Shown: positions 1-64,000 of the stretch, one piece after another | Numbering within the stretch: position 1 is the stretch's first letter | Layout: each line of letters opens with the position of its first letter | Source: a bacterium HR11 | GTDB lineage: Bacteria; Acidobacteriota; HRBIN11 | DNA length: 64,000 nt | NCBI GenBank assembly: GCA_002898535.1 | Contig: BEHN01000007.1 | Span: 4,946-68,945, forward strand | Direction of reading: 5' to 3' | Made by a program: the position numbers and the translations under genes | The notes under the pieces: generated by a model | Seen by the model: only the letters and a program-made list of their open reading frames with translations | Database searches by the model: none | What the model was told of the DNA's origin: nothing

Positions 1-1692
1 ACGATAGAGGGCCCGGCTGTCGTGGAGTCGGTTCGCAATGAGGCCGTACCGGCCCGGTCCGAACTCACCCCCGATGGACGTTCCGTCGGCGAAATAAGCC
101 ATCTGCTCGGCGTACAGGGCATACACCGTATAAGGCGGGCCTATGCGCTCGTTGAGGAATTTATAAGCGGGATAGGCCGGTAAATGCCGGCTCAGATAGG
201 CTTCCCGTTCTTCCCGGCTCGTCGGTACGGGACCCTGTCGCCACACCCGACGCACGGCATAGAGTTCTGCCGGGGCCAAGAGGGTGAGTCCCAGGAGACC
301 CGAGACGACCGGTCCACGGATCCATGGGCCTATGGCAGGGAGTCCCAGCAGACAGCGTTCTAAGGCGGCGGCCGTCGCCAGACTGAGCAGGGGGAGCGCC
401 GGTACAAGAAAGCGGATCAGGGGCGCCGTGAAAAACCAGAAGAAAGTGTAGGCCAGAATCAGTCCGGACAGCCACCGCAGACGGGCGTCTCGCAGGCTCT
501 GCACGACCAGGATGGGTAGCCACAGGGAATAGACCGGTGACACCGGCGCTTCCATCCTCAAGCGGGACGGCTGGAAGGCAAGACGCCACGGTAAGAGAAG
601 CAAAGAAGCCGGCGTCTTTTCGATCCCGATCAAATCCCAAAGCCGAAATATGATTTGCACGTCCTCGGGGCTCAAACCGCCATAGCCGAAGACCCGGGTC
701 CCCAGGGGCAGGAAGGGATTTCCCGTCCACAAGAAATTCCGTAAGTACCAAGGAGCCGCCGTCGATAGGGCCGCCAACCCGAAGAGGCCGGGATAAGCCC
801 AGCGGCGCTCTCGGAAACCCACGCCGAGCGCGGCCAGGCCCAAAAGGCCCAGGAAAAAGAGTCCGTGGTACTTCGTGCCGGCGGCGAATCCGCTGTAAAC
901 CCCTGCCAGGGTCAGCCATCCCGCCTTCTTGTCCGATAGCCCGTTGCAGAAGGCATAGACGGCCAAAGTCGTAAATAGGGTCAGGCCGATGTCGATATAG
1001 GCGGTGCTCCCGAGCCACAGGGCCAGGGGATTGGACAGCCATAGCGCCGCGCCCCACAGGCCGACCCGTCCCGAGAAGACGCGCCGACCCCATGCATAGA
1101 CCGTTCCCGCCACGAGGAGGAGCATCAGGAACTCGACGACCTGAGCGGCAATGTCATCGTAGAACATGAGCATCAGCGTAAAAAGCATCTCATTCAGCTG
1201 GGGAAGCATGTTGAGCCGGACATGGGGGAAAAAGCCGATGGCATGATCCCGCACATAGAGCTTCGGGGCCGTCAGGTGGTACGCCGTGGCGTCGTAGGCC
1301 GTCGGCGGATACAAAGCCAAGAGGCTCATGAAGAGGAGGCACCCGCCGGCCAGCAGGCGTCCCAGCCCCGGCCTGAGTCGCCCGCTCCACCCCCGAAGCG
1401 CCGGGGTCAGCCTCTTGAATAGATCCCGCCAAACGGCATAACAAAGTCCCTGGGAAAGCAACAAGGCACCCAGGAGGACCCAGGGGTAGAGCCATCCCAC
1501 GACGCCGATGCCAAAGACCAGCAGGGCGATGACTCCAAGGCCCAGGGCCGTCGAGCAACTGACCTCTTCCCAGACGGACGCATAACGCCACGAGTAGGTG
1601 AGCCGCCGACCCAGGCCGTAGCCCACCCCACCGAGGGCGAGCCCTGCGCTGAGGTGGGTCACCAAAAACACCAGAAATCGGAAAGTCTCCAC
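1..1692 (-). CDS. polytopic integral membrane protein, GT-C-like glycosyltransferase family (ArnT/PMT/DUF2029-like); C-terminus runs off the window start
   Basis: Manual translation of the minus strand from GTG at 1692 (alternative TTG 1701) is stop-free to position 1 (>=563 codons): VETFRFLVFLVTHLSAGLALGG...YDATAYHLTAPKLYVRDHAIGFFPHVRLNMLPQ...FLMLLLVAGTVYAWG... Many hydrophobic helices are followed by a soluble C-terminal part. It is absent from the ORF track because there is no in-window stop. The listed ORFs 161..1093 and 1190..1699 are wrong-frame. Confidence 0.6.
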   Translation of the reverse strand, partial: METFRFLVFLVTHLSAGLALGGVGYGLGRRLTYSWRYASVWEEVSCSTALGLGVIALLVFGIGVVGWLYPWVLLGALLLSQGLCYAVWRDLFKRLTPALRGWSGRLRPGLGRLLAGGCLLFMSLLALYPPTAYDATAYHLTAPKLYVRDHAIGFFPHVRLNMLPQLNEMLFTLMLMFYDDIAAQVVEFLMLLLVAGTVYAWGRRVFSGRVGLWGAALWLSNPLALWLGSTAYIDIGLTLFTTLAVYAFCNGLSDKKAGWLTLAGVYSGFAAGTKYHGLFFLGLLGLAALGVGFRERRWAYPGLFGLAALSTAAPWYLRNFLWTGNPFLPLGTRVFGYGGLSPEDVQIIFRLWDLIGIEKTPASLLLLPWRLAFQPSRLRMEAPVSPVYSLWLPILVVQSLRDARLRWLSGLILAYTFFWFFTAPLIRFLVPALPLLSLATAAALERCLLGLPAIGPWIRGPVVSGLLGLTLLAPAELYAVRRVWRQGPVPTSREEREAYLSRHLPAYPAYKFLNERIGPPYTVYALYAEQMAYFADGTSIGGEFGPGRYGLIANRLHDSRALYR

Positions 1693-1744
1693 CTTGCACA
1701 AATCCGCTAAGATTGAATTGACTGGACGCTGTATTCCTGGAATC

Positions 1745-2036
1745 TTAACAGAGCCGTTCGTGCGGTGAGAAGTGAGATGGAGAGCGGAGAGGGCACCTCC
1801 ACGAAAGTACGATGCTTCAAGCATTCGGCCGATGGGCAGGTCGGCAGATAGGCAGGTGGGCCGATAGGCCGATGGGCAGGTCGGCAGGTCAGGCGACGGG
1901 CGTCTATCCCCGGCCCACCGGCCGACTGCCCATCTGCCCACCTGCCCATCTGCCGAATGCCTGAAACATCATGCTTTCGTGGAGATGCCCTTTCCGCTCT
2001 CCATCTCACTTCTCACCGCCCGAACGGCTCTGTTAC
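1745..2036. mobile_element. MITE-like palindromic element, family A copy 1 (terminal inverted repeats AACAGAGCCGTTCG...CGAACGGCTCTGTT, heptamer-repeat core)
   Basis: Inverted arms of about 100 bp (gtgcggtgagaagtgagatggagagcggagagggcacctccacgaaagtacgatgcttcaagcattcggc / gccgaatgcctgaaacatcatgctttcgtggagatgccctttccgctctccatctcacttctcaccgc) flank a GGCAGAT/GGCAGGT 7-mer core. The element is intergenic. Confidence 0.6.
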
Positions 2037-2234
2037 ATGCGTTTTGGGCCGGGGATGTCGTCGCCCGAAGTCTCATGAACCAACGTCTGGATGACCGCAT
2101 GACCGCGGGCGGGGGCTCGGCGACGCCGGCAGGACGGCCGGCATTTTGAGATACTATAGGACGGGGCGATCGCTACGGAATATGCGCCTCGGGTTTGCAT
2201 CCTGCATCTGCATCTTCCCTCCGGAGGGACACCT

Positions 2235-3005
2235 ATGACAAGCAAGTGGCTTCTGATCGGTGGACTCCTGGGGGTCCTCGGGGCGGTCCGAGCCGGGGCT
2301 GGCGAGACCGTCCGCTACCCGAGCGGCCCGGATACCGTCTCGGCGTACCTGGCCCGGCCCGAAGGAGACGGCCCTTTCCCGGCCCTCATCTTGATTCACG
2401 AGTGGTGGGGTCTCAACGACTGGGTCCGGGAAAATGCCGATGAATTCGCCCGTCGGGGTTACGTCGCCCTGGCCGTGGACCTCTACCGGGGACGGGTCAC
2501 TCAGGACCCGACGGAGGCGCGTGAGCTCTCCCGGGGTCTGCCCGAAGAGCGAGCCCTTCAGGACCTGAAGGCCGCCCTGGACTACCTTCAGGGCCGACCC
2601 GACGTCCGCAAAGACCGCATCGGCGTGACGGGGTGGTGTATGGGCGGGGGCTATGCCCTGCGGCTGGCCCTGGCGGACGCTCGGATCCGGGCTGTGAACA
2701 TCAACTACGGACGCCTCGTCTTCGACGAGGACCGCCTGCGGGGCCTTACGGCCGAACTCCTCGGCATCTTCGCGGAGCAGGACCGGGGGATTCCGCCGGC
2801 CGACGTCCAGAAGTTCGAGGGCCTGCTCCAACGGTTGGGCAAGAAGGCCGAAATTCACGTCTACCCCGGCGTCGGCCACGCCTTCATGACGGGCGTCCCG
2901 AGGAACATCGCTGTCGTCGGTCGGACCCTCACGCCCCGCGAGCAGGCGACCGTCGAGGCGTGGTCCCGCATCTTCGCCTTCTTTGACCGAACACTGAAGG
3001 AGTAA
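2235..3005 (+). CDS. dienelactone hydrolase family protein with N-terminal signal peptide
   Basis: 256 aa. The signal peptide is MTSKWLLIGGLLGVLGAVRAGAG. DLH motifs are present: ILIHEWWGLN, nucleophile GWCMGGGYAL, and HVYPGVGHAF near the C-terminus. Confidence 0.8.
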   Translation: MTSKWLLIGGLLGVLGAVRAGAGETVRYPSGPDTVSAYLARPEGDGPFPALILIHEWWGLNDWVRENADEFARRGYVALAVDLYRGRVTQDPTEARELSRGLPEERALQDLKAALDYLQGRPDVRKDRIGVTGWCMGGGYALRLALADARIRAVNINYGRLVFDEDRLRGLTAELLGIFAEQDRGIPPADVQKFEGLLQRLGKKAEIHVYPGVGHAFMTGVPRNIAVVGRTLTPREQATVEAWSRIFAFFDRTLKE

Positions 3006-3102
3006 GGCCCCGGGTACCGGGGACGTGTCATGAGTCACGCGCGACGAAGGGACCCTACGCCGTAAGCGGGGCCCAGACGCCGCCATCGCCGGCGGCGTCC
3101 CG

Positions 3103-3152
3103 ATCCCCATCTCCCGACCTGCCCATCTGCCGACCTGCCTGACTGCCTGACC
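3103..3152. repeat. fragment of the family-A heptamer core (CCCATCTGCCGACCTGCC...)
   Basis: Same 7-bp periodic unit (reverse complement of GGCAGATGGGCAGGTCGG) as in the MITE cores. Confidence 0.4.
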
Positions 3153-3159
3153 GTCCGAT

Positions 3160-3981
3160 TCACGGTCCCCCGCCCTGGATCGAGTAGGCGATCGTCAGGC
3201 TGAACAGGGCGTCGACGGGCTGGCCCCGGAGCGTCCCCGGCTTGAACCGCCACTGACGGACGCACTCGATGGCCGCCTGGTCGAGGACTCGGTCGACGGA
3301 CCGGACGACTCGAATCGGGCCGACCGTGCCGTCCCGCCGGACGACCAGGAGGAGGATGACGACGCCCTCGATGCGGTTGCGGCGGGCCTCCGGGGGGTAG
3401 ACGCACGGGACCTTCGAGATGGCGATGGGTGGCTCGCCCTCGCCGGGCCCGACGTGGACGCCGCCGAGGCCCGGGACCCCACCCAAAACGCCACCGGGCA
3501 CCCCACCGGGGACCCCGCCCGGGACGCCGCCGGGCACGCCGCCTTCGACGCCGCCCTCGACGCCCCAGACGGGGTCCCCCTCGAAAGTCCCGGCCAGTTC
3601 GTCGCCGGTCTCTGGACCCTCACTGTAGGGGACGATCACTTCGGGCGTGAACGCCGGGATGGCGATGGGGGCGACTTCCGGGGGCGGCGGCTCGGTCGGT
3701 CGAGGCCGGGCCGCCGACGGGGACGGTCCCGCCCGTCGGCCCGGCGGTGGGGGTGGCGGCGGCGGAGGCGGCGGGCCCAGCGTGCCCGTCCCGCCGATCA
3801 ACAGGGCCGGAACGGGCGGTTCGTCCAGATACTGGACCGACCACGCCGAAGCCAGGACCAGGGCGACGCCCAGCAGGACGTGCAGGCCGATGACCGGCGG
3901 GAACAGGGCCACCCGCCGGACGTCCCATCGCCGCCGTCGGGTGTCGATCAGGTCCTCGTGAAACCGTTTAGTCTGTAGCAT
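3160..3981 (-). CDS. tonB: TonB family protein (energy transducer)
   Basis: Start taken at M134 of ORF 3160..4380 (plus-strand CAT at 3979-3981). There is an N-terminal TM anchor, a Pro-rich spacer (PPPPPPPPPPP, GGVPGGVPGGVPGGV), and a C-terminal TonB domain ...EGVVILLLVVRRDGTVGPIRVVRSVDRVLDQAAIECVRQWRFKPGT. Confidence 0.75.
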   Translation of the reverse strand: MLQTKRFHEDLIDTRRRRWDVRRVALFPPVIGLHVLLGVALVLASAWSVQYLDEPPVPALLIGGTGTLGPPPPPPPPPPPGRRAGPSPSAARPRPTEPPPPEVAPIAIPAFTPEVIVPYSEGPETGDELAGTFEGDPVWGVEGGVEGGVPGGVPGGVPGGVPGGVLGGVPGLGGVHVGPGEGEPPIAISKVPCVYPPEARRNRIEGVVILLLVVRRDGTVGPIRVVRSVDRVLDQAAIECVRQWRFKPGTLRGQPVDALFSLTIAYSIQGGGP

Positions 3982-4145
3982 CTTCAGTGCCGGGCGCCGG
4001 GTCCCGGGGGAGGGACCGCGGCCCAGGATGCGAGTGCAGGACGCAAGATGACAGTCCCGGGTCCAGGATCGGCCGTTCGGCCGGCCGAATTCCCGATCCT
4101 GACGCCCGATATTCGGCACCCGGGACCGCCATCCTGCATCCCTAT

Positions 4146-7100
4146 TTATCTCAGTCCTTTCAGCTCCGTGGCCCGCTTCCACATATAGAATAAGACGGGA
4201 TAGACCAGGAGTTCCATCAGCAGGGACGACACGACGCCCCCGACCATCGGGGCCGCCATCCGTCGCCACACGTCGGCCCCGACGCCGCTGGCGAAGAGGA
4301 CGGGAATCAGCCCGGCCAGGATGGTCCCGACCGTCATCATCTTGGGCCGGACCCGCTGGACGGCGCCCTCCATGATACACTCGACGAAATCACTCAGCTT
4401 CTGGAGCCGACCCTCGGCTTGCCAGTGACGGTAGCTCAGGGTCAGGTACAACAGCATGACGACGCCCGTCTCGGCGTCCAGGCCGAGCAGGGCGATGATC
4501 CCCGTCCAGACGGCGACCGACAGGTTGTACTTCAGGAGGTATAACAGCCAGAAGGCCCCGATCAGCGAGAACGGCACGGCCAGCAGGACGATGGCCGTCT
4601 CGACGGCCGAGCGGGTATTCAAGTACAGAAGCAGGACGACGATGAAGAGCGTCAGGGGGACGACGAGCCGCATCCGCCGCCAGACCCGGGCCATGTACTC
4701 GTACTGGCCGGACCACTCGAGGCGGTAGCCCGGCGGGAGCTTCACGCTCGCCTGGACGACCCGCTTGGCCTCCTCGACGTAGCCCCCGACGTCCCGGCCC
4801 GTCATGTCGACGAACACGTAGCCGACGAGGTAACCCTCCTCGCTCTTGATCATGGACGGCCCGACGGCCCACCGGAGATCGGCGACGGCCGACAGGGGGA
4901 TCTGGGCGCCCGTCGGTGTGTCGATGAGGACCCGCTTGAGCTTTTCGACGTCGTCCCGCAGGCCCCGGCTATATCGGACCAGGACGGGATACCGCTCCCG
5001 CCCCTCGACGGTCGTCGTCACGTTCATGCCCCCGACGGCCGCCTGGAAGACGTTCTGGACGTCGGCGACGTTCAGCCCGTATCGGGCCGCCTCGGCTCGG
5101 TTCACGACGAGGTCGAGATAGTAGCCCTGGCCGACCCGTTCGGCGAACACGTTGCGGGTCCCGGGGACCCGCCGGAGGACGGTCTCGATTTCCCGGCCGA
5201 TGCGTTCAATCTCGTTCAAGTCCGTCCCGAAGACCTTGATGCCAATGGGTGTCCGGATACCCGTCGTCAGCATGTCGATGCGGTTCCGGATCGGCATCGT
5301 CCAGATGTTGCTGAGACCCGGAATCTGGAGGGCGTCGTTGAGGGCCTGCTGGAGTTTTTCGGGCGTCATCCCGGGCCGCCACTGGGACGGCGGCTTGAGC
5401 AGGATCGTCGTCTCGAACATCTCCAGGGGCGCCGGGTCGGTCGCCGTCTCGGCCCGGCCGGCCTTGCCGAAGACGAGGGCGACCTCCGGGAACTGCCGGA
5501 TGATACGGTCCGTCACCTGAAGGAGTTGGGTGACGGTCGTCACGGAGGCGCCCGGGATCGTCACGGGCATATAAAGGTATGACTCCTCCCACAGGGGCGG
5601 CATGAATTCTTTGCCCAACTGGCGGAAGGCCCAGACGGCCGAGACCATCAGGGCCAAGACGACGGCCAGGACGGCCCATCGGTGCCGCAGGCCGAACCGC
5701 AGGGTCGGCTCATACACCCGGTGAAGGAATCGGCTGACGGGATTCCGTTCCTCGGGTCGAATCTTCCCCCGGATGAAAGCGACCATCATGACCGGCGTCA
5801 GGGTGATGGCCACGAAGGAGGCGAACAGCATCGAGAACGTCTTCGTGTACGCCAGGGGCTTGAACAGCCGGCCCTCCTGGGCTTCCAGCGTGAAGATCGG
5901 CAGAAAGCTGACCGTGATGACCAGGAGCGCAAAGAACAGACTCGGCCCGACCTCCTGGGCCGCCCGGACGATGACGGCCGCCCGCGGCTCCGGCCGGCCC
6001 CGGCGCTCCCACTCCTCGAGCCGCTTGTGGGCCTGCTCGACCATGATGATGGCCGAATCGACCATCGCCCCGATGGCGATGGCGATGCCGCCCAGGGACA
6101 TCACGTTGGCCGAAATGTTCAGATGGTACATGGCGATGAAGCCCATCAGGACGGCGACGGGCAGGACCGTGATGATGACGAAGGCGCTCGGCAGGTGAAG
6201 GAGAAAGACGAGACACACGGCCGACACGACGACCGAAATCTTGAGGAGCTCGTCGGTCAGCGTGGCGATGGCCTTGTGGATGAGGTCGCTCCGGTCGTAG
6301 GTGACGACGACCTCGACGCCGGGCGGGAGGCTCGGCCGGAGCTCGGCGAGCTTCCGCTTGACCCGCTCGACGACCTCCAGGACGTTCTGGCCGTACCGGA
6401 CGACGACGATGCCGCCGACGACCTCGCCCTCGCCGTTGAGCTCGGCGACGCCCCGCCGGATTTCCGGCCCGAACTGGACCGCCCCGAGGTCCCGAAGCCG
6501 GACGGGCACGCCGGCGTCGTTGACCTTGACGACGACCTCCTCCAGGTCCCGCAGGCTCTGGACGTAGCCCCGGGCCCGGATCATGTACTCCCGCCCGCCG
6601 ACCTCTAAGACCCGGGCCCCCGTCTCCCGGTTCGAGTTCCGGATGGCCTCCATGACGGTCTCAAGGGAAACCCGGTAGGCCAGGAGCTTGTTGGGGTCCA
6701 GCGTGACCTGATACTGGCGGACGAAGCCCCCGAGGCTGGCGACCTCGGCGACGCCCGGGACGCTTTCGAGGGCATACTTGACGTAGAAGTCCTGAAGCGT
6801 CCGGAGCTGGGCCAGGTCGTGGCGGCCCGTGCGGTCGACGAGGGCGTACATGAAGCCCCAGCCAAGGCCCGTCGCGTCGGGGCCCAGGCGGGGTTCGACG
6901 CCCGGTGGGAGCTTCTGGCGGACCGTCTGGAGGTATTCGAGCGTCCGGCTTCGGGCCCAGTAGATGTCGGTCCCCTTTTCGAAGATGACGTACACGAAGG
7001 AGACCCCAAAGAAGGAAAAGCCCCGGACGACCTGGACCCGTGGGGCCGCCAGGAACGTCGTCACGATGGGATAGGTCACCTGGTCCTCGATGACCGAAGG

Positions 7101-7271
7101 GTTCTGCTCGGGCCACTCCGTGTAGATGATGACCTGGGGGTCCGACAGGTCCGGGATGGCGTCCAGGGGGACGTGGCCGACGGCATAAATACCCCACAGG
7201 ACGGCCGCCAGCGTCCCCAGCAGGACGAGGCCCGGATTCCTGGCGCTCCATTCGATGATGCGGGCGATCAT
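4146..7271 (-). CDS. cusA: CusA/CzcA-family heavy-metal efflux RND transporter
   Basis: About 1041 aa from MIARIIEWSARNPGLVLLGTLAAVLWGIYAVGHVPLDAIPDLSDPQVIIYTEWPEQNPSVIEDQVTYP..., the canonical HME-RND N-terminus. The protein has 12-TM topology with two large periplasmic loops. Confidence 0.9.
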   Translation of the reverse strand: MIARIIEWSARNPGLVLLGTLAAVLWGIYAVGHVPLDAIPDLSDPQVIIYTEWPEQNPSVIEDQVTYPIVTTFLAAPRVQVVRGFSFFGVSFVYVIFEKGTDIYWARSRTLEYLQTVRQKLPPGVEPRLGPDATGLGWGFMYALVDRTGRHDLAQLRTLQDFYVKYALESVPGVAEVASLGGFVRQYQVTLDPNKLLAYRVSLETVMEAIRNSNRETGARVLEVGGREYMIRARGYVQSLRDLEEVVVKVNDAGVPVRLRDLGAVQFGPEIRRGVAELNGEGEVVGGIVVVRYGQNVLEVVERVKRKLAELRPSLPPGVEVVVTYDRSDLIHKAIATLTDELLKISVVVSAVCLVFLLHLPSAFVIITVLPVAVLMGFIAMYHLNISANVMSLGGIAIAIGAMVDSAIIMVEQAHKRLEEWERRGRPEPRAAVIVRAAQEVGPSLFFALLVITVSFLPIFTLEAQEGRLFKPLAYTKTFSMLFASFVAITLTPVMMVAFIRGKIRPEERNPVSRFLHRVYEPTLRFGLRHRWAVLAVVLALMVSAVWAFRQLGKEFMPPLWEESYLYMPVTIPGASVTTVTQLLQVTDRIIRQFPEVALVFGKAGRAETATDPAPLEMFETTILLKPPSQWRPGMTPEKLQQALNDALQIPGLSNIWTMPIRNRIDMLTTGIRTPIGIKVFGTDLNEIERIGREIETVLRRVPGTRNVFAERVGQGYYLDLVVNRAEAARYGLNVADVQNVFQAAVGGMNVTTTVEGRERYPVLVRYSRGLRDDVEKLKRVLIDTPTGAQIPLSAVADLRWAVGPSMIKSEEGYLVGYVFVDMTGRDVGGYVEEAKRVVQASVKLPPGYRLEWSGQYEYMARVWRRMRLVVPLTLFIVVLLLYLNTRSAVETAIVLLAVPFSLIGAFWLLYLLKYNLSVAVWTGIIALLGLDAETGVVMLLYLTLSYRHWQAEGRLQKLSDFVECIMEGAVQRVRPKMMTVGTILAGLIPVLFASGVGADVWRRMAAPMVGGVVSSLLMELLVYPVLFYMWKRATELKGLR

Positions 7272-7311
7272 GACAGTCCTCCGGAATGCAGGATGCAAGA
7301 TGCAGGACGGC

Positions 7312-7577
7312 TATCAGAGCCGTTCGGTTGGTGAAAACCCGCATGGATTCGGCTTTTTCGACCCTTCGGGAGGGACGGTTTTCAAGCTTTGGCAGATAGG
7401 CAGTTCGGCAGATGGGCAGATGGTCCCAAAAGCCCTGGGGCTGATCCTTGCCCACCCGGCTTCTATCTGCCTATCTGCCGACCTGCCCATCGGCCGGATG
7501 CTTGAAAAATCGTGCTTCCCGGGCGGTGGGAAAGGTTGATTTGACGCCATTCTCACGGACCGAACCGCTCTGTTAAG
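7312..7577. mobile_element. MITE-like palindromic element, family A copy 2, in the cusB-cusA intergenic space
   Basis: TCAGAGCCGTTCGG at the left end and CCGAACCGCTCTGTTAA at the right end, with GGCAGAT/GGCAGTT/GGCAGATGG 7-mer core and CCCCAGGGCTTTTGGGACC motif. It is the reverse orientation of the copy at 25476..25734. Confidence 0.65.
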
Positions 7578-7594
7578 TCCCCATCCCGCATCCC

Positions 7595-8911
7595 TCATCG
7601 GCCGTGTTCCCCGTGCGCCGTGAAGGCCTCCAACGCTGCCTTGAGTTGGCTCTCCGAGTCGATCAGGAACTGGGCCGACGTCACGACGACGTCGCCCTCC
7701 TGGAGGCCCTCGAGGACCACGTACCCGTCCTCGACCCGTGCGCCGGTGCGAATCGGCCGGGGCTCAAAGTAGTGGCCCTCCCGGACGACGAAGACGTACT
7801 GACGGACGCCCGTATCGATGACGGCCTCGGCCGGGACGACGAGTCGTTCGCCCAGGTCCCGCTGGAGCTCGGCGTCCACGTACATGCCGGGCTTCAGGAC
7901 GTAGCCCGGGTTCGGTAGGCTCAACCGGACCTTGACGGTCCGGGTCTGGGGGTCCACGTCGGGATAGACGTAGTCGACGACGCCCGTCCACGCCCGATCC
8001 GGATAACTCCGGGCCGTAACGCGGACGGGCTGGCCGACCTGGACGAATTCCAGGTCCGACTCGTACACGACGATCTGGACCCACACCCGCCGGAGGTCGG
8101 CGATCTTGTAAATTTCCATCTCGGGTGTGACGTACATCCCGTGGCGGACGTTAAGGTCCATGACATAGCCGGTCATGTCGGTCCGGATATGGACGACCTC
8201 GGCGGGCTGGCGGGTCCGCTCGAGGCGATCGATCTCGTCCGGCGGGATGTCCCACAGACGGAGGCGCTGGACGGCGTCCCGGACGGCCTGCTCGGCCTGC
8301 CGACGGGCCTCGGGGTCGGCGTCCTGGAGGCTGTCCCGCAAACGCAGGGCCAGCACATACTCCTGCTCGGTCGCCAGGACGTCGGGACTGTAGATGTCCA
8401 AGACGGGCTGGCCCTTCTGGACGAACTGCCCGGCGAAGCTGACGTACACGTGGCGGACCCAGCCGGAGATACGGGTGTGGATGTGATGAATCAGGGTCTC
8501 ATCGACGGCGACGATCCCGACCGTCCGGAGGACCTTTCGGACGGGACGTCGGACGACGGGACCCGTGCGGACGCCGATGAGTTGCTGACGGGCCGGGGAA
8601 ATGTAGACGGCCCCGGGCGCTTCCCCGGGACCGGCCTCGTCGGCATACTTGGGGACGAGGTCCATCCCGCAGTCGGGCGCCTTCCCCGGCTTGTCGGACC
8701 GAATCCACGGATGCATCGGGTCGTACCAGTACAGGATTTTCCGCTCCCCCGGGGCTGTCGGACCGGCCCCATGACCCGCATGGAGCCCCGGGGACGCCTG
8801 GGGTCCCTCCGGAGCCTTCCGGCCCCATCGGCCGTAGAACCCCACGGCCGCGGCGATGGCCACCAGGACCCCCAATCCGATGACGCCGTATATCCACCGT
8901 CGGATCCGCAT
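7595..8911 (-). CDS. cusB: efflux RND periplasmic adaptor, CusB/SilB-like
   Basis: 438 aa. There is an N-terminal TM segment. The CusB-type N-terminal metal-binding region is KILYWYDPMHPWIRSDKPGKAPDCGMDLVPKY. A beta-barrel / membrane-proximal HlyD-like domain follows. Confidence 0.85.
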   Translation of the reverse strand: MRIRRWIYGVIGLGVLVAIAAAVGFYGRWGRKAPEGPQASPGLHAGHGAGPTAPGERKILYWYDPMHPWIRSDKPGKAPDCGMDLVPKYADEAGPGEAPGAVYISPARQQLIGVRTGPVVRRPVRKVLRTVGIVAVDETLIHHIHTRISGWVRHVYVSFAGQFVQKGQPVLDIYSPDVLATEQEYVLALRLRDSLQDADPEARRQAEQAVRDAVQRLRLWDIPPDEIDRLERTRQPAEVVHIRTDMTGYVMDLNVRHGMYVTPEMEIYKIADLRRVWVQIVVYESDLEFVQVGQPVRVTARSYPDRAWTGVVDYVYPDVDPQTRTVKVRLSLPNPGYVLKPGMYVDAELQRDLGERLVVPAEAVIDTGVRQYVFVVREGHYFEPRPIRTGARVEDGYVVLEGLQEGDVVVTSAQFLIDSESQLKAALEAFTAHGEHGR

Positions 8912-8924
8912 GACTTTCTTCTCC

Positions 8925-9071
8925 GAGTTCGGGAGTTCGGGAACCCGGGAATTCGGGGGTTCGGGAACTTCAAAGCCTGAGCGTCCCGTCGTCGGAGGCC
9001 CGCTCTGTCGAAGTGCCCGGTACCTGGTCCCCCGCCTCCCGAACTGCCGGACTCCCGAATTCCCGAATTGC
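8925..9071. repeat. palindromic heptamer-repeat element, family B (GGGAATTCGGG / CCCGAATTCCC type), in the cusC-cusB intergenic space
   Basis: Left arm GAGTTCGGGAGTTCGGGAACCCGGGAATTCGGGGGTTCGGGAAC, right arm CCTCCCGAACTGCCGGACTCCCGAATTCCCGAATTGCC. Confidence 0.6.
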
Positions 9072-10385
9072 CTACGGTTCCCCGACCAGCGCCTCCAGCC
9101 GGGCCCGGGCCTGGTAAAAAGCCTTCAACTGACGGGCCGTCTCGACCTCGGCCGCCAGGAGGGCCTGCCAGGTCTCCAGGACCTGAATGAACGTCAGCTT
9201 GCCGACCCGGTACGTCGCCAGGCCGCTGTCGAGGGTCGTCCGGAGCTGGGGCAGGAGCGTGGAATGATAAAGGCGCCACACCTGGACGGCCGTCGTCGCC
9301 TGGAGATAGGCTTCTCGAATGCGCTGGGCCACGTCGAGCCAGCGGGCCTGCAACATGGCCTCGTCGGCGGCCTTCATCTGGAGGGCCTCCTCGATGCGGG
9401 GGACCTCCTTCCGCTTGAAAAACACCGGAATCTCCAGGCCGACGCGGATCTCGTACAGGGGTGGCAGACCGCCTCGGTGGAAGTAGCCGGCCATCAGCGT
9501 CAGGTCCGGATACAGGTCCCGCCGCATGCGGGCGACCATCTGATCGTCCCGCTCTAACATGGTCCGGGCTTCCTGAAGCTCCGGATTCCGGGCCTGGGCC
9601 TGTTCGTAAAGGACCGCCTCGGGTGGCAGAGGCGCCGGGTCGTCGGCTTCGGCCGCCGCGGCGGCCTTCTCGGTCCCCGGCGGCGGTAGCTCGACCGGGA
9701 CCGTCCACGGGCTTCGGGGTTCCCGTCCCAGGAGGGCGTTCAACTGGGCGATGACCTCACCCCGCATCCGTTCCAGGTCCAGGAGTTCGGACTGCAGGTG
9801 GGTCAGCTCCGACTGGACCCGGAGGACGCTCTGCTGACTTTCCTGCCCCGTCACATACAGGGCCTGGGCGCCGGCCTGGAGGACCTGGAGGATGCGCTGA
9901 CTCTGAAGCAGGACCTCCCGCCACCGGTTCAGGAAGGCCAGCTCGTAGTACCGGTCCTTCAGCTGACGGATGAGCTCGACCTCGACGGCCCGCAGGCGGG
10001 CCTCCCGGACGGCGACCTCCCGTCGGGCAACTTCCTGGCTCAGACGGAGCTTGCCGGGAAAGGACAGGCCCTGCACGAGGCCGATGCCCTGCTGGGCCAT
10101 CTCCTCCCGCCCCAGCTCGGCGCCCGGGACGGGCCGGCCGACGCTCATCCCGCCGACGGTGATCATCGGGTTCGGGAGCGTCCCGGCCGGAGCGACCCTC
10201 TGCCGGGCCGCCGCAATCTCGGCCCGCAGTTGCCGGAGCGTCGGGTTCTGCGCCCGAAGCTCCTCGACCAGAGGCGCCAGGGGGTCCACCGGGTCTGGCG
10301 CGGCCCAGGCCGCGCCGCCGGCCCCAGAGGTCCAACTGATTAGTAAGGCGATGAGGACTGAAGCTCCTCGGGCCATCGTCGCCAA
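9072..10385 (-). CDS. cusC: TolC-like outer membrane efflux protein (outer membrane factor family, CusC-like)
   Basis: 437 aa with a signal peptide. Two tandem OEP-like coiled-coil/beta-barrel repeats (LRAEIAAARQRVA..., ELTHLQSELLDLERMRGE...). It is first in the operon with cusB and cusA. Confidence 0.8.
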   Translation of the reverse strand: MATMARGASVLIALLISWTSGAGGAAWAAPDPVDPLAPLVEELRAQNPTLRQLRAEIAAARQRVAPAGTLPNPMITVGGMSVGRPVPGAELGREEMAQQGIGLVQGLSFPGKLRLSQEVARREVAVREARLRAVEVELIRQLKDRYYELAFLNRWREVLLQSQRILQVLQAGAQALYVTGQESQQSVLRVQSELTHLQSELLDLERMRGEVIAQLNALLGREPRSPWTVPVELPPPGTEKAAAAAEADDPAPLPPEAVLYEQAQARNPELQEARTMLERDDQMVARMRRDLYPDLTLMAGYFHRGGLPPLYEIRVGLEIPVFFKRKEVPRIEEALQMKAADEAMLQARWLDVAQRIREAYLQATTAVQVWRLYHSTLLPQLRTTLDSGLATYRVGKLTFIQVLETWQALLAAEVETARQLKAFYQARARLEALVGEP

Positions 10386-10484
10386 CTCCGTAGTGCTGTG
10401 GTAGCGTGAATTTTCGGGACTCGGCGCTGGGTGTTGGGTATAAGACCCGAACCTCGGAAATTCATGTTAACGGGGCAGTTCAGT

Positions 10485-10571
10485 TCTGAGAGGCGGATGG
10501 ATTCGGCTTTTCCGATTGGGCCACGGAAAAGGTTAATCCAACGCTATTCTCACGGGCCCAACCGCTCTGTG
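10485..10571. mobile_element. partial/degenerate copy of MITE family A (one arm)
   Basis: GGATGGATTCGGCTTTTCCGATTGGGCCACGGAAAAGG...CTATTCTCACGGGCCCAACCGCTCTGTGA resembles the family-A arm. Confidence 0.4.
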
Positions 10572-10574
10572 ATG

Positions 10575-11230
10575 GGACGTAGCGGAAATGCAAGGGGTAG
10601 ACTCGACCCCTCGGGGACCCCAACGAAGGATGGATTCGACAGGCGAGAGACTAACAGCGGAGTTGGCAGGCCCATCGGTATAAGGGGACCGAAGGCATCC
10701 GGGTCAGATTCAGGCTATCGTCGTGAGACGAACCGGCGTCCACAGGAGGTTCGAGGTCATTCACGCCGGTAGCCGTACCGGCCCGGTGAAGGAGGTCCGA
10801 AGGACCGGACGACTTCCCAGGGAACAGGGTCAGCGAAGCCGGCAGGGGCTCCAGACAAGTGCCGCCGGCGGTCGCCGGCACCGGAGAATGGCAAGGACCC
10901 GTCGGCGGGGGGTCTTCAGGGGTCCTCGGGACGTCGAGGCGAAAGCCTTCGGCGGGCGTCTCACAACATGTATGGGAAGCCGCCTGGGCCCTCACGTGTC
11001 GGCACGTCCACAAGGAGACCCCACACACAGCCGGGACCATGCCCATCAACCATCCTAACGTCCACAAGGTGGCCCCTATCCGCCGACCTCGCAAGGCAAA
11101 CCTCCACTTGTCCGTTCGGTCTCAGCGACGTCCCTTTTCCTACTTCGTCACTCCATCGCTCTAAAATACGCCGGTCCGGGTGCTGACGCAACCACGGATT
11201 CGCTACTTCCGGATACCGAAGGCCCGATCG
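10575..11230. other. about 650-nt GC-rich stretch with no credible protein-coding potential; candidate structured ncRNA or decayed gene
   Basis: The only ORFs here are short Arg/Gly/Pro-rich overlapping frames on both strands. Several tight hairpins with GNRA-like loops are present (GGUCCGAAGGACC, GAGGCGAAAGCCUUC). No RNase P, tmRNA 3' end or tRNA signature was found. Confidence 0.25.
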
Positions 11231-11357
11231 GGGTGACCGCCCATCCCTTGGGCCGTGATCGACCGGGGCCTAACCCTGGGGCGGACCCTCCGAACGCCAC
11301 CAGTCACGGGGGCGTCCCCCTGTCCCCGGGCGCCGCCGGTCCCGGCGGTGGCATCTA

Positions 11358-11808
11358 TTCGGCAGATGGGCAGTCGGCAGGTCGGCAGGTCGGGCGACGG
11401 GCGTCTATCCTCGGAACACCGGCCGTCATGCCGGTGCCTTCCGTTCGGTTCGGGAGAATGGCGTCGGGACGGCCTTTTCCATCGCCCGGCAAGCACGATG
11501 TTTCACAAAGGGACGGAGTGATGGACCATAGACCCCAGACCATAGACCGGCTTGGGCCCAGGGGTCTATGGTCCATGGTCTATGGTCTATGGTCTATGGT
11601 CCGTGGTCCATGGTCTGGGGTCGGATATCGAGGGTCCGATCCCGGTCCCGTCGGATGGATGAGACCGGTTCGATGGAAGGATGATCCCGACCGGCCCGTC
11701 GGCCCAAGACCGTGGCTCGTCCCTCCGTCCCTTCAAAACCGTCCTCCCCGAAGGGTCGAAAAGGTCGAATCCATGCGGGCTTTCACGAACCGAACGGCTT
11801 TAATAAGC
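11358..11808. mobile_element. composite repeat: family-A MITE core and arms with a family-C (GGTCTATGG) palindrome inserted
   Basis: GGCAGATGGGCAGTCGGCAGGTCGGCAGG core at 11358-11400, arm ...GGGAGAATGGCGTCGGGACGGCCTTTTCC..., GACCATAGACC/GGTCTATGGTC palindrome at 11522-11625, and arm ...CCGAAGGGTCGAAAAGGTCGAATCCATGCGGGCTTTCACGAACCGAACGGCTTTAAT at 11735-11808. Confidence 0.5.
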
Positions 11809-12055
11809 GGTCCGCAGATCGGGAGGTTGCACGGCGTGTCGGGGAGTCTAAAATACGGAAGGCGATCAGGGGGCCCGGCCTGCCGGGTTTGGACGTATAG
11901 GCCCCCCGGCCCAGAAGGGGCGACGATACCGGGGGCCGGGGCTCGCGTCTCGGTATCTCACTTCCGGTAGGGTGCAGGCCCCGGCCTTGGAGCGCAGGCG
12001 TCCTCGCCTGGGGGAAGGTAGGCTTCTGGCCTGCGCCGAAGGAGGAGCGTTCTCG

Positions 12056-13399
12056 ATGGTTGAGGCCGCTCAGACGTCTTATACCCACGAGCTGAAGGTC
12101 CAGGACGACTTTCATTTTCAGCTCTTCATCACGGTGCCCTGGCCGGAGGTCGATGCGAAGCTCAACGAGTACGCTCGGGAGCTCCGCCGGATCGTCCCCA
12201 TGCCGGGCTATCGTCCCGGCCGGGCGCCTGTCGAACTCATCCGACGGGTCCTTCGCAAGAGTCTGGAGGAGCGTCTCCGCGACTGGTTCCCCGAAGTCGT
12301 CCGACGGGTCGTTCAAGACCAACAGATGGACGTCGTGACGGACCCCGTCCTGACGGACTATACCTTTATTGAGGGCCAGCCCCTCGTGCTCCAGTGCTGG
12401 GGCACGTTGTGGCCGCCGGTCTCCCTGAAGCCCCTGACGGCGGTGACCCTGCCGGCGGATTTGGAAGCCCGCTGGCAGGCCGAGGAGCGGGCCCGGATCG
12501 ACCAGGAAATCGAGTCTTTGCGGGAGAAGCAGGCTATCCTTCAGCCCGTGACCGACCGGGGCCTTCAAGCCGGGGACACCGTGACCCTGGGGTTGAAAAT
12601 GGAAGACGTGGACACGGGTCAGGCGTATACGAATCCGGACGGTGAGGAGGTCGTCGTGACCTTAGGGAGCCCGGTCCTCCATCCGGCCGTGACGTATCAC
12701 TTAGAGGGCAAGCGTCCGGGCGACACTTTTACGTGGGAGATGGACATCACCCTCCCATGGGAATCGGAGACGTCCGCCCCGACGTCGGACCGACCGGGCC
12801 GCACGCGTCGGGTCCGCCTATCCGGCCGTATCGAAAACGTCTACGCCGTGGAGCTCCCGCCTGTCGAGGACCTCTTGGAACAGGAAGGCTTCGAGTCGCT
12901 CGACGAGTGGCGGGCGGCCCTGCGGGAGCGGCTGGCCGGCCGGCTCGCCGAGGAGCGGGAGGCCTGGCTTCAGGGTGTCCTCGTGGATGCCCTGATCGCC
13001 GAGTCGCCGGCCTGGCCCGACTGGTTAGTCCGTTCCTTCCTCCAGGAGGAGGTCGAGCGGATCGTCCGGAAGCAAATTCGGGCCTACGAACGGCTACACT
13101 TGTGGCTCACGCATCTGGAATCTATCGTCGGCGAGGCCCTATCGTCAGCCCACCGACGGGTCGCCCGGGTCGTCGCCCTGCATCATTTCATTCGGTCCGA
13201 GGGCCTGACCTTGAGTGATGAGGAATTCGACCAGTACCTGGCCGAGGTCGCCCGTCGGGAGAACCGCACGGTCGAATCCCTCCGAGCTTACGTAGAGGCC
13301 GACCCGACGGAGAAGGCCCACGTGTTCCAGCAGGCCCTCTTTCGGAAGGCGACCCACGTCCTGATGGAGCGACTGGGGCTCTCGGGCGGAGCTCCATGA
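12056..13399 (+). CDS. tig: trigger factor
   Basis: Start taken at [15 protein letters not shown]... (M29 of ORF 11972..13399). The Tig N-domain signature [17 protein letters not shown] (GFRxGxxP) is followed by PPIase and C-terminal arm domains. clpP is immediately downstream. Confidence 0.8.
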
Positions 13400-13429
13400 C
13401 GGGGCCATGGACAGCTCTCGGCATTTCGG

Positions 13430-13676
13430 GAATTCGGGAGTTCGGCAATTCGGCCGTTCGGCCGGTGGGACCGGTCGACCCTTTTTATCCCAGCCCCGCT
13501 CGTTCGAGCGGGGTCCGGAGCTATCCGGCCGTTCGGGAATCCGGGGATTCGGGAATTCGGGAGTTCGGGAGCCCGGGCATGGGGTGGCCGGCCGGGGCGG
13601 GGATGAGGCCTGGAGGCCCGTGCCGGTGGAAAAGGCCGTCTCGACGCCATTCTCACGGGCCGAACGGCTCTGTTAC
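13430..13676. repeat. family B GAATTCGGG palindrome (13430-13572) fused to a family-A MITE arm (13630-13676)
   Basis: CATTTCGGGAATTCGGGAGTTCGGCAATTCGGCCGTTCGG ... CCGTTCGGGAATCCGGGGATTCGGGAATTCGGGAGTTCGGGAGC, then GACGCCATTCTCACGGGCCGAACGGCTCTGTTA. Confidence 0.55.
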
Positions 13677-13716
13677 CCTATCACGACGTCGCGTCGTGAC
13701 GAACCTTGAGGTGAAG

Positions 13717-14334
13717 ATGGAGCTGAAGGGTCAGTTGATCCCCATCGTCATCGAGCAGACTCAACGCGGCGAACGGGCTTATGACATTTACTCCCGCCTC
13801 CTCCGGGACAACATCATCTTCCTGGGCATGCCGATCGACGACAACGTGGCCAACCTCATCGTCGCCCAGATCCTCTTCCTGGAGGCCGAGGACCCCGAAA
13901 AGGACATCCATCTTTACATTAACTCGCCCGGCGGGGCCATCACGTCGGGCCTGGCCATCTACGACACGATGCAGTTTGTCCGACCGGACATCACGACCTA
14001 CTGCGTCGGTCAGGCCGCCAGTATGGCGGCCGTCTTACTGGCGGCGGGCACGAAAGGCAAGCGATACTCGCTTCCCCATTCCCGGGTCATCATCCATCAG
14101 CCGATGGGCGGCATCCAAGGCCAGGCCGTGGACATCGAGATTCATGCCCGGGAGATCCTGCGCATCAAGCAATTGATCGTCGACATCCTGGCCCAGCACA
14201 CGGGTCAAAAGCCCGAGCGCATCGAGGAGGACATCGACCGGGACTTCATCATGACGGCGACCCAGGCCAAGGAGTACGGTATCGTCGACGAGGTCATCTC
14301 CCGACGGGGCAACCAACGGGAGACTCGCAAGTAG
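13717..14334 (+). CDS. clpP: ATP-dependent Clp protease proteolytic subunit
   Basis: 205 aa from [29 protein letters not shown]... RBS GAGGTG lies 5 nt upstream. The catalytic-triad region is GQAASMAA...HQPMGG. The N-terminal 107 codons of ORF 13396..14334 are translated repeat sequence. Confidence 0.9.
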
Positions 14335-14344
14335 ACGTTATTGG

Positions 14345-14559
14345 GCCGAGGGTCCCCAAAGCCCTGGGGCCGCGCCTGGCCCATCCAGGGCTCTATCGGC
14401 CTTGGGCCGACCGGCCCATCGGCCCAAGGCCGGGGCTCGTCCCTTCGTTACTCCGTCATTCCATCCCTTCGTCACACCGTCCCTTTGAAACATCGTGCTT
14501 CCCGGGTGTTGGGAAAGGTCGTCCCGACGCCATTCTCACGGGCCGAACGGCTGTGTTAA
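14345..14559. mobile_element. MITE family A, 5'-truncated copy (sub-variant with GGTCCCCAAAGCCCTGGGGCCGCGCCTGGCCC core); direct repeat of 16171..16453
   Basis: Near-identical over about 215 bp to the right-hand part of the copy at 16171..16453, in the same orientation. It ends GACGCCATTCTCACGGGCCGAACGGCTGTGTTAA. Confidence 0.6.
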
Positions 14560-14677
14560 CAAAGCCGTAGGTCTTGGGTCCTGGGTGTCGGGTTTCCAAA
14601 GGGATCTGACCCTCCCATCTCCTATCGGGCCGCCCCGGGAATTGTCCCCGGCGGTCCGCTCCAGATGCTTTCAGCGT

Positions 14678-16138
14678 TTACAGGGTCCTTTCGCATAATT
14701 GGGGCGGCAGGGGAGCTACATCCTTCCAATACCCGGAGATGGGCTGGAAGCGTTCTTGAGCGACGTCCGGAATCCGGTGAACTTCGACCTTCAAGTCCGT
14801 GATGTCCAGAGGCACGTCCTCCGTATAAACCGGAAGCTCAAATTCCGTCACGCACTGAGGCACAAACGCCTGGCCGGCCGGGTCGGTCTTCATAAGCAGA
14901 AGCCGTTCCCCCCGACCGACGACGCCAAGGATTCCAGCGATAAGGAATCCACCGTCCGAGGTCGGCTGAAGGGATACCAGGTTTACCTCATCCTTGAACC
15001 TATAAAATCGTTGGGCTGCCAAGTAACCCTGGGCGTCAAAGCGCCAAAATCCAGGAGAGGGCGGTTGGAGCGTACCGTCGGGATTCCGGAATTGGGCATT
15101 AAGCAACACGGCTACACCGCCGTCCGGTGTCCCCCGGAAGGTCAGCCTGTCGATGTCTCCATCTATCCAAAAGACCCGGGCCCACCGAATGGTACTCTTG
15201 CCATCCCATTTCAGCAGAAGAAGGACATTCCGGTAATCGGGGTAGTAACCAGATATGAACCCGCCTATTAGGAAGCTCCCGTCCCGCGTTGGCTGAATCC
15301 AGTGGGCCGACTCCGTGAGGTCTCCCCGGATAACCTTCGAATCCAGGACGCGTCCATGGTCATCAACCTGCAATGCCCAAATGTCTCCCCGACCGATACC
15401 GGTACACATCGTATGGCCGATCGCCTGATACCCGCCTTGGGGTGCTACAGTAAGGGTACGAAGGATGTTGCTCGCAAACCGGCAGTCCCGGAATTCTCCC
15501 ACAGGCTGATACACATGGGTCCATATCAAGAAACCCTCTCGGTCGAATCTCGATATCGTAGGACCTTGTCCTACGTACTTAGAGCTGGTATGGCCCAGGA
15601 CCATTAAGCGGTCCTGAGTCGGGGAAGGAACGACCCCAAAGGCCACCGTATTGGGTAAGTTATAAGAATATTGGCCATACAGCCCTAAGGGATAAAACGA
15701 CTTGAGCCAGGGCACCCCCTCGGGACTTCGGAACTGGGCGACCATTTGGTGAACCCTCGTATAGTGACGGACCGTTTGATTGTGGAGCCCAGCCAGCCAC
15801 AGAGTCCCTGGGACTGGTGAATAGGAATCTAATACCATGAAGTAATACGGAATTTGCTTCGCGTATATCACGTTCCCTTTAGTATCGACTCTTAAGATGA
15901 ACGTATGGTAAGGGGAATAGGTACCACCATCTCCCCCAAACACGCCGATGACGTCGTATCGGTCTGGATGCTCCGTCGGCGCAATGTACGGACCGATATA
16001 AGTCTGAGACCGAGCTTCCAATCCGTAGACCCCGACCCATGTCTGGAACCGGACGTCGGCCCCGGCCTTTATAGGGGCCAGACCCCCGACCAGGACCCAT
16101 GCCCCGAGCCATCGTAAGACTTTCCATGCCCGCCGCAT
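14678..16138 (-). CDS. secreted beta-propeller repeat protein (SBBP-like), atypically low GC, likely horizontally acquired
   Basis: 486 aa from MRRAWKVLRWLGAWVLVGGLAPIKAGA (signal peptide). Recurring blade-like motifs: TRDGSFLIGGF, TPDGGVAVLL, TSDGGFLIAGI. Local GC is about 50% versus about 67% for the flanks. The gene is flanked by direct MITE copies. Confidence 0.6.
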   Translation of the reverse strand: MRRAWKVLRWLGAWVLVGGLAPIKAGADVRFQTWVGVYGLEARSQTYIGPYIAPTEHPDRYDVIGVFGGDGGTYSPYHTFILRVDTKGNVIYAKQIPYYFMVLDSYSPVPGTLWLAGLHNQTVRHYTRVHQMVAQFRSPEGVPWLKSFYPLGLYGQYSYNLPNTVAFGVVPSPTQDRLMVLGHTSSKYVGQGPTISRFDREGFLIWTHVYQPVGEFRDCRFASNILRTLTVAPQGGYQAIGHTMCTGIGRGDIWALQVDDHGRVLDSKVIRGDLTESAHWIQPTRDGSFLIGGFISGYYPDYRNVLLLLKWDGKSTIRWARVFWIDGDIDRLTFRGTPDGGVAVLLNAQFRNPDGTLQPPSPGFWRFDAQGYLAAQRFYRFKDEVNLVSLQPTSDGGFLIAGILGVVGRGERLLLMKTDPAGQAFVPQCVTEFELPVYTEDVPLDITDLKVEVHRIPDVAQERFQPISGYWKDVAPLPPQLCERTL

Positions 16139-16170
16139 GGCTCTCTCCGCTTTGTGATAAGCTAATTTAG

Positions 16171-16453
16171 CAGAGCCGTTCGGCCCGTGCAAACCCGTAT
16201 GGATTCAGCCTTTCCGACCCTTCGGGGAGGACGATTTTTCAAGCGAAGGGCCGTTCGGGAGTTCGGCCGAGGGTCCCCAAAGCCCTGGGGCCGCGCCTGG
16301 CCCATCCAGGGCTCTATCGGCCTTGGGCCGACCGGCCCATCGGCCTAAGGCCGGGGCTCGTCCCTCCGTCCCTCCGTCCCTTTGAAACATCGGGCTTCCC
16401 GGGCGTTGGGAAAGGTCGTCCCGACGCCATTCTCACGGGCCGAACGGCTCTGT
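16171..16453. mobile_element. MITE family A, full copy (same sub-variant as 14345..14559)
   Basis: CAGAGCCGTTCGGCCCGTGCAAACCCGTATGGATTCAGCCTTTCCGACCCTTCGGGG... ...GGGAAAGGTCGTCCCGACGCCATTCTCACGGGCCGAACGGCTCTGTG. Confidence 0.65.
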
Positions 16454-16559
16454 GCAAGGATCAGATACTCTATTCGCTTGGCCCTTCGCTCTATGCCCGA
16501 TGCCCCTTCTATTTCCTTCCCCCCGCACTCATGATGGGTCAGACTACAGGGAGGTTGGC

Positions 16560-16600
16560 CTTGTAAGTAGCCTCCGGTATGATATTCCTGTGGAACTTAC
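16560..16600 (+). promoter_or_regulatory. putative sigma-70-like promoter for ppdK (TTGTAA ... TATGATAT)
   Basis: An AT-richer patch, TTGTAAGTAGCCTCCGGTATGATATTCC, lies 30-60 nt upstream of the ppdK start. This is visual only. Confidence 0.25.
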
Positions 16601-16623
16601 TCTCAAGCGACCAGGGGAGCGCC

Positions 16624-19347
16624 ATGGACCGGAAGGCCAAGTACGTCTACTTCTTCGGGGGCGGTCAGGCGGAGGGCTCGGGCCAGATGAAGGACCTCCT
16701 CGGCGGCAAGGGGGCGGGTCTGGCCGAGATGACGAGCCTGGGCCTCCCCGTCCCGCCCGGCTTCACCATCACGACGGAGGCCTGCCGCATCTTTTACGAA
16801 AACGGCGAGCAAGTCCCCGATTTCATCTGGCAGGAAGTCGAGGCCCACCTGCGCCGTCTCGAAGAGGTCAGCGGCAAGCGTTTCGGGGACCCCTCGAATC
16901 CCCTCCTCGTCTCCGTCCGGTCGGGCGCCAAGTTCTCGATGCCCGGCATGATGGACACGATCCTGAACCTGGGGATGAACGACGCCGTCGCCGAGGGCCT
17001 GGCCCGACTGACGGGCGACCGGCGCTTTGCGATGGACACCTACCGGCGGTTCCTTCAAATGTTCGGGAGCATCGCCCTGGGCATCCCGAAGGAAAGGTTC
17101 CATGAAGCCCTCGAAGACCTGAAGCGCCGCCGGGGCGTCCGCCAGGACGTCGAGCTGGCGGCCGACGACCTGGCCGAGCTCGTCGAGACCTTCAAGGCTA
17201 TCATCCAGCAGGCGACGGGGGCGCCCTTCCCGCAAGACCCTCGGGCCCAGCTTCGGGCGGCCGTCACGGCCGTCTTTCGGTCCTGGAATAATCCCCGGGC
17301 CCAGTACTACCGGAAAATCCACGGGATTCCCGACGACCTCGGGACGGCCTGTAGCGTCGTCATGATGGTGTACGGCAACATCGGGGAAGATTCGGGGACC
17401 GGCGTCGGCTTTACGCGCAATCCCTCGACGGGCGAGAAGGTCCTGTACGGAGAGTTCCTCCCCAATGCCCAGGGCGAGGACGTCGTCGCCGGGATCCGGA
17501 CGCCCCTGCCCCTGCAAGAATTGGAGCGGCGGCTTCCCGACGTGTACGCCCAGCTCCGGGACATCGCCGAAAAGCTGGAGCGCCACTACCGGGACGTCCA
17601 GGACTTCGAGTTCACCGTCGAACGGGGTCGGCTCTACATGCTTCAGACCCGGGTCGGCAAACGCACGGCCCAGGCGGCCGTCCGGATCGCCGTCGACATG
17701 GTCCGGGAGGGCCTCATCCGCCCGGAGGAGGCCGTCCTGCGGGTCGACCCGGCCCAGGTCGAACAGCTCCTGCATCCGGTCATCGACCCGGCCGTCCGGG
17801 CCCGGCACCGGCCCGTCGCCCAGGGCCTGCCGGCCTCGCCGGGGGCGGCGTCGGGCCGCGTCGTCTTCACGGCCGATGAGGCCGTCGCTCGGGCCGAAAA
17901 CGGCGAGGTCGTCCTCCTGGTCCGGGACGAGACGACGCCCGACGACATCCACGGGATGCACCGGGCCGTGGGCATCCTGACGAGCCGAGGGGGGATGACA
18001 AGCCACGCCGCCGTCGTCGCCCGCGGGATGGGCAAGCCCTGCGTCGTCGGCTGTGAGGCCCTCCAGATCGATTCCCGCCGACGGGAACTCCGGGTCGGGG
18101 ATACGGTCCTCCGGGAGGGCGACTGGCTGACCATCGACGGCTCGACGGGCGAGGTCTTCGTCGGCCAGCTCCCGACCGTCGAACCCCGCATCAGCGACGA
18201 GTTTGCGACCCTCCTCGAGTGGGCCGACCGGTTCCGTAAGCTGGGCGTCCGGGCCAACGCCGATACGCCCCGGGATGCCGAGATCGCCTACCGGTTTGGG
18301 GCGCAGGGCATCGGCCTGTGCCGGACCGAGCACATGTTCTTCGGCGAGGACCGTCTGCCCCATATGGTCCGCATGATCATGGCGGCCACGCCGGAGGAAC
18401 GTCGAGCGGCCTTGAACGAGCTCCTTCGCTTTCAGGTCGAGGACTTCGTCGGCATCTTCCGGGCCATGCAGGGCTACCCCGTCACGATCCGGCTCCTCGA
18501 CCCGCCTCTCCATGAGTTCCTGCCCAAGCGGGAGGAACTGATTCAGGAAATCGCCGAGCTGAAGTTCCGCCTGACACGGACCGACGACCTCAAGGCGATG
18601 GATGCCCTCTTGAAGGCACTTCACGAGAAAGAGCGACTCCTGGCCCGTGTGAACCAGCTCTACGAGTTCAACCCCATGTTGGGCCACCGGGGCGTGCGTC
18701 TGGTCATCACGTACCCCGAGATCGTCGAGATGCAGACGCGCGCCATCATCGAGGCGGCCATCCGGGTCAAGCGCCAGGGCCTGCGGGTGGCGCCCGAAAT
18801 CATGGTTCCCCTCGTCAGCACGGACACGGAGCTCGAGCAAGTCCGGCGGATCATCGAGACGACGGCCGAACGGGTCATGGAAGAGCAGGGCGTCCGGGTC
18901 CTCTATCAGGTCGGGACGATGATCGAGGTCCCTCGCGCCTGCCTCGTCGCCGACCGTATCGCCGCCTACGCCGAGTTCTTCTCCTTCGGGACCAACGACC
19001 TGACCCAGATGACCTTCGGCTTCTCTCGGGACGACATCAACAAGTTCCTGCCCGACTACTTGGAGAAAAAGCTCCTGCCGGCCGACCCGTTCCAGACGTT
19101 GGACACGGAGGGCGTCGGGGAGCTCATCCGGATCGCCATCCGCAAGGGACGCGCGGCCCGGGGGAACCTGAAGATCGGCATCTGCGGCGAGCACGGCGGG
19201 GACCCGGCGTCCATCACCTTCTGTCATGAGGTCGGCATGAACTACGTGAGCTGTTCGCCGTACCGGGTCCCGGTCGCCCGTCTGGCGGCGGCCCAGGCGG
19301 CCCTGCGGGCCCAGGCCGTGGCGGCCGAATACGCCGCCTCCGTGTGA
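16624..19347 (+). CDS. ppdK: pyruvate, phosphate dikinase
   Basis: 907 aa from MDRKAKYVYFFGGG... The N-terminal motifs are KDLLGGKGAGLAEM...GLPVPPGFTITTEAC. The phospho-His motif is GGMTSHAAVVARGMGKPCVVG. A PEP-utilising TIM barrel is at the C-terminus. The antisense ORF 16603..19227 is a shadow. Confidence 0.9.
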   Translation: MDRKAKYVYFFGGGQAEGSGQMKDLLGGKGAGLAEMTSLGLPVPPGFTITTEACRIFYENGEQVPDFIWQEVEAHLRRLEEVSGKRFGDPSNPLLVSVRSGAKFSMPGMMDTILNLGMNDAVAEGLARLTGDRRFAMDTYRRFLQMFGSIALGIPKERFHEALEDLKRRRGVRQDVELAADDLAELVETFKAIIQQATGAPFPQDPRAQLRAAVTAVFRSWNNPRAQYYRKIHGIPDDLGTACSVVMMVYGNIGEDSGTGVGFTRNPSTGEKVLYGEFLPNAQGEDVVAGIRTPLPLQELERRLPDVYAQLRDIAEKLERHYRDVQDFEFTVERGRLYMLQTRVGKRTAQAAVRIAVDMVREGLIRPEEAVLRVDPAQVEQLLHPVIDPAVRARHRPVAQGLPASPGAASGRVVFTADEAVARAENGEVVLLVRDETTPDDIHGMHRAVGILTSRGGMTSHAAVVARGMGKPCVVGCEALQIDSRRRELRVGDTVLREGDWLTIDGSTGEVFVGQLPTVEPRISDEFATLLEWADRFRKLGVRANADTPRDAEIAYRFGAQGIGLCRTEHMFFGEDRLPHMVRMIMAATPEERRAALNELLRFQVEDFVGIFRAMQGYPVTIRLLDPPLHEFLPKREELIQEIAELKFRLTRTDDLKAMDALLKALHEKERLLARVNQLYEFNPMLGHRGVRLVITYPEIVEMQTRAIIEAAIRVKRQGLRVAPEIMVPLVSTDTELEQVRRIIETTAERVMEEQGVRVLYQVGTMIEVPRACLVADRIAAYAEFFSFGTNDLTQMTFGFSRDDINKFLPDYLEKKLLPADPFQTLDTEGVGELIRIAIRKGRAARGNLKIGICGEHGGDPASITFCHEVGMNYVSCSPYRVPVARLAAAQAALRAQAVAAEYAASV

Positions 19348-19353
19348 AAGGTT

Positions 19354-19500
19354 AACAGAGCCGTTCGGTTCATGAGAATGGCGTCAGAACAATCTTTCCC
19401 ATCCCCCGGAAAGCACGATGTTTCAAGCATTCGGCAGATGGGCAGGTCGGCAGATGGGCAGATGGGCAGGTCGGCAGATGGGCAGGTTGAGAGACTGGTA
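19354..19500. mobile_element. MITE family A arm plus heptamer core (no right arm)
   Basis: AACAGAGCCGTTCGGTTCATGAGAATGGCGTCAGAACAATCTTTCCCATCCCCCGGAAAGCACGATGTTTCAAGCATTCGGCAGATGGGCAGGTCGGCAGATGGGCAGATGGGCAGGTCGGCAGATGGGCAGG. Confidence 0.55.
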
Positions 19501-19665
19501 CCTATCCTCGGAACACCGGCCGTCATGCCGGTGTCTTCCGTGGGGCGATGGCCCCTCACCCTGTCCCTTTCCCCGGAGGGGAGAGGGGACAGGATGGCCC
19601 ACGCCTCGCCTCCTGCCCGGAGCGAACGGCCAATGGCCAGCAAGATGCTGGCGCTCCCAGCGTAA

Positions 19666-19720
19666 GGTCTATGGTCGATGGTCCATGGTCTGTAGTCCAA
19701 GATGGACCGTTATGGATGGT
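19666..19720. repeat. family C GGTCTATGG heptamer palindrome (short)
   Basis: GGTCTATGGTCGATGGTCCATGGTCTGTAGTCC. Confidence 0.45.
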
Positions 19721-20547
19721 TGAGTCGATTCGTCCTGTGGGTGTGGCCGACACTGTTTTTGGTCGTCGCCGGCCTGTTCTATCCGGGCCTGGCCCTGGGC
19801 GGCTGGACGGCCGTCGGTATCGGCCTCCTCCTCATGGAGGGCTTCCAGTGGGCCGAGCGCCAGCCGGGGGCCTGGTCCTTTAAGTTCCTGACCGGTGCGG
19901 TGGTCCTGGCCGTCTTGAGCGCCGGCCTGGTCTGGCGGTGGCCCCGGGGACCGGTCGTCGCCATGCTGGTCCAGGCGGTCATCCTGGTCGGCATGGGAGC
20001 CGTCTTCCGGTGGCTTCAGGTCCCGACGGTCTTTCCGGCGGCGGGCCGGTGGCCGGCCGTGTTCCTGGCCCTGGGGGAATTCCTGTACTGCACGGGATGG
20101 CTCGCCCTGGCGTGGCTCTACCGGTACATGCCCGGGCGTGGGCCCGACCTGGCGTGGCGGCACTGGCTGACGTCACCCCTGCCCCTGGCGGTCTTCCTGC
20201 TGGCCCTTCAATTCATCGGCCTGCAGGCCTTTCTCCGGGCCAATCCCGAGCATCCGGCGGGGCGGGCCTGGCTGAGGTCGGTCCGCCTCGTCGTGGCCGT
20301 CGGGATGGTCGCCGGGCCCGTCGTCGGCGTCCACCTCTTCCGCCTGCCGGCCCTCTGGTACCTGGTCGGCCTGCTGTGGCTGTACACCTATCGGACGTAT
20401 GACCGGATGGGGGCCTGGCTCCGACAGTGGGAAGCCGGCGAGGCGTCTCCCTGGACGTACATCGAACTCCAGCACCGGACCCTCCGGGAGGCCCTTTACT
20501 ACGGCCTGGTCCTCCTGGGCCTCGTGGGGAACAGCTTCCTGCGATGA
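19702..20547 (+). CDS. hypothetical Trp-rich polytopic membrane protein
   Basis: 281 aa. There are at least 7 predicted hydrophobic helices (LWVWPTLFLVVAGLFYPGLALGGW..., AVVLAVLSAGLVW..., LAVFLLALQFIGL...). Amino-acid composition is coding-like. No recognised family. Confidence 0.5.
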   Translation: MDRYGWLSRFVLWVWPTLFLVVAGLFYPGLALGGWTAVGIGLLLMEGFQWAERQPGAWSFKFLTGAVVLAVLSAGLVWRWPRGPVVAMLVQAVILVGMGAVFRWLQVPTVFPAAGRWPAVFLALGEFLYCTGWLALAWLYRYMPGRGPDLAWRHWLTSPLPLAVFLLALQFIGLQAFLRANPEHPAGRAWLRSVRLVVAVGMVAGPVVGVHLFRLPALWYLVGLLWLYTYRTYDRMGAWLRQWEAGEASPWTYIELQHRTLREALYYGLVLLGLVGNSFLR

Positions 20548-21036
20548 GCCGGCCCGCGAGCATCCCATCCGGACGGAGTCCGGCCGCACCCTGCTCTATC
20601 GCCCCTGCGGAGCCCGTTGCTCTTCGATCAGCGCCATCAGGAAGGACAGGTCCAGGTGGGTCCGCAGGACCTCGGCGCGGGGGCCACGTGCCTTCCGGCT
20701 AACCGGAAGGTCTTGGATGCGGCGGTCCGAGCCTTATACGCCGGCGCTCGCCCGTGGCGAGACGAAGTGCCCCGCCCATAATGAGGGGGTGGGGATGGGG
20801 CCGGCATCGGGAGGTACCCCCCTTGATGCCGGCCCTAAGGAGCTTTGTTGGGATGTATGGCTCCCGTTCCCCGGCCTCTCTCCTCAAGGGAGAGGCGTCC
20901 GGCGGCTTTCTCCCTGGCCCGAGGGGGAGAAGACCCGGGGCCTTGAAGGGCCCCGGGTGTGAAGGTTCTGTGCCCTGAAGGGCAAAAGGTCCAAAATAAA
21001 GACCATCCCATATGGCCTATTCCATGGAGGTCCGTC

Positions 21037-21318
21037 ATGACGAAACGGATGGGAAGCCGGGTCATCGGCCTGGTCCTGGCGGGGTGGGTCCTGGGCTTGG
21101 CCGTGGCCCGGGCGGATGAGGTCGCCAAGGTCCAGTCTGCCTGTGCCGCCCAGCTCCTGGAGGAACTCCAGGGTTCGTCCTCAAAGTGTAGCCTGTTCCC
21201 GAGCCTGCTGTTGACCCAGGGGCGCTACGCCCTGGTCGATATCCATGTCCGATGCGTCGCTCCCGGTTCGAGGGGGCCCGAGGTCTCCTATCAGAGCCGT
21301 TCGGGAGGTGAGAAGTGA
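21037..21318 (+). CDS. small secreted hypothetical protein
   Basis: Start at MTKRMGSRVIGLVLAGWVLGLAVARA (signal peptide), with RBS GGAGG 7 nt upstream. The C-terminal about 10 codons read into the MITE at 21292. Confidence 0.35.
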   Translation: MTKRMGSRVIGLVLAGWVLGLAVARADEVAKVQSACAAQLLEELQGSSSKCSLFPSLLLTQGRYALVDIHVRCVAPGSRGPEVSYQSRSGGEK

Positions 21319-21376
21319 GATGGAGGTGCCCTTTCCGCTCTCCATCTCACTTCTCACCTCCCGAACGGCTTTGTTA
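21292..21376. mobile_element. short palindromic variant of MITE family A
   Basis: CAGAGCCGTTCGGGAGGTGAGAAGTGAGATGGAGGTGCCCTTTCCGCTCTCCATCTCACTTCTCACCTCCCGAACGGCTTTGTTA is a near-perfect hairpin related to the arms of copy 1. Confidence 0.55.
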
Positions 21377-21460
21377 AAATTAGATGCGGGGGTCAGGAAT
21401 CGGGCTTTTCCCAGACCCCCGACACCCAGGACCCAAGACCGAGGTTCAGCGAGGTCGGCT

Positions 21461-24436
21461 ATGGCCGACAAGCCGGTGTTTCGTCCCATCAGTGATTACA
21501 TCTGGGAGGCGGAGCCCGTCGGCGATATGCGGGTCCCGGCCCGGGTCTTTGCCTCCAAGAAGCTCTGGGACCTCATCCAGCGGGACAACAGCCTGAAGCA
21601 GTTGTGCAACGTGGCGACGCTCCCGGGGATCGTGGGCTATGCGCTGGCGATGCCGGACATCCACGAGGGCTACGGCTTTCCCATCGGGGGCGTGGCGGCC
21701 TTTCGGGTCGAAGACGGAATTATATCACCTGGAGGCGTTGGGTATGACGTGAATTGCCTGTACGGTGATGCCAAAGTATTGCACATTCACGGATACACTC
21801 GGGCCATCGCCGATATGGAGGCCGACTGGCCTCAAGGGCGGGTCCGTTGTCAGGACTTCCGGGGGGGCCATGGTACGGATACACCCGTCATCGGCTTTTT
21901 ACGCCGTCGCCCTTACGGGACCGTTTATCGGGTGACGACGGACACGGGCCATGAAACTGTCGCGACGGCCGACCATCCCTTCTGGACGCCGGCGGGGATG
22001 GTCGAGCTCCGGCGGCTCCAGGTCGGGGATCGGGTGGCCGTCTACCCCTTTGAGGGCGTGCCTTACGAGGAGCCGGCGGCTCGGGTGTTGGTGGACGAGT
22101 CCCATATCGTGGCCGTCCTGGAACGCTATGGGAAGGCCGGGCGCGGCCGGGCCGTCACCCAGGTCTTGCGCCGACTTCGGTCGCGGGGGCTTCTGCCCTT
22201 GCGGGCGAACGCGCCGCAGGTCCCTTACCTGCTGAAGCTCTTGGGGTACGTGCTGGGAGACGGCACGGTCTACTTCACAGGCGGCACGGGCAAGGGCGTC
22301 GTGTGGTTTTATGGCCGACCGGAGGACCTGGAGGCTATCCGGGCCGACGTGGCGGCCCTCGGCTTCACGCCCTCTCGGATTTACAGTCGTCCCCGTCGTC
22401 ACCGTGTCACGACGGCCTATCGGGACTATGAATTCGAGAGCCAGGAACACGCCGTAAAGGTCGTAAGCAGTAGCTTCGCCGCCTTGCTGGTCGCTCTGGG
22501 CGCCCCGGTCGGCAACAAGGCGGTACAGGACTATGGGGTCCCCGAGTGGCTCCTGGAGGCACCTCGCTGGCATCAACGCCTCTTTTTAGCCGCCCTTTTT
22601 GGGGCCGAGCTTTCAGCCCCCCGGGCTTTGGACCGACACAATCACAATTTCATGACTCCTGTACTCTCGGTGAGCAAGCGAGAATCCCACGTCGATAGTG
22701 GCCGTCGTTTCCTCGAGGATATCGGGCGCATGTTAGCCGGTTTTGGCGTTCAGGTCCTGAAGATCTCTCAGCGGCGAGAGCAGACGCATGCGGACGGGAG
22801 CCGCTCGGTCCGTCTCCGACTCGTTCTCTCCGCCCGGCTCGACAGTCTGCGCAACCTCTGGGGCCGCATTGGATTCGAGTACAATCAAAAGCGGCAGGCC
22901 CTGGCGAGCGTGGCTGTCGGGTATTTACGGTACAAAGCGCATGTCTTGCGCCTCCGGGAGGAGGCGGCTTCGGCGGCCGTCGCCCTGCGGGCCCAGGCTC
23001 TGCCGCCGACGGCCATCTTCGACCGGCTCGTCGGCTTGTATGTAAATCGGCGCTTTTTAGAGCGGTCGCTGTATGAAGGTCGCACGAGCCCTCGGGTCGG
23101 CGCCGCCTTCATGACCTTCGAGGAGTACCGCCGTTGGGCGACCGAGGGTCTGGGGACCAGCGGGATGGTCTGGAGCCGGATCATTCGTCTGGAGCCGATT
23201 CCCTTCGCCGGGGACGTTTACGACCTGACCGTCGCCCATCCAGACCATAACTTCATCGCCGACGGATTCGTCGTCTCCAACTGCGGCGTCCGGGTCGTCG
23301 TCACGAACCTGACCCGGGAGGACCTGGAGGGGAAGGTCGAGCGGCTGGCCGACGTCCTGTTCGAGACGGTCCCGACGGGCGTCGGCGCCCACGGCGCCAT
23401 TCGCAAGCTCAGTCGGGAGGAGCTCCGGCAGGTCGTCGTCCGGGGCGCCCGGTGGGCCGTCGAGGAGGGCTTCGGGACCGAGGCGGACCTGGCCCACACC
23501 GAGGAAAACGGCTGTCTCGCCGGGGCGGACCCCGACAAGATCTCCCACCGGGCCTACGAGCGTGGGGCCGACCAGCTCGGGACCCTGGGGTCGGGCAACC
23601 ACTTTGCCGAGGTCGACGTCATCGACGAGATTTACGACGAGGCGGCCGCGCAGCGGTTGGGCCTCTTTCGGGGCCAGGTCGTCTATCAGATCCACTGCGG
23701 CTCTCGGGGCTTCGGGCACCAGATTTGCGACGATTACCTGGGCGTCATGTACCGGGCCGTCCAGAAGTACGGCATTCGCCTGCCGGACCGTCAGCTCGTG
23801 TGTGCGCCCCTTTCGTCGCCCGAGGCCCAGGACTACCTGGGGGCGATGCGGGGGGCGGCCAACTTTGCGTGGTGTAACCGGCAGATCATCATGGCCCTGA
23901 TGGCGAAGGCTTTTCAAAAGGCCCTGGGCGTCTCGCCCCGGGACCTGGGCGTCCGGCTCCTGTACGACGTGTGTCATAATATCGCCAAAATCGAGGAGCA
24001 CGTCATCGACGGTCAACGCGTGAAGGTCTGCGTCCACCGGAAGGGGGCCACGCGGGCCTTCCCGCCGGGTCGGCCCGAGATACCGGCCGACTATCGGGAC
24101 ATCGGTCAGCCGGTCCTGATCCCGGGCGACATGGGCCGGTACTCGTACATCCTCTTGGGGAAGCCGAAGGCGATGGAGCTGACCTTTGGGAGCTCCTGTC
24201 ATGGGGCGGGTCGGGTCATGAGCCGGGCCCAGGCGAAGCGTCTGGCGGCGCATCGGGACATCGAGCGGGAGCTCCGGGAGATGGGGATCATCGTCCGGGG
24301 CGAGAGTCGAGCGACCATCGACGAGGAGATGTCGGAGGCTTACAAGGACGTCAGCGAGGTCGTCGAGGTCGTCCATCGGACGGGCATCAGCACGAAGTTC
24401 GTACGTCTCCGGCCCGTCTGCGTCATCAAGGGATAG
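21461..24436 (+). CDS. rtcB: RNA-splicing ligase RtcB, interrupted by an in-frame intein
   Basis: Start at MADKPVFRPISDYIW... (M73 of ORF 21245..24436). The N-extein ends ...SPGGVGYDVN and the C-extein resumes CGVRVVVTNL... Downstream RtcB motifs are LGSGNHFAEVDV, HCGSRGFGHQ and SSCHGAGR. Total length is 991 aa against about 480 aa for intein-less RtcB. Confidence 0.85.
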   Translation: MADKPVFRPISDYIWEAEPVGDMRVPARVFASKKLWDLIQRDNSLKQLCNVATLPGIVGYALAMPDIHEGYGFPIGGVAAFRVEDGIISPGGVGYDVNCLYGDAKVLHIHGYTRAIADMEADWPQGRVRCQDFRGGHGTDTPVIGFLRRRPYGTVYRVTTDTGHETVATADHPFWTPAGMVELRRLQVGDRVAVYPFEGVPYEEPAARVLVDESHIVAVLERYGKAGRGRAVTQVLRRLRSRGLLPLRANAPQVPYLLKLLGYVLGDGTVYFTGGTGKGVVWFYGRPEDLEAIRADVAALGFTPSRIYSRPRRHRVTTAYRDYEFESQEHAVKVVSSSFAALLVALGAPVGNKAVQDYGVPEWLLEAPRWHQRLFLAALFGAELSAPRALDRHNHNFMTPVLSVSKRESHVDSGRRFLEDIGRMLAGFGVQVLKISQRREQTHADGSRSVRLRLVLSARLDSLRNLWGRIGFEYNQKRQALASVAVGYLRYKAHVLRLREEAASAAVALRAQALPPTAIFDRLVGLYVNRRFLERSLYEGRTSPRVGAAFMTFEEYRRWATEGLGTSGMVWSRIIRLEPIPFAGDVYDLTVAHPDHNFIADGFVVSNCGVRVVVTNLTREDLEGKVERLADVLFETVPTGVGAHGAIRKLSREELRQVVVRGARWAVEEGFGTEADLAHTEENGCLAGADPDKISHRAYERGADQLGTLGSGNHFAEVDVIDEIYDEAAAQRLGLFRGQVVYQIHCGSRGFGHQICDDYLGVMYRAVQKYGIRLPDRQLVCAPLSSPEAQDYLGAMRGAANFAWCNRQIIMALMAKAFQKALGVSPRDLGVRLLYDVCHNIAKIEEHVIDGQRVKVCVHRKGATRAFPPGRPEIPADYRDIGQPVLIPGDMGRYSYILLGKPKAMELTFGSSCHGAGRVMSRAQAKRLAAHRDIERELREMGIIVRGESRATIDEEMSEAYKDVSEVVEVVHRTGISTKFVRLRPVCVIKG
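21755..23281 (+). other. intein (509 aa) with LAGLIDADG homing-endonuclease domain inside rtcB
   Basis: The insert begins with Cys (CLYGDAKVLHIHGYT...) and ends ...HPDHNFIADGFVVSN immediately before the Cys of CGVRVV. LAGLIDADG-like motifs are LLGYVLGDGTVYF and FLAALFGAELS. The penultimate residue is Ser rather than the usual His. Confidence 0.75.
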
Positions 24437-24486
24437 GCCCCGACGGATGGGGACAGTGAAGGGCGAACGGCGAATCACCGTTCGCT

Positions 24487-25368
24487 ATGCGGCGAGGTTT
24501 GTCCGTGGTCGCATGCAAGCAATGTCGGGACACGGGCTGGCTTCCCGTCGAGCGGGGCGGCGTCGCCGGCGTCCGGCCGTGCGCATGCCGTCAGGAGCGT
24601 CAGCTCCGGTATCGTCTTCAGCAGGCCGGGATCCCGCCCCGGTTTCTGGACGCCGAGTTCGACACGTTCCAGCCGATTCACGAATCTCAGGCGTATGCCT
24701 TAGAGTTGGCGGTCCAGTTTGCGCGGTCTTATCCTGCCGTGGAGAGCGGTCTCTTCTTTGTCGGCCCGACGGGGGTCGGCAAGACGCACCTGATGGTCGC
24801 CGTCCTCAAGGCCCTGGCCCAACGGGACGTGCCGGTCCTGTTCTGTGATTGCAACGAGCTTCTGACTCAGCTTCGGCGCTCTTACAGTCGGGAAGCGTCG
24901 GTCTCCGAGGCCGACCTCATTCAGCCCCTGTTGGAGACCGAGCTCGTCCTCCTGGACGACTTGGGGGCGCATCGGGCCAGCGAATGGGTCTTCGACGTCC
25001 TGTTTTCGATCATTAACTACCGGTACAATCATCGGAAGCCCCTCCTGGTGACCAGCAATCTCATCGTGGACCGGCCCGGGGAGGACGTCCGGAGCCTCCT
25101 GGTGAGCCACCTCTCCCAGCGGGTCTACTCTCGGCTCGCCGAGATGTGTCTGATCACCGTGATCCGGGGTCCCGACTACCGGGTCGAAATCCGTCAGCCG
25201 GCCTGGCAGCAGACCCGGGGTACGGGCGACGGCTTGGCCCAGACGGCTCCGACCGCAGACCGGGGACCGGAGACTGGGGACCGGAGACCGGCGTCGGTGA
25301 CCCGACGGCTGGTCCGGCCGCCCCGTCTGGTCGGGCCGGACCTCCCGCCGGGGCCGGACGAGACTTGA
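24487..25368 (+). CDS. DnaC/IstB-like AAA+ ATPase (helicase-loader-like) with N-terminal Cys4 zinc ribbon
   Basis: CKQCRDTGW...CAC zinc ribbon. Walker A is GPTGVGKTH and Walker B is LVLLDDLG, with sensor SNL. The ATP-binding core is typical of DnaC/DnaI/IstB. The C-terminal about 50 aa are low-complexity. Confidence 0.7.
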   Translation: MRRGLSVVACKQCRDTGWLPVERGGVAGVRPCACRQERQLRYRLQQAGIPPRFLDAEFDTFQPIHESQAYALELAVQFARSYPAVESGLFFVGPTGVGKTHLMVAVLKALAQRDVPVLFCDCNELLTQLRRSYSREASVSEADLIQPLLETELVLLDDLGAHRASEWVFDVLFSIINYRYNHRKPLLVTSNLIVDRPGEDVRSLLVSHLSQRVYSRLAEMCLITVIRGPDYRVEIRQPAWQQTRGTGDGLAQTAPTADRGPETGDRRPASVTRRLVRPPRLVGPDLPPGPDET

Positions 25369-25370
25369 GA

Positions 25371-25450
25371 AGACCACAGACCATAGACCACAGACCATAG
25401 ACCGGCTTGGGCCCAGGGGTCTATGGTCCATGGTCTGTGGTCTATGGTCG
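25371..25450. repeat. family C palindrome (GACCACAGACCATAGACC ... GGTCTATGGTCCATGGTCTGTGGTCTATGGTC)
   Basis: Inverted 7-mer arrays around the GGCTTGGGCCCAGGG centre. Confidence 0.6.
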
Positions 25451-25475
25451 GACTTATGAGACTGGTTCTCTGATA

Positions 25476-25734
25476 CCAGAGCCGTTCGGTTCGTGAGAAT
25501 GGCGTCGGCACAACCTTTCCCAACGCCCGGGAAGCACGGTTTTTCAAGCATCCGGCCGATGGGCAGGTCGGCAGATAGGCAGATAGAAGCCGGGTGGGCA
25601 AGGATCAGCCCCAGGGCTTTTGGGACCATCTGCCCATCTGCCGAACTGCCTATCTGCCAAAGCTTGAAAACCGTCCTTCCCGAAGGGTCGGTAAAGCCGA
25701 ATCCATGCGAGTTTTCACCAACCGAACGGCTCTG
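25476..25734. mobile_element. MITE family A, full copy (reverse orientation of 7312..7577)
   Basis: CCAGAGCCGTTCGGTTCGTGAGAATGGCGTCGGCACAACCTTTCCCAACGCCCGGGAAGCACGGTTTTTCAAGC ... GCTTGAAAACCGTCCTTCCCGAAGGGTCGGTAAAGCCGAATCCATGCGAGTTTTCACCAACCGAACGGCTCTGA. A short family B motif (CCGAATTCCCGAATCG, 25741-25762) and a family C arm (25813-25842) follow. Confidence 0.65.
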
Positions 25735-25850
25735 ATAACCGGACTGCCGAATTCCCGAATCGTCCAAAAGATTTGGTTGACAAAGCACAAATCCCAAAGC
25801 AAGTTTATAATTTATGGTCTGTAGTCCGTGGTCTGGGGTCTTCCAGATCC

Positions 25851-27629
25851 ATGGGTCGCATCGTCATCCTGCCGGACGTCGTCGTCAACCGCATCGCCGC
25901 CGGGGAGGTCATCCAGCGGCCGGCGTCCGTCGTCAAGGAGCTCATCGACAATGCGCTCGATGCGGGCGCCCGTCGGGTCGAGGTCCGTCTCGAGAAGGGC
26001 GGCCGCCGGCTCGTCCTGGTCCGGGACGACGGTTGCGGGATGGACGCCGAGGACGCCGTGCTGGCCTTTGAGCGGCATGCGACCAGCAAGGTCCGAACCG
26101 TCGAAGACCTGACGGCTATTCAGACGCTGGGGTTCCGGGGCGAGGCCTTGGCGAGCATCGCCGCCGTCGCCCACGTCGTCCTGGAGACCCGGCCGCCGGA
26201 CGCCGAGATGGGGACCCGGGTCGAGGTCGTCGGCGGTCGTCTACGGAGCGTGACGCCGGCGGCCGTGGCGCCCGGGACGGTCGTCCAGGTCCGGGCGCTG
26301 TTCATGAACGTCCCGGCCCGGCGGAAATTCCTGGCGGCCCCGTCTGTCGAACTGGCCCACGTCCTGGAGGTCGTCCAGAACTACGCCCTGGCCTATCCGG
26401 ACCGGACGTTCCACCTGTGGCATGACGGCCGGGAGGTCTTCCTGTATCCGGCCGTGGCCGAGGCCGTCGAGCGGGTCCGGCAGGTGTACGGTGCCGAGGT
26501 CGCCCGGTCGTTGATCCCCCTGGCCTTGGAGACGTCCGAGGGGTCGGTCGTCGGGTGGGTGAGTCCTCCGGACGCGGGCGGATTCCGGGCCGACGGGATG
26601 CACGTGTTCGTGAACGGCCGGGTCGTCCGGGACCGCTTCCTCCTGCAGACCTTCCGGGAGGGCTGGCAGAGGTACGGGGCCCGTCGGCCCTATCCCCTCC
26701 TGGTCGCCTATCTTACGTGGCCGCCCGATGCGATGGACGTCAACGTCCACCCGACGAAGATGGAGGTCCGCTTTCGGGAGCCCGGGCGGGTCCAGGAGCT
26801 TATCTGGACGGCCCTGGACCGGGCCCTCCAGGCCCGCCGGCCCGTCCCGCAGTGGGCCCCACCGGCCGGGGCGTCCCGCCGGGTCGCCCTTCCGGAGGCG
26901 GTCGGGACGGAAGACCGGGCGCCCCTCCTTCGGCCTTCGGTCTCGTCGGGTCCCGTCTCGGTCGGTCCCGTCGGTCTGCCGTCGGCCGGCCGGGTGCCGC
27001 CGCCTGGTGCTGGCGAGTCGGAGGCACCGGCGCCTGTCCGATCGGCCGGTCGGGAACTGATCGGCCAGTGGGCCCGGTGCTACCTGGTCGTCCTGGAGGC
27101 CGAGGCGATCCTCCTGCTGGACCAGCACCTCGTTCATGAGCGTTACCTGTACGAGCAGTGGACGGCCTCGCCCCAGGCCCTGCCGACGCAGGCCCTCCTG
27201 ATGCCTATCCCCGTCGAGGTCGGGATGGCCGATGCCGCCTTCCTGGCCGGCTGTTCGGAGCAATTGCGGCGGCTCGGCTGGCAGTTGGAGCCCTTCGGTC
27301 CGGGGGCCGTGACCGTGCAGGCCGCGCCCCTCGGCGTCCCGGCCGACCGGGTCCCCGAGGTCGTCCTTCAGCTCCGTGCGATCCTGGAGTCGGCGCCCCG
27401 GGACCCGGTCGCCGGATGGGACGACCTGCTGAAGACGATGGCCTGCAAGGCGGCCGTCAAGATGGGGATGGAGCTATCGCCGGACCGGCGGGCCGCCCTG
27501 TTTGAGATGTGGCAGGTCCTGAAGGTGCCGCAGGTGTGCCCGCACGGTCGCCGGATGGCCCTTCGGATCCCCCTGACGAGGGTGCATCACCTGTTCGGTC
27601 GGACCTGGTCGGGAGAGTCCGCCCCATGA
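25851..27629 (+). CDS. mutL: DNA mismatch repair endonuclease MutL
   Basis: 592 aa from MGRIVILPDVVVNRIAAGEVIQRPASVVKELIDNALDAGA (GHKL ATPase). The C-terminal endonuclease motif DQHLVHERYLYE (DQHA(X)2E(X)4E) and CPHGRR are present. Confidence 0.9.
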   Translation: MGRIVILPDVVVNRIAAGEVIQRPASVVKELIDNALDAGARRVEVRLEKGGRRLVLVRDDGCGMDAEDAVLAFERHATSKVRTVEDLTAIQTLGFRGEALASIAAVAHVVLETRPPDAEMGTRVEVVGGRLRSVTPAAVAPGTVVQVRALFMNVPARRKFLAAPSVELAHVLEVVQNYALAYPDRTFHLWHDGREVFLYPAVAEAVERVRQVYGAEVARSLIPLALETSEGSVVGWVSPPDAGGFRADGMHVFVNGRVVRDRFLLQTFREGWQRYGARRPYPLLVAYLTWPPDAMDVNVHPTKMEVRFREPGRVQELIWTALDRALQARRPVPQWAPPAGASRRVALPEAVGTEDRAPLLRPSVSSGPVSVGPVGLPSAGRVPPPGAGESEAPAPVRSAGRELIGQWARCYLVVLEAEAILLLDQHLVHERYLYEQWTASPQALPTQALLMPIPVEVGMADAAFLAGCSEQLRRLGWQLEPFGPGAVTVQAAPLGVPADRVPEVVLQLRAILESAPRDPVAGWDDLLKTMACKAAVKMGMELSPDRRAALFEMWQVLKVPQVCPHGRRMALRIPLTRVHHLFGRTWSGESAP

Positions 27630-28915
27630 GCGTCCCGGTCGGCACGTTGTTGACGGTCCTGGCCATGGCGGCCCTCATCGGGCTGTCGTTCTTCTTCTCG
27701 GTGACCGAGACGGCCCTGCTGGCGTGCAACCGTCATCGGATGCGGCACATGGCCGAGCAGGGCCGCTGGCAGGCCCGGCTGGTCCTGGAGCTTTTAGAAA
27801 AGCCGGAGCACCTGCTGAGCGTCGTCCAGATCAGCGACAAGGTCGTGGACGCCGCCTTTGCGGCCCTGACGACCTACTGGATGGTCCGGCACTTCGGCGA
27901 GCGGGGCGAGGTCGTCCTGTATGCGACGGGCCTTATCGCCTTGGCGACGCTCCTTCTGGGGGAAGTCCTTCCCAAGACGTTGGGGGCCTACTACCCGGAC
28001 CGGATGGCCCTGTGGTTCGGTCCCTTCCTGTATCTCCTGCTCCTGGCGCTGTATCCGGCCGTACGGCTGACGGGGTCGCTGGCCCGACTGGGCCTGAGCT
28101 GGCTGGGTCATCGACGGCCCGGGCCGGAGCAGACAGACGGCCTATCCGAGGAGGAGGTCCGGAGCCTGCTCCTGGCGCTTCCCCGTTCGCCCCGATTCCT
28201 GTCCGGGCCGTTTCGCCTGATATGGCGGATCCTGGACCTGCCCCGGCATCCGGTCGACGAGATCATGGTCCCCCGCCATCGGGTTCAGCTCCTGGCGTTG
28301 GGCATGCCCGTCGAGCAGATTGCGGCGACGCTTCACACCAGCGCGTTTTCCCGGTTCCCCGTGTATCAAGACCGCCTCGACAACATCGTCGGCGTCCTGT
28401 ACGCCAAGGACTTCTGGGGCGCCTTCTTTCGGGGGCGTCTCCAGCGGCCCGAGGACGTGGCGGCCATCTTGCGGCCGCCCCTGGTCGTGACGTCGGGGGC
28501 CCGGATCGACTCGGTCCTCCGGGAGATGCAGAGGCGGCGGGTCCACATCGCCGTCGTGTTCGACGAGTACGGCCGCTTCGAGGGCATCGTCACGCTGGAG
28601 GACATCATCGAGGAGATCGTCGGTGAGATCGAGGACGAATTCGACGTGCGGCGGGCCCGGCGGGAGCCGCCGATTCAGCGGCGGGGCGACGACGTCTGGG
28701 AGGCTCTCGGGTCCGTGTCCATCAAGGAGCTCAACGAGGCCCTGCCGGAGCCCTTGCCGGAGAGCCACGAGTATGCGACACTGGCGGGCTTTCTCATCGC
28801 GCACCAGGAGCGGATCCCCGAGGCCGGCGAGGTCGTCGAGTACCCCCCGTATCGCTTCGAGGTCCTCGACCGCCAGGGCCCCCGCCTGCAGAGGGTCCGG
28901 ATCGTGAAGACGTAG
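27626..28915 (+). CDS. hemolysin/CorC/CNNM-family transporter-associated protein (DUF21 - CBS pair - CorC_HlyC)
   Basis: The start ATG overlaps the mutL stop (ATGA). The N-terminal DUF21 TM domain is MSVPVGTLLTVLAMAALIGLSFFFSVTETALLAC. Two CBS domains follow, with a C-terminal CorC_HlyC domain (EYATLAGFLIAHQERIPEAGEVVEY). Confidence 0.8.
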   Translation: MSVPVGTLLTVLAMAALIGLSFFFSVTETALLACNRHRMRHMAEQGRWQARLVLELLEKPEHLLSVVQISDKVVDAAFAALTTYWMVRHFGERGEVVLYATGLIALATLLLGEVLPKTLGAYYPDRMALWFGPFLYLLLLALYPAVRLTGSLARLGLSWLGHRRPGPEQTDGLSEEEVRSLLLALPRSPRFLSGPFRLIWRILDLPRHPVDEIMVPRHRVQLLALGMPVEQIAATLHTSAFSRFPVYQDRLDNIVGVLYAKDFWGAFFRGRLQRPEDVAAILRPPLVVTSGARIDSVLREMQRRRVHIAVVFDEYGRFEGIVTLEDIIEEIVGEIEDEFDVRRARREPPIQRRGDDVWEALGSVSIKELNEALPEPLPESHEYATLAGFLIAHQERIPEAGEVVEYPPYRFEVLDRQGPRLQRVRIVKT

Positions 28916-28923
28916 GAGGGCCG

Positions 28924-29541
28924 ATGTTCACGGGCATCGTCGTCGCATGTGGTCGGGTCACGGCTCGGGAAGAGCGGGGCGGGAACCTGCGTCTGGAAGT
29001 TCAGGTCCCTCCGGCGTGGACGGAACCCCTCCAGGTCGGCGACTCCATCGCCCTGGACGGCGTGTGTCTGACGGTCCTCGCCCGAGCGGGGGACCGCTTC
29101 GTCGTCGAAGCCGTCGAGGAGACCCTCCGGCGGACGACGTTGGGCACGTGGACCGTGGGCCGGCGGGTCAATCTGGAGCCGGCCCTGCGGGCCGGTCAGG
29201 CCCTGGGCGGCCACTGGGTCCAGGGCCACGTCGACGGCACGACGGTCCTGACGGACGTCGCCGACCGGCCCGGGAGCCGGCTCCACGTCTATGCGCTTCC
29301 AGAGGTCTGGCGGCCCTATGTCGTCCCGAAGGGAAGCATCGCCGTCAACGGCGTGAGTCTGACGGTCGTCGACGTCACGCCGACGGCTTTTTCGGTTAGC
29401 CTGATCCCGTATACCCTGGAGCATACGAATCTCGGCGACCTGCGGGTCGGGGACGTCGTCAACGTCGAGCTTGATATCCTGGCCAAGCACATCTATGCTT
29501 TAGTGAAGCCCTACCTCGACCGTTGGCCTGGGGGTCCGTGA
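28924..29541 (+). CDS. ribE: riboflavin synthase alpha subunit
   Basis: [26 protein letters not shown]... with the duplicated lumazine-binding domain (MFTGIV / second repeat VNGVSLTV). Confidence 0.85.
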
Positions 29542-30749
29542 TGCCCTTTGCGACCATCGAGGAAGCCCTCGAAGCGCTCCGTCGTGGCCAGATGATCATC
29601 ATCGTCGACGACGCCGACCGGGAAAACGAGGGGGACCTCATGATCGCCGCCGAGAAGGTCACCCCCGAGGCCATCAACTTCATGGCCCGGTACGGCCGGG
29701 GCCTCATCTGCCTGGCGATGGAGCCGAAGCGGCTCGACGAGCTTCAGATTCCCCTGATGGTCAGCGACAACGCGTCGCCCTACGGAACGGCCTTCTGCGT
29801 GTCCATCGAGGCGAAAAACAAGGTCACGACGGGCATCTCAGCCTACGACCGGGCGACGACGATCCTGACGGCCATCGACCCGCGGACGAAGCCGGAAGAC
29901 CTGGCCCGGCCGGGCCACGTCTTCCCCCTCCGGGCCAAGGAGGGCGGTGTCCTCCAACGGGCCGGCCACACGGAGGCGGCCGTCGACCTGTGCCGACTGG
30001 CGGGCCTCTACCCGGCCGGCGTCATCTGCGAGATCCTGAACGACGACGGCACGATGGCCCGGGTGCCGGACCTGGAACAGTTCGCTCGAGCGCATGGTCT
30101 CCTCATGATCACGGTCGCCGACCTCATCCGCTTCCGAATGCAGAGGGAGCGGCTCGTCCGGGAGGTCATCCGGGTCGACCTGCCGACCGAGTTTGGGACC
30201 TTTCAGCTTCATGCCTTCGAGAACGTCATCGACCACACCCACCACGTGGCCTTGACGATGGGGGACATCCGGCCCGACGAGCCCGTCCTCGTGCGGGTTC
30301 ACTCGGAATGCCTGACGGGGGACGTGTTCCACTCCCTACGGTGTGACTGCGGCCAGCAGTTGGAGAAGGCGCTCGGCCTGATCGCCGAGGCGGGCCGGGG
30401 TGTCCTGTTGTACATCATGAACCACGAGGGCCGGGGGATCGGCCTTCTCAACAAGCTTCGGGCTTACGAACTGCAAGACCGCCAGGGCCTGGACACCGTC
30501 GAGGCCAACCGGTCCCTGGGCTTCAAGCCCGACCATCGGGACTACGGCATCGGGGCGCAGATCCTACGGGAGTTGGGCGTCCGGAAGATGCGTTTGATGA
30601 CGAATAACCCGACGAAGTACATCGCCTTAGACGGCTACGGCCTGGAGATCGTCGAGCGGGTCCCCCTGGAAGTCCCGCCCAACCCTCGCAACCGGGACTA
30701 TCTGCGAACGAAAAAAGAGAAACTCGGACACATCCTCTCGACCGTTTAG
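29541..30749 (+). CDS. ribBA: bifunctional 3,4-dihydroxy-2-butanone-4-phosphate synthase / GTP cyclohydrolase II
   Basis: The start overlaps the ribE stop (TGATG). The DHBP synthase part is [16 protein letters not shown]. The GTP cyclohydrolase II part is ...[18 protein letters not shown]...GRGIGL. Confidence 0.9.
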
Positions 30750-30751
30750 GG

Positions 30752-31789
30752 ATGGACCTGCAGAGCCGCATCGCGGAGTTTCGGCGTGCGTCCAGTGCGA
30801 CGGCACGGGCGAACGTCCTCCGCCGACTCGCCACGGAAGGCGGGCCTGAGGTCGAGGCCCTGCTGATGGAGGCGCTTCAGGACCCGGCGGCCGTCGTCCG
30901 GTACACGGCCCTCTCCGTCTTGGAAAGCCGAGGCACATACGACCGAGACACGGTCGTGCGGGCCCTGGGGGATTCTTCCAAGATGGTCCGTCGGCTGGCC
31001 CTACGGCTTCTCCAGCGTTGGCCTGACCCGGCCTTTCTGCCCATCGTGACGCCCTTTCTCGACGACGAGGACCTGGGCTTACGCCTGCTGGCGATGGACT
31101 GGCTCTTTGTGTTGGGCGAGGCGGGCTTACCGTACCTACAAGCCCTGCAGGAAGACACGATGTTCAGCGTCCGGATCAAGGCCCGCCATTACGTGCGGGA
31201 CCTTCGCCGGCGGTTCCCGACGTCGCGCCCGGCGGCCCCCCCGCCGGCGCCCTCGGTCCCAGAACCGGCCCGACCGACGCCCCCGACGGCCTCTTGGCGG
31301 GAGTCTTTGGAACGCCTGCCCATCGTGGAGGGCGCCGACAGCCGCCTTCTCATCGAGCGGATCCTCCAGGAAGGTGGGGAAGAAGCGGCTCGGGCCTTGA
31401 TTCATTTTTTAGAAGACCCCCGTTGGAACCGACGGGAGATGATCGTCCAGGCCCTCCGGAGTTACCCCCACTTTCCCAGCGTATACCTTCACCCCCTTCT
31501 GACTCATCCTCTTTGGTACGTCCGAGCCGCCGCCATCGAGCTGTTAGGCTCCTTTCAAGACCCCGTCCTCCTGGAGCACGCCACCCGCTTAGCCAAGGAC
31601 CCCAATATCGAGGTCCGGCGAGCCCTGGTCGGGGCGCTTCGCCATTTCCGCTTCGAAGAGGACGCCCGCCTCGTCCTGGAGGTCCTGGCCCGGGACGACC
31701 ACTTCCTGATCCGGCGGCTCGCCCGGGAGAGTCTCATCCAACTCCGGCAGACTTCTTCTTCGACGGGCCCGGAACCGGGGCTTTCATGA
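30752..31789 (+). CDS. HEAT-repeat (PBS-lyase-like) protein
   Basis: Repeated ...DPAAVVRYTALSVLE..., DSSKMVRRLALRLL, DPRWNRREMIVQAL, WYVRAAAIELL and DPNIEVRRALVGAL units, with a Pro-rich central linker. Confidence 0.6.
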   Translation: MDLQSRIAEFRRASSATARANVLRRLATEGGPEVEALLMEALQDPAAVVRYTALSVLESRGTYDRDTVVRALGDSSKMVRRLALRLLQRWPDPAFLPIVTPFLDDEDLGLRLLAMDWLFVLGEAGLPYLQALQEDTMFSVRIKARHYVRDLRRRFPTSRPAAPPPAPSVPEPARPTPPTASWRESLERLPIVEGADSRLLIERILQEGGEEAARALIHFLEDPRWNRREMIVQALRSYPHFPSVYLHPLLTHPLWYVRAAAIELLGSFQDPVLLEHATRLAKDPNIEVRRALVGALRHFRFEEDARLVLEVLARDDHFLIRRLARESLIQLRQTSSSTGPEPGLS

Positions 31790-32420
31790 GCAGGTGCTTC
31801 TCCTCGACGGCCCGGTCCTGGTAGAAGGCCTGGATGAGAAGGGCCCCCATACCGTCGGGAAACTCCGGGAGCCGAAAGCGGGCGATGACCTGACCCCGGT
31901 CGTCCGTGTAGCCTTCCCAGAGGGTCATGACGGGCCGGACCGTGCTGATCACGCGGGCGACGACGTGGGCCCCTGCCACGGGCTGGCCGCTCTTTTCTGT
32001 CGTGACGGATACGGGAAGCTCGACGGAGCTTCCTTCCTGGAAGGTGCGGTCCCGGTCATACTGAAGCTGGATGGCCTCCCGCTGTTGGGCCTGGGCCCGC
32101 AAATATTCCAGGATGACCTCGTCGAGGGACTTGGCCGGCGGCGTCGGGGGCTGGGCCGGTAGGGGTCCGCTCTCGAACCGGCCCTCCCGGATGTCGGCGA
32201 TGGCCATCTTGTGCTGTTGCTCCATGAGGCGGTAAATCAGGAGGGGCTGGAAGCCTCGCTTTTCCAGGAGGTCCTTGTAACTGGTCCGCCGGGCTTCGAT
32301 GATCTCCCCGCCCAGGTAGATGAGGGTCTCGATGACCGGATTGGAGGCGCCCTTGTCTTCCGTCTGGACGTGGTAAACCTTGCCGTTGTGTTTGACGTCC
32401 GTGTTGAAGCCCGTCAGCAT
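31734..32420 (-). CDS. conserved hypothetical protein
   Basis: 228 aa from MLTGFNTDVKHNGKVYHVQTEDKGASNPVIETLIYLGGEIIEARRTSYKDLLEKRGFQPLLIYRL... Composition is globular and coding-like. The 3' end overlaps the HEAT gene convergently by about 56 nt. Confidence 0.5.
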   Translation of the reverse strand: MLTGFNTDVKHNGKVYHVQTEDKGASNPVIETLIYLGGEIIEARRTSYKDLLEKRGFQPLLIYRLMEQQHKMAIADIREGRFESGPLPAQPPTPPAKSLDEVILEYLRAQAQQREAIQLQYDRDRTFQEGSSVELPVSVTTEKSGQPVAGAHVVARVISTVRPVMTLWEGYTDDRGQVIARFRLPEFPDGMGALLIQAFYQDRAVEEKHLLMKAPVPGPSKKKSAGVG

Positions 32421-32649
32421 CGGGGCTTCCCTCGATATGCGTAGGGGTCCTGGGTCTCGGGTGCCAGGTCCCGGCATCATCGGTGGTGGGTGCTCAGTGC
32501 TGATATTGGGTTTTCAGAGATGGGGATCGGAGGTCCAGCGTCTGAAAAAGCCTGATGTCCGACTCCTCAACACCGAACACCCAAGCCCTGACACCGGTAA
32601 GCCGGGACTCGAGACCTACGCTCCCGATAATATAGCGGAACCGGGAATT

Positions 32650-33741
32650 CTACTCAAGACGGATGCCTGTCGGCACGTCCGCCGGGGTCGAAAATCGGCG
32701 GGCCAACTCTTCAGGAATCGGGCGGCTGATGACGCCCCGATCGGTGATGATGGCCGTGATGAGCTCGTGGGGCGTCACGTCAAAGGCCGGGTTCCATACA
32801 GGCGTACCCTCCGGAGCGATGGGGACGTCCATGACGTGGGTCACCTCCTGAGAGTTCCGTTCCTCGATAGGGATGTGGGTCCCGTCGGGTGTCGCCATGT
32901 CGATCGTCGAATAGGGGGCCGCCACGTAGAAGGGGAGTCCGTGATAGTGGGCCAGGACAGCCAGCGTGTATGTCCCGACCTTGTTGGCCGTGTCCCCGTT
33001 TCGGGCGATGCGGTCGGCCCCCGTGAGGACGGCGGACGCCATGCCCCGCTGGAGCAGAAAGCCGGCCATGCCGTCCGTGATCAGGGTCGCCGGGATGCCT
33101 TCCCGGAGGAACTCCCACATCGTCAGGCGGGCTCCCTGAAGATACGGTCGGGTCTCACAGACGTAAACCCGCTCAAGAAGGCCCCGCCGCCAGAGCGTGC
33201 GGATGACGCCGGCGGCCGTCCCGTAGCCCGCCGTGGCGAGAAACCCCGTGTTGCAGATGGTCAGAAGACGGGCCGGCTCGTGAAATAACTGGGCGCCATA
33301 CTCGCCGATCCGGCGGTTGAGAGCGACGTCCTCGACCTGAATCTCCAGGGCTTCCGTCCGGAGGTACCGGAACAGCTCGTCGGGCGGTGCGTCCAGATGA
33401 GCCTCCAGGACTCGTTCCATCCGGCGAAGGGCCCACGTCAGATTGACGGCCGTCGGCCGGGTCTGCCGGAGGGTCTCGGCGACCCGTCGGAAGTAGGCCC
33501 GCCGAGCTTCGGGGTCTGTCGGGACGCCCGACGAAACCCGGAAGGCCAGGGCGACGCCCATGGCCGCCGCTACGCCGATGGCCGGGGCCCCCCGGATGAC
33601 CATCGTCCGAATCGCCTGGGCCATATCCTCATAGGTCCGAGCGATGTAAACTTCTTCCCGATGGGGCAGGTAGCGCTGGTCGATCATCCAGACCGTATGG
33701 TCTTCCACCTGCCAGACGATGGGCGTCTCATACGGCCACAT
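32650..33741 (-). CDS. mtnA: S-methyl-5-thioribose-1-phosphate isomerase (eIF-2B alpha/beta/delta family)
   Basis: 363 aa: MWPYETPIVWQVEDHTVWMIDQRYLPHREEVYIARTYEDMAQAIRTMVIRGAPAIGVAAAMG... with the C-terminal MtnA active-site region CETRPYLQGARLT. Confidence 0.85.
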   Translation of the reverse strand: MWPYETPIVWQVEDHTVWMIDQRYLPHREEVYIARTYEDMAQAIRTMVIRGAPAIGVAAAMGVALAFRVSSGVPTDPEARRAYFRRVAETLRQTRPTAVNLTWALRRMERVLEAHLDAPPDELFRYLRTEALEIQVEDVALNRRIGEYGAQLFHEPARLLTICNTGFLATAGYGTAAGVIRTLWRRGLLERVYVCETRPYLQGARLTMWEFLREGIPATLITDGMAGFLLQRGMASAVLTGADRIARNGDTANKVGTYTLAVLAHYHGLPFYVAAPYSTIDMATPDGTHIPIEERNSQEVTHVMDVPIAPEGTPVWNPAFDVTPHELITAIITDRGVISRPIPEELARRFSTPADVPTGIRLE

Positions 33742-33811
33742 GGATGCCTCCGCCGGTCCGGCGGTTCAACGGCCCGGTTGCCGAGGGACCGAACGGCCCT
33801 TATTATACTAC

Positions 33812-34160
33812 GGGAATTCGGCCATTCGGGAGTTCGGCAGTTCGGCCATAAGGCAGATGGGCAGAGCAGGGTGGGCTGACAGCAGCTGACGTGATTGTGG
33901 CTTTTTGGGTCATTGGATGGGATTTTATGGCACACGAGTAGCGAATGGCGAGTGGCGAGTAGCGAGTAGCGAATGGCGAGTAGCGAGTAGCGAATGGCGA
34001 GGACGGGGCGGTCCCCGGGGAGGCGTCCTGTGGCTCATAGGTCATATTAGCTCATGGGTCATGGCTCATGGTCCCATGAGCTATGAGCCAATAGGGGCCA
34101 TCGGCTTGCCGCCCGTCCACCGGCCTATCGGCCGAATGGCCGAACTCCCGAATTCCCGGC
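33812..34160. repeat. compound palindromic heptamer-repeat region: family B arms (33812-33850, 34130-34160) enclosing family D (GCGAGTAGCGAATGGCGAG, 33936-34000) and family E (CTCATGGGTCATGGCTCATGG, 34032-34092) arrays
   Basis: Successive 7-bp-period tandem arrays (GGGAATTCGG, GAGTAGC/GAATGGC, CATGAGC) are arranged as nested inverted repeats between mtnA and rpmH. Confidence 0.6.
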
Positions 34161-34173
34161 TACTCGATGAGCC

Positions 34174-34308
34174 ATGAAGCGGACGTTTCAGCCGAACATT
34201 CGCCATCGCAAGAAGACGCACGGCTTCCGAGCTCGGATGCGAACGCCGGGGGGCCGGCGGGTCCTCAAGCGGCGTCGGCAGAAGGGCCGATGGCGCCTGA
34301 CGCCGTGA
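34174..34308 (+). CDS. rpmH: 50S ribosomal protein L34
   Basis: 44 aa: [44 protein letters not shown]. It is too short for the ORF track. It sits in the canonical position upstream of rnpA. Confidence 0.9.
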
Positions 34309-34688
34309 ACCGTCGGGAGACCTGGCCGCCCGACCTCCGCCTGCGCAAGCGTCGGGACTATCAGCGGGTCTTCCAGGAGGGCCGGACGGAGGCGACGCCC
34401 TACTTCATCCTGCGGTGGCGACCCAACGACCGGGGCGTGCCCCGGCTCGGCCTCCAGATCGGTCGTCGGGCGGCCCCGCGGGCCGTCGTTCGCAACCGCT
34501 GGAAGCGCTGGGCCCGGGAAGTCTTCCGGCGACATCGCCACGGATGGCCGCCTGTAGACATCGTCTTGGTGGCCCGGCCGGAGATGAAAGAGCTGTCCTT
34601 CTCATCCTTTCAAGCCGTTTTCCTGGCCGCCGTCCAGCGAATCGTCCGGCGGTGGGAGCGGCTTCGGTCGGGGAGTGGCCCGGCATGA
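34290..34688 (+). CDS. rnpA: ribonuclease P protein component
   Basis: In the frame of ORF 34167..34688 from ATG 34290 (alternative GTG 34305), overlapping the rpmH 3' end. The sequence ...[28 protein letters not shown]...[14 protein letters not shown] is the RnpA basic RNR-like motif. Confidence 0.8.
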
Positions 34689-34951
34689 TACGGACCGTCT
34701 TGTTAGCAGGAATTCGCCTCTACCAATGGCTGATCCGACCGTGGCTACCCCCCGTCTGCCGATTCTGGCCGAGTTGTTCGGAGTACACCTACCAGGCGAT
34801 TCAGTGGTACGGCCCCTACCGGGGCCTCTGGATGGGCCTGAAGCGGATCGCCCGTTGCCACCCCTGGCACCCCGGTGGGTATGACCCCGTCCCCCCGCCG
34901 CCGTCCGTCCGGGATACCGTCCCTGGACCATCCCATTCGTCGTCTGTGTGA
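34685..34951 (+). CDS. yidD: membrane protein insertion efficiency factor YidD
   Basis: The start overlaps the rnpA stop (ATGA). [68 protein letters not shown] is followed by a Pro-rich tail. Confidence 0.8.
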
Positions 34952-34958
34952 GGCACCG

Positions 34959-36689
34959 ATGGGTATCGAAAACTGGAGCCCCCTAAAGCGGGGGATCGTC
35001 CTGGTCGTCCTGACGGTCGGTTTTCTATTCCTGTATTCCTATGTGATGCAGAAGTGGTTTCCGCCGCCTCCGGTACCGACCCCTGGAACGCCCCCGCCGT
35101 CCGTGTCGGCGACCCAGGCCCCAGCACCGTCGGCCGGTGAATCCGAAGAAGCCTGGCCGTCGAGTCCGATCGCTGCCGAACGACCCCAGACGTTTCATGT
35201 CCGGACCCAGGTCTTTGACATCACGGTGACGAACCAAGGCGGCTATCCGACGTCGTGGAAACTCCTGCGATACAAGGACCTCCAGGGCCAACCCTTAGAG
35301 CTCATCCCCCAGTATGTCTCGGCCTGGCGCCCCCTGCGGATCCTGGATGCCGACGGAAGGCCCATCGAGCGACTCGATAAGGCCCTCTACTGGACGGACC
35401 TGCAGACTCGGCCGGACGGGTCCGTCCAGCTGACCCTCGAATACGCCGACGGGGTCGATTGGGTCCGTAAGCGGATGACCTTCCGCCCGGACGCTTATCA
35501 CGTGGACTTGCAAGTCTTGTACCGATCGCGCTCGGCGCCCGGGACGCGGGCCTATCTCGTATGGGCGCCCGGCTTGGAGCACTCGACGCCCAAAGAACGC
35601 AAGGCCGCCGGCTGGTCCTTCCACGCCGTGTCGGGCCTCTACCGGGACGATAAGGCCCGGGGCGTCGGCCGCAAGAAAGACCTCCACGACGTCCGGGAGG
35701 GCCTCCACGCCCGATGGGTCGGCTTGCACTCGAATTACTTCCTCGTCGCCTTTTTGGCCCCCGACGCCACAACCCTGCCGGGCGCCCTCTTTTCGACGCA
35801 CGTCCTGGGTGCCCCGCCGGGTCAGAAATGGCCGGACCCACCGCCGGCCGAGCTGGAAGAGAACCTGGACGTCCTGATGGTCCTCGGCGTGCCCTTCCGG
35901 CCGGGCACGTCCGCCCGGTGGACCCTCTATGCGGGCCCGAAGGACCTTGAGGTCCTGACGGCCGTCGACCCGACGCTCGGCGAGGCCATCCAGTACGGCA
36001 TGTTTGGCTTCATCGCCAAGGGTCTTCTGACCGTGCTGAAGTTCTGCTATCGCCTTATCCCCAACTATGGCGTGGCCATCATCCTGGCGACCCTGCTGGT
36101 GCGACTCCTGCTGTGGCCGCTGTCCCACCGGATGTTCATCAACAGCGAAAAGATGAAAGCCGTCCAGCCGAAGATCAAGGCCCTTCAGGAAAAATACAAG
36201 GGCATTCCCCTGCGGGACCCCCGCCGTCAGAAGATGAACGAAGAGCTCATGCGCATTTACCGGGAGCACGGCGTCAACCCCATGTCGGGCTGTCTCCCCC
36301 TGCTCCTGCAACTGCCCATCCTGTTCGCCTTTTACAGCCTCCTGTCGGTGTCCATCGAGCTTCGTCAGGCCCCCTTCGTCCTGTGGATTCGGGACCTTTC
36401 TCGGCCAGACCCCTACCTCATCACGCCCATCCTGATGGGCATCACGATGATCCTCCAGCAAAAGCTGACGCCCACGACGATGGACCCCGCCCAGCAACGC
36501 TTGAGCTACCTGATGTCGGGCCTGTTCATCTTCATGTTCATGAACGCCCAGAGCGGCCTCGTCCTGTACTGGCTGTTCAGCAACGTCTTTAGCATCGCCC
36601 AACAGTACCTGTACCACCGGTTCTACTTCCGGACGCCATCCACCGAACCGGCCCGCCGCCAGCGCCTGAAGGCCACCCAGGCGGGATAA
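34959..36689 (+). CDS. yidC: membrane protein insertase YidC (with large periplasmic P1 domain)
   Basis: 576 aa from MGIENWSPLKRGIVLVVLTVGFLFLYSY. The periplasmic domain is about 320 aa. The conserved C-terminal 5-TM core carries ...PLSHRMFINSEKMKAVQPKIKALQEKYK...NPMSGCLPLLLQLPILFAFY. Antisense ORF 35295..36845 is a shadow. Confidence 0.9.
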   Translation: MGIENWSPLKRGIVLVVLTVGFLFLYSYVMQKWFPPPPVPTPGTPPPSVSATQAPAPSAGESEEAWPSSPIAAERPQTFHVRTQVFDITVTNQGGYPTSWKLLRYKDLQGQPLELIPQYVSAWRPLRILDADGRPIERLDKALYWTDLQTRPDGSVQLTLEYADGVDWVRKRMTFRPDAYHVDLQVLYRSRSAPGTRAYLVWAPGLEHSTPKERKAAGWSFHAVSGLYRDDKARGVGRKKDLHDVREGLHARWVGLHSNYFLVAFLAPDATTLPGALFSTHVLGAPPGQKWPDPPPAELEENLDVLMVLGVPFRPGTSARWTLYAGPKDLEVLTAVDPTLGEAIQYGMFGFIAKGLLTVLKFCYRLIPNYGVAIILATLLVRLLLWPLSHRMFINSEKMKAVQPKIKALQEKYKGIPLRDPRRQKMNEELMRIYREHGVNPMSGCLPLLLQLPILFAFYSLLSVSIELRQAPFVLWIRDLSRPDPYLITPILMGITMILQQKLTPTTMDPAQQRLSYLMSGLFIFMFMNAQSGLVLYWLFSNVFSIAQQYLYHRFYFRTPSTEPARRQRLKATQAG

Positions 36690-36720
36690 GGCTTGGGCAG
36701 AGGGCAGGTAGCAGAGCCCT

Positions 36721-36917
36721 TGGGTTTGTGAAAGTGGCGTCGGGTCGGCTTTTTCCATGGCCCGAAAGAGACCCAGGAGGAATGGGGAGTGGGGAATGAG
36801 GAATGAGGAATGGGGAATGAGGAATGGGGAATGAGGGGGGCACATATGAGGTCATGGCTCATAGCCCATGAGCCATCAGCTATCAGCCATGAGCCGATCG
36901 GGGCCAAGAGCTATGAC
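36721..36917. repeat. family F (GGAATGGGGAATGAGGAATGAGG, 36770-36835) and family E (CATGAGCC, 36846-36917) heptamer arrays
   Basis: GGAATGGGGAGTGGGGAATGAGGAATGAGGAATGGGGAATGAGGAATGGGGAATGAG, then GGTCATGGCTCATAGCCCATGAGCCATCAGCTATCAGCCATGAGCC. Confidence 0.55.
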
Positions 36918-36920
36918 CTA

Positions 36921-37182
36921 ACAGAGCCGTTCGATTCGTGAGAATGGCGTCGGAACAACCTTTCCCAACGCCCGGGAAGCACGGTTTTTCAAGCATCCGG
37001 CAGATGGGCAGGTCGGCAGATAGGCAGATAGAAGCCGGGTGGGCAAGGATCAGCCCCAGGGCTTTTGGGACCATCTGCCCATCTGCCGAACTGCCTATCT
37101 GCCAAAGCTTGAAAAACCGTCCTCTCCGAAGGGTCGAAAAAGCCGAATCCATGCGGGTTTTCACGAACCGAACGGTTCTGTT
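36921..37182. mobile_element. MITE family A, full copy
   Basis: AACAGAGCCGTTCGATTCGTGAGAATGGCGTCGGAACAACCTTTCCCAACGCCCGGGAAGCACGGTTTTTCAAGC ... CCGAATCCATGCGGGTTTTCACGAACCGAACGGTTCTGTTA. It abuts the stop of the downstream minus-strand gene. Confidence 0.65.
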
Positions 37183-37918
37183 AGGTGTCCCGGGTCGGTG
37201 GGACTCGCCGCTTGAGGCCCCCCAGGACGGCCATGTGGTCGAAGATGGCGTGCAGGACGCCGATCTCCCGGACGTTCGGCCGGGCCCGATACAGTAAGGC
37301 CCGGAGTTTGGCGATGGCCCGCAGGGGATCGTCGGCCGCCAGGAAGCCCGTGCCCTCCAGGACCATCCGGGCGTGCTGGAGAAAGCCCTCGATGGTCTGG
37401 GCCCGGACCCGTTCGGTCACCGGCAGGCCCTTCAAGGCAAATCGGATTTCATACAGCACGATCGCCACGGCGTGGGAAAGGTTGAAGGATTCCCGGCCCG
37501 GCTCGCCGGGGATGTACACGACCCAGTCGCACCGCTGGACCTGCTCGTTGGTCAGGCCGTTGTCCTCGGAGCCGAACACGACGGCGACGAGGCCGTCTGT
37601 CTCGAGGCCCGCCAGGGCCTGAGCGGCCGTCTGGGGGGTCATGAAGGTGATCTTGCGACGGCCGACGCGGCGGGTCGTGGCGATCGCCAAGGCACAGTCG
37701 GCCAGGGCATTCTCAAAGTGATCATAGGCGACGGCCGACTCGAGGATCGGACGGCCCTCCATGGCCATCGAGACGGCCCACTCGTCGATGGCCGCCCGGG
37801 GCCGCGTCAGACGCAGGCGCTCGAATCCCAGGTTCGCCATGACGCGGGCGATGTACCCCAGGTTGATGGGGTAGAGGGGGTTATCGACGACGACGACGAA
37901 CTGATCGAGCCGCACCAT
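37181..37918 (-). CDS. SpoU-family RNA 2'-O-methyltransferase (TrmJ/LasT-like)
   Basis: Start taken at MVRLDQFVVVVDNPLYPINLGYIARVMANLGF (M18). SPOUT motifs are present: VFGSEDNGL, FNLSHAVAIVLYE. The N-terminal 17 codons of the listed ORF are translated family-C repeat. Confidence 0.7.
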   Translation of the reverse strand: MVRLDQFVVVVDNPLYPINLGYIARVMANLGFERLRLTRPRAAIDEWAVSMAMEGRPILESAVAYDHFENALADCALAIATTRRVGRRKITFMTPQTAAQALAGLETDGLVAVVFGSEDNGLTNEQVQRCDWVVYIPGEPGRESFNLSHAVAIVLYEIRFALKGLPVTERVRAQTIEGFLQHARMVLEGTGFLAADDPLRAIAKLRALLYRARPNVREIGVLHAIFDHMAVLGGLKRRVPPTRDT

Positions 37919-37935
37919 CGGGGCCTCGTAGGGAA

Positions 37936-38090
37936 GACCATAGGCGATAGACCCCAGACCATGGGCCACGGAGCGTAGAGCACGGACCTCCCGGCCGTGG
38001 GGATGAGTGGGAGGGTCTTCCGAAACTTGTCCAAGGCCCGTATCTAAATTCCATGGTCTAAGGTCTGTGGTCTATGGTCTATGGTCTTTA
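37936..38090. repeat. family C GGTCTATGG palindrome with about 70-bp spacer
   Basis: CCATAGGCGATAGACCCCAGACCATGGGCC ... CCATGGTCTAAGGTCTGTGGTCTATGGTCTATGGTC. Confidence 0.55.
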
Positions 38091-38945
38091 TAAGGGCCAG
38101 AGCTTCCGGTAATTTTCGCATAGGACCTGGCGGCGGACCGACTCGGGCAGGGGAAGCGCCCAGAAGGCTTCAGCGTTCGCCCGGATGCCGGGCACGCCGG
38201 GCCCCGGCCAGTCTGAACCGAACACGACTCGGTCGGCGACCTCGGCCAGGCGGGGGAAGTACTCCAGGAGGGACTTGGGCGGAATCCCGGCGATGTCCAG
38301 AAACACGTTCGGATGCCGACGGAGTAAGAAAAACGCCGTGTTCATCCAGAGGGGTCGGCCCCCGTGGGCCATGACGATCCGCAGGTCCGGGAAATCGACG
38401 GCCACGTCGTCCAGATACATGGGGTCTCCGAATCGATTCCGAGCGCCCGGGAAGACGGACGTCCCCGTATGGACGATGACCGGCACGCCGGCTTCCTGAC
38501 AGATGGTATACAGCGCTTCCAGGCTTCGATTCCCATGCAGATAATCGTTGGGATACACGAGCTGATGGGGCGGATGGAGCTTGAAGGCCCGCAGGCCCCG
38601 GTCGATCCAGGTCCGCACGAAGTCGGACGGATTCGGCGTGAAACGGGGATGCAGGGAACCGACGGCGATGAGCCGGTCCGGGGCGACGGCGCAGAACTTC
38701 GTCACAAAGTCGTTGACCTCGTCGGTAAAACCCATGACGTCCGGGCTCGAGTAGTTGATGAGGGCCATCGCCTGAATTCCCTGGGCGTCCATCCACCGGA
38801 GGAGGGCCGTGGGGTCGCGGAGAAACTCCTGCAGGAGGGCCTGCTCGTCGGGCCGCCGCCGGGCCGTCATGACGGTCCGCACGTCCGGCTTGAGCATGTC
38901 CCAGGGCTGGATGTGCACGTGGACATCGACGATAGGCACGTTCAT
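38088..38945 (-). CDS. amidohydrolase-2 family (TIM-barrel metal-dependent hydrolase)
   Basis: 285 aa: MNVPIVDVHVHIQPWDMLKP... (HxH metal ligands), ...VIVHTG..., ...MAHGGRP..., FGSDWPG C-terminal Asp. Confidence 0.7.
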   Translation of the reverse strand: MNVPIVDVHVHIQPWDMLKPDVRTVMTARRRPDEQALLQEFLRDPTALLRWMDAQGIQAMALINYSSPDVMGFTDEVNDFVTKFCAVAPDRLIAVGSLHPRFTPNPSDFVRTWIDRGLRAFKLHPPHQLVYPNDYLHGNRSLEALYTICQEAGVPVIVHTGTSVFPGARNRFGDPMYLDDVAVDFPDLRIVMAHGGRPLWMNTAFFLLRRHPNVFLDIAGIPPKSLLEYFPRLAEVADRVVFGSDWPGPGVPGIRANAEAFWALPLPESVRRQVLCENYRKLWPL

Positions 38946-38978
38946 CGGGCGGGACCTCCATCCTGCGCTTTTGCGTCG

Positions 38979-39350
38979 TCACGAGCCTCGGAGGGCCGTC
39001 AGCCACAGGGCCAGATTCAGGCCGTGGGCGACGTAACAGCCCACGCAGTGGGCGTGAAGCCGTACACGTAGCAAGTATAGGAGCCAGACCGACGTCAGCA
39101 GGCCGGCCGTCGTCAGGACCTGGCGGAGGAGCTGTTGGAAGGGCCCAGCCAGGAGGCTGACGGCTGTCAAGCATCCATAGTAGAGGCCCCCCCAGACGAC
39201 CGAGGGGAGGCCCAACCACCGGACCTCCGGCCGGAGGGCCAGGACCGGACAGGCCGCCTCGCAGGCTTCGACGTGCCGGTGACGAAGGATCTCCTGAACA
39301 AACCACGCCCAGTTGACCCACGCCGCACCGAGGAAGACCCACCACAGCAT
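38979..39350 (-). CDS. small VKOR/DsbB-like membrane thiol-disulfide oxidoreductase (tentative)
   Basis: 123 aa with 3-4 TM helices. A loop Cys cluster EACEAACPV is followed by the CxxC motif HCVGCYVAHG at the start of the last TM helix. Confidence 0.4.
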   Translation of the reverse strand: MLWWVFLGAAWVNWAWFVQEILRHRHVEACEAACPVLALRPEVRWLGLPSVVWGGLYYGCLTAVSLLAGPFQQLLRQVLTTAGLLTSVWLLYLLRVRLHAHCVGCYVAHGLNLALWLTALRGS

Positions 39351-39401
39351 GGCAGACCTCGACCGGAGACAAGCGTCGGGTCCCGGAACCCGGGACCGGC
39401 C

Positions 39402-40058
39402 TCATTCCAGCAGGGGGAGGGTGAACCACCGGACCCATCCGTCGAGCCATCGGACCGTCCACAGGTAGGCCTGCTCGGTCCAATGGAGCCACCGCTGGCG
39501 GACGGCCTCCGGCCATTCCCGACCGAAGGCCCGGACCCGCCGCTGAAGGTGGACCAAGGGCGTTAGGGCCTGCCGTTCCCATTCCCGCAAGACCGACCCG
39601 AACTGGAGGTAGCGGTGCCAGAGGGCCGTGTCGCCGGGCGCATGGGGGAGGTCCCGCAAGACCTCGGCGTAGGCCTGGACTTGTTCGCCCCAGGGCCGAA
39701 AGACCAGGAACCACGCCTTCAAGTCCGGCCAGACCTCGACGACCCGCATGTCCGGGTCGGCGAAGGCCCCGATCAGCCAGCGGAATTCCAGCAGACGGGA
39801 CCGCCAGGTGAAGAGGTCTCGGACCCAATCCCCCTGAGCTCGCAGGAGGGGGTACGTCAGCCAGGTCCGCAGGACGGCCTGAAAGTCCTCGTCCCAGGCC
39901 TTCAGGAAGGCATTCCACTTCTCGTCCAGGAGCTCATCCGTAAGGGCCAACGAGCCCTGAAAGGCCTCTTCCAGGAGGGGCCAGATGCCCTCGACGAAAT
40001 TCGCCCACGGCTGGTAAAGCGCATGCCAGACGCCGTAGGGATGCCCGCCGGCCTGCAT
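39402..40058 (-). CDS. hypothetical Trp-rich protein
   Basis: 218 aa with 24 Trp: ...WHALYQPWANFVEGIWPLL...WLHWTEQAYLWTVRWLDGWVRWF. Composition is coding-like. No recognised family. Confidence 0.45.
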   Translation of the reverse strand: MQAGGHPYGVWHALYQPWANFVEGIWPLLEEAFQGSLALTDELLDEKWNAFLKAWDEDFQAVLRTWLTYPLLRAQGDWVRDLFTWRSRLLEFRWLIGAFADPDMRVVEVWPDLKAWFLVFRPWGEQVQAYAEVLRDLPHAPGDTALWHRYLQFGSVLREWERQALTPLVHLQRRVRAFGREWPEAVRQRWLHWTEQAYLWTVRWLDGWVRWFTLPLLE

Positions 40059-40089
40059 GGGACCTTCGCCTCATAGCAAGGGGTGGGTC

Positions 40090-40300
40090 GCGAATAGCGA
40101 ACGGCGAATGGCGAGTAGCGAATGGCGAGGGCGCGTCGGACAAGGGCCGTTTGCTATCGCTCGCTCGACCGCCGATGGGACCCCCGCGGGTGGCCCCTAC
40201 GACAGCCGGTTCCCCCGCTTCTGCCGAATAGAGCGAGGGTGCTCCAGATGTCCGACCTGGTCGCCACTCGCCATTCGCTACTCGCCATTCGCCACTCGAT
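40090..40300. repeat. family D palindrome (GCGAATAGCGAACGGCGAATGGCGAGTAGCGAATGGCGAG ... CTCGCCATTCGCTACTCGCCATTCGCCACTCG)
   Basis: Inverted 7-mer arrays at 40090-40130 and 40261-40300 flank a 130-bp core. The right arm overlaps the 3' end of the ABC ATPase ORF. Confidence 0.55.
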
Positions 40301-40898
40301 AGACCCGGTGGTCCCGGAGGGACCACACCTCGTCGACGGGCAGGTCCACGTCGACGGAACGGTGGCTCGAGAAGAGGACGCCCTGACCCCGGCGGCGCCA
40401 CTTCTGGAGCAAGTCGTTGAGGTCGGCCTGGGCCTGGGCGTCCAGGCCCGTCCAGGGCTCGTCTAAGCATACGATGGGCGGACCCCAGATGTCCAGGCAA
40501 AAGAGGAGGAATCGCTGTTGCATGCCTCGGGAAAAGTGCCGCAGGGGCTCGTCCCAGAAGGTCCGCAGGAGCGGGTCCTCCGGCCGGGGGTCCCCCCGAA
40601 CGTGAGGAAAAAACGTAAACCGAAGCCAACGGGCGTACTGCCGAGCCGACCATTCAGGGTACAGGGGCGCGTCGTGGCCCAGCCACCCGACGGGAAGGTC
40701 CGACGGCTCCCGAAGGACCGTCCCCCGAGTCGGCCGCTTGAGGCCGGCGATGCACCGCAGGAGGGTCGTCTTGCCAGCGCCGTTGGGTCCCTCCAGACGG
40801 TACATCCGGCCGGGCCGGACCTCCAGGTTCACACCCGTCAGGACCCGTTGGAACCCGTACGCCAGGTCGACTTGAACCAAACGGATGAGGCCCGTCAT
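40278..40898 (-). CDS. ABC transporter ATP-binding protein, short CcmA-like
   Basis: 206 aa. Walker A is GPNGAGKTTL. The signature motif is FSRGMQQR. Walker B is IVCLDEPWTGLD, with the H-loop at SSHR. No permease gene is adjacent. Confidence 0.75.
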   Translation of the reverse strand: MTGLIRLVQVDLAYGFQRVLTGVNLEVRPGRMYRLEGPNGAGKTTLLRCIAGLKRPTRGTVLREPSDLPVGWLGHDAPLYPEWSARQYARWLRFTFFPHVRGDPRPEDPLLRTFWDEPLRHFSRGMQQRFLLFCLDIWGPPIVCLDEPWTGLDAQAQADLNDLLQKWRRRGQGVLFSSHRSVDVDLPVDEVWSLRDHRVYRVANGE

Positions 40899-41152
40899 GC
40901 CCCGATGATCTCACGTTTTTGCCGGACGTACTCTTCGTAGGACATCTTGCCCGTCTGATAATCGTACTCCAGGTCGATCAACTGCTGAATCTTGAAGGGG
41001 TCGTCCAGGCCGTCCGGGACGGACGGCGGGACCGACCCAGGTCGGTCCGACGGGGACGACGCCACCCCCGCGTTTACCCAAAAGGGCCGCAGGACCCATC
41101 CGATCAGGGCCAGGAGGACAAAAACGAGAGCCAAACCTATCAGTACATTCAT
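40895..41152 (-). CDS. small membrane protein with SHOCT-like C-terminal domain
   Basis: 85 aa. The N-terminal TM segment is MNVLIGLALVFVLLALIGWVL. The C-terminal SHOCT-like motif is LIDLEYDYQTGKMSYEEYVRQKREII. The 4-nt overlap with the downstream ABC ATPase start suggests translational coupling. Confidence 0.45.
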   Translation of the reverse strand: MNVLIGLALVFVLLALIGWVLRPFWVNAGVASSPSDRPGSVPPSVPDGLDDPFKIQQLIDLEYDYQTGKMSYEEYVRQKREIIGA

Positions 41153-41429
41153 CCGGGATGCCTAATCCTAAGGGACGGACGACCATCTTGGCAGTGGGTC
41201 CATAGGGCATTGGCACGCGACGCGAGGGTTCGGGACGCCACCGTTTCATGGGTTCAAGGCGACGTCGACATTAGGCGCCAGACGTCATCCAGATATATCC
41301 AGCTTAGCATTTACACGACGGGCCGTCCAGCCAGAATTTGACAAGGTCGACCGACGTTCGATAGGATAGGCCCGCTTGTGGCACCGACCGAGCCAACGCG
41401 GACCCTTCCCTATCCCAGGGGCTTCATTC

Positions 41430-41945
41430 ATGACGTTTCAGACGTTTCACCTGATTGCCTTCGTCCTATGCAGTCTGGCCGCCGTCGGGGGTGCCCTGGG
41501 GGTCGTCTTGGAGCGGCGGGCCTTCTATTCAGGCCTGGCGCTGGCCCTTTCGATCCTGGCCGTGGCCGGCCTCTTTGCTCTACTGGGGGCGACGTTCCTG
41601 GCGGCCTTGCAGGTCCTGATTTACGTCGGGGCCGTCGCCGTCATATTCCTCTTCGTCGTGGGTTTCCTGGGCGTTTACACAGAAGCGGAACGGGGGCTCC
41701 GCCGGCGTTATCTCCTCGTCGGGGCGGCCACGACGGCCGCGGCCCTGGGCTTTATCCTTTTGCAGGTCTGGCGGGCTTTGCGAGAAGCGGCGCCGGCCGT
41801 GGCACCGGGCGTCGCCGGGGACGCGCGCGCCTTCGCAGAGGCCCTCTTTGAACGGTTCGCCCTGCCCCTGGAGTTGACGTCCCTGTTCTTCCTGATCGCC
41901 CTGGTGGCGGCCGTGTATCTGACCCGGGGGAGGCGGGTGCCATGA
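41430..41945 (+). CDS. nuoJ: NADH-quinone oxidoreductase subunit J
   Basis: Start at MTFQTFHLIAFVLCSLAAVGGALGVVLERRAFYSGLALALSILAVAGLF... (M19 of ORF 41376..41945), with 5 TM helices. Confidence 0.8.
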   Translation: MTFQTFHLIAFVLCSLAAVGGALGVVLERRAFYSGLALALSILAVAGLFALLGATFLAALQVLIYVGAVAVIFLFVVGFLGVYTEAERGLRRRYLLVGAATTAAALGFILLQVWRALREAAPAVAPGVAGDARAFAEALFERFALPLELTSLFFLIALVAAVYLTRGRRVP

Positions 41946-42274
41946 GCACTTCGTGGCTTTTGGCTTACGTCACGATGGGGGCCCTGCTGTTCGGTATCGG
42001 GGTCGTCGGCTTCCTCGTCCGGCGGAACCTGATCGTCCTCTTTATGTGTATCGAACTCATGCTGAACGGGGTCAACCTGACGCTGACGGCCTTTTCCCGG
42101 TACCACGGCTCGGTCGACGGCCAGGTCATCGCCTCGATGGTCATCGTCTTGGCCGCTTCCGAGGCGGCCGTCGGCCTGGCCCTGCTGGTCATGATTTTCC
42201 GGCACCTGCGGACGTTAGACACGGAGACCTTCACGCGCTTGGGGGAGGCAAAGACCATAGACCCCGGACCATGA
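41942..42274 (+). CDS. nuoK: NADH-quinone oxidoreductase subunit K
   Basis: MSTSWLLAYVTMGALLFGIGVVGFLVRRNLIVLFMCIELMLNGVNLTLTAF... The start overlaps the nuoJ stop. The last about 8 codons read into a family-C repeat. Confidence 0.85.
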   Translation: MSTSWLLAYVTMGALLFGIGVVGFLVRRNLIVLFMCIELMLNGVNLTLTAFSRYHGSVDGQVIASMVIVLAASEAAVGLALLVMIFRHLRTLDTETFTRLGEAKTIDPGP

Positions 42275-42358
42275 CCTTGTGGGGTCACGGAGTACCCTCA
42301 CCCGAGATGAGGCAGACTTGGCCTTCCAAAGGTCTATGGTCTAAGGTCCATGGTCTTT
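42252..42358. repeat. family C GGTCTATGG palindrome between nuoK and nuoL
   Basis: GACCATAGACCCCGGACCATGACC ... GGTCTATGGTCTAAGGTCCATGGTC. Confidence 0.55.
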
Positions 42359-42390
42359 TCTGAACACCCAAGACGAACACCGAGTTCGTC

Positions 42391-44277
42391 ATGACGGTTC
42401 GTGAAGTCCTGATTCTCACGGCCTGGATAGCGCCCCTGGCGAGCCTGCTGGTGAACTTCGTGGCGGGGCTCGTGGGGGTCCGGCGGTGGGACGAGCGGCG
42501 AGTCGGTTGGACGGCCGTCGCCGGGCCGACGCTGTCGTTCGCCTGCGGCCTAATCCTCTTGGGACTGTATCTCCGGGCGGGGGGCGGCGTCTGGCATGCG
42601 GAGCTGTGGCGGTGGATGGCCACGGCCGACTTTACGTGGCCCCTCCGGCTCCACGTCGACGCCCTCACGCTCGTCATGCTCCTGACGGTCGCCGGCGTGA
42701 GCGCCTTGATTCATGCCTACTCCATCGGCTACATGCGGGGCGACGCCGGGTACCGACGATACTTTATCTACCTGAACCTCTTTGTCTTCATGATGCTCCT
42801 TCTCGTGATGGCCGACCACCTGGCCCTGATGTTCGTCGGCTGGGAGGGCGTCGGCCTGTGTTCATATCTCCTGATCGCCCACTGGATGGAACGACCGGCG
42901 GCGGCGACGGCCGGCCGGAAGGCCTTCGTCGTCAACCGGGTCGGCGACGCCGGTTTCCTGGTCGGAATCTTCCTGCTGGCCGCCTCGGCGGGGGCCATCG
43001 ACTGGGAGGGCCTGCAGACGTGGGCGGTAGGGGCGCCGGCGGGCCTCGCGGCGGGGGCCGCCCTGGCGCTGTTCGTCGGGGCGACGGGCAAGTCGGCCCA
43101 GATTCCGCTGTACGTCTGGCTCCCGGACGCCATGGAGGGGCCGACGCCGGTCAGCGCCCTGATCCACGCGGCCACGATGGTCACGGCCGGCGTGTACATG
43201 GTCGTGCGGCTCCACTTTCTGTATGACCGAGCCCCGGCCGTCCAGGCCGTCGTCGTGGCCGTCGGCCTGGCGACGGCCCTGTATGCGGCGGTCGTCGCCG
43301 TGGCTCAAACAGAAATGAAAAAAGTCCTGGCCTTCTCGACGATCAGCCAGATCGGCTACATGTTTGTGGGGGCTGGCCTGGGTGCCTACGTGGCGGCCAT
43401 CTTTCACCTGGTGACCCACGCCTTCTTCAAGGCCCTCCTGTTTCTGGCGACGGGCAACGTCATGCACGCCACGGGCGACGAGCAAGATATCTGGCGCCTG
43501 GGCCGTCTCCGGACGGCGCTCCCGGTGACCGAACGGCTGTTTCTCATCGGAGCCCTGACGCTGGCGGGCCTCCCGCCCCTGGCGGCCTTCTTCAGCAAGG
43601 AGGCCATCCTCACGGCGGCCTGGGCGTCCCGGCCTGTCATGTGGGGTCTGGCGTGGCTGACGGCGGGGATCACGGCCTTCTATGCGGTCCGCCTGTGGGT
43701 CGTCCCCTTCCGCCAGGACCGGACCCCGCCGGGCCACCCCCATGAAGCTCCCCCGGGCATGCGATGGCCCCTGTACGTCTTGGCCGGCGGGAGCGTCCTC
43801 GGCGGACTGTTGGGCCTCCCCGGGGCGAGCCTCCTGGACCGCTTTCTCCATGACTGGCATCGTCCCCCCGCCGTGACCCTCGGGACGGAAGCCCTCCTGG
43901 GCCTGGCCGGTCTGACGGCCGCCGTCGTCGGGAGCGGTCTGGCCTATTGGGTGTACCTCACGGGGTGGGAGCGCTGGCGGCCTCGGCTGGACCGCTGGGC
44001 CCGAGTCCAGGGAATCTTCCTGCGCCAGTTGGGCTGGAACGAGCTCTACGAGCTCTTGTGGAGCCGGCCCCTGCTGTGGCTGTCCGAGCGGGTCGTGTTT
44101 GGCTTCTTGGACGTGCGGGTCATCGACGGCTTGTTCGACGGAAGCGCCCGGACCCTGGGCGCGGTGGCCCGCCGGACGACCCGTATCCAGACGGGCAATC
44201 TGAAGGTTTACGCTTATGCGATGCTCGTGGGAATTTTACTCTTGTTGTTCTACTTGTACGGGATTCGCGGGAGGTAA
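42391..44277 (+). CDS. nuoL: NADH-quinone oxidoreductase subunit L
   Basis: 628 aa, an Mrp-antiporter-like subunit with the long C-terminal horizontal-helix region. Motifs are ...WEGVGLCSYLLI..., ...GLPPLAAFFSKEAIL... Confidence 0.9.
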   Translation: MTVREVLILTAWIAPLASLLVNFVAGLVGVRRWDERRVGWTAVAGPTLSFACGLILLGLYLRAGGGVWHAELWRWMATADFTWPLRLHVDALTLVMLLTVAGVSALIHAYSIGYMRGDAGYRRYFIYLNLFVFMMLLLVMADHLALMFVGWEGVGLCSYLLIAHWMERPAAATAGRKAFVVNRVGDAGFLVGIFLLAASAGAIDWEGLQTWAVGAPAGLAAGAALALFVGATGKSAQIPLYVWLPDAMEGPTPVSALIHAATMVTAGVYMVVRLHFLYDRAPAVQAVVVAVGLATALYAAVVAVAQTEMKKVLAFSTISQIGYMFVGAGLGAYVAAIFHLVTHAFFKALLFLATGNVMHATGDEQDIWRLGRLRTALPVTERLFLIGALTLAGLPPLAAFFSKEAILTAAWASRPVMWGLAWLTAGITAFYAVRLWVVPFRQDRTPPGHPHEAPPGMRWPLYVLAGGSVLGGLLGLPGASLLDRFLHDWHRPPAVTLGTEALLGLAGLTAAVVGSGLAYWVYLTGWERWRPRLDRWARVQGIFLRQLGWNELYELLWSRPLLWLSERVVFGFLDVRVIDGLFDGSARTLGAVARRTTRIQTGNLKVYAYAMLVGILLLLFYLYGIRGR

Positions 44278-44383
44278 AGTGCGGGACTCTCGGCTTTCTC
44301 ACAGGCCGGACGGCTTCGCAGGGTCGGGCGGGGGGACGTCGGTCTTGATGCCCAGCACCCGAAACCCGACACGGAGGTAGCCC

Positions 44384-45100
44384 ATGGCGGCCACGCTGGA
44401 AGAACGCGTCGCTTACCTGGAGGGTCGAGTCGATGAACAATCGCGCCTGAGTGGAGAACTGCGGGACATGGTGTTCCATTTAGACCAGAAAGTCGACCGG
44501 TTCCGGGAGGAGCTGATAGCGGAGATTCGGGCCGTCGACCAGAAGGTGGACCGGTTCCGAGAAGAGCTGACGGCGGAGATTCGGGCCGTCGACCAGAAAG
44601 TCGACCGGTACCGTGAAGAACTGACGGCGGAGATCCGGGTCGTCGACCAGAAGGTCGACCGATTCCGGGAGGAGCTGATAGCGGAGATTCGGGCTGTCGA
44701 CCAGAAGGTGGACCGGTTCCGGGAAGAGCTGATGGCGGAGATTCGGGCCGTCGACCAGAAAGTCGACCGGTACCGTGAAGAACTGATGGCGGAGATCCGG
44801 GTCGTCGACCAGAAGGTCGACCGATTTCGGGAGGAGCTGATGGCGCAGATCCAGGCCGTGGACCAGCGGCTGTCGGCCGAGATTCGGGCCGTCGACCAAA
44901 AGGTCGACCGGTATCGGGAAGAGTTGTTAGCTCAGATGCAAGCCCTCGACCAGCGGCTGTCGGCCCGGATCCAGAGCTTAGAGCAAAAGGTTCGGGACTT
45001 GGACCAGCGGATGACCCGGTACTTCATATGGATTGTAGGCCTTCAGTTTGCGACGTTGGCGACCATCATCAGTCTACTTTTGAGCATATTGCTTCGGTAA
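44384..45100 (+). CDS. tail-anchored coiled-coil protein built from about 8 tandem 18-aa repeats (DQKVDRFREELIAEIRAV), inserted between nuoL and nuoM
   Basis: 238 aa. RBS GGAGGT lies 6 nt upstream. The N-terminal part is MAATLEERVAYLEGRVDEQSRL. Seven or eight near-identical 18-residue units with F/Y, I/T/M, A/V variation make up the middle. A single C-terminal TM helix, YFIWIVGLQFATLATIISLLLSILL, ends the protein. Confidence 0.6.
   Translation: MAATLEERVAYLEGRVDEQSRLSGELRDMVFHLDQKVDRFREELIAEIRAVDQKVDRFREELTAEIRAVDQKVDRYREELTAEIRVVDQKVDRFREELIAEIRAVDQKVDRFREELMAEIRAVDQKVDRYREELMAEIRVVDQKVDRFREELMAQIQAVDQRLSAEIRAVDQKVDRYREELLAQMQALDQRLSARIQSLEQKVRDLDQRMTRYFIWIVGLQFATLATIISLLLSILLR
44480..44940 (+). 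repeat. intragenic 54-bp tandem repeat (about 8.5 copies) with a 162-bp higher-order period
   Basis: GACCAGAA(A/G)GT(C/G)GACCGGT(T/A)CCG(G/T)GA(G/A)GA(G/A)CTGA(T/C)(A/G)GCGGAGAT(T/C)CGGG(C/T)CGTC units. Units 1-3 correspond one-to-one with units 4-6, with 1-3 substitutions each. Confidence 0.7.
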
Positions 45101-45296
45101 GGCGAGCGGGTCGAGACCCAGGTAAAAGTGCTTGCTTCGTCTTGCCGCAGTAAGGTGGTCACGGGGCGGCTTAAGCCCTTGGTCAGGTCGGGACGATAGT
45201 CCTTCGCCCCACAAGACTCAGGGTACTTCCCTGGGGTCGGGTGCTGACGCTGGGCTCTGGAGCCTGGACTCCATCCGAGACGAACGGGAGACGGAC

Positions 45297-46808
45297 ATGC
45301 GAGCGTGGCCGGTCCTGAGCACGATCCTCTGGTGGCCGACGTTGGGCGCCCTCGTCATCGGTCTGCTTCGGTGGCTGGAGGCCCTGCGGGGGAAGGCCTG
45401 GCCCCAGGACCTCTATCGGCAGGCGGCTCTGTTTTTTTCGGGGACGGCCTTCCTGATGGTCCTCCCCGTCGTGGTCTTCTTTCACACGGGCTATTCGGGA
45501 CTTCAATTTGAGGAACGGGTCCGTTGGATTCCCGAGTGGGGTATCTCTTACGCCCTCGGCGTGGACGGCCTGAGCGTGCTTCTCGTGGGCCTGACGGCTC
45601 TCCTGGTCCCCGTCGCGGTCCTGTCGGCCTGGCAGGAGATCCGGGCGCACGTCGCCGGCTTTTACGCCGCCCTTCTCTTTCTGGAAACGGCCCTCTTCGG
45701 CGTATTTCTGGCGGCCGACCTCCTGATGTTTTACGTCTTCTGGGAACTCGTGTTGGTCCCGATGTTTTTCATCATCTTCGTGTGGGGCGGTCCCCGGCGG
45801 GTCTATGCGGCCTTCAAGTTTTTGCTGTACACCTTTGCGGGTTCCCTCTTCATGCTGGCCGGGGTCGTCTACCTGTACGTCCGGACGGGGGGCCAGTCGC
45901 TCCTGTATGGGGACGTCTTGCAGGTCTTGCAGACGACGCACCCCTTGTCGCTTCGGGAGGAAGTCCTCCTGTTTCTGGCCTTTGCCATCGCCTTTGCCGT
46001 GAAGGTCCCGATGGTCCCCCTCCACATGTGGCTCCCGGCGGCCCACGTGGAGGCCCCGACACCGGGGAGCGTCCTCCTGGCGGGCGTCCTCCTCAAGATG
46101 GGGACGTACGGCCTCCTCCGGTTTTGCGTGCCCTTGTTCCCCCAAGCCGTTTCCCGATTTCAGGCGGCGATGGTCGCCTTAGGCGTCGTCGGCGTCATCT
46201 ATGGGGCCTGGGCGGCCCTGGCCCAGACGGACATGAAGCGGCTGGTCGCCTACTCGAGTATCAGCCACTTGGGCCTCATCGTGGCCGGGATCTTTGCCCT
46301 GGAGCCGACGGCCGTGCAGGGGGCGATCCTCCAGATGGTCAACCACGGGATCAGTACGGGGGGCCTCTTCGTCCTGGTCGGACTCCTGTACGAGCGACGC
46401 CACACTCGGGAGATGGACGCCTATGGGGGCGTGGCCCACGTCCTCCCGCGCTATGCGGCCGTGTTCTTGGTCATCCTCCTGTCGTCCATCGGACTGCCTT
46501 TCCTGAACGGCTTTGTCGGGGAGTTCCTGATCTTCTGGGGTGCCTTCCGGCGGTACCCCGTGGCGACGGCCTTGGCCGTGACGGGCGTCATCTGGAGTGC
46601 TGTCTACATGCTGAGGATGTATCAACGAGTCATGCATGGTCCCGTGACCCATGAGGAAAACCGTCGGTTGACCGACATGAAGCCCCATGAGTGGGCCGCT
46701 ACGGTGCCACTCCTGGCCCTGGCCGTCTGGATCGGCGTATGGGCCACGCCGTTCCTGGAACGCACCCAAACGGCCCTCCGATGGATCGTGGGGCCGTGGG
46801 GCCATTAG
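45297..46808 (+). CDS. nuoM: NADH-quinone oxidoreductase subunit M
   Basis: 503 aa from MRAWPVLSTILWWPTLGALVIGLL... (M56 of ORF 45132..46808). Antiporter-like motifs are ...FYVFWELVLVPMFFII..., ...MWLPAAHVEAPTPGSVLLAGVLLK... Confidence 0.9.
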   Translation: MRAWPVLSTILWWPTLGALVIGLLRWLEALRGKAWPQDLYRQAALFFSGTAFLMVLPVVVFFHTGYSGLQFEERVRWIPEWGISYALGVDGLSVLLVGLTALLVPVAVLSAWQEIRAHVAGFYAALLFLETALFGVFLAADLLMFYVFWELVLVPMFFIIFVWGGPRRVYAAFKFLLYTFAGSLFMLAGVVYLYVRTGGQSLLYGDVLQVLQTTHPLSLREEVLLFLAFAIAFAVKVPMVPLHMWLPAAHVEAPTPGSVLLAGVLLKMGTYGLLRFCVPLFPQAVSRFQAAMVALGVVGVIYGAWAALAQTDMKRLVAYSSISHLGLIVAGIFALEPTAVQGAILQMVNHGISTGGLFVLVGLLYERRHTREMDAYGGVAHVLPRYAAVFLVILLSSIGLPFLNGFVGEFLIFWGAFRRYPVATALAVTGVIWSAVYMLRMYQRVMHGPVTHEENRRLTDMKPHEWAATVPLLALAVWIGVWATPFLERTQTALRWIVGPWGH

Positions 46809-46834
46809 GTAGCAAGAAGGCAGGAGGAGGACCC

Positions 46835-48328
46835 ATGCAGACGTGGATGACCTGGTGGACGCAAACGCAGGGATGGGCCCTCCTCCCGGCGGGCCTCTTC
46901 GTCGTCTTGGCCGCCGTCCTCTTGGTCGTCGAGGCCTGGCGGCCCGAGTGGCTCCGGTGGCTCTACTACGGGGTCGTCCTCGGCCTGATCGGTCTTATCT
47001 TTATCACGTTCCGATTCCTCTTTAATCAGCGGTTCGTCGCCTTCGGAAACCGTCTCGTCTTGGACAACGTGACGCTCCTGACGCTGATCATGTACGTCGT
47101 GGCGGCCGCCGTCGTCGTCATCGCCATGGGCCCCGTCTGGGAGGCCCAGTCGGAGCGGAGCGGCTCTTGGATGGGCCTCCTGCTGATCACGTCCGTCGGC
47201 ATGCTGACGATGTCGGGGACGTCCGACGTGCTCGTCATCTTCATCGGCTTGGAGCTCCTCTCCCTGAGCCTGTACGTCCTCATCGCTTATGAGAACCCGA
47301 CCGAGCCGGCCCTGGAGAGCGCCCTCAAGTATTTCCTCCTGGGCGCCTTTGCGGCGGCCGTCTTTGCGTACGGCATCGCCTTGATGTACGGGGCCGTCGG
47401 CTCGACGTCCCTGGTCGACCTGGCGGCTCGGCTCCCGAGTCTGCAGGGCACCCCTCGGGGATGGCTGGCCTATCTGGGCCTGGCCCTGATGTTTGCGGGC
47501 CTCGCCTTTGAGGCCTCGGCTGTCCCCTTCCACATGTGGACGCCCGACGTCTATCAGGGGGCCCCGACGCCGACGGTCGCTTACATGTCGGCCGCCGTCA
47601 AAGCGGCCGCCTTCGGGGCCATGCTCCGACTGTTTGGCGACATGGCGCAGGTCTTCCGTCGGACGGCCGACGTCTGGGGCTGGGGCCTGGCCGGCGTGGC
47701 GGTCCTGACGATGGTCGTCGGCAACGTCCTGGCCCTCCGGCAGGGCAACGTCAAGCGGCTCCTGGCTTACTCGAGCATCGCCCACGCCGGCTACATCCTG
47801 ATCGGCCTGACGGCGGCCGGGGACGCCGCCCGGGAGTCCGTCTTGCTGTACTTGCTGGCCTACCTGTTCATGAACATGGGGGCTTTCCTGGTCGTGGCGG
47901 CCCTCGAGGCCTGGGGCGTCGAGCCGACGCTGGAGCGGTACCGGAGCCTCGGGTACCGTCACCCGGGGTGGGCCCTCGGCCTGACGGTCTTCCTCCTGGC
48001 CCTGGCGGGGATTCCCCCGACGGCCGGGTTCGTGGCCAAGCTATGGGTCTTCCGGGCGGCCTTCCAGGCGGGCTGGCCCAGTCTGGTCATCGTCGGCGTC
48101 GTCACGAGCCTGATCGCCGCCTACTACTACTTCCGGGTCGTATGGACGATGTTCGAACCCCCGACGGCCGACGTGCGGCGGGCCTGGAAGCAAGCGCCGA
48201 CCGAGCCTGCCGTCCCCGTGGCGGGGTTTGCTTTGGCGGTCGCCCTGTGCCTGTTTTTTACCCTCCAGATGGGCGTCCTGCCGAACCGGTTCGTCTACCT
48301 CGTGCGCATCGCCTTCGCCTCGTTTTGA
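46835..48328 (+). CDS. nuoN: NADH-quinone oxidoreductase subunit N
   Basis: 497 aa from MQTWMTWWTQTQGWALLPAGLFVV... RBS AGGAGGAGG is upstream. Motifs are ...FHMWTPDVYQGAPTPTVAYMSAAVKAAAF... Confidence 0.9.
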   Translation: MQTWMTWWTQTQGWALLPAGLFVVLAAVLLVVEAWRPEWLRWLYYGVVLGLIGLIFITFRFLFNQRFVAFGNRLVLDNVTLLTLIMYVVAAAVVVIAMGPVWEAQSERSGSWMGLLLITSVGMLTMSGTSDVLVIFIGLELLSLSLYVLIAYENPTEPALESALKYFLLGAFAAAVFAYGIALMYGAVGSTSLVDLAARLPSLQGTPRGWLAYLGLALMFAGLAFEASAVPFHMWTPDVYQGAPTPTVAYMSAAVKAAAFGAMLRLFGDMAQVFRRTADVWGWGLAGVAVLTMVVGNVLALRQGNVKRLLAYSSIAHAGYILIGLTAAGDAARESVLLYLLAYLFMNMGAFLVVAALEAWGVEPTLERYRSLGYRHPGWALGLTVFLLALAGIPPTAGFVAKLWVFRAAFQAGWPSLVIVGVVTSLIAAYYYFRVVWTMFEPPTADVRRAWKQAPTEPAVPVAGFALAVALCLFFTLQMGVLPNRFVYLVRIAFASF

Positions 48329-48418
48329 ATTTATAGGCCGATGGGTCTTTTGTAACCCCGCTCCGGCCCGGGACCTCTAAATTTTTTGCGAAATCTCGGG
48401 ATCTCCTGGAGGTCTGCC

Positions 48419-48622
48419 ATGACGTGCAACGTCGGCGGCGTAGAACGCGTGATTCGCATCCTCATCGGTATCGGGCTTTTCCTGTTGGCCTTTCTGGCCC
48501 TGGACGGGGCGGCCCGATGGGTCGTGGGCGCCATCGCCCTGGTACCCCTTGGGACGGGCATCGTGAAGTTCTGCCCCCTGTGGGCCGTCCTGGGCATCAA
48601 CACGTGCCGGGTGAAGGGTTGA
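48419..48622 (+). CDS. DUF2892 (YgaP-like) small inner-membrane protein
   Basis: 67 aa: MTCNVGGVERVIRILIGIGLFLLAFLALDGAARWVVGAIALVPLGTGIVKFCPLWAVLGINTC. RBS GGAGGT is upstream. Confidence 0.55.
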   Translation: MTCNVGGVERVIRILIGIGLFLLAFLALDGAARWVVGAIALVPLGTGIVKFCPLWAVLGINTCRVKG

Positions 48623-48718
48623 TTCGGTCTTTGGGTGTTGGGTGAATTACCCGACCCAACACGCGCATCTAAGACCTAACACCGGTATCTTGGGCCGATG
48701 GGCCCCTTCGCTTATATC

Positions 48719-48872
48719 AGCTCATGGGTCATGGCTCATAGTTCATGGGCCCATGACCCATGAGCCACGAGCCATAAGCCGATCTCACCGGGCCCTTCTT
48801 GACATAGCCGTTCGGTTCGTGGAAACCCGGATGGATTCAGCCTTTCCGACCCTTCGGGGCGGACGGTGTGAC
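48719..48872. repeat. family E CATGAGCC palindrome (48719-48782) followed by a single family-A MITE arm (48805-48872)
   Basis: CTCATGGGTCATGGCTCATAGTTCATGGGCCCATGACCCATGAGCCACGAGCCATAAGCC, then GCCGTTCGGTTCGTGGAAACCCGGATGGATTCAGCCTTTCCGACCCTTCGGGGCGGACGGTGTG. Confidence 0.55.
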
Positions 48873-49075
48873 GAGCGACGGTCTTGGGCCGGCGGGCCGG
48901 TCGGGATCATCCTTCCATCGTCACTCCGTCACTTCATCACTCCTTCACGCGGATGACCGACCCCCACAAGTAATGCTTTGTCAGCTTGTATTTTGAGGGA
49001 ATCCAGACGTTCGGGAAGCCGGGAAATGCGTCGTGAAATAGCACGCCGGCCCCGGGTTCCTGGGGCCTCCTCTTG

Positions 49076-50161
49076 TCATGCCTTACGTCGGCGTTGAAGC
49101 CAGGCCTGGATAGCCTCGGGGATGCGATCAAGGGGAAGCGACTCGTCGGCCAGGCCAGCCTCGACGACGGCTCGGGGCATTCCGTAGACGGCGGCCGTCT
49201 CCTCGTGTTCGACGATGATGCGGCCCCCGACGGCCTTCACGGCGGCGGCGCCCTGCAGACCATCGTCGCCCATGCCGGTCAGGACAAGGCCCAGGACGGC
49301 CGTCCCGCAGGCCTCGGCCGCCGATCGAAACAGCCGGTCTACGGAAGGCACGTACTTATCCCGTCCGTCTGGGGACCGGAGCCGGATGCGGAGCTCGCCG
49401 CGGGCCAGCCAGACTTCCATATGGCGGCCGCCGGGGGCGACGTACACGACACCGGGTCGGACGACCTCGTCGTCCCCGGCCTCCCGGACCCGCAGGCCGG
49501 CGAGCTGGTCCAGCCGCTGGGCGAACATCGTCGTGAAGATGGGCGGCATGTGCTGAGCGATCAGGACGGCCGCCGGCAGGTCCGACGGGAGCCTCTGCAA
49601 GAGGTGGCGGATGGCCTGAGGTCCGCCCGTCGAGGCGCCGATCACGACGATGTCCGAGGGGGCCGGCTGGGCTTCCCAAAGGGGACTCGGCTTCCGGTGG
49701 GCCGGCCGGGCCGGCGTCTCCGAGGGCAGGGGCCCGGCGGCCGGTCGGAGCTTGCCCTGGGCGGCGACCCGGACCTTAGCGATGAGCTGTTCCTGAATCG
49801 TCGAGAGTCGGGGCGAGATAGGGCCGCCGGGCTTGGCGATGAAGTCGAGGGCGCCCATCTCGAGGGCCCGGAGGACGTTTTCGTCGGCCTCGTATGCGCT
49901 GATGACGATGACGGGCTTGGGCCGCTGGACCATCAGCCATCGCAGGAACGTGAAGCCGTCCATGTTCGGCATTTCCAGGTCCAGGGTGATGACGTCGGGG
50001 TCGTGTTCGAGGACCTTCTTGACGGCATGCTGACCGTCGTAGGCCGTATCGACGACCTCGATGTCGGGGTCTGACGACAGCATGCGGGTAATCGTCCGTC
50101 GGTTGTAAGCCGAGTCGTCGACGACGAGGACCCGAATCTTCTTCGCCTGCGGCGGCCGCAT
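49076..50161 (-). CDS. cheB: protein-glutamate methylesterase CheB (REC + methylesterase)
   Basis: 361 aa. The receiver domain is KIRVLVVDDSAYNRRTITRML...VITLDLEMPNMDG. The methylesterase domain is ...VVIGASTGGPQAIRHLL...AQHMPPIFT... Confidence 0.85.
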   Translation of the reverse strand: MRPPQAKKIRVLVVDDSAYNRRTITRMLSSDPDIEVVDTAYDGQHAVKKVLEHDPDVITLDLEMPNMDGFTFLRWLMVQRPKPVIVISAYEADENVLRALEMGALDFIAKPGGPISPRLSTIQEQLIAKVRVAAQGKLRPAAGPLPSETPARPAHRKPSPLWEAQPAPSDIVVIGASTGGPQAIRHLLQRLPSDLPAAVLIAQHMPPIFTTMFAQRLDQLAGLRVREAGDDEVVRPGVVYVAPGGRHMEVWLARGELRIRLRSPDGRDKYVPSVDRLFRSAAEACGTAVLGLVLTGMGDDGLQGAAAVKAVGGRIIVEHEETAAVYGMPRAVVEAGLADESLPLDRIPEAIQAWLQRRRKA

Positions 50162-50288
50162 CGGTCCGGTGTCTCCTTACAGAGGGTCTCCGGTCCCGGG
50201 GCCGGCTTCGGTGTTGGGTGCCGGTGCCGGTCGTTCGGCGGTCGGGGCCGCGCATCGCCGGACCCCTCAAAACCCGGCACCCGGGACC

Positions 50289-51161
50289 TCACTTCCGATA
50301 TACCATGTCATTTCGAAAATGGACGAGTTGGAATCGGCTGTCCAGCCCCAGGAGGGACTCGGAGTGCCCCAGGAGCAGGAAGCCGCCGGGACGGAGGCGC
50401 TCGTAAAAATTCTGGATCGCCCGTTTTTTGGCCTCGGTGTCGAAGTAGATCAGGACGTTGCGGCAGAAGATGACGTCCAGCCAGCCGTACAGGGCCAAGC
50501 TCGACGAATCCAGCAGGTTCACGCGTCCGAACAGGACCATCTGGCGGATCTCGTCCCGGATCCGAAGCCGGCCGTCAGGGGTCGGCTCAAAGTACTGGCG
50601 GACGTAGGCTTCATATTCGGGCTCCATGTCCCGAAACGACCCGCTCCCGTAGATGCCCTGACGGGCGACCTGGAGGGCCCGGCTCGAGATGTCGCTGGCG
50701 AAGATGAAGAGTTGCCATCCCGTCAAGACCGGGAGGCCCCGGAGGAGCATGGCGATCGAGTAAGGCTCCTCGCCGGTCGAACAGCCGGCGCTCCAGATAC
50801 GGAGGACGCGAGCGGGCTCGGCCCGCCGTTCCTGGACCAGGAGGGGGACGATCTCCTCGACAAAGCACCGCAGTTGGCGTTTTTCCCGGAAGAAGTAGGT
50901 CTCGTGGGTCGTCACCAGGTCGATGAGCTGGTCCATCTCCCGTTCCCGGTCGGGATGATACAGGAGGTGGTAGTAGTAGCGTTCCAAAGAGGGCAGGCCG
51001 AGGGCCCGCATGCGGTGGACGAGCCGCCGCTGGAGGACGAAGCGGGACTCCTTGTCGAAGCGGATGCCCGTTTGCCGGTAAATCAGGTCCACGAAGGCGT
51101 AAAACAGGTCGTCGCTCAGGATCTCACCGGTCTGAGACGAGTCCAGAGGCGGGTACCGCAT
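50289..51161 (-). CDS. cheR: chemotaxis protein methyltransferase CheR
   Basis: Start taken at MRYPPLDSSQTGEILSDDLFYAFVDLIYRQTGIRF (M31). The alternative GTG at 51251 would overlap the upstream stop, but those 30 codons are translated heptamer repeat. The SAM-dependent MTase core is ...RIWSAGCSTGEEPYSIAMLL... Confidence 0.85.
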   Translation of the reverse strand: MRYPPLDSSQTGEILSDDLFYAFVDLIYRQTGIRFDKESRFVLQRRLVHRMRALGLPSLERYYYHLLYHPDREREMDQLIDLVTTHETYFFREKRQLRCFVEEIVPLLVQERRAEPARVLRIWSAGCSTGEEPYSIAMLLRGLPVLTGWQLFIFASDISSRALQVARQGIYGSGSFRDMEPEYEAYVRQYFEPTPDGRLRIRDEIRQMVLFGRVNLLDSSSLALYGWLDVIFCRNVLIYFDTEAKKRAIQNFYERLRPGGFLLLGHSESLLGLDSRFQLVHFRNDMVYRK

Positions 51162-51247
51162 GCGTCCAATCCGTGGTCCCCGGTAACGCGTGACGAGTGA
51201 CGGGCCATGATCCTGGGGCAGGGGCAGACAGGCAGATGGGCAGGTCT

Positions 51248-53449
51248 TCACGGGTCATCCGAGGGTTCGATGAAAAAGGCGGCCCACTGCCGGAGGCGGT
51301 GAGGGCCGTATCGGTCCAGCGTCGCCCGCCAGGCGGGTCGAGCTTGAACGATTTCGATCCACTGGGGCCAGGTCTCTTCGAGATACAGCCACGGTCGGGC
51401 CCATGCGGGGACGTCGGGCAGGTCCAGGTGGGCGAGGACGGTCATCCACTCGGGCGGAGACAGCCACTGCTCGATAGGCGGCGCCGTCTCGGTCAGCCAG
51501 GCATCGAGGCGCCGGGCGTCCAGGACGGCCATCGTCGTCAGGCCCCGGACCTTCAGGCTGGTCTCCATCTCGGGGTCGAACCGTTGGCGGGCGAACTCGA
51601 AGGCGGCTTCGGCCTGGCGCCGCATGGCGGCCAGGCCCTCGAGGATCATACGCCGGTGGATCAAGTCCCGATGGTCGTACTCCTGGCGGTAGAACGTCAA
51701 GACCTCGGGGACGTCGAGCCGGCCGGCGTGGCGCAGGATCTCCAGGCGCAGGGGAAACTCGGCATGGTCGTAGTGGGCTTCCAGGATGGCGAGAGCAGAC
51801 GGATGGCCGGACCCGGCGAGCCGTCGGACCGAGGCGACCTGGCCCCAGAGGTCCGACCCGGCCAGCGTCGCCCGGAGGACGTCGATGAGGTCGGGCGCGT
51901 CGTCGGGATAGGCCAGGATGGCCCGCTCCCGGACGGCCGTATGTTCGTCGGCCAGGGCCATGCGCAGGAGACGATCGATCACGTCCCGGGGGAGGTCCGG
52001 TCGGTCGGCCCGCGTCGCATCTTCCAGGACCCGAAGGCGGACCCAGGGGGCCGGGTCCTGCATCCATGGAATGGCCCGCTGACGGAACTCGTCGGGGGCC
52101 AGGGCGGACCGGACGTCCACGGCGGCCGCCCGGCGCCAGGCCTGGGCGTCCTCGGTCCAGGCGGCCGTCCATCGGAGGAGCTCGGCGGCCCGGTCGGGCT
52201 CGGCCTGCTGTTCGGCCAGCCAGGCCCAGACGATGTCTTGGAGCTCCGGCGATTCCAGGGGCCAGGTGGATTCCAGCCAGACCCGGACTTCGGGCCAGGG
52301 GGCCTGCCGGAGAACGGCTTGCAGGGCGAAGGCCCGGGTCTCCGGCGCCAATCGGTCCCATCGGTCCAATACGGCGGTCCGGACGGTAGCGTCCTCTAAG
52401 AGGGGCGCCTGCCAGTAGAGCCAGGCGTGGAGGGCCTCCGGGCGTTCGAGACGGTCCCATATCGAGCGCCATCGGGCCGGGGTCAGGGACGGGAGCCACG
52501 GCAGGACCATCGAGACCCGTTCCGACTCGAGGGGATCGTCCAGTCGCTCTGGAAGGGTTTCCCCAAATTCGGGTCGCTGAAAGACGGCGGCCCAAAACTC
52601 AGCACTCCGGGCGACCTCTTCGGAGCCGTGGGCGAGCCAATCCCGCCAGGGCAGGGCGTCCAAGGCGTCGGTCGGGGGTGCCACCCGGGTCAGCCATTCG
52701 TGGAACCGGCGGACGTACCGCCGGAGCCATTCGTCCTTCCAGGGGACGGAAAACCACCGGAGGGTCCCCCGGAGGACGTTGTCCGCTAAGTCGGGCCGTC
52801 GGAGGGCCTCGACGGCGAGGGCCACGGCCCGAGCGTCGAAAAAGTAGCCCAGCGTCTGGAGAGCCGGCAGGTACAGCAGGGGGTCCTGAAGCAAGGCCGG
52901 CCAGAGGTCCAGAAGGTCCGGATGGCCGATCCGACCCAGGGCCTGAACGGTCTGGTAACGGACCCAGGGGTCGTCCGAGGCCAGCAGGGGTCGGAGGGCC
53001 GGGACAGCCGAGGCGAGGCCCAGGTGACCGATCGACTCGATGGCCGTCGTGACGACGTTGGGGTTCGGGTCGGTCAGACGCTTTTGGAGGTCCGGCCGGA
53101 GGTCGGGGTCCCGGGCCGTCCGGGCCAGTTGGACGGCAAAGAGACGGACGTCCGGGTGAGGCGATTCCATCAGCTCCCGGAGGACGTCCGGGATGTAGCG
53201 GCTCTGGGCCGTCAAGATTTGAAGGGCCGTGTTGCGACGGTTGGCGTGCTCGTCGTCTTGCAGGGCGTCGACGAGGATTTGGACCAGACGGGGATGATGA
53301 AGCCGAGTCAGCCAGGCGGCGAGCTGGCTTCGGAACTGCCAGTCTTCCGAGTCCAGGGCCTCGTAAAGGACGAGCCAGACCGAGTCGGGCCATGCCGTCG
53401 GCGGTCCCTGGGACTCCCACCATTCCATACGTTCCCATTCGGGTTTCAT
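51248..53449 (-). CDS. large HEAT-repeat (PBS-lyase-like) protein embedded in the che-like cluster
   Basis: 733 aa of repeated DPDVRLFAVQLARTARDPDLRPDL / DPNPNVVTTAIESIGHLG / DDPWVRYQTVQALGRIGHP units, then a long Trp/Arg-rich C-terminal region. Its position and type are analogous to Cpc7 of the Myxococcus Che7 system. Confidence 0.65.
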   Translation of the reverse strand: MKPEWERMEWWESQGPPTAWPDSVWLVLYEALDSEDWQFRSQLAAWLTRLHHPRLVQILVDALQDDEHANRRNTALQILTAQSRYIPDVLRELMESPHPDVRLFAVQLARTARDPDLRPDLQKRLTDPNPNVVTTAIESIGHLGLASAVPALRPLLASDDPWVRYQTVQALGRIGHPDLLDLWPALLQDPLLYLPALQTLGYFFDARAVALAVEALRRPDLADNVLRGTLRWFSVPWKDEWLRRYVRRFHEWLTRVAPPTDALDALPWRDWLAHGSEEVARSAEFWAAVFQRPEFGETLPERLDDPLESERVSMVLPWLPSLTPARWRSIWDRLERPEALHAWLYWQAPLLEDATVRTAVLDRWDRLAPETRAFALQAVLRQAPWPEVRVWLESTWPLESPELQDIVWAWLAEQQAEPDRAAELLRWTAAWTEDAQAWRRAAAVDVRSALAPDEFRQRAIPWMQDPAPWVRLRVLEDATRADRPDLPRDVIDRLLRMALADEHTAVRERAILAYPDDAPDLIDVLRATLAGSDLWGQVASVRRLAGSGHPSALAILEAHYDHAEFPLRLEILRHAGRLDVPEVLTFYRQEYDHRDLIHRRMILEGLAAMRRQAEAAFEFARQRFDPEMETSLKVRGLTTMAVLDARRLDAWLTETAPPIEQWLSPPEWMTVLAHLDLPDVPAWARPWLYLEETWPQWIEIVQARPAWRATLDRYGPHRLRQWAAFFIEPSDDP

Positions 53450-54312
53450 ACTTCGACGTCCTTGAAGAGATTCTGGACCTGACCGGACTGCTCGATTTCT
53501 CGAAGAAACTGTTCAAAGTAATCGTGGCGTTCCCATATCCGGGGGTCGACCCGACGCCGGTAATAGGCGTGGAACTCGGCGATCTCCCGACCCAGGGCCG
53601 AGCGCAGGTCGCCGGCCGCCAGGGCCGCCCGGACCCGGTCCATGTGGTACAGGATGAAGTCGGTCAGGAGGAGCCGGGCCAAGCGGCGGGCCTCTTCCTC
53701 ATCGCGGACCGTCGTCTCGGACTCGCCGGCCGGGGCGCGTCGGAGCAGGCGTTGAACGACCTCTTGGAAGCGGGGGATGGGGACGTCGGGCTCGATGTAC
53801 TCGTCGGCCCCATGGAATTGGACCGGCGGCCGGCGGTAGCGGCCCGGGTGGGTCAGCGAGGCCAACAGGATGACCGGCAAGTCCCGTAGGGCCCCATCCT
53901 GGCGGACCCGTTCGATGACCTCATAGCCCATCAGGCCGGGGAGCCACGCCTCGACGATGACCAAGTCCGGGGGGCTTCGGCGGACCGCCTCCCAGAGGGA
54001 CCGGCCGTCCGTGAAGATTTCCACGTCGGCCCCCATTTCCTGGACGAGGGGAGCCGTCAAGCGTTGAGCGACGCCCAGGTCGGCCGTCCCCATGTAGCAG
54101 AGGAAGGTCCGGACGGTCGCCGTCTGCGGTCGCATATAGTGCAGGACGTTCTGGAATCGAACGGGCGTCTCGGCCTCCGACCGCCGGACGACCAGGACGT
54201 GGCGGCACACGGGGCACCTCAGGCGGACCCCCGCGGCCTGAGGCTTCCAGGGGATCCGCAGACGCCGACCGCATCCCGTACACGTGACGGCAATCCGCTC
54301 AGAAGACTCCAT
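53446..54312 (-). CDS. zinc-ribbon (MJ0042-type) + pseudo-receiver domain protein
   Basis: Start at MESSERIAVTCTGCGRRLRIPW...LRCPVCRHVLVV (CxxC...CxxC). The receiver-like fold has Glu in place of the phospho-acceptor Asp (LVIVEAWLPG) and CYMGT in place of the acidic pair. The C-terminal about 100 aa domain is unassigned. Confidence 0.55.
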   Translation of the reverse strand: MESSERIAVTCTGCGRRLRIPWKPQAAGVRLRCPVCRHVLVVRRSEAETPVRFQNVLHYMRPQTATVRTFLCYMGTADLGVAQRLTAPLVQEMGADVEIFTDGRSLWEAVRRSPPDLVIVEAWLPGLMGYEVIERVRQDGALRDLPVILLASLTHPGRYRRPPVQFHGADEYIEPDVPIPRFQEVVQRLLRRAPAGESETTVRDEEEARRLARLLLTDFILYHMDRVRAALAAGDLRSALGREIAEFHAYYRRRVDPRIWERHDYFEQFLREIEQSGQVQNLFKDVEV

Positions 54313-54372
54313 GATCCTGCGAGCCCGACCGCTCGGGCGCTCCGTCCATACTCGTCTTACAGCCACGGCGGA

Positions 54373-55176
54373 TTATACCACAAGGGCCGAGCGGACGGAA
54401 CGGACCAGATCGGCGTCGATCGAGGTCCGGTCCTGGGCGAAGGCTTCCATCAGGGCCAGGTGAGCCAGGTGGTTGACGACGCGCGGATAGCCCTCCGAAA
54501 GAGCGGCGATCGCCTCGACGGCGTCCGGCCGGAAGGGCCCCGGCCAAGTGCCCCCGGCCTGTTCCCACCGGTGGCGGATGTAGGTCGGCACCTCCTCGGG
54601 CCGCAAGGGGACTAACCGAAGATGCATGCTGATGCGCTGGCGGAAAGCAGTGTAAGCCCGCCGCCGGAGGGTCGCCTCAATTTCCGGCTGGCCGACCAAG
54701 ACGATGCCCAAGAGGTTGGCCGTGTCCAGCTGAAGGTTGCTCAGGAAGCGGATCTCATCGAAGACGGCCTTGCCGGGTAGGAGATGGGCCTCGTCCAAGA
54801 CGAGGGCCGCGCCCTGGCCGCCCTGCCAGAGGTCGACAAGCCGGTCGGCCAACTGATTCATCAAGACGGAACGAGACCGGGCCGGCGGGACGTCCAAGGC
54901 CGTGGCCAGTTGGGTTAGCAGTTGGTAGGGCGTCATCCGGGGATAGACGAGGACGACGACCCGGATGGACGCCGCCTCAGCTTGCTGGAGGGCCGCCCGG
55001 ACGACGGTCGTCTTGCCGACCCCGACGGCCCCCGTCAGGAGGACCATCTCCCGCTCCTCGAGGGCATACTGAACCATGGCGAGGGCTTGCTCGTACTGGG
55101 GGAGCCAGCACACGTACCGGGGGTCCGGCGTGTTCCGGAAGGGCAGGTCCGTCAAACCGAAGTAGGCCTCGTACAT
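54373..55176 (-). CDS. ExeA/GspA-like AAA ATPase (AAA_16-type), no peptidoglycan-binding domain
   Basis: 267 aa: MYEAYFGLTDLPFRNTPDPRYVCWLPQYEQALAMVQYAL (ExeA N-terminus). Walker A is GAVGVGKTT, Walker B is LVLDEAH, followed by ...RFLSNLQLDTANLLGIVLVGQPE...RQRISMHLRLVPL... Confidence 0.7.
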   Translation of the reverse strand: MYEAYFGLTDLPFRNTPDPRYVCWLPQYEQALAMVQYALEEREMVLLTGAVGVGKTTVVRAALQQAEAASIRVVVLVYPRMTPYQLLTQLATALDVPPARSRSVLMNQLADRLVDLWQGGQGAALVLDEAHLLPGKAVFDEIRFLSNLQLDTANLLGIVLVGQPEIEATLRRRAYTAFRQRISMHLRLVPLRPEEVPTYIRHRWEQAGGTWPGPFRPDAVEAIAALSEGYPRVVNHLAHLALMEAFAQDRTSIDADLVRSVRSALVV

Positions 55177-55181
55177 GGGCT

Positions 55182-55365
55182 ATTCGGCCGTCCGGGAATT
55201 CGGGCGTCCGGTAATCCGGCCGTTCAGGAATTCAGCCGTCTGGCATAAAGGGTCGGGGGAGGTCACCCGGACCTACCGTCCAAGCCGGTGTATCCGGCCA
55301 CGGCCGGATTCCTGAACGCCCGAACTCCCGGACTGCCGGACGGCCGAGCTCCCGAATTCCCGAAT
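55182..55365. repeat. family B GAATTCGGG palindrome inside the che-like cluster (between AAA gene and cheA)
   Basis: CCGGGAATTCGGGCGTCCGGTAATCCGGCCGTTCAGGAATTCAGCCG ... GGATTCCTGAACGCCCGAACTCCCGGACTGCCGGACGGCCGAGCTCCCGAATTCCCGAATAGCCGG. Confidence 0.6.
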
Positions 55366-55374
55366 AGCCGGTCT

Positions 55375-57393
55375 TCACGTCCGCCGCGGGAAGACCCGCG
55401 CCGTCAAGCTGATGGGGTCCAGGACCAGGACGGGCCGGTCCTCGCCGATCTCGGCGGCCCCGCTGATGCCCCGAAGCTCCTGAAGACGGGCCGGGATCCG
55501 TTTGATGACGATCTCCTGCATCCGTTCGACCCCATCGACGCACAGGGCAAACCACTGCCGGCCGGCCCGACTGACGATGGCGAATCCCCCGTCCCGGGCG
55601 TCCGTCAGTCGAAAGATCTGACCCAGCCGGATCAAGGGGACCGTCCCCTCGTGGTAATGCAGGAGCTCCTGGCCCTCGACCTGTCGGAGATGCTCGGGCC
55701 GGACCTCGACGATTTCCTGGACCAGGGCGAGGGGGACGGCAAATCGCTCCGGGCCGACCCGGACGATCACGGCCGGGACGATGGCCAGCGTGATGGGGAG
55801 CGAGATCTCGAAGGTCGTTCCCTGACCGGCCTCCGTGTGGACCGTCACGGTCCCGTTCAGGCGCTCGATGGTCTGCTTGACGATGTCGAGGCCGACGCCC
55901 CGGCCCGAGACCTCGCCGACCCGTTCGGCCGAGGAGAACCCCGGCTCGAAGATGAGCCGCAGGACGTCCTGGACGGTGACCTCGGCCTGCTCGTCGATGA
56001 GGCCCATCTGGATGGCCCGCCGGCGGACCTTTTCCAACTGAATCCCCCGGCCGTCGTCGGCGATGCGCAGGGCGATCCGCTGACCGACCTGGGCCGCCTC
56101 GATACGGACCGTCCCCGTCTCGGGCTTCCCTTGCGCCCGTCGCTCGTCGGGTGCCTCGATGCCGTGATCGACGGCGTTTCGCAGGATGTGCACGAGAGGG
56201 TCCATGATGTGCTCGATGAGGACCTTATCGAGGCGGGTCTCGCCGCCCAGGAAGACCGTCTGGACCTGCTTGCCGGCCTGACGGGCCAGCCGGCGGACCA
56301 TCCGCTCCAGGCGGCCGTAGACCGTCCCGATGGGGACCAGCCGGAGCTCCAGCAAATGCCGTTGGGCTTCCCCCAGGCGGGTGGCCATCTCCTGGGTGAG
56401 CTGAAGGAGAGCTGTCAGGGAGCCGGCGATCTCCGGAAAACGGCTCTGGAGGTCTCGGATCAGGCTCTCCTGCCGGGACCGGAGGACGGCGGCCTCCCCC
56501 ACGACGTTCAGGACGGCATCCAGAGCCTGCAGGTCGACCCGGACGGAGCGGCTGAGGTCTCGTAGAAAGGCCGGCTCGGCCTCGGCTTCCGAGGGTTCGG
56601 CCTCGGCCTCGACGGCGGGCCGACCTGGCTCAGCCGGGGGTATGCCCTCGGGGGGGTACAGCAGGTCCAGCCGGGTCGGGGCGGTCGGAAGCAAGTCCCC
56701 CACGGCGTCCGGGGCTACCCGCGAGGCCCATAGCAGACGGAAACCGATCTGGTCCGGGTCGGTCCCGGCCTCCGGGAGCGTGCTGATGAGCTCGCCGTGC
56801 TGATTCAGGACGGCATTCGCCTCCCGGAGGACCCGGTCGAAGTCGGCGAAGGGCAGTCGAAGGTAAATCGAGTAGATACGCAGGCCCTGGCGGACCGCCT
56901 CCCGGAGACGGTGCTCCTCGTACTCGGTCAGCGACTGGCGAGTCGCCGCATCCAGGGCCAGACGGTCCAGGGGGTCGGCCTCGGCCGACAGGACGGGCCG
57001 TTGAATGCTTTCGACAAAGCGGTCGACGGCCTCGAGGGCTTGGTCCAGGTCGATGACCTCGGTCGTCCCGGCCGTCTCTTGGAGCAAGCGTTGAAGCGTC
57101 TCCAAAGAGTCGAACAGCAAGTCGACCAGGTGGGGCGACACGGGGATCTTCCCCAGACGGACCCGGTCGAGGACGTCCTCGAGCCGGTGGGTGTAAGTGC
57201 TCAGCCGCGTGTAGCCCAGCATGGCCGAGAGGCCCTTCAGGGAGTGATAGCTCCGAAAGAGCTGGTTCACGAGGTCGGCCTTGAACTGACCGACTCGGGC
57301 GTACTGCTCGAACTGCCGGAGGACGTTCCCGATGGCCTCCAGGATGTCCTGGGCCTCGGCCAGGAATTCGGGGTTCAGCTCTCGGGCGGCCAC
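55375..57393 (-). CDS. cheA: chemotaxis histidine kinase CheA (HPt - dimerisation - HATPase_c - CheW-like)
   Basis: Start taken at GTG (V119 of ORF 55375..57747), overlapping the cheY 3' end by 19 nt. Upstream codons are out-of-frame cheY sequence. The HPt domain is ...FRSYHSLKGLSAMLGY. The ATPase domain carries ...DDGRGIQLEKV...GRGVGLDIV... A C-terminal CheW-like domain is present. Confidence 0.85.
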   Translation of the reverse strand: MAARELNPEFLAEAQDILEAIGNVLRQFEQYARVGQFKADLVNQLFRSYHSLKGLSAMLGYTRLSTYTHRLEDVLDRVRLGKIPVSPHLVDLLFDSLETLQRLLQETAGTTEVIDLDQALEAVDRFVESIQRPVLSAEADPLDRLALDAATRQSLTEYEEHRLREAVRQGLRIYSIYLRLPFADFDRVLREANAVLNQHGELISTLPEAGTDPDQIGFRLLWASRVAPDAVGDLLPTAPTRLDLLYPPEGIPPAEPGRPAVEAEAEPSEAEAEPAFLRDLSRSVRVDLQALDAVLNVVGEAAVLRSRQESLIRDLQSRFPEIAGSLTALLQLTQEMATRLGEAQRHLLELRLVPIGTVYGRLERMVRRLARQAGKQVQTVFLGGETRLDKVLIEHIMDPLVHILRNAVDHGIEAPDERRAQGKPETGTVRIEAAQVGQRIALRIADDGRGIQLEKVRRRAIQMGLIDEQAEVTVQDVLRLIFEPGFSSAERVGEVSGRGVGLDIVKQTIERLNGTVTVHTEAGQGTTFEISLPITLAIVPAVIVRVGPERFAVPLALVQEIVEVRPEHLRQVEGQELLHYHEGTVPLIRLGQIFRLTDARDGGFAIVSRAGRQWFALCVDGVERMQEIVIKRIPARLQELRGISGAAEIGEDRPVLVLDPISLTARVFPRRT

Positions 57394-57821
57394 GCTGGCT
57401 CCTCCTGGGGCATAGACGGCAAGGCCTGTTCGTAACGAAGCCAGATCGTCCGGACGACCTGGGCCAGGTGGTCCGGCCGGAAGGGCTTGACGACGTAAGC
57501 GTCGGCCCCAAGGGCCATGCCCCGGCGCTGGTCCTCGGCGGCGCCCTCGGTCGACACGATGACGATGGGGATCTGGCGGTACGTCGGATGGGTCTTCAGG
57601 AAGCGGATGAGCTCCAGGCCGTTCATGTCCGGCATGTTGATGTCCGTGATGATGAGGTCGACGGCCAGGCCCGGCAGGAGCCGGAGGGCGTCGAAGCCGC
57701 TGGGGACCTCCAGGCTCTGGACGCCGGGGAAGAAGGCCTGGAGACACATCCGGATGTAGCCCCGCATCGTCTCCGAGTCCTCGATGACCATCACCGAACG
57801 CAGGGGCCGCCCTGCCGTCAT
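57375..57821 (-). CDS. cheY: CheY-like single-domain response regulator
   Basis: 148 aa: canonical receiver VMVIEDSETMRGYI...DLIITDINMPDMNGLEL...PIVIVSTEG...YVVKPF. Confidence 0.85.
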   Translation of the reverse strand: MTAGRPLRSVMVIEDSETMRGYIRMCLQAFFPGVQSLEVPSGFDALRLLPGLAVDLIITDINMPDMNGLELIRFLKTHPTYRQIPIVIVSTEGAAEDQRRGMALGADAYVVKPFRPDHLAQVVRTIWLRYEQALPSMPQEEPAWPPES

Positions 57822-59467
57822 CGGAATACCGCCTGACTCAGACGTCGGTTCAGGATGGCATTCTCGATGGCGAAACTCGCCTGATGGAGGAAGATCTCCA
57901 GATACGTCAGGTCGCCCAGGGGTCGGCCCGTGACGGCGTTATCCCCGTAGAAGAAGCCGACCGTCTGGTCCTGGACGACGAGGGGAATGATCACGTATTC
58001 CGAGGGCCGAAAGCGACCGATGGTCTGAACGAAGGCGTCCAGCCACGCCGACGCCTCGGCGGCCGACCGCCGGACGGGCTGGCCCGTCTGAGCGACGACC
58101 GCAAAGTCGCCGACGGGTTCGGGCAATCGGATTCGCCGGACCTTCAGGGGCATCGCTTCGTCGTCGCCCGTATCGCCGAATCCGCCGAGGCCGACGACGC
58201 CTTGCGGCGTGTTCAGAAACAGCAGGCCCCGGTCCAGGAATTCGGCGGCGAACTGCAGGATCAGGAGCGAGATCTGGGGCGCCTCGGAGGGATGCCGCAG
58301 GTCCGCCAGGGCCTGCTTCAATTGGGCCATGAGCTTCGAAAGGCGGGCCTCCGGGGTTTCTTCCTGGAAGGGCTCGTCCAGGCCGAGCTCCCGCCACAGC
58401 CGCTCCATGATGTCCGGGGCCGACGGCCTCGGCCGGGCGCTTTGAGTCGCCCGAAGCATTCGCAAATGGTCCAACAAGACTTGGGCCAAGATGTGGGCAT
58501 GCCCCCGGACCTCCCGCGGCGACCCCGCCGGGATGAAGGGGCTTTGCAAAAGGTGCACGTTCCATGCCCGTCGCAGGGCTTCATCCAGGTCCGGCTGGAT
58601 GTACCGGTACACCAGGAGGATGGGGACTCCACCGGCCCGTTGGCGGACGGCCTGAATCCACGCCAAGGGTTCCCGGAGTACGTCCACGTCCACGACGACG
58701 GTAACGTCCGAAGCCAGCCGCTGCCATTCGACGACCCGGTTCAGGATTTCGTCGGGGTTCGTCTCAGAAAGCTCGACGACGACAGCACCCCGCTGGATCA
58801 GCGTATGGGACAGGTACGACCGGACCACGGCTTGGGGGAACGCCAGGAGGACCGACAGGCCCTCCAACGAGGCTTCCGTCTCCGCCTCCTCCTCGGCTAA
58901 GCCGATGGCTCCGCCAGGCCCCGCCGGGGCGGTCGCCGGCCGCAAGAGCTGGCTCTCGTCCCGAAGTTTCATCGCATCCAATAAGAGTTGCTGGGCGTTC
59001 AGGCCCTTCTCCAGGAGGACCAGGTCGATGGGGTCGACCCGAATCTCGTCGTAGGGGATGATCTCGGTCAGATGAAAGGTAAAGGTGCCCCGCGGGAACT
59101 GAAGGAGTTCGTAGACAATCCGATAAATCTGCTGTTTGACGACCAGCTCGAGGGCTTCCCGGGTGAGCCACCCCTGCTGGACGAGGATCTGACCGAGGGG
59201 CTGATGGACCTTCTGCTGACGTTGCAAGGCGAGGGCCTGTGTTAGCTGATCGGGCTGGAGGACCCCGTACTCGACCAGAGCCTGGCCCAAGCTCTTCTGG
59301 TTCTTCCCCTGCAGGAGGGCGCTCACGACCTGGCCGTTCTTAAAAATGATGATGCCCCGCCGTCGGTCCTCGGATTCGACCTCCAGGATGCCCGTCCGCT
59401 TGCTGAGGCTGATGATCTGGATGATATCGGTCAATGACAAATCTTCCAGACTGCCCGTCAGGCTCAT
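57818..59467 (-). CDS. DUF4388/PATAN domain - receiver-like - GAF-like signalling protein (PatA/PixG-type regulator)
   Basis: 549 aa. The N-terminal DUF4388 domain is GSLEDLSLTDIIQIISLSKRTGILEVESEDRRRGIIIFKNGQVVSA...GTFTFHLTE. The middle receiver-like fold has no canonical phospho-Asp. The C-terminal part is GAF-like (...LLFLNTPQGVVGLGGFGD...). The 4-nt overlaps with nusB upstream and cheY downstream suggest coupling. Confidence 0.65.
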   Translation of the reverse strand: MSLTGSLEDLSLTDIIQIISLSKRTGILEVESEDRRRGIIIFKNGQVVSALLQGKNQKSLGQALVEYGVLQPDQLTQALALQRQQKVHQPLGQILVQQGWLTREALELVVKQQIYRIVYELLQFPRGTFTFHLTEIIPYDEIRVDPIDLVLLEKGLNAQQLLLDAMKLRDESQLLRPATAPAGPGGAIGLAEEEAETEASLEGLSVLLAFPQAVVRSYLSHTLIQRGAVVVELSETNPDEILNRVVEWQRLASDVTVVVDVDVLREPLAWIQAVRQRAGGVPILLVYRYIQPDLDEALRRAWNVHLLQSPFIPAGSPREVRGHAHILAQVLLDHLRMLRATQSARPRPSAPDIMERLWRELGLDEPFQEETPEARLSKLMAQLKQALADLRHPSEAPQISLLILQFAAEFLDRGLLFLNTPQGVVGLGGFGDTGDDEAMPLKVRRIRLPEPVGDFAVVAQTGQPVRRSAAEASAWLDAFVQTIGRFRPSEYVIIPLVVQDQTVGFFYGDNAVTGRPLGDLTYLEIFLHQASFAIENAILNRRLSQAVFR

Positions 59468-59940
59468 GCCCGTTGACTCCGGAGCTGATCCAGCAGGCCG
59501 TGAACGAACCGGAAGGCATCGTCCTCGGCAAAGGCCTTTGCCAGTTCCACGGCCTCATGGATGACCAGGGCCAGGTCCAGACCGTCGTGAAGGTACTCAA
59601 AGAGGGCGATCCGGAGGACGTTGCGGGTGACGGGACTCAGACGTTCCAGTTCCCAGTGATGGGCCAAGCGCTGGATAATGGCATCCAGTTCGGACTGATG
59701 CCGAAGGACGCCCGTGATCAGGTAACGGGCCCGCTCTAAGACGGCAGGTCGGGAGACCCCCAGCATCTTGAGGACCCCGGCCATCTTCTCCTCGACGTCC
59801 CCCGGGTCCAGCTCGAGACTATACAGGACCACCATCGCCAGCACGCGGGCCCGCCGGCGATTCGGCCATAAGGCCGGAAAGACGAACGAAAACCCTTCCA
59901 TCGCGGGGGACGACCGATCGGGACGGTGCTCCACGTTCAT
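59464..59940 (-). CDS. nusB: transcription antitermination factor NusB
   Basis: ...NRRRARVLAMVVLYSLELDPG...RNVLRIALFEYLH...FVHGLLD. The start is uncertain (M16 at 59940 or M29 at 59901 of ORF 59464..59985). Confidence 0.75.
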   Translation of the reverse strand: MNVEHRPDRSSPAMEGFSFVFPALWPNRRRARVLAMVVLYSLELDPGDVEEKMAGVLKMLGVSRPAVLERARYLITGVLRHQSELDAIIQRLAHHWELERLSPVTRNVLRIALFEYLHDGLDLALVIHEAVELAKAFAEDDAFRFVHGLLDQLRSQRA

Positions 59941-59954
59941 CGCTTGCCCAGACG

Positions 59955-60386
59955 TCACGCCGGGGTGTGGACCCACCGCAGACACTGCAGGACGGCCCGA
60001 GCGGCTTCATAACCCTTGTTACCCATCTTACCGCCGGCCCGTTCCAGCGCCTGCGAGAGATTGGCCGTCGTTACGATGCCAAGCCCAATGGGTATTTTAT
60101 GCTGGATGCTGATTTGTGCAAGCGCTGAGAACACCGCTTGGGCCAGATACGCATGATGATCGGTCTCACCCTGAATGATGGCCCCCAGTGCGATGACGCC
60201 GTCAGGCCGCCAGGTCTCGATCAGGTGCGCGACCCCCCAGGGAATTTCGAAAGACCCCGGGACTTCGAGAATCTGGAGGCTCGTCTCCGGGACCTGGGCT
60301 TCCTCCAAGGCCCGCCGGGCTCCCGCCAGGAGGCCCTGGACGACGACCTCGTTGTACCGGGCCACGACGATGCCGATACGGGTCAT
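59955..60386 (-). CDS. ribH: 6,7-dimethyl-8-ribityllumazine synthase
   Basis: Start at [23 protein letters not shown] (M104 of ORF 59955..60695). The rest of the listed ORF is an Arg/Gly-rich artefact. The sequence ...[18 protein letters not shown]... is in the ribH-nusB conserved pairing. Confidence 0.85.
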
Positions 60387-61318
60387 GGCGCCACCCGATG
60401 GAACAGCCAGAGAAGCAGGGCTTTCTGCGTATGGAGACGGTTTTCGGCCTGGTCCCAGACGACCGAGGCCGGCCCGTCGATGACCTCGTCGGTGACCTCC
60501 TCCCCCCGATGGGCCGGCAGGCAGTGCATGAAGACGGCATCCGGCCGGGCCTGACTCATCAGGGCCACGTTCACCTGATAAGGCCGAAAGACTTTCAGCC
60601 GGTGGTCGCGCTCGTGCTCCTGGCCCATCGAGGCCCACACGTCCGTGTACACGGCGTCGGCCCCGGCGACGGCCTCGACGGGGTCCGAGGTCCACAGCAC
60701 ACTTCCCCCGCTCGACCGGGCATGCGACCGGGCCCGGTCGAGGACCTCGGGCCGGGGCTCAAAGCCCGGCGGCGTGGCGACCCGCACGTGCAGACCCAGC
60801 CGGGTCCCCGCCAAGAGCAGGGAGTGGCATACGTTGTTGCCGTCCCCCACGTAAGCCAGGCGGAGGCCCTCCAGGCGGCCCTTTTTCTCCCACAGCGTCA
60901 AGAGGTCCGCCAGGGCCTGACAGGGATGCAGGTAGTCGCTGAGACCGTTGATGACCGGGACCGAGGCGTACCGGGCCAGCGTCACGACGTCCGCATGGGC
61001 AAAGACCCGGGCGACGATCCCGTCGACGTACCGGCTCAGCACGCGAGCCGTGTCGGCGACCGTCTCGCCCCGGCCCAACTGGAGGTCCTGGGCGTTGAAG
61101 TACAAAGCGTGGCCCCCCATCTGAAGCATGGCGACCTCGAAGGACACCCGCGTCCGGGTCGACGGCTTTTGGAAGATCATGCCCAGGACCCGGCCGTTTA
61201 GCTCGTGGGCGTATCGCTCGGGGGCCTGCTTGACTTCCCGGGCCAGCCGGAGAAGCCCCCGCAGGGTCTCGACAGACACGTCGTCGGTGTCCAGAAAGTG
61301 ACGCACGTCGGTCGGCAT
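60383..61318 (-). CDS. argF: ornithine carbamoyltransferase
   Basis: Start at [15 protein letters not shown]... Carbamoyl-phosphate motif STRTRVSFE. Ornithine-binding motifs [16 protein letters not shown] and FENVIDH... The 4-nt overlap with ribH is at the ATG. Confidence 0.85.
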
Positions 61319-61330
61319 GACGCAGGGTCT

Positions 61331-61465
61331 CAATGAGGAATGAGGATTGAGGAATGTGGAATGGAATTCCCCATTCCTCACCCCTCATTCCTCATTCCTC
61401 ATTCCCCATTCCCCATTCCTCACTCCTCACTCCTCACTCCCCATTCCTCATTCCCCATTCCTCCC
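61331..61465. repeat. family F palindrome (AATGAGGAATGAGGATTGAGGAATGTGGAATGGAATTCCCCATTCCTCA...CCATTCCTCATTCCCCATTCC)
   Basis: 7-bp periodic inverted arrays lie between the dCMP deaminase stop and the argF start. Confidence 0.6.
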
Positions 61466-62464
61466 ATCCCGCCCCAGGACCCGAAGCCGCACGCCGGCCT
61501 CCCGGAAGAGGGCGACGACGGCCGACTCCAGGGGATACGGGCTTTCGTAGACGACCTCGGCGATCCCGGCGTTGATGATCATCTTGGCACACGTGATGCA
61601 CGGGGACAGGGTACAGTAAAGCGTGGCGTCCCGCAACGAAATCCCGTGGTAGGCCGCCTGGGTGATGGCGTTCTCCTCGGCGTGGGAGCACAGGCAGACG
61701 TCCAGTTGGGTCCCGCTCTGGCCCAGGGCCCGACAGCGGGCACAGCCGCCCTCGTTGCAGTTGCGGACGCCCCGGGGCGTGCCGTTGTAACCCGTCGAAA
61801 TGATCCGCCGGTCCTTGACGACGATGGCCGCCACCTTCCGTTTCAGACAATTACTCCGAAGGGCCACGACCTTGGCGATCTGCATGAAGTACTCGTCCCA
61901 ATCGGGTCGCGTCTGGCGCAGGAAGAAAGGGAGGAGGACCTCCCGGAGGCGCTCGTAGAGGGCCTCGATCGTATCGTCGTTCTCGACGACCACGTCGGCC
62001 ATCGCCTCGCAGGCCGGGATCTGCTGGGCCAGGGGGTCGGGGTTGGCGACCTCGGCCTGCTCGATGCGCTCGAACTCCTCCCACGTCTGGGGGTCGTTCT
62101 CCCGGCCCCGCCGGCGGAGCCGCTCAAATCGGACTTCCGGCCGGGCGACGACGGCGACCAGCAGAAAGTCGGGCCGGCCCCGCAGGACCTCGACTTCCCG
62201 AGGATGGCGGATGGAATCGATCACGTAGTTCTTTTCCGGGTCCATCCGCCGGAGGACCCGCTCGGCCAAGATGCCCGGCCCCAGGCGGCGGCGGAACTCG
62301 ACGCCGTAACGGATGAGGTTCTCTCGCGTGATAGAGATGCCGTGCTCCCGGAGGAGCGACCGGAGTTCGTCCGAAAGGGACAGGTAGATGAAGCCGAGCC
62401 GCTCCAGCCAGGCGGCGACGGTGCCCTTTCCGGCGGCGTTACGTCCCGTGAGGCCGATGATCAT
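61448..62464 (-). CDS. fusion protein: N-terminal P-loop nucleoside/nucleotide-kinase-like domain + C-terminal dCMP deaminase (zinc-dependent cytidine/deoxycytidylate deaminase)
   Basis: 338 aa. The N-terminal P-loop is MIIGLTGRNAAGKGTVAAWLERLGF (dephospho-CoA kinase / dNMP kinase-like). The C-terminal half, from YFMQIAKVVALRSNC, is a deoxycytidylate deaminase with ...GYNGTPRGVRNCNEGGCARC...CLCSHAEENAI...SPCITCAKMII (H/C-xE...PCxxC zinc motif). Confidence 0.7.
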   Translation of the reverse strand: MIIGLTGRNAAGKGTVAAWLERLGFIYLSLSDELRSLLREHGISITRENLIRYGVEFRRRLGPGILAERVLRRMDPEKNYVIDSIRHPREVEVLRGRPDFLLVAVVARPEVRFERLRRRGRENDPQTWEEFERIEQAEVANPDPLAQQIPACEAMADVVVENDDTIEALYERLREVLLPFFLRQTRPDWDEYFMQIAKVVALRSNCLKRKVAAIVVKDRRIISTGYNGTPRGVRNCNEGGCARCRALGQSGTQLDVCLCSHAEENAITQAAYHGISLRDATLYCTLSPCITCAKMIINAGIAEVVYESPYPLESAVVALFREAGVRLRVLGRDGRNGE

Positions 62465-62469
62465 GGGGT

Positions 62470-62740
62470 CATTCAGGAATCCGGGAATCCGGCCGTTCGG
62501 GAGTTCGGGAATTGGGTAAGTGGGATGCGGATGTCACTGTCCCATAAGTCCATCCTGGATGCGCGGTATACGTCCCCTTCAGACCTTGCTCCCACGGGTC
62601 CCATCCCGATGAAGGTCGTGGGAACGGAGGACCGACCCGCGACGGACGTCGCCCCCGGGACGCCCGTCGGACGGTGGACATCCCTCGGCCGACCTTCCGA
62701 ATCCCCGGATGCCCGGATTCCCGAATCCCCTATTCCGAGA
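62470..62740. repeat. family B palindrome arms (62471-62515, 62697-62740) around a 180-bp core
   Basis: TTCAGGAATCCGGGAATCCGGCCGTTCGGGAGTTCGGGAATTGGG ... CCGAATCCCCGGATGCCCGGATTCCCGAATCCCC. Confidence 0.55.
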
Positions 62741-63815
62741 CGGGCCATCGGTCGATGCCCAGCAGGGAGGGGTCCCCGTCGGCCAGCACGCGAACGAGCT
62801 CTTCGTAAAAGTAGTCCCGCTGGGCGACGACCGACCGGGGGAACCGCTCGAGGTAGACCTTCCGACTCCGCTCGATGTCCTCCCGCAGGCGTTCATAGAG
62901 GTCCCGGTACTGACGGCCCATGACGACTTGCTGTTCGTTGTACATCTTGATTTCCTGGACAAGCAGACGGGCGAAGCGTTGCGCCTCTTCGTGGAGTCGC
63001 TTTTCCTCGGGGGCGACCTCAGGCGGGGCCGGGGCCGGCGGCTCGGCGGCCTGGGCCTTGCGGGTCTGGATCCACTTCAACCGGGAAGGCATCGTCTCGA
63101 CGGCCATGGCGGCGTGCCGGACGAGGATCTCGATGGCCATCGGCTCTTCCGGCTTCCAGGGACCCGACCGACGGTCCGCATAGAGGAGACCGACCGGCTT
63201 GCCTTTCACGAGGATCGGGAACAGGGCAAAGACCTCGGGAAGGTACCCGGCCATTTCCTGTAAGATGGCCTGATCGGCGGGCCCAAAGGGCGGCGTCGCC
63301 ACCTGGGTCGTCTGCGACTCATAGCACCGGGCCCAGGCACTGGGAGTATCCAGGGGGACTGAAAAGTTCCGAAACCGTTCCCCGTCCGCCCCGACCCCCT
63401 GCAGGCGGAGCCCCTGCCAGCCGACCAGGGCGTTTCCTCGAACGACGAAGACGGCGATCCCGTCGCAAAAACCCGAGACACCCCGCAAGAGGGCCTGTAG
63501 CAGGGCCCCCTGGGTCTCGGCCATGTCGATGGCGTCCACGGCCTCCATCAAAGCCGGTAGGGGCGACGGCGGAGGCGGCGGGAGAAGCTCGACGACCTGG
63601 GCCGCCCAGTCGGCGACGGGCTGGTCGATGTTCGGGACGGACCAACCATGGACCGTCTCTTCCAGTTGAACCAGGGACTGCTCGAGGGCCTGAAAAACCT
63701 GCCGCAAACGCTGGAGCACCTCGCCGACCCGCTCCTGTTGCTGACGGCCCGTCTCCTGAAGCAGGCTGGCGACCCGCTCCGCTAAAAAGCCCCGGATTTC
63801 GTCGATAAGTTCCAT
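62730..63815 (-). CDS. hypothetical GAF-domain-containing protein
   Basis: 361 aa. The N-terminal part is coiled-coil. The central GAF-like fold is ...GIAVFVVRGNALVGWQGLRL...ILVKGKPVGLLYADRRSG... The C-terminal part is basic and helical (KMYNEQQVVMGRQYRDLYERL). The antisense ORF 62709..63263 was rejected. Confidence 0.5.
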   Translation of the reverse strand: MELIDEIRGFLAERVASLLQETGRQQQERVGEVLQRLRQVFQALEQSLVQLEETVHGWSVPNIDQPVADWAAQVVELLPPPPPSPLPALMEAVDAIDMAETQGALLQALLRGVSGFCDGIAVFVVRGNALVGWQGLRLQGVGADGERFRNFSVPLDTPSAWARCYESQTTQVATPPFGPADQAILQEMAGYLPEVFALFPILVKGKPVGLLYADRRSGPWKPEEPMAIEILVRHAAMAVETMPSRLKWIQTRKAQAAEPPAPAPPEVAPEEKRLHEEAQRFARLLVQEIKMYNEQQVVMGRQYRDLYERLREDIERSRKVYLERFPRSVVAQRDYFYEELVRVLADGDPSLLGIDRWPVSE

Positions 63816-63896
63816 GGGATGCCTCCCGAGAGCGCCAAAGTTTCCCCCCTATTGTCCCGTATATCCCCCGGGGATGCAAGATGGGCCTCGGGCAAG

Positions 63897-64000
63897 GACC
63901 CCAGACTCCAGACCACGGACCCCAGACCTGTCTCGGGCGACCGGGCGGCCTCGTCCTGAGACCCTATAGGTCTGTGGTCCATGGTCTATGGTCCATCCCT
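63897..64000. repeat. family C palindrome (CCAGACTCCAGACCACGGACCCCAGACC ... GGTCTGTGGTCCATGGTCTATGGTCC)
   Basis: 7-bp periodic inverted arrays at the window edge. Confidence 0.55.

Follow-up and report, generated by a model that had tools for sequence, protein, structure and literature searches.

MITEs are known as hotspots of homologous recombination, and the segments that they flank can be relocated (PMC10969869). Among the described families, the Correia elements of Neisseria have TA at their flanks and fold into long hairpins (PMC10969869; PMC2229807). In Acinetobacter class 1 integrons, which are bracketed by pairs of a 439-bp MITE (PMC3934969), and in TIME-COMPs (PMC13367494), same-orientation copies of one MITE flank a passenger gene. 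A related arrangement is found in bacterium HR11, of the class HRBIN11 of the Acidobacteriota, which is the source, as one hot-spring genome, of the 64-kb stretch of DNA analysed here (the window). Between clpP and ppdK, two direct copies of a MITE-like repeat bracket a low-GC gene for a predicted secreted beta-propeller protein. We propose, with a probability of about 0.6, that the 1.6-kb stretch at 14560-16166, whose core is the low-GC CDS at 14678-16138, was gained in this lineage, most likely by homologous recombination through MITE sequence. The features of the locus, in window coordinates, are the following:

11441..11806, minus strand: full-length MITE copy upstream of tig, in the opposite orientation
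11972..13399, plus strand: tig (trigger factor; Pfam Trigger_N and Trigger_C), the upstream anchor gene
13396..13676, plus strand: MITE-like copy in the tig-clpP spacer, starting at the tig stop codon, with a B-end TIR only (13654-13676) and 8-nt tandem arrays
13717..14334, plus strand: clpP, 205 aa, with ATG at 13717 after GAGGTGA (Pfam CLP_protease, E = 3e-85)
14335..14352, plus strand: old junction ACGTTATTGGGCCGA, directly past the clpP stop and common to relatives without the propeller gene
14341..14559, plus strand: truncated MITE copy, comprising the palindromic centre and B-end module, with its TIR at 14537-14559, then TA
14560..14677, minus strand: 3' flank of the propeller gene, 62.7% GC
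14678..16138, minus strand: low-GC propeller gene HRbin11_01095, 486 aa, a remote DUF5122/delta-60-repeat relative, predicted to be secreted
16139..16166, minus strand: leader of the propeller gene, 28 nt, 46% GC, with Shine-Dalgarno GGAGAG, abutting the TA that flanks the full MITE
16167..16455, plus strand: full MITE copy, comprising TA, A-end TIR (16169-16189), A module, palindromic centre, B module and B-end TIR (16434-16454)
16456..16623, plus strand: native ppdK upstream region, with a promoter-like TTGGCC-17-TATGAT at 16555-16583
16624..19347, plus strand: ppdK (pyruvate, phosphate dikinase, 907 aa; Pfam PPDK_N, PEP-utilizers and PEP-utilizers_C), the downstream anchor gene

The propeller gene and the same site in relatives

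The ORF at 14678-16138 on the minus strand opens with an ATG at 16138, preceded by GGAGAG, and closes with a TAA at 14678-14680. It is a real gene, encoding a remote relative of the DUF5122/delta-60 beta-propellers; that it might not be one is ruled out by the significant homologues of the 486-codon frame. With a cut-off of E <= 0.001, exhaustive HMMER searching gave 11,674 relatives; the closest matches other than the protein itself are ~25-34% identical and the top ones carry PF17164 (DUF5122), and phmmer against PF17164-carrying proteins gave multi-stretch matches down to E = 1.6e-66. No Pfam model (E <= 0.01) or NCBIfam model (E <= 1) matched the protein, and a search of 5.8 billion proteins returned the protein itself and two weak matches only. 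A DGG[YF]-type motif recurs along the chain, and the consensus of the relatives has one about every 50 aa. A single-sequence AlphaFold2 model was unusable (pLDDT 35); the alignment-based model that was used instead is all-beta (pLDDT 76.8, pTM 0.77), and its best PDB match by Foldseek is the CylK propeller (TM 0.61, E = 4e-11). The N terminus, MRRAWKVLRWLGAWVLVGGLAPIKAGA/DV, shows the charged, hydrophobic and AxA-like regions of a usual signal peptide on inspection and in a hydropathy scan, which suggests that the protein is secreted.

The first-pass annotation was therefore right about the 486-aa gene, its propeller identity (from the PF17164-carrying relatives, the model and the CylK match) and, as far as inspection and hydropathy go, its signal peptide, and the other elements that it described are present to within a few bases. 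Since the leader abuts the TA that flanks the MITE, any promoter would lie within or beyond the MITE; a promoter-like site, which is a consensus match only, occurs on the minus strand at 16606-16579. At the other end of the gene, in its 3' flank, a GC-rich inverted repeat at ~14636-14666 was spotted by eye and was not folded.

The composition of the gene is anomalous. GC and codon-usage profiling, which the first-pass annotation had suggested, places the gene at z of -4 to -5 for GC, GC3 and codon adaptation. The CDS has 55.8% GC and 62.2% GC3, compared with means of 66.3% (sd 2.4) and 83.3% (sd 4.1) for 39 confident genes of the window (z = -4.3 and -5.2, respectively), and a CAI-like index calculated against window codon usage is 0.417 vs. 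0.661 (sd 0.058; z = -4.2). The drop in GC that had been noted is thus a real one, although the figure of about 50% was too low. The 60-nt stretches below 40% GC that had also been reported lie at 15809-15923, and such stretches recur at a single further place in the 64 kb. Low GC is restricted to the CDS, with 64-66% in the MITE copies and 63% in the 3' flank.

Low GC3 is a standard but indirect sign of transfer, and it suggests that the gene is of foreign origin, from an unsampled donor. The best non-self matches are of mixed origin, namely a Thermoplasmata genome bin and unnamed metagenome proteins, among which no donor lineage is identifiable. A 24-nt sequence of the 3' flank (14567-14590) recurs exactly at 21418-21441, beside another MITE, and because this repeat looks native, the segment may have come most immediately from a different site in an HR11-like genome and not from a foreign donor.

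Comparison with relatives, whose contigs were mapped by blastn because tblastx was swamped by GC-rich noise, places the segment in one lineage only. The flanking genes are well conserved: orthologues of tig are 83-95% identical and those of ppdK 94-98%, and HR11 clpP is colinear with the 205-aa clpP of L011, L016 and L002. The closest comparisons are L011 and L016 (98 and 95% PPDK identity to HR11), both of which keep the order tig-clpP-ppdK, and L011 is colinear with the window from 10633 to 20538 except in the spacers. The clpP-ppdK spacer measures 2289 bp in HR11, 481 bp in L011 and 261 bp in L016, and the two relatives are without the propeller gene, which answers the question of presence or absence downstream of clpP that the first-pass annotation had raised. 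Searches with tblastn of the protein against every relative's locus found nothing, and the ppdK-upstream DNA of the other lineages L012-L015 contains no propeller gene. An exact look-up of HR11 ClpP for a matching Logan contig returned no record. The propeller segment is a lineage-specific gain.

The boundaries of this gain are visible at the level of single bases. On the left, L005 and L011 align with HR11 to window position 14352 and diverge beyond it; on the right, L016 and L012 conserve the promoter-like site of ppdK and a block GGTCAGAC...CCGGTATGAT. The L016 spacer contains neither MITE nor propeller gene. The L011 spacer continues past the shared junction with a MITE remnant in a different orientation, so the history of the resident copy is not a simple before-and-after. 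The genes that follow clpP in relatives are ppdK, an efflux operon or a BamD-like gene, and never clpX, which removes the suggestion that the segment occupies a place where clpX would be expected. Other spacers differ as well: tig and clpP lie 121 bp apart in L011 and ~40 bp apart in L002 and L003, and HR11 carries MITE copies both between these genes and in the spacer downstream of ppdK, where L011 has none. The MITE at 11441..11806 sits at the other breakpoint of a tig-clpP inversion found in another lineage. The tig-clpP-ppdK neighbourhood of this class is a rearrangement hotspot, and it offers a clean example of gene gain, with base-level boundaries, in an uncultivated thermophilic class of Acidobacteriota.

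A dense repeat family and its two bracketing copies

The repeats belong to a family whose TIR motif, TAnCAGAGCCGTTCGG, has 16 matches in the 64 kb against 0.06 expected. The family occupies ~13 loci, in about every intergenic spacer of the window. TA adjoins 16 of the 19 ends that could be scored, and may be the end of the element rather than a target duplication, the spacers of relatives being too diverged for an empty-site comparison. The full copy beside the propeller gene measures 289 bp and other full copies 258-366 bp; all are non-coding, and at this length they are too short for a transposase. Their build is modular: the two end modules differ from each other and enclose a palindromic centre, variable between copies, of 8-nt tandem units, and such 8-nt arrays are contained in the centre of the full copy. 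The scanned ORFs of the window include no transposase gene and no autonomous element whose ends match; if TA is a target duplication, the expected partner would be a DDE enzyme of the IS630/Tc1-mariner type. A search of the window against the curated families of Rfam gave no related sequence, and a tRNA scan found nothing.

The family is expanded only in HR11 and its nearest relatives. There are no copies in ~95 kb from more distant relatives, and JGI metagenome contigs scanned with patterns for the B-end and A-end modules gave 0 matches. A 22-mer specific to the sub-variant of the bracketing copies had three chance matches only, in Chloroflexota and Streptomyces, in a collection of genome contigs that evidently does not include HR11. 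A MITE-type family that is undescribed, very dense and confined to one lineage will fragment assemblies, and it probably shapes gene order.

The first-pass annotation described the bracketing copies as one truncated and one full, nearly identical and in the same orientation, and this description holds. Positions 14341-14457 are 96% identical to 16262-16378, and 14464-14556 are 94% identical to 16361-16453; in a gapped alignment, which begins at GGCCGA and finishes exactly at the MITE terminus, 182 of 189 positions are identical (96.3%), with one 24-nt (3 x 8) indel. The copies share an exact 58-mer, for which the chance expectation is 0, and have identical runs of up to 81 nt. The left copy starts 6-9 nt past the clpP stop codon and is without ~95 nt, which correspond to the A-end module and one TIR. 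The TIR arms are 22-23 nt long and 91-95% complementary, and as single-stranded DNA the full copy folds to one long hairpin (-87.9 kcal/mol, z = -6.7). The propeller gene is external to the TIRs and occupies the interval from the right end of the left copy to the left end of the full copy. The gene segment has TA at either border, TG replaces TA to the right of the full copy, and the outer flanks (ACGTTATTG to the left, TGCAAGG to the right) show no duplication around the whole structure.

With the family in about every intergenic spacer, it is no surprise that its members flank a gene. The 96% identity of these two copies is the unusual feature: the other window copies reach just 57-79% when compared with the full copy over similar lengths. 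The bracketing copies diverge by 3.7%, while HR11 and its nearest relative, L011, differ by 16.5-17% at four-fold degenerate sites. The similarity of the copies thus postdates the split. Because the left copy stands at the old, pre-gain junction and is nevertheless 96% identical to the full copy, one was derived from the other, or the two were homogenised, after the split.

Origin of the segment

We suggest that the starting point would have been the order tig-clpP-ppdK with a short clpP-ppdK spacer, into which the HR11 lineage may have taken up a gene for a secreted DUF5122-like propeller from an unsampled donor. The repeats involved are members of a MITE-like family of ~260-370 bp with TIRs of the form TAnCAGAGCCGTTCGG, flanking TA and long hairpins with 8-nt-array centres, and the left copy begins at a junction older than the gain, even though it is 96% identical to the full copy. 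Two routes may be envisaged: a Campbell-type integration of a circle carrying the gene and one MITE into the resident truncated copy, or gene conversion between neighbouring MITE copies. The TA on both sides of the gene segment, together with the TG at the outer right flank, fits a circle carrying one TA-flanked MITE. That recombination ran through the MITE copies is suggested by the anatomy of the repeats; a circle junction, an empty site in the HR11 population and a donor locus were not seen.

A stronger claim, that the family is a gene-capture platform by which a ~1.9-kb circle, consisting of the gene and one TA-flanked MITE, recombined into the resident truncated MITE, strikes us as doubtful. 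If it were true, the MITE-rich spacers of this lineage would offer general entry sites at which single genes are moved or acquired, and local inversions, the tig-clpP flip among them, would be driven by these repeats as well.

The best-surviving alternative to recombination through MITE sequence is that a recently active sub-variant transposed twice independently, the gene arriving by an unrelated route such as illegitimate recombination and the left copy later losing its A end, so that the bracketing would be coincidental. MITEs in nearly every spacer of the window make flanking copies expected by chance, each bracketing copy stops exactly at a MITE terminus with TA beside it, and the extra copies in other HR11 spacers relative to L011 speak of recent activity. 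This explanation is nonetheless unlikely. L011 and L005 have the left junction too, which makes it older than the split, yet the body of the left copy has diverged from the full one by just 3.7%, while neutral divergence since the split has reached 17%. Moreover, transposition is not expected of a copy that is missing one TIR, identity to the full copy does not rise above ~79% for any other window copy compared over a similar length, and the full copy is followed on its right by TG instead of TA.

An assembly artefact, in which a 1.7-kb gene fragment from elsewhere in the HR11 genome or population was joined via repeated MITE sequence, is improbable. The window does come from a metagenome bin (a metagenome-assembled genome), the independent Logan contig L001, 1695 bp long, reaches only from 14526 to 16220 and breaks off inside both MITE copies, and identical runs of up to 81 nt between the copies could invite such a join. 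However, the copies have private differences that an assembler can use (7 substitutions and the 24-nt indel), and the Logan contig has the left copy's private GGCTGTG variant beside the gene. The ends of the fragment are MITE ends of a lineage-specific family, so the gene belongs to an HR11-type genome in any case.

That the gene is ancestral here, and that relatives lost it by recombination between direct repeats, is very improbable, although ~190-nt direct repeats at 96% identity would support deletion. The 261-bp spacer of L016 is without MITE and gene, and that of L011 is not the single recombinant copy that deletion would leave. No homologue is present at the loci of relatives and database matches are only remote (~25-34% identity), GC3 lies five standard deviations below that of native genes, and the MITE family is younger than the HR11/L011 clade or restricted to it. 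For the gained segment itself, the direct repeats would leave it prone to deletion by recombination. The recombination-mediated loss raised in the first-pass annotation is sound in this respect, as the repeats are real and could mediate it. As for the captured or mobilisable cassette proposed there, the gain stands, given the composition and the absence in L011 and L016, and transposon-type mobilisation does not, given a gene outside the TIRs, no outer left TIR and no duplication.

Least probable of all is the transposition of a composite unit, two MITEs and the gene moved whole by a transposase into the clpP-ppdK spacer, for despite the direct copies bracketing a passenger gene and published precedents (PMC3934969; PMC13367494), the left copy is without its outer TIR, the outermost flanks ACGTTATTG and TGCAAGG are not a duplication, the left boundary is the old junction common to relatives without the gene, and the window ORFs scanned include no transposase gene. 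An integron cassette or site-specific island is ruled out, as no integrase or tRNA lies nearby.

Comparison with known systems

The protein shares HMMER homology, the DGG[YF]-type motif and a propeller model with the DUF5122 (PF17164)/delta-60 propellers, and differs from them in falling below the Pfam and NCBIfam thresholds, with ~25-34% identity to the listed relatives. Large DUF5122 relatives have Ig-like or S-layer domains; the HR11 protein is a lone propeller with a predicted signal peptide.

The segment as a whole resembles a horizontally acquired islet in its atypical composition and codon usage, its absence at the same site in the closest relatives, its lack of close homologues and its flanking repeats. 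It departs from that type in being a single gene without an identifiable donor, and in having no integrase, tRNA or phage genes nearby (tRNA scan of the window, protein-family scan of the ORFs).

The repeat family is comparable to TA-flanked, long-hairpin MITEs such as the Correia elements: the copies are ~260-370 bp and non-coding, have TIRs and TA at most ends, occur at many intergenic sites with strong hairpin potential, and differ in insertion between close relatives. Unlike the Correia-type elements, the HR11 family is modular and unrelated to the curated families searched, and no cognate transposase was found in the window. With the Acinetobacter MITE pairs and TIME-COMPs, the locus shares same-orientation copies of one MITE around a passenger gene. 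In those systems both copies are complete and a target duplication is present, whereas in HR11 the left copy is without its outer end and there is no duplication.

Campbell-type integration and excision would likewise give a partial repeat, an insert and a full repeat in direct orientation, with old outer boundaries and inner boundaries at element ends; in HR11 such an event is suggested by this order, neither a circular form nor a within-population empty site having been observed. Taken together, these comparisons describe an ordinary, well-documented gene gain that calls for no new mechanism, since MITE-flanked passenger DNA and recombination between MITEs are both already known.

The propeller gene and its neighbourhood

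The genome of bacterium HR11 is placed in HRBIN11, a class within Acidobacteriota (PMC11778308), and the locus analysed here comprises the following features.

11972-13399, forward strand: tig
13717-14334, forward strand: clpP
14341-14559, forward strand: truncated (left) MITE-like copy
14678-16138, reverse strand: propeller gene, a 486-aa ORF whose protein is identical to HRbin11_01095 of bacterium HR11
16167-16455: full (right) MITE-like copy
16624-19347, forward strand: ppdK
19702-20547, forward strand: gene for a 281-aa protein without a Pfam family, directly 3' of ppdK in all relatives examined (L010, L011, L012, L013 and L016)

The propeller ORF is a real gene, as first annotated, with an ATG at 16138 preceded by GGAGAG, a TAA end and significant homologues. 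The protein has no match in Pfam or NCBIfam, and a word-indexed search of 5.8 billion proteins returned only the protein itself and two weak matches. HMMER, run exhaustively against 1.84 billion representative proteins, gave 11,674 relatives at E <= 0.001 (top non-self match E = 1.6e-66; identities about 25-34%), most of them matching over several stretches. PF17164 (DUF5122 beta-propeller) is present in the top matches, one of which is named "delta-60 repeat protein". The AlphaFold2 model, built from a 37-sequence alignment, is all-beta (pLDDT 76.8, pTM 0.77), and its best PDB match is the CylK propeller (TM 0.61, E = 4e-11), with other propellers also matching. The ORF thus encodes a beta-propeller, and its N terminus (MRRAWKVLRWLGAWVLVGGLAPIKAGA/DV) resembles a Sec signal peptide by inspection and hydropathy scan.

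Composition of the propeller CDS against 39 window genes (propeller; mean and sd; z)
GC: 55.8%; 66.3% (2.4); -4.3
GC3: 62.2%; 83.3% (4.1); -5.2
CAI-like index: 0.417; 0.661 (0.058); -4.2

The low GC reported in the first-pass annotation is therefore a true anomaly (z = -4.3), smaller at 55.8% than had been claimed. GC falls below 40% over 60 nt at 15809-15923 and, within the window, at a single further site. The anomaly does not extend beyond the CDS: GC is 64-66% in the MITE copies on either side and 63% in the 3' flank, all of which look native in composition. An exact 24-nt repeat of CCCGACACCCAGGACCCAAGACC type lies at 14567-14590 (-) and 21418-21441 (+), each time beside a MITE end, which places native-style repeat DNA in the low-GC gene's 3' flank. 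A second atypical ORF at 40919-41341 (+) encodes 140 aa (58.9% GC, GC3 61.7%), with no Pfam match and no adjoining MITE copy. The window also holds an RtcB RNA ligase gene split by an intein (21245-24436, forward strand; 1063 aa; Pfam RtcB and Intein_splicing).

Comparison with relatives

Related contigs were reached via homologues of tig and PPDK.

Gene order in HR11 and its nearest relatives (genome; PPDK identity; order)
HR11, the window: tig-clpP-(2289 bp)-ppdK-281aa
L011, GCA_030550225.1; 98%; tig-clpP-(481 bp)-ppdK-281aa
L016, GCA_900175155.1; 95%; tig-clpP-(261 bp)-ppdK-281aa

Window positions 10633-20538 are colinear with L011, spacers excepted. The presence/absence check downstream of clpP bore out the suspected polymorphism: the propeller gene is absent from both L011 and L016, as well as from the ppdK-upstream DNA of other lineages. 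Together with the lack of a close protein match, this confirms that the gene was gained in the HR11 lineage. Its GC3, lower by five standard deviations than in the window's genes, makes horizontal transfer from an unsampled donor the favoured reading. The suggestion that the segment occupies the place of clpX did not hold, as clpX follows clpP in none of the relatives; clpP is followed there by ppdK, an efflux operon or a BamD-like gene.

The clpP-ppdK spacer varies in other ways. In L011, the closest relative (3470-3640), a palindromic, AT-rich insert of some 150 bp, which looks like a different small element, is nested in a MITE remnant, and the conserved ppdK -10 region is replaced by a MITE end. 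In the lineage of JGI sample 3300020567, two contigs (L002 1-2770 and L012 1-715) are 100% identical over a 141-nt overlap and join in the order ppdK(-)-tig-clpP-X-OEP-MFP-RND, so that the tig-clpP block is inverted relative to HR11, L011 and L016 (window 11106-14352). In HR11, the spacers at both breakpoints contain MITE copies, at 11441-11806 (-) and 14341-14559 (+), and one of these two spacers is where the propeller gene was gained.

The MITE-like repeat family

The bracketing repeats were borne out. The two copies are identical at 182 of 189 aligned positions, apart from a 24-nt indel inside an array of 8-nt units, with similarity starting at GGCCGA and ending exactly at the element terminus. 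Against the full copy, other window copies reach only 57-79% identity over similar lengths, which makes the bracketing pair mutual closest relatives within the window. Family members have two different end modules, labelled A and B here, flanking a palindromic centre of 8-nt tandem units. Their terminal inverted repeats (TIRs), of the type TAnCAGAGCCGTTCGG, match 16 times in 64 kb (0.06 expected), and TA adjoins 16 of 19 scorable ends. When folded, the full copy forms a single long hairpin (-87.9 kcal/mol, z = -6.7), and the family has no match in Rfam. TIR matches occur at 2.5 per 10 kb in HR11, also in L011, L010 and L005, and once in L016; about 95 kb of DNA from more distantly related genomes yielded none, nor was either end module found in JGI metagenome contigs. 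This distribution identifies the family as a recent expansion limited to the HR11 lineage and its near relatives.

Two B-end-only copies (13396-13676 and 14341-14559) start on, or only a few bases from, the upstream stop codon, of tig and clpP respectively; both lack the A end and are oriented as the full copy. They may represent a one-ended form that arises systematically, or the A end may be selected against beside gene ends. Palindromic arrays of 8-nt tandem units, e.g., GGCAGATG/GGCAGGTC, GGGAATTC/GGGAGTTC and GGGGTCTG, occupy intergenic spacers across the whole class (window 13419-13592, 19440-19500 and 11530-11620; L016 12725-12870; L012 240-460; L002 2190-2290). They stand alone in relatives without TIR modules, and may be a separate repeat system onto which MITE ends were added.

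Origin of the bracketed segment and known systems

The left junction, TAG-ACGTTATTGGGCCGA, is common to HR11, L011 and L005, the latter two diverging thereafter, and is thus older than the gain. Over its remaining length, the left copy is only 3.7% diverged from the full one, compared with 16.5-17% between HR11 and L011 at four-fold degenerate sites, which makes the similarity of the two copies younger than the HR11/L011 split. TA is found at both inner sides of the segment, and the outer right flank is TG. This pattern fits our preferred mechanism, in which a circle of the propeller gene and one TA-flanked MITE would have integrated into the resident truncated copy. Gene conversion between these adjacent copies would give the same pattern. 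That two independent insertions of one active MITE sub-variant came to bracket the gene is unlikely. A repeat-induced misjoin in the HR11 metagenome-assembled genome is more improbable still; in its favour, the independent Logan contig covers only 14526-16220. A composite transposon is rejected: the gene is positioned outside the TIRs, the outer TIR of the left copy is missing, and the unit as a whole has no flanking duplication. Of the captured or mobilisable cassette originally proposed, the gain stands, given the absence in L011 and L016, and the transposable cassette does not.

It is already established that MITEs are hotspots of recombination and that they can flank passenger DNA (PMC10969869, PMC3934969, PMC13367494). 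The HR11 locus shares two-copy bracketing with composite MITE elements but is missing their defining composite features. The segment is best regarded as a small islet of horizontally acquired DNA in a MITE-rich spacer, and the repeat family as a new MITE family of known type.

Follow-up and report, generated by a model that had tools for sequence, protein, structure and literature searches.

Genomic setting and census of the repeats

The window, by which we mean the whole 64,000-nucleotide stretch of DNA analyzed here, lies on a 116.6-kb MAG contig of the hot-spring "bacterium HR11" (HRbin11), an Acidobacteriota-like organism. It consists of 65% GC chromosomal DNA that, on a Pfam-supported gene map, carries housekeeping genes: a cusCBA-type efflux system, trigger factor, ClpP, PPDK, RtcB with an intein, a DnaC-like protein, MutL, riboflavin genes, YidC, nuo genes, and che genes. 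Scanning of the whole window against Rfam returned no family at gathering thresholds, and no tRNAs were found in it. We found no description of repeats of HR11 or of related Acidobacteriota in the literature.

The spacers between these genes contain a dispersed repeat family, of which the element at 16170..16453 is the focal copy. Its 13-nt terminal sequence, CAGAGCCGTTCGG, is matched 16 times in the window with at most one mismatch, against 0.23 matches expected, and none of 100 shuffles reached 16. When two mismatches are allowed and the downstream GTGARAA box is required, 19 termini are found in the window. Altogether the family occupies 13 loci, all of them intergenic, which divide into five full elements, two mini elements, and six partial copies that are solo arms, half elements or a decayed composite (Table 1). 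An earlier note on this DNA had described about 12 copies of MITE-like elements of 260–320 bp. When the window was searched by BLAST with the focal copy, each of the listed loci was returned. The family is real, but the degenerate arm at 36712-36790 had been missed, and only five loci hold a full-length element, with 258–284 bp between termini. The copies align over their whole length rather than only at shared motifs, the latter being the outcome that the note had named as fatal to its proposal: 7302-7575 and 25474-25747 are 94% identical over 274 nt, and 25477-25734 and 36922-37180 are 95.8% identical. All loci lie between genes on the Pfam-supported map, in both orientations and with occasional chimeras with other repeats, as had been described.

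Table 1. Copies of the repeat family in the window. Positions are those of the window; "between termini" gives the extent of the element from tip to tip or, for partial copies, the surviving terminus.
Element	Position	Strand	Between termini	Flanks	Composition and setting
Full-length, subfamily C	1748..2033	.	1749-2032	TA both sides (1746-1747, 2034-2035)	A C arm at each end, with octamer arrays of GGCAGATG; near-perfect palindrome, 110-nt arms 91% complementary; fold z -20.5
Full-length, B..A, young	7314..7573	+	7315-7572	TA both sides	Fills cusB-cusA spacer in efflux operon; centre of small (GGGATGC)n/(GCATCCC)n palindrome; 95.3% identical to 25477-25734
Truncated mini element	10485..10571	-	terminus 10569		First ~48 nt of A arm and partial B arm
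Decayed composite	11357..11806	.			Octamer array 11359-11393; A arm 11441-11505 without CAGAG tip; inserted (AGACCAY)n heptamer palindrome 11530-11625; B arm ends 11802 (TAAAG)
Solo A arm	13617..13675	-	terminus 13672	TA	Between trigger factor and ClpP
Half element	14341..14559	+	terminus 14555	TA	Core and A arm; 86.6% identity with 16262-16453; meets ClpP downstream spacer within octamer array
Focal full-length element	16170..16453	+	16171-16452	TA left (16168-16169); right GC, not TA	B arm 16171-16245, A arm 16378-16452; core between them of GGTCCCCAAAGCCCTGGGG hairpin and (CGTCCCTC)n array; ssDNA fold -87.7 kcal/mol, z -6.3
Half element	19352..19500	+	terminus 19356	TTAA before terminus	A arm and (GGCAGATG)6.6 array; starts 4 nt past PPDK stop codon
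82-bp mini element	21291..21374	.	21292-21373	TA both sides	Two abutted C arms
Full-length, A..B, young	25476..25735	-	25477-25734	TA both sides (25474-25475, 25736-25737)	DnaC-MutL spacer; fold z -9.95
Degenerate A-like arm	36712..36790	+			CAGAGCCCTTGGG..., then (GGAATGG)n heptamer array
Full-length, A..B, young	36921..37181	-	36922-37180		Between convergent yidC and SpoU-type methylase gene
B arm and partial core	48803..48941	+	terminus CATAG at 48803		Sole copy in last 27 kb

By summed coordinates the family occupies ~2.5 kb. This is ~4% of the window or, if a crude gene map is applied, ~1/5 of its non-coding DNA. The first 37 kb holds 12 of the 13 loci, indicating that the density is not uniform. 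Only one window stands behind the density figure, and its second half holds one copy. The earlier description of the load as "far above typical" is overstated, given one locus per ~5 kb and one complete element per ~11–13 kb in a single window; ERIC in Photorhabdus (711 copies) and Correia elements in Neisseria present loads of the same order (PMC10969869). The further suggestion that the genome is shaped in a major way by the family is plausible for the spacers, since the family is one among several repeat classes that jointly rebuild them. At 36921..37181, the right-hand TA together with the terminal base of the element forms the stop codon TAA of the methylase gene.

Modular anatomy of the elements

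The anatomy is drawn from 74 termini, taken from the window together with a related MAG, and from an alignment of 45 arms. From the outside in, an arm consists of TA, one variable base, the 13-nt CAGAGCCGTTCGG, three variable bases and GTGARAA; inward of this box lie ~40 nt that set the type as A, B or C, and then ACGrTTTTTCAAG, the second conserved box, ~60 nt inward. Conservation across the 45 aligned arms is at least 90% for the terminal 13 nt and for the TTTTTCAAG box. Arms A and B are diverged yet homologous along all ~75 nt, and with type C the number of arm sub-types rises from the two recognized previously to three. Between TA and CAGAG lies a base that varies (A in 53%), a departure from what is usual at the tip of a transposon.

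The canonical layout, with a B arm at one end and an A arm at the other, is seen in 14 of the 24 complete elements; an insertion sequence that had lost its interior would be expected to keep its left and right ends in this way. Type C elements, by comparison, are near-perfect palindromes (1749-2032 and the 82-bp 21292-21373). Elements measure 69–391 bp between termini, and the mini forms of 69–110 bp keep both tips and are probably deletion derivatives, as in other MITE families. Coding capacity is nil, the only ORFs that overlap the focal region being of at most 72 aa.

Tandem arrays start directly inside TTTCAAG, with a unit that varies among copies (GGCAGATG, CGTGACGN, GGGATAC, GGTGYTG or GGGACGGA). 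The core units that had been read as 7-bp repeats have a tandem period of 8 (GGCAGATG/GGCAGGTC), while the conserved core motif reported alongside them, GGTCCCMAAAGCCCTGGGG, is confirmed in five copies against zero expected. The arrays are mostly mirrored across the element, and in some copies the two halves carry different arrays. This variation between copies and between halves indicates that recombination supplies much of the diversity, beyond what transposition alone would provide. Folded as single strands, the copies give hairpins well beyond those of shuffled sequences (z -6.3, -9.95 and -20.5).

Distribution among genomes

A 23-nt terminal pattern was searched in 185,579 species genomes and returned 27 loci. 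A single MAG, Acidobacteriota JZ-1.bins.94 (JZ-1), contributes 23 of them, each a contig, and is ~94% identical to the window where the two are syntenic. One further locus, in a Blastocatellia MAG (L025), is a 361-bp C-type element, and another, in a Thermoflexus (Chloroflexota) MAG (L022), is a stray half copy made up of an arm and octamers, 77–79% identical and embedded in 57% GC DNA; the remaining two are chance matches. A scan of metagenomes added one match (L029), which has the same sequence as the Thermoflexus locus. Relatives that are 83–93% identical (L030-L038, L053-L055) contain no copies in ~90 kb of non-redundant syntenic DNA; ~175 kb was fetched from them, L031-L038 being eight overlapping versions of one ~20-kb region. 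The family is confined to HR11 and JZ-1.bins.94, bar stray copies in two other MAGs.

This distribution bears on whether the copies could be an artefact of assembly, with repeats collapsed or chimerically joined in a short-read MAG contig and copy positions that are unreliable. The window is indeed a MAG contig, and an independent assembly from the same sample (L028), 100% identical to window positions 16424-19381, has both of its contig ends inside repeats, breaking within those on either side of PPDK. Furthermore, synteny with all relatives breaks at the mini element at 21291..21374. However, the same architecture recurs on many separate contigs of an independent MAG from another hot spring, and the copies diverge from one another by 4–40% within flanks that are each unique. 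An artefact could account for some joins at most and not for the repeats as such, and an explanation of the family along these lines is scarcely credible.

Insertion site and mobilization

TA occupies positions -3/-2 outside CAGAG at 47 of the 74 termini, compared to 1.9% in bulk DNA, with T at -3 in 81% and A at -2 in 74% of termini; TA is missing from 36% of termini, among them that on the right of the focal copy. The two flanks of an element are mirror-symmetric (TA-N[...]N-TA). This is incompatible with a direct 3-bp duplication, so that a palindromic TA (or TTAA) remains as the target. A 3-bp TAA/TTA duplication of the IS5/Harbinger type was rejected on these grounds, the flanks being mirror images and not direct repeats. 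At two sites, homology with a MITE-less JZ-1-like allele starts at the flanking TA (25736-25737 and 21375-21376), indicating that the TA belongs to the target. The opposite flank is unalignable at both of those sites (left-flank similarity p ~ 0.23). Because one flank or the whole spacer differs at every site compared, we infer rather than demonstrate that the TA is duplicated. Two abutting elements have one cTAa in common (L005 3947/3952).

The earlier note had proposed an IS200/IS605 TnpA or a RAYT as the mobilizing enzyme, and several features of the family would suit REPIN-like doublets or IS200/IS605-type elements moved by such a single-strand Y1 (HUH) transposase: inverted doublets that fold as long hairpins, mini forms of 69–110 bp that are REPIN-sized, and abundance and intergenic placement that are REPIN-like. 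Y1-mobilized elements insert without duplication, beside a fixed 4–5-nt target on one side, and IS200/IS605-type elements have no TIRs, carrying instead subterminal hairpins in direct orientation. The true TIRs with symmetric TA flanks seen here are foreign to Y1-mobilized elements. The repeated unit, moreover, is an arm of ~75 nt and does not itself form a 20–40-nt palindrome, and no Y1 transposase (Y1_Tnp) gene was found among the window ORFs. The arm begins with CAGAGCC, and the GTAG or CGTC tag (PMC3733652) is absent from its tip. Mobilization by a Y1 enzyme is therefore very improbable, and the true TIRs and TA flanks point instead to a DDE enzyme of the IS630/Tc1-mariner type.

A search for such an enzyme in the window found no transposase, as Pfam analysis of ~40 window ORFs returned housekeeping genes only. 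In none of the 27 genome loci does a pair of inverted termini surround a transposase-like segment, and none contains an ORF-bearing copy between termini of this family. BLAST for a parent element in plasmids gave no match, and viral contigs gave zero matches with the 23-nt pattern and nine with a looser one, all of at most 21 nt and attributable to chance. Two candidates were considered and set aside: the non-repetitive interior of the 361-bp element of L025, as a transposase remnant, has no Pfam match at E <= 1, and the ORF at 14678-16138, which lies between two copies, encodes a secreted repeat protein with no Pfam match that forms a singleton cluster. The only kb-scale pair of termini (L002, ~3.1 kb) encloses ClpP and trigger factor.

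Taken together, we consider it probable, at roughly 0.6, that the family consists of non-autonomous TIR transposons (MITEs) that insert at TA in an IS630/Tc1-mariner-like manner. A transposase encoded elsewhere would bind the element ends, excise or copy the element, and insert it at a TA dinucleotide that would be duplicated, as in the IS630/Tc1-mariner mode. Decay of the copies, the loss of arms, and recombination among copies or with adjacent 7–8-bp arrays would then give mosaics and half elements, and read-through RNA would fold into long hairpins. Mariner ends start with N-CAGG directly after the TA, and the likeness of this arrangement to the CAGAG tips is a lead.

Spacer comparison and age of the copies

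We compared spacers of the window with those of related genomes. The DnaC-MutL, PPDK-next-gene and yidC-SpoU spacers measure 0–110 nt in relatives that are 83–93% identical, versus 350–520 nt in the window. At DnaC-MutL, the two genes abut as TAGATG in the distant relatives L031-L038 and are separated by 28 nt in L053 and by 108 nt containing only a heptamer palindrome in L055; JZ-1-like DNA (L049) has 270 nt without the element, and the window ~480 nt. The spacer between PPDK and the next gene is 4 nt in a 92.7% relative (L030), ~100 nt in JZ-1-like DNA and 350 nt in the window, and that between yidC and SpoU is 53–72 nt without the element in relatives and ~490 nt in the window. Within the efflux operon, cusB and cusA are separated by 79 nt without the element in JZ-1-like DNA (L052) and by 296 nt in the window.

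JZ-1-like DNA is thus without the element at cusB-cusA (L052) and dnaC-mutL (L049), which are both of the young-copy sites that could be examined. The three young HR11 copies (7315, 25477 and 36922) are 95–96% identical to each other, and JZ-1 copies are 82–89% identical among themselves. The three near-identical HR11 copies are younger than the HR11/JZ-1 split. Upstream of trigger factor, on the other hand, both genomes have an element in the same spacer beside the same CCGTCATGCCGGTG motif: in JZ-1 it is an intact A..B element (L042 780-1035), whereas the HR11 copy has decayed, with a heptamer palindrome inserted into it. The young HR11 copies and this shared element together indicate that activity of the family preceded the split and continued after it.

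None of five spacers compared to JZ-1-type DNA and nine loci compared to distant relatives gave a clean empty site, at least one flank having been replaced throughout. At the sites compared, whole spacers have been replaced between genomes that are 94% identical.

The family, then, combines a size under ~500 bp and lack of coding capacity with TIRs and with dispersed copies that are present or absent between related genomes, the features by which MITEs are recognized. The MITE-like reading offered in the earlier note draws support from the TIRs, the TA flanks, the hairpin folding, the near-identical young copies, and the absence of the element from the orthologous spacers of relatives. The repeats are a previously undescribed TA-flanked palindromic MITE family whose modules have been heavily reshuffled by recombination.

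Transcription signals and a possible host function

The arms had been thought to hold an outward-facing promoter (TTGAAA...TATCC), but a consensus scan does not recover it and finds no outward sigma-70-like promoter in the arms. The promoter-like matches that do occur are weak, at 9/12, and are directed into the element, with the flanking TTAA supplying part of the -35 element. Both arms do contain an inward hairpin followed by a T-run, repeatedly called by a terminator scan (16209-16230, 7534-7515, 25515-25534, 36960-36979 and 37142-37121), so that transcription arriving from either direction could be terminated at an element. The overall number of terminator-like sites does not exceed that of shuffled sequences (15 versus 11.1 ± 3.5; 13 versus 10.8 ± 3.3). 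Likewise, covariation and pairing in the arm-hairpin stem are no better than in shuffles, with one pair changed on both sides, and on this lack of covariation the arm hairpin was rejected as a selected structure. Given a stem without covariation and no enrichment of terminators, a terminator or insulator effect is a plausible side effect rather than a demonstrated function.

These results weigh on the alternative that the elements are host-maintained, BIME-like intergenic mosaics, spread and reshuffled mainly by homologous or microhomology recombination and by gene conversion, with no dedicated transposase, and kept as terminators, insulators or mRNA-stability hairpins. The repeated terminator calls in both arms are in keeping with such a role, as is the position of elements at gene ends, a convergent gene pair included. 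Recombination as the means of spread would also suit elements whose halves carry different arrays, the half copy at 14341, which meets its flank inside an octamer array, and the replacement of entire spacers between 94%-identical genomes. In addition to the missing covariation and terminator enrichment, however, the TA flanks, the sharp 13-nt tips and the near-identical copies at unrelated loci find no explanation in recombination alone. Two copies lie within operons or formerly coupled gene pairs (cusB-cusA and dnaC-mutL), where a terminator would be harmful. We consider maintenance by the host as the origin of the family unlikely.

Array palindromes outside the family

Outside the family, many window spacers consist of two inverted arrays of 7–8-bp units that stand alone, and relatives carry different array units at the same or other sites. 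In L049, a 317-nt concentric (onion-like) nested palindrome occupies a site where HR11 has 8 nt. Two young copies of the family lie at a TA in the centre of an array palindrome (7312-7576 and the site corresponding to 25474-25738), and the flanks of 4 out of 25 elements are complementary to one another to a degree above the 95th percentile of mismatched controls, a weak signal (binomial p ~ 0.03).

These observations would fit a view of the CAGAGCC elements as the visible layer of clade-specific nested array palindromes, with new modules that would enter preferentially at the loop TA in palindrome centres, and arrays of new unit types that would arise and be replaced faster than 6% genome divergence, giving onion-like spacers. 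Were this quite unlikely possibility true, a structure-targeting or slippage-synthesis mechanism, beyond TIR transposition alone, would remodel nearly every spacer. A related proposal makes the CAGAGCC arms one module of an undescribed clade-wide process that writes, nests and replaces array palindromes, for instance by hairpin-apex insertion or by hairpin-primed slippage synthesis at high temperature. It would draw on the same stand-alone array pairs, unit replacements, nested palindrome and central insertions, yet TA is rare at 65% GC and naturally gathers in loops, the enrichment of complementary flanks is weak, and we obtained no mechanism-specific evidence. Inverted pairs of G-rich heptamer arrays are, moreover, known from Xanthomonas (PMC4692102), indicating that arrays need no link to a MITE. 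A process of this kind appears decidedly improbable as the source of the elements, and we retain TIR transposition at TA as the preferred reading.

Relation to known repeat systems

The HR11 family most resembles known MITEs in its general organization. Like the Correia/NEMIS elements of Neisseria, it comprises abundant, intergenic, palindromic MITEs with TA flanks and with subtypes defined by internal segments (PMC2229807, PMC10969869). The two also share copies within operons, transcripts expected to form long hairpins, and a mobilizing transposase that is unidentified (PMC2229807, PMC10969869). They have no sequence similarity, however, and Correia elements are 100–155 bp long with TIRs of ~24–26 bp, an IHF site and proven outward promoters, whereas the HR11 elements have ~75-nt arms, a length of ~260 bp, cores of tandem arrays, and no outward promoter detected.

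TA flanks are common to Correia, ERIC and RUP (PMC2229807). RUP of Streptococcus pneumoniae is similarly a MITE at TA for which trans-mobilization by a TA-duplicating DDE transposase, that of IS630-Spn1, has been proposed (PMC2229807, PMC2170065), and for ISY100 the IS630/Tc1-mariner mode with TA duplication has been shown biochemically (PMC2170065). For RUP, the assignment is based on TIRs identical to those of a resident IS630 member, whereas for the HR11 family, for which the searches found no parent insertion sequence, membership in the IS630-derived class is putative.

The interior of the elements has parallels elsewhere. BrickBuilt of Porphyromonas gingivalis is a strictly intergenic MITE with a variable tandem-repeat interior (PMC4596501, PMC10969869), but its unit is a longer minisatellite of one type, whereas the HR11 family swaps several unrelated 7–8-bp units, usually as inverted pairs. 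The GGGAATC arrays of Xanthomonas are intergenic 7-mers, often two convergent arrays that can form a stem-loop, which keep their type but vary in length between relatives (PMC4692102); like the STRR heptamers of Nostoc and Calothrix, also intergenic tandem 7-mers, they resemble the array modules within and next to the HR11 elements (PMC4692102). In contrast to the arrays of the HR11 family, which are enclosed by CAGAGCC arms, those of Xanthomonas and Nostoc have no TIR bounds and carry no claim of mobility. The E. coli BIMEs are likewise modular, mosaic intergenic repeats with interchangeable motifs; they are built from 35–40-nt REP palindromes and are RAYT-linked, whereas the HR11 family has no REP units and no GTAG/CGTC tag, and has TA-flanked TIRs.

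Implications

The repeats have practical consequences for the annotation and assembly of these genomes. The family accounts for many of the spurious ORFs, including those that yield the FTNRTAL and SIRQMGRS peptides; consistent with the earlier note, FTNRTAL and SIRQMGRSADG are a translated arm and array. Gene starts are displaced as well, with PPDK, MutL, RtcB, ClpP, YidC and SpoU all shorter than their longest ORFs. Short-read contigs break exactly at copies (L028), and at least one synteny breakpoint is marked by a copy.

For the biology of the lineage, the presence of the family in HR11 and JZ-1 and its absence at 93% identity or less amount to a dated MITE burst in an uncultured thermophilic lineage. 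Copies entered formerly zero-length, translationally coupled junctions (dnaC-mutL and PPDK-next gene) as well as an efflux operon, and the half copy in Thermoflexus hints at transfer between hot-spring phyla. The understanding of the MITE mechanism is unchanged by this family; its wider value lies in the clade-wide turnover of spacers built of tandem-array palindromes.

Array-built spacers and a GC-rich hairpin module

Many spacers are made up of imperfect 7-8-bp units arranged in two inverted arrays and carry no CAGAGCC arms. The units include TTCGGGAA, GGTCTAT, AATGRGG and GCGARTR, among others, and both the presence of these spacers and their unit type vary among genomes that are 84-94% identical. 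At one position the window spacer measures 8 nt where JZ-1-like locus L049 carries a 317-nt, concentrically nested inverted array. A small GC-rich hairpin, ACACCGGC-N6-GCCGGTGT, recurs inside or beside elements and also in spacers of relatives, and this module looks like a separate REP-like repeat.

Repeat features and gene starts. L049 and L052 are JZ-1-like DNA; L030 and L031, relatives without element copies; L002, a genome-collection locus matching the element terminal pattern; L022, a Thermoflexus MAG locus; L029, a metagenome match with the same sequence as L022.
Feature	Window	Other loci	Description
Inverted-array spacers	8925-9067, 25371-25449, 33811-34165, 40073-40298, 55182-55364, 61332-61463, 62474-62730	L030 1-715; L031 13890-14140; L049 7507-7824; L052 3015-3093	
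GC-rich hairpin	11425-11446, 19513-19534	L002 ~4030; L049 ~7620	
Secreted repeat protein gene (predicted)	14678-16138 (-)		486 aa
Coding tandem repeat	44483-44866		54-bp unit (18 codons), about 7 copies, 85-94% identical; within ORF 44384-45100
Half element		L022 413-520; L029 3500-3610	B-like arm, TA before arm, GGCAGATA octamers after
Longest-ORF/true start	PPDK 16579/16624; MutL 25773/25851; YidC 34875/34959; SpoU 37969/37918		
Longest-ORF/inferred start	RtcB 21245/21431; ClpP 13396/~13720		

Repeat DNA at gene starts

The longest-ORF starts of PPDK, MutL, RtcB, ClpP, YidC and SpoU all enter repeat DNA. Exact matches to deposited proteins confirmed that the true starts of PPDK, MutL, YidC and SpoU lie 15-28 codons downstream. 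Those of RtcB and ClpP would fall roughly 60-110 codons downstream; exact look-ups among deposited proteins gave no match, so these two placements rest only on alignment with relatives. Just upstream of mutL, TTGACA...TATAAT hexamers (25779-25813) lie within repeat-derived DNA common to the window and JZ-1, and their 23-nt spacer exceeds standard promoter spacing. More distant relatives have dnaC and mutL translationally coupled.

RtcB (21431-24436) contains an intein (Intein_splicing domain) that is polymorphic among relatives, the protein being 482 aa when intein-less (L031-L033, L035, L037, L053) and 986-992 aa when intein-bearing (L034, L036, L049). The preceding segment (20683-21431) is a synteny breakpoint versus all relatives, in which UbiA or a tRNA 3' end lies upstream of RtcB. 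An 82-bp mini element (21292-21373) falls at this breakpoint, which may stem from repeat-mediated rearrangement or, alternatively, from chimeric joining during assembly of the MAG.

Repeat-associated proteins and a half element binned to another phylum

Two copies of the MITE right half, at 14341-14556 and at 16262-16453 (86.6% identical), flank the predicted secreted repeat protein gene and are in direct orientation to each other. The gene has locally low GC (0.577), and in the JZ-1 MAG the spacer between ClpP and PPDK lacks it. The gene product had no Pfam match and forms a singleton cluster in a 15-billion-protein collection. The tandem repeat in the nuo region belongs to an ORF whose product is coiled-coil-like and whose flanking genes are of nuoL and nuoM type.

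The half element in L022 and L029 aligns at 77-79% identity, and a secreted-protein gene starts 12 nt downstream of it. The contig hosting the L022 copy, at 57% GC, was assigned to a Thermoflexus (Chloroflexota) bin; either the element moved between phyla of hot-spring bacteria or the contig is misbinned.

Follow-up and report, generated by a model that had tools for sequence, protein, structure and literature searches.

The rtcB locus and its intein

The rtcB gene of the Acidobacteriota bacterium HR11 (contig BEHN01000007.1) was analysed in a window of 64,000 nucleotides, the whole stretch of DNA under study. It encodes a precursor in which the two parts of an RtcB ligase, the N- and C-exteins, are separated in frame by an intein with a putative endonuclease region (Table 1). 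The precursor matches the Pfam family RtcB (PF01139) with 566 bits. Comparison with related sequences places the true start of the gene at 21461: the orthologues begin with MADKPVF or MTDKPVF, matching this position, an independent gene call on the public, identical Logan contig L001 has the same first base, and a GAGG sequence lies 6 nt upstream. An alternative start at 21245, giving a longer ORF, was rejected, since it reads through an intergenic hairpin with 37-nt arms at 21289–21376 and both the orthologues and the independent gene call start at 21461. A scan of the entire window against Rfam at the gathering thresholds gave no match.

Table 1. Coordinates of the rtcB precursor and its parts in the window
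Feature	Position	Strand	Description and basis
rtcB precursor ORF	21461..24436	+	991 aa plus stop: N-extein, intein, C-extein
N-extein	21461..21754	+	aa 1-98, ends GGVGYDVN; aligns to TTHA1785 13-108, PH1602 11-97
Intein	21755..23281	+	509 aa (aa 99-607 of precursor), Cys1 to Ser508-Asn509, CLYGDAKVLH...FIADGFVVSN
Block A	21755..21784	+	CLYGDAKVLH; predicted nucleophile Cys1; TIGR01445 spans intein aa 1-78
Block B	21947..21985	+	GHETVATADHPFW; Thr71 (B:7), His74 (B:10), Pro75 (B:11); alignment
LAGLIDADG motif 1	22229..22276	+	LLKLLGYVLGDGTVYF; predicted catalytic Asp169; intein aa 159-174, helix 156-169 of model
Lys255 (GNKAVQD)	22511..22531	+	endonuclease domain; Lys255 in 47/52 sequences
LAGLIDADG motif 2	22577..22621	+	RLFLAALFGAELSAP; predicted catalytic Glu285; intein aa 275-289, helix 271-285 of model
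Helical region	22880..23150	+	~intein aa 376-465, endonuclease core to C-terminal Hint strands; model
Block F	23210..23260	+	GDVYDLTVAHPDHNFIA; Asp490 (F:4), His498 (F:13); alignment
Block G	23261..23281	+	DGFVVSN; Ser508 (G:6), Asn509 (G:7); TIGR01443 match
C-extein	23282..24433	+	aa 608-991; aligns to TTHA1785 108-487, PH1602 97-481

The exteins retain every catalytic motif of RtcB, as revealed by comparison with TTHA1785 and PH1602, the RtcB of Pyrococcus horikoshii (Pho). Asp96 of the N-extein is the counterpart of the Mn2 ligand Asp95 of the Pho protein. The C-extein opens with CGVRVVV at 23282, and its first residue (Cys+1, Cys608) is the RtcB active-site cysteine, corresponding to Pho Cys98; it is followed by the motifs GSGNHF, HCGSRG and CHN and by the guanylylation histidine within SSCHGAGR, which align with Pho His203, His234, His329 and His404. 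The metal ligands (Asp, Cys and three His) and the guanylylated His are all present alongside the PF01139 match. [quoted passage not shown] The intein of the window sits directly before the homologue of this residue, and its earlier placement at the metal-binding active-site cysteine holds. PH1602, which has an archaeal host, shares with the window copy the host protein and the junction, with the same cysteine serving as both the +1 residue and the metal bridge.

The alignment of the exteins to the solved structures of TTHA1785 and PH1602 splits exactly at both junction residues. In addition, a relative with 94% amino acid identity (L005) carries an intein-less allele, GGVGYDIN-CGVRVAV (the hyphen marks the junction), whose empty site reads GGTTATGATATCAAC-TGTGGAGTCCGA and which differs from the window copy by a clean 1527-nt indel. 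Since GGVGYDIN-CGVRV is uninterrupted in so close a relative, both junctions are fixed, and the assignment of Ser508 as the penultimate residue is secure. The matches to the intein HMMs TIGR01445, TIGR01443 and PF14890 are all above the cutoffs. The initial annotation, which had proposed a full-length 509-aa LAGLIDADG intein in RtcB and had suggested comparison with intein HMMs and with intein-less relatives, thus proves correct to the base.

The AF2 model of the intein (pLDDT 95, pTM 0.93) finds its best Foldseek matches in the PDB among TliVMA, PI-TkoII, PI-PfuI, PhoVMA and PI-SceI, all of which are endonuclease-containing inteins. PI-PfuI, PI-TkoII, TliVMA and PI-SceI (E 7e-18 to 6e-11) share the architecture of a Hint domain and a double-LAGLIDADG domain, but they reside in other host genes, their identity to the window intein is 13–16% and the global TM-scores are low (0.27–0.33). 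These four inteins end in His-Asn. The next ranks are occupied by mini-inteins and free LAGLIDADG enzymes, with NpuDnaB superimposed at an rmsd of 1.5 Å over 97 columns.

Conservation was counted per residue in an alignment of 52 family sequences. Every one of the 58 scorable homologues has an intein that starts with Cys. In the block B stretch T71-A-D-H74, Thr71 is found in 48/52 sequences and His74, like the adjoining Pro75, in 51/52. Asp490 and His498 of block F are each present in 51/52, and the terminal Asn509 is invariant (52/52). Block F aligns with the segment ...VYDIGVERDHNF... of the Npu DnaE IntC. All catalytic positions of the intein are conserved in the window copy, which agrees with the consensus in 95 of the 96 columns whose conservation reaches at least 85%. 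The insert has Cys1, a TxxH motif, Asn before Cys+1, the Hint fold and an in-frame position for which empty alleles exist; the penultimate His (G:6), typical of class 1 but optional, is replaced by Ser508. It is very probably a class-1 intein of the standard kind that harbours a LAGLIDADG homing endonuclease with two motifs and is inserted, in an Acidobacteriota chromosome, at the conserved RtcB site GxGYD(I/V)N-CGVR.

A widespread RtcB intein family with a Ser-Asn terminus

The precursor belongs to the NCBIfam family NF038162, “intein-containing RtcB family protein”, which it matches with 1238 bits against a curated cutoff of 1150, over protein residues 7–991 and profile positions 2–961. Of the 113 homologues that the search found, most are bacterial proteins from MAGs of many different phyla; in the intein, the closest clustered homologue shares 61% identity with the window copy. 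The members of NF038162 have the same insertion site, an insert of about 500 aa composed of the Hint domain, the LAGLIDADG region and a helical region, and the same ...GFVVSN-CGVR ending, and the window copy does not differ from them qualitatively. A 2015 survey listed RtcB inteins from both domains, 27 of them in bacteria and 10 in archaea (Novikova et al., PMC4760082). The existence of the family, the mostly bacterial homologues and the 27 bacterial cases of that survey contradict the initial view that an RtcB intein is less common in bacteria. The Acidobacteriota rtcB intein is of an already known type, that of a curated and widespread family of bacteria and archaea.

The initial annotation had also noted the Ser-Asn terminus as a deviation that put splicing in doubt. 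Ser508 does replace the penultimate His, but the dipeptide is no oddity: Ser-Asn ends 71 of the 77 scorable homologue C-termini, across bacterial phyla and Halobacteria, and position 508 of the 52-sequence alignment is Ser in 46 sequences and His in six. The Ser-Asn members, found in many phyla, sit in otherwise intact RtcB genes. Judged from these sequences, Ser-Asn is the consensus of the family and not a departure from it. Since the family is curated and widespread and Ser-Asn is its norm, the finding is real but ordinary and of little importance beyond correct annotation, for which the label “intein-containing RtcB family protein”, with a mature ligase of 482 aa, is suggested.

About 5% of functional inteins have no His at G:6 (PMC4031507). 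Among them, the C-terminus of the Npu DnaE intein is ...GFIASN (PMC9703936). The Npu and Ssp DnaE inteins likewise lack the penultimate His (Npu has Ser-Asn) and yet splice efficiently, and their blocks F and G are alike with those of the window intein (VYD..V..DHNF...GF..SN-C). However, the DnaE inteins are split, have no endonuclease and belong to another host gene. Moreover, their Asn cyclisation is assisted by Arg or Lys at B:11. Because B:11 of the RtcB family is the conserved Pro75 and not Arg or Lys, the DnaE-type solution is ruled out for it. There is a slight chance that the family-wide Ser at G:6 together with Pro at B:11 marks a distinct catalysis of Asn cyclisation, or else slow, redox-gated or metal-gated splicing. 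The family may offer a thermophile-derived test case for Asn cyclisation without His at G:6, although the question is incremental.

Endonuclease region and intein history

The two LAGLIDADG-like motifs quoted in the initial annotation were located in the intein, and their predicted catalytic residues each stand at the C-terminal end of the respective model helix. Asp169 (in LGDG) is retained in 51/52 and Glu285 (in FGAEL) in 49/52 sequences. Lys255 may be the active-site lysine of the endonuclease, by analogy with the lysine found in this role in LAGLIDADG enzymes such as PI-SceI and I-CreI. The isolated domain gives only a weak match to Pfam LAGLIDADG_3 (PF14528; 18.4 bits, cutoff 22.5), though precomputed matches to PF14528 exist for two family members. 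Since this score lies under the cutoff, the endonuclease is assigned chiefly from its predicted fold and from the conservation of its motifs. The fold is matched in Foldseek by I-SceI, I-OnuI variants, I-AniI, the bI3 maturase and the endonuclease domains of PI-PfuI and PI-SceI. The helical region (model helices 378–413, 418–425, 432–440 and 455–462; omega 0.17), for which no Pfam match was found, may be an accessory DNA-binding region.

Intein presence differs among close relatives. The site GxGYDIN-CGVR is uninterrupted in L005, where downstream synteny is retained, in L006 and in more than 30 other RtcB loci, whereas the nearest genome copy, L002, bears an intein 83% identical to that of the window, with an N-extein 98% identical. 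The intein (omega 0.10), its endonuclease region (0.085) and the extein (0.06) are all under purifying selection. For the single genome pair formed with the nearest intein-bearing relative, dS is 0.96 in the intein and 0.28 in the extein, and this roughly 3.4-fold excess suggests that the history of the intein is separate from that of the host gene. A weaker codon bias of the intein could account for part of its higher dS. GC3 is 0.75 in the intein and 0.87 in the extein, a difference that is suggestive only. Foreign base composition as a mark of very recent transfer was set aside, since total GC (0.64 and 0.66, respectively) differs unremarkably. Nor is a co-conversion tract claimed at the junction: the identity of extein DNA to L002 falls to 0.82–0.87 near the site, but likewise elsewhere in the gene. 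With its catalytic residues kept, its purifying selection and its discordant dS, the intein of the window looks active and mobile.

Proposed splicing pathway and alternative readings

After translation, Cys1 would form the thioester at the N-terminal junction with the help of Thr71 and His74 of block B, and attack on this thioester by Cys+1 would give the branched intermediate. Cyclisation of Asn509, probably assisted by Asp490 and His498 of block F and proceeding without a His at G:6, would release the intein, and a final S-to-N shift would yield the 482-aa RtcB, in which Cys+1 would become the ligand bridging the two Mn ions. Because Asp96 and this cysteine lie 509 residues apart in the precursor, the precursor should be inactive, and splicing is therefore expected to be obligatory for ligase activity. 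The endonuclease, with Asp169, Glu285 and Lys255 as its predicted active-site residues, most likely still cuts intein-less rtcB, so that the intein is copied in by homing; homing into empty alleles would explain the patchy presence of the intein in close relatives.

That RtcB instead carries an insertion domain which is not an intein, or that the junctions are misplaced, has a practically negligible probability: it is contradicted by the matches to the N- and C-terminal Hint HMMs, by a predicted fold that is that of solved inteins, and by an indel falling exactly between Asn and Cys. It is also very improbable that the missing penultimate His impairs splicing and leaves this rtcB copy effectively non-functional or slowly matured. 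The G:6 His normally aids Asn cyclisation, its restoration betters splicing in some inteins (PMC4031507), and six members of the 52-sequence alignment do carry it. Nevertheless, the prevalence of Ser-Asn in the homologues (71/77, in bacterial phyla and in Halobacteria) speaks against impairment, as do Ser-Asn inteins such as Npu DnaE, which splice very fast. A dead gene is unlikely because the strong purifying selection on the extein (omega 0.06) and the intact RtcB catalytic motifs would not persist in it. Somewhat less remote, but still improbable, is conditional splicing, in which the redox or metal state at Cys1 and Cys+1, possibly together with Cys32, would gate RtcB maturation under stress. 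Disulfide control of splicing is known in other inteins. Here both Cys1 and Cys+1 bear a thiol group, and Cys32, the sole other Cys of the intein, occurs in 32/52 family members; Cys+1 is, moreover, metal-bridging and oxidation-sensitive (PMC9745838). Gating is pure inference, however, and homing into conserved sequence fully accounts for the insertion site. Cys32 cannot be obligatory, since about one-third of the family has Val, Leu or Thr in its place. Were gating real, the maturation of the stress-linked RtcB would depend on the state of its future Mn-binding cysteine.

A better chance, though still an unlikely one, belongs to the reading in which the intein still splices although its endonuclease has lost its activity; the element would then be a passenger passed on by vertical descent, and its endonuclease domain would be retained because it serves folding or some other function. 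Degenerate endonucleases are frequent among inteins, and the LAGLIDADG_3 match of the window copy is sub-threshold. On the other hand, no less than 90% of the family has Asp169, Glu285 and Lys255, the endonuclease region evolves under a low omega, intein presence varies among relatives with 94–98% identical exteins, and the excess of intein dS over extein dS suggests that intein and host gene have separate histories. An intein with an active homing endonuclease thus remains the preferred reading. The locus illustrates the homing cycle neatly in nature: the allele of the window is occupied, that of the 94%-identical relative is empty, and another occupied allele carries an intein that has diverged far more than its host gene.

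The rtcB insert and its site

The element interrupting rtcB is a genuine homing intein, apparently active, and it is a routine, already known member of a curated and widespread family. The precursor starts at ATG 21461, because the closest orthologues begin with MADKPVF or MTDKPVF, the gene was called independently from this very base on a public 4-kb contig of identical sequence (Logan DRR101362, L001), and a GAGG is located 6 nt 5' of the ATG. A longer ORF opening at 21245 was rejected. In alignments with two solved RtcB structures, TTHA1785 and PH1602, the precursor falls into two pieces, query 6-99, stopping at ...GGVGYDVN-C, and query 607-991, opening with N-CGVRVVV; residues 99-607 are therefore the insert. 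It begins with CLYGD... and finishes with ...DGFVVSN, Cys608 being next. Translation and structure-based alignment bore out all the coordinates and residues of the ORF and insert in the initial annotation.

The exteins make up a complete RtcB (PF01139, 566 bits), with every metal ligand and the guanylylated His present in the alignment to RtcB structures (D96, C608, GSGNHF, HCGSRG, CHN, SSCHGAGR). The proposed insertion at the metal-binding active-site Cys was upheld: the +1 Cys (C608) is aligned with Cys98 of Pyrococcus horikoshii RtcB, which bridges Mn1 and Mn2 and whose mutant loses all ligation steps (PMC9745838). Cys98 also forms the splice junction of the Pyrococcus RtcB intein (PMC4150793). 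In the precursor, 509 residues separate Asp96 from the active-site Cys; given this separation, RtcB ligase activity would need splicing.

Features in the window (intein residues numbered from Cys1; fractions of 52 refer to the 52-sequence alignment)
Feature	Position	Strand	Details
rtcB precursor ORF	21461..24436	+	991 aa
Insert	21755..23281	+	509 aa, precursor residues 99-607
Block A	Cys1		Cys in 58/58 homologues scored
Block B	Thr71, His74		48/52, 51/52
LAGLIDADG helix 1	Asp169		51/52
LAGLIDADG helix 2	Glu285		49/52
Endonuclease domain	Lys255		47/52
Block F	Asp490, His498		51/52, 51/52
Block G	Ser508, Asn509		S 46, H 6; 52/52
DnaC/IstB-like AAA+ ATPase gene	24487-25368	+	PF01695, 61 bits
ClpP ORF	13396-14331	+	312 aa as listed; Clp protease domain only residues 124-303
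Inverted repeat, hairpin copy	21289-21376		37-nt arms; 85 nt upstream of rtcB
Inverted repeat, pairs	1749/2021, 16171/16441, 25477/25734
Inverted repeat, singles	7315, 13661, 14544, 19356, 36922
(GACCAYA)n arrays	11524-11622, 19666-19697, 25372-25449, 25816-25833, 37936-38086, 42253-42355, 63911-63993

Intein identity and proposed splicing

That the insert is something other than an intein is extremely improbable. The HMM comparison suggested initially gave matches to the N-terminal (TIGR01445) and C-terminal (TIGR01443) splicing regions of NCBIfam and to Pfam Intein_splicing (PF14890, 44-47 bits, cutoff 35.8), while NF038162 of NCBIfam, "intein-containing RtcB family protein", spans the whole precursor (1238 bits, cutoff 1150). 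The AlphaFold2 model of the insert, built from an alignment of 52 homologues, has very high confidence (pLDDT 95, pTM 0.93). In the PDB it best matches inteins that contain an endonuclease, namely TliVMA, PI-TkoII, PI-PfuI, PhoVMA and PI-SceI (Foldseek E 7e-18 to 6e-11), and next the mini-inteins NpuDnaB, Mtu RecA and Ssp DnaB and the free LAGLIDADG enzymes I-SceI, I-OnuI variants and I-AniI. The window copy is intact, with the consensus residue at 95/96 columns conserved at >=85%. Its one weak spot is that the isolated domain scores below the Pfam LAGLIDADG_3 cutoff (18.4 vs 22.5 bits), so the putative endonuclease assignment rests on the predicted fold and motifs. A splicing-defective copy is very unlikely; an intein that splices while its endonuclease is inactive is less improbable, though still unlikely.

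Following established intein chemistry, splicing would begin with an N-to-S acyl shift at Cys1, after which trans-thioesterification would move the N-extein to Cys608, Asn509 would cyclise with the help of His498 and Asp490, and an S-to-N shift would yield a 482-aa RtcB. Once free, the intein would be predicted to work as a LAGLIDADG endonuclease against rtcB alleles that lack it. Conditional splicing, gated by redox or metal, is improbable; its sole basis is Cys1/Cys+1 chemistry and the semi-conserved Cys32, and a regulatory disulfide involving Cys32 is pure speculation. Cys32 (window 21848-21850) is the only intein Cys besides Cys1 and is shared by 32/52 family members, the others having mainly Val, Leu or Thr.

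Distribution, empty alleles and mobility

The initial observation stood, and its interpretation did so only in part, as neither the supposed rarity in bacteria nor the oddity of the Ser-Asn ending was retained. A word-indexed search found 113 homologues, the majority bacterial (Chloroflexota, Poribacteria, Armatimonadota, Planctomycetota, Omnitrophota, Atribacterota, Myxococcota and Thermus filiformis among the hosts), with Halobacteria also present. Among the 50%-identity representatives, searched exhaustively, 175 clusters matched at E ≤ 1e-30 and 968 at E ≤ 1e-3. RtcB has been named as an intein host in 27 bacterial and 10 archaeal cases (Novikova et al. 2016, PMC4760082), and the family is curated as NF038162. 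Among 77 scorable homologues, 71 end in Ser-Asn, five in His-Asn and one in Tyr-Asn, which makes Ser-Asn the family consensus. Splicing without His at the penultimate position, G:6, is already established (PMC4031507), and the well-known fast intein Npu DnaE IntC, which aligns to blocks F and G, has the same ending, ...HNFALKNGFIASN (PMC9703936); B:11 is a conserved Pro in the RtcB family, whereas DnaE inteins have Arg or Lys.

Other sites and other hosts harbour related inteins (E ≤ 1e-35; proteins P0114, P0120, P0124, P0167, P0121, P0156-P0248), including a second RtcB site, N-CIGGVAAF, and the site N-CGYDINCG; in some hosts the sequence at +1 is similar to that of RNA polymerase subunits (CxPYNADF, CGLVKN). 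These inteins end in Gly-Asn, Lys-Asn, Ser-Asn or His-Asn, and the whole clade is variable at G:6.

A scan of species-representative genomes placed the locus in Acidobacteriota. The intein-less alleles sought in relatives were found in MAG SKYB104 (L005; ...GGVGYDIN-CGVRVAV..., extein aa identity 94%), where the 1527-nt block 21755..23281 is the sole difference at the site and the downstream gene is syntenic, and in an Acidobacteriota MAG (L006, 80%); GxGYDIN-CGVR is uninterrupted in >30 other RtcB loci. MAG JZ-1.bins.94 (L002) carries the intein at the same site (extein aa identity 97-98%, intein 83%), and two Fraserbacteria MAGs (L003, L004) also possess it (~55% aa identity, whole protein, best segment). 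Nei-Gojobori comparison of the window with L002 (intein, 21755-23281 vs 3295-4806) gave dS 0.96 and omega 0.10 for the whole intein, 1.05 and 0.085 for the endonuclease region, which is under purifying selection, and 0.28 and 0.06 for the extein. Silent-site divergence of the intein is thus ~3.4x that of its host gene in the same genome pair, as would be expected if inteins from a diverged source had invaded repeatedly, and suggests independent or repeated invasion, not co-inheritance. Weaker codon bias of the intein (GC3 0.75 vs 0.87 in the extein) may contribute to the excess. The presence/absence and dS pattern is that of a classic homing cycle.

Neighbouring genes and intergenic repeats

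The locus contains trigger factor, ClpP, pyruvate phosphate dikinase, rtcB, DnaC/IstB-like ATPase, MutL, CorC and RibBA genes, an ordinary bacterial chromosomal neighbourhood. The DnaC/IstB-like gene, directly 3' of rtcB, is syntenic in the intein-less L005 and in locus L041, and has no adjacent transposase. The real ClpP start is probably further downstream, the other reading being an unusual ~120-aa N-terminal extension.

An intergenic inverted-repeat family with conserved ends ...CAGAGCCGTTCG / CGAACGGCTCTG... looks REP- or MITE-like; its 12-mer occurs 16 times in the window with <=1 mismatch (0.44 expected). A second repeat, the 7-nt unit (GACCAYA)n, forms arrays whose inverted-repeat layout gives long hairpins; they occupy at least 7 intergenic sites, one immediately 3' of the DnaC-like gene, and an 18-mer is matched 29 times (0.01 expected).
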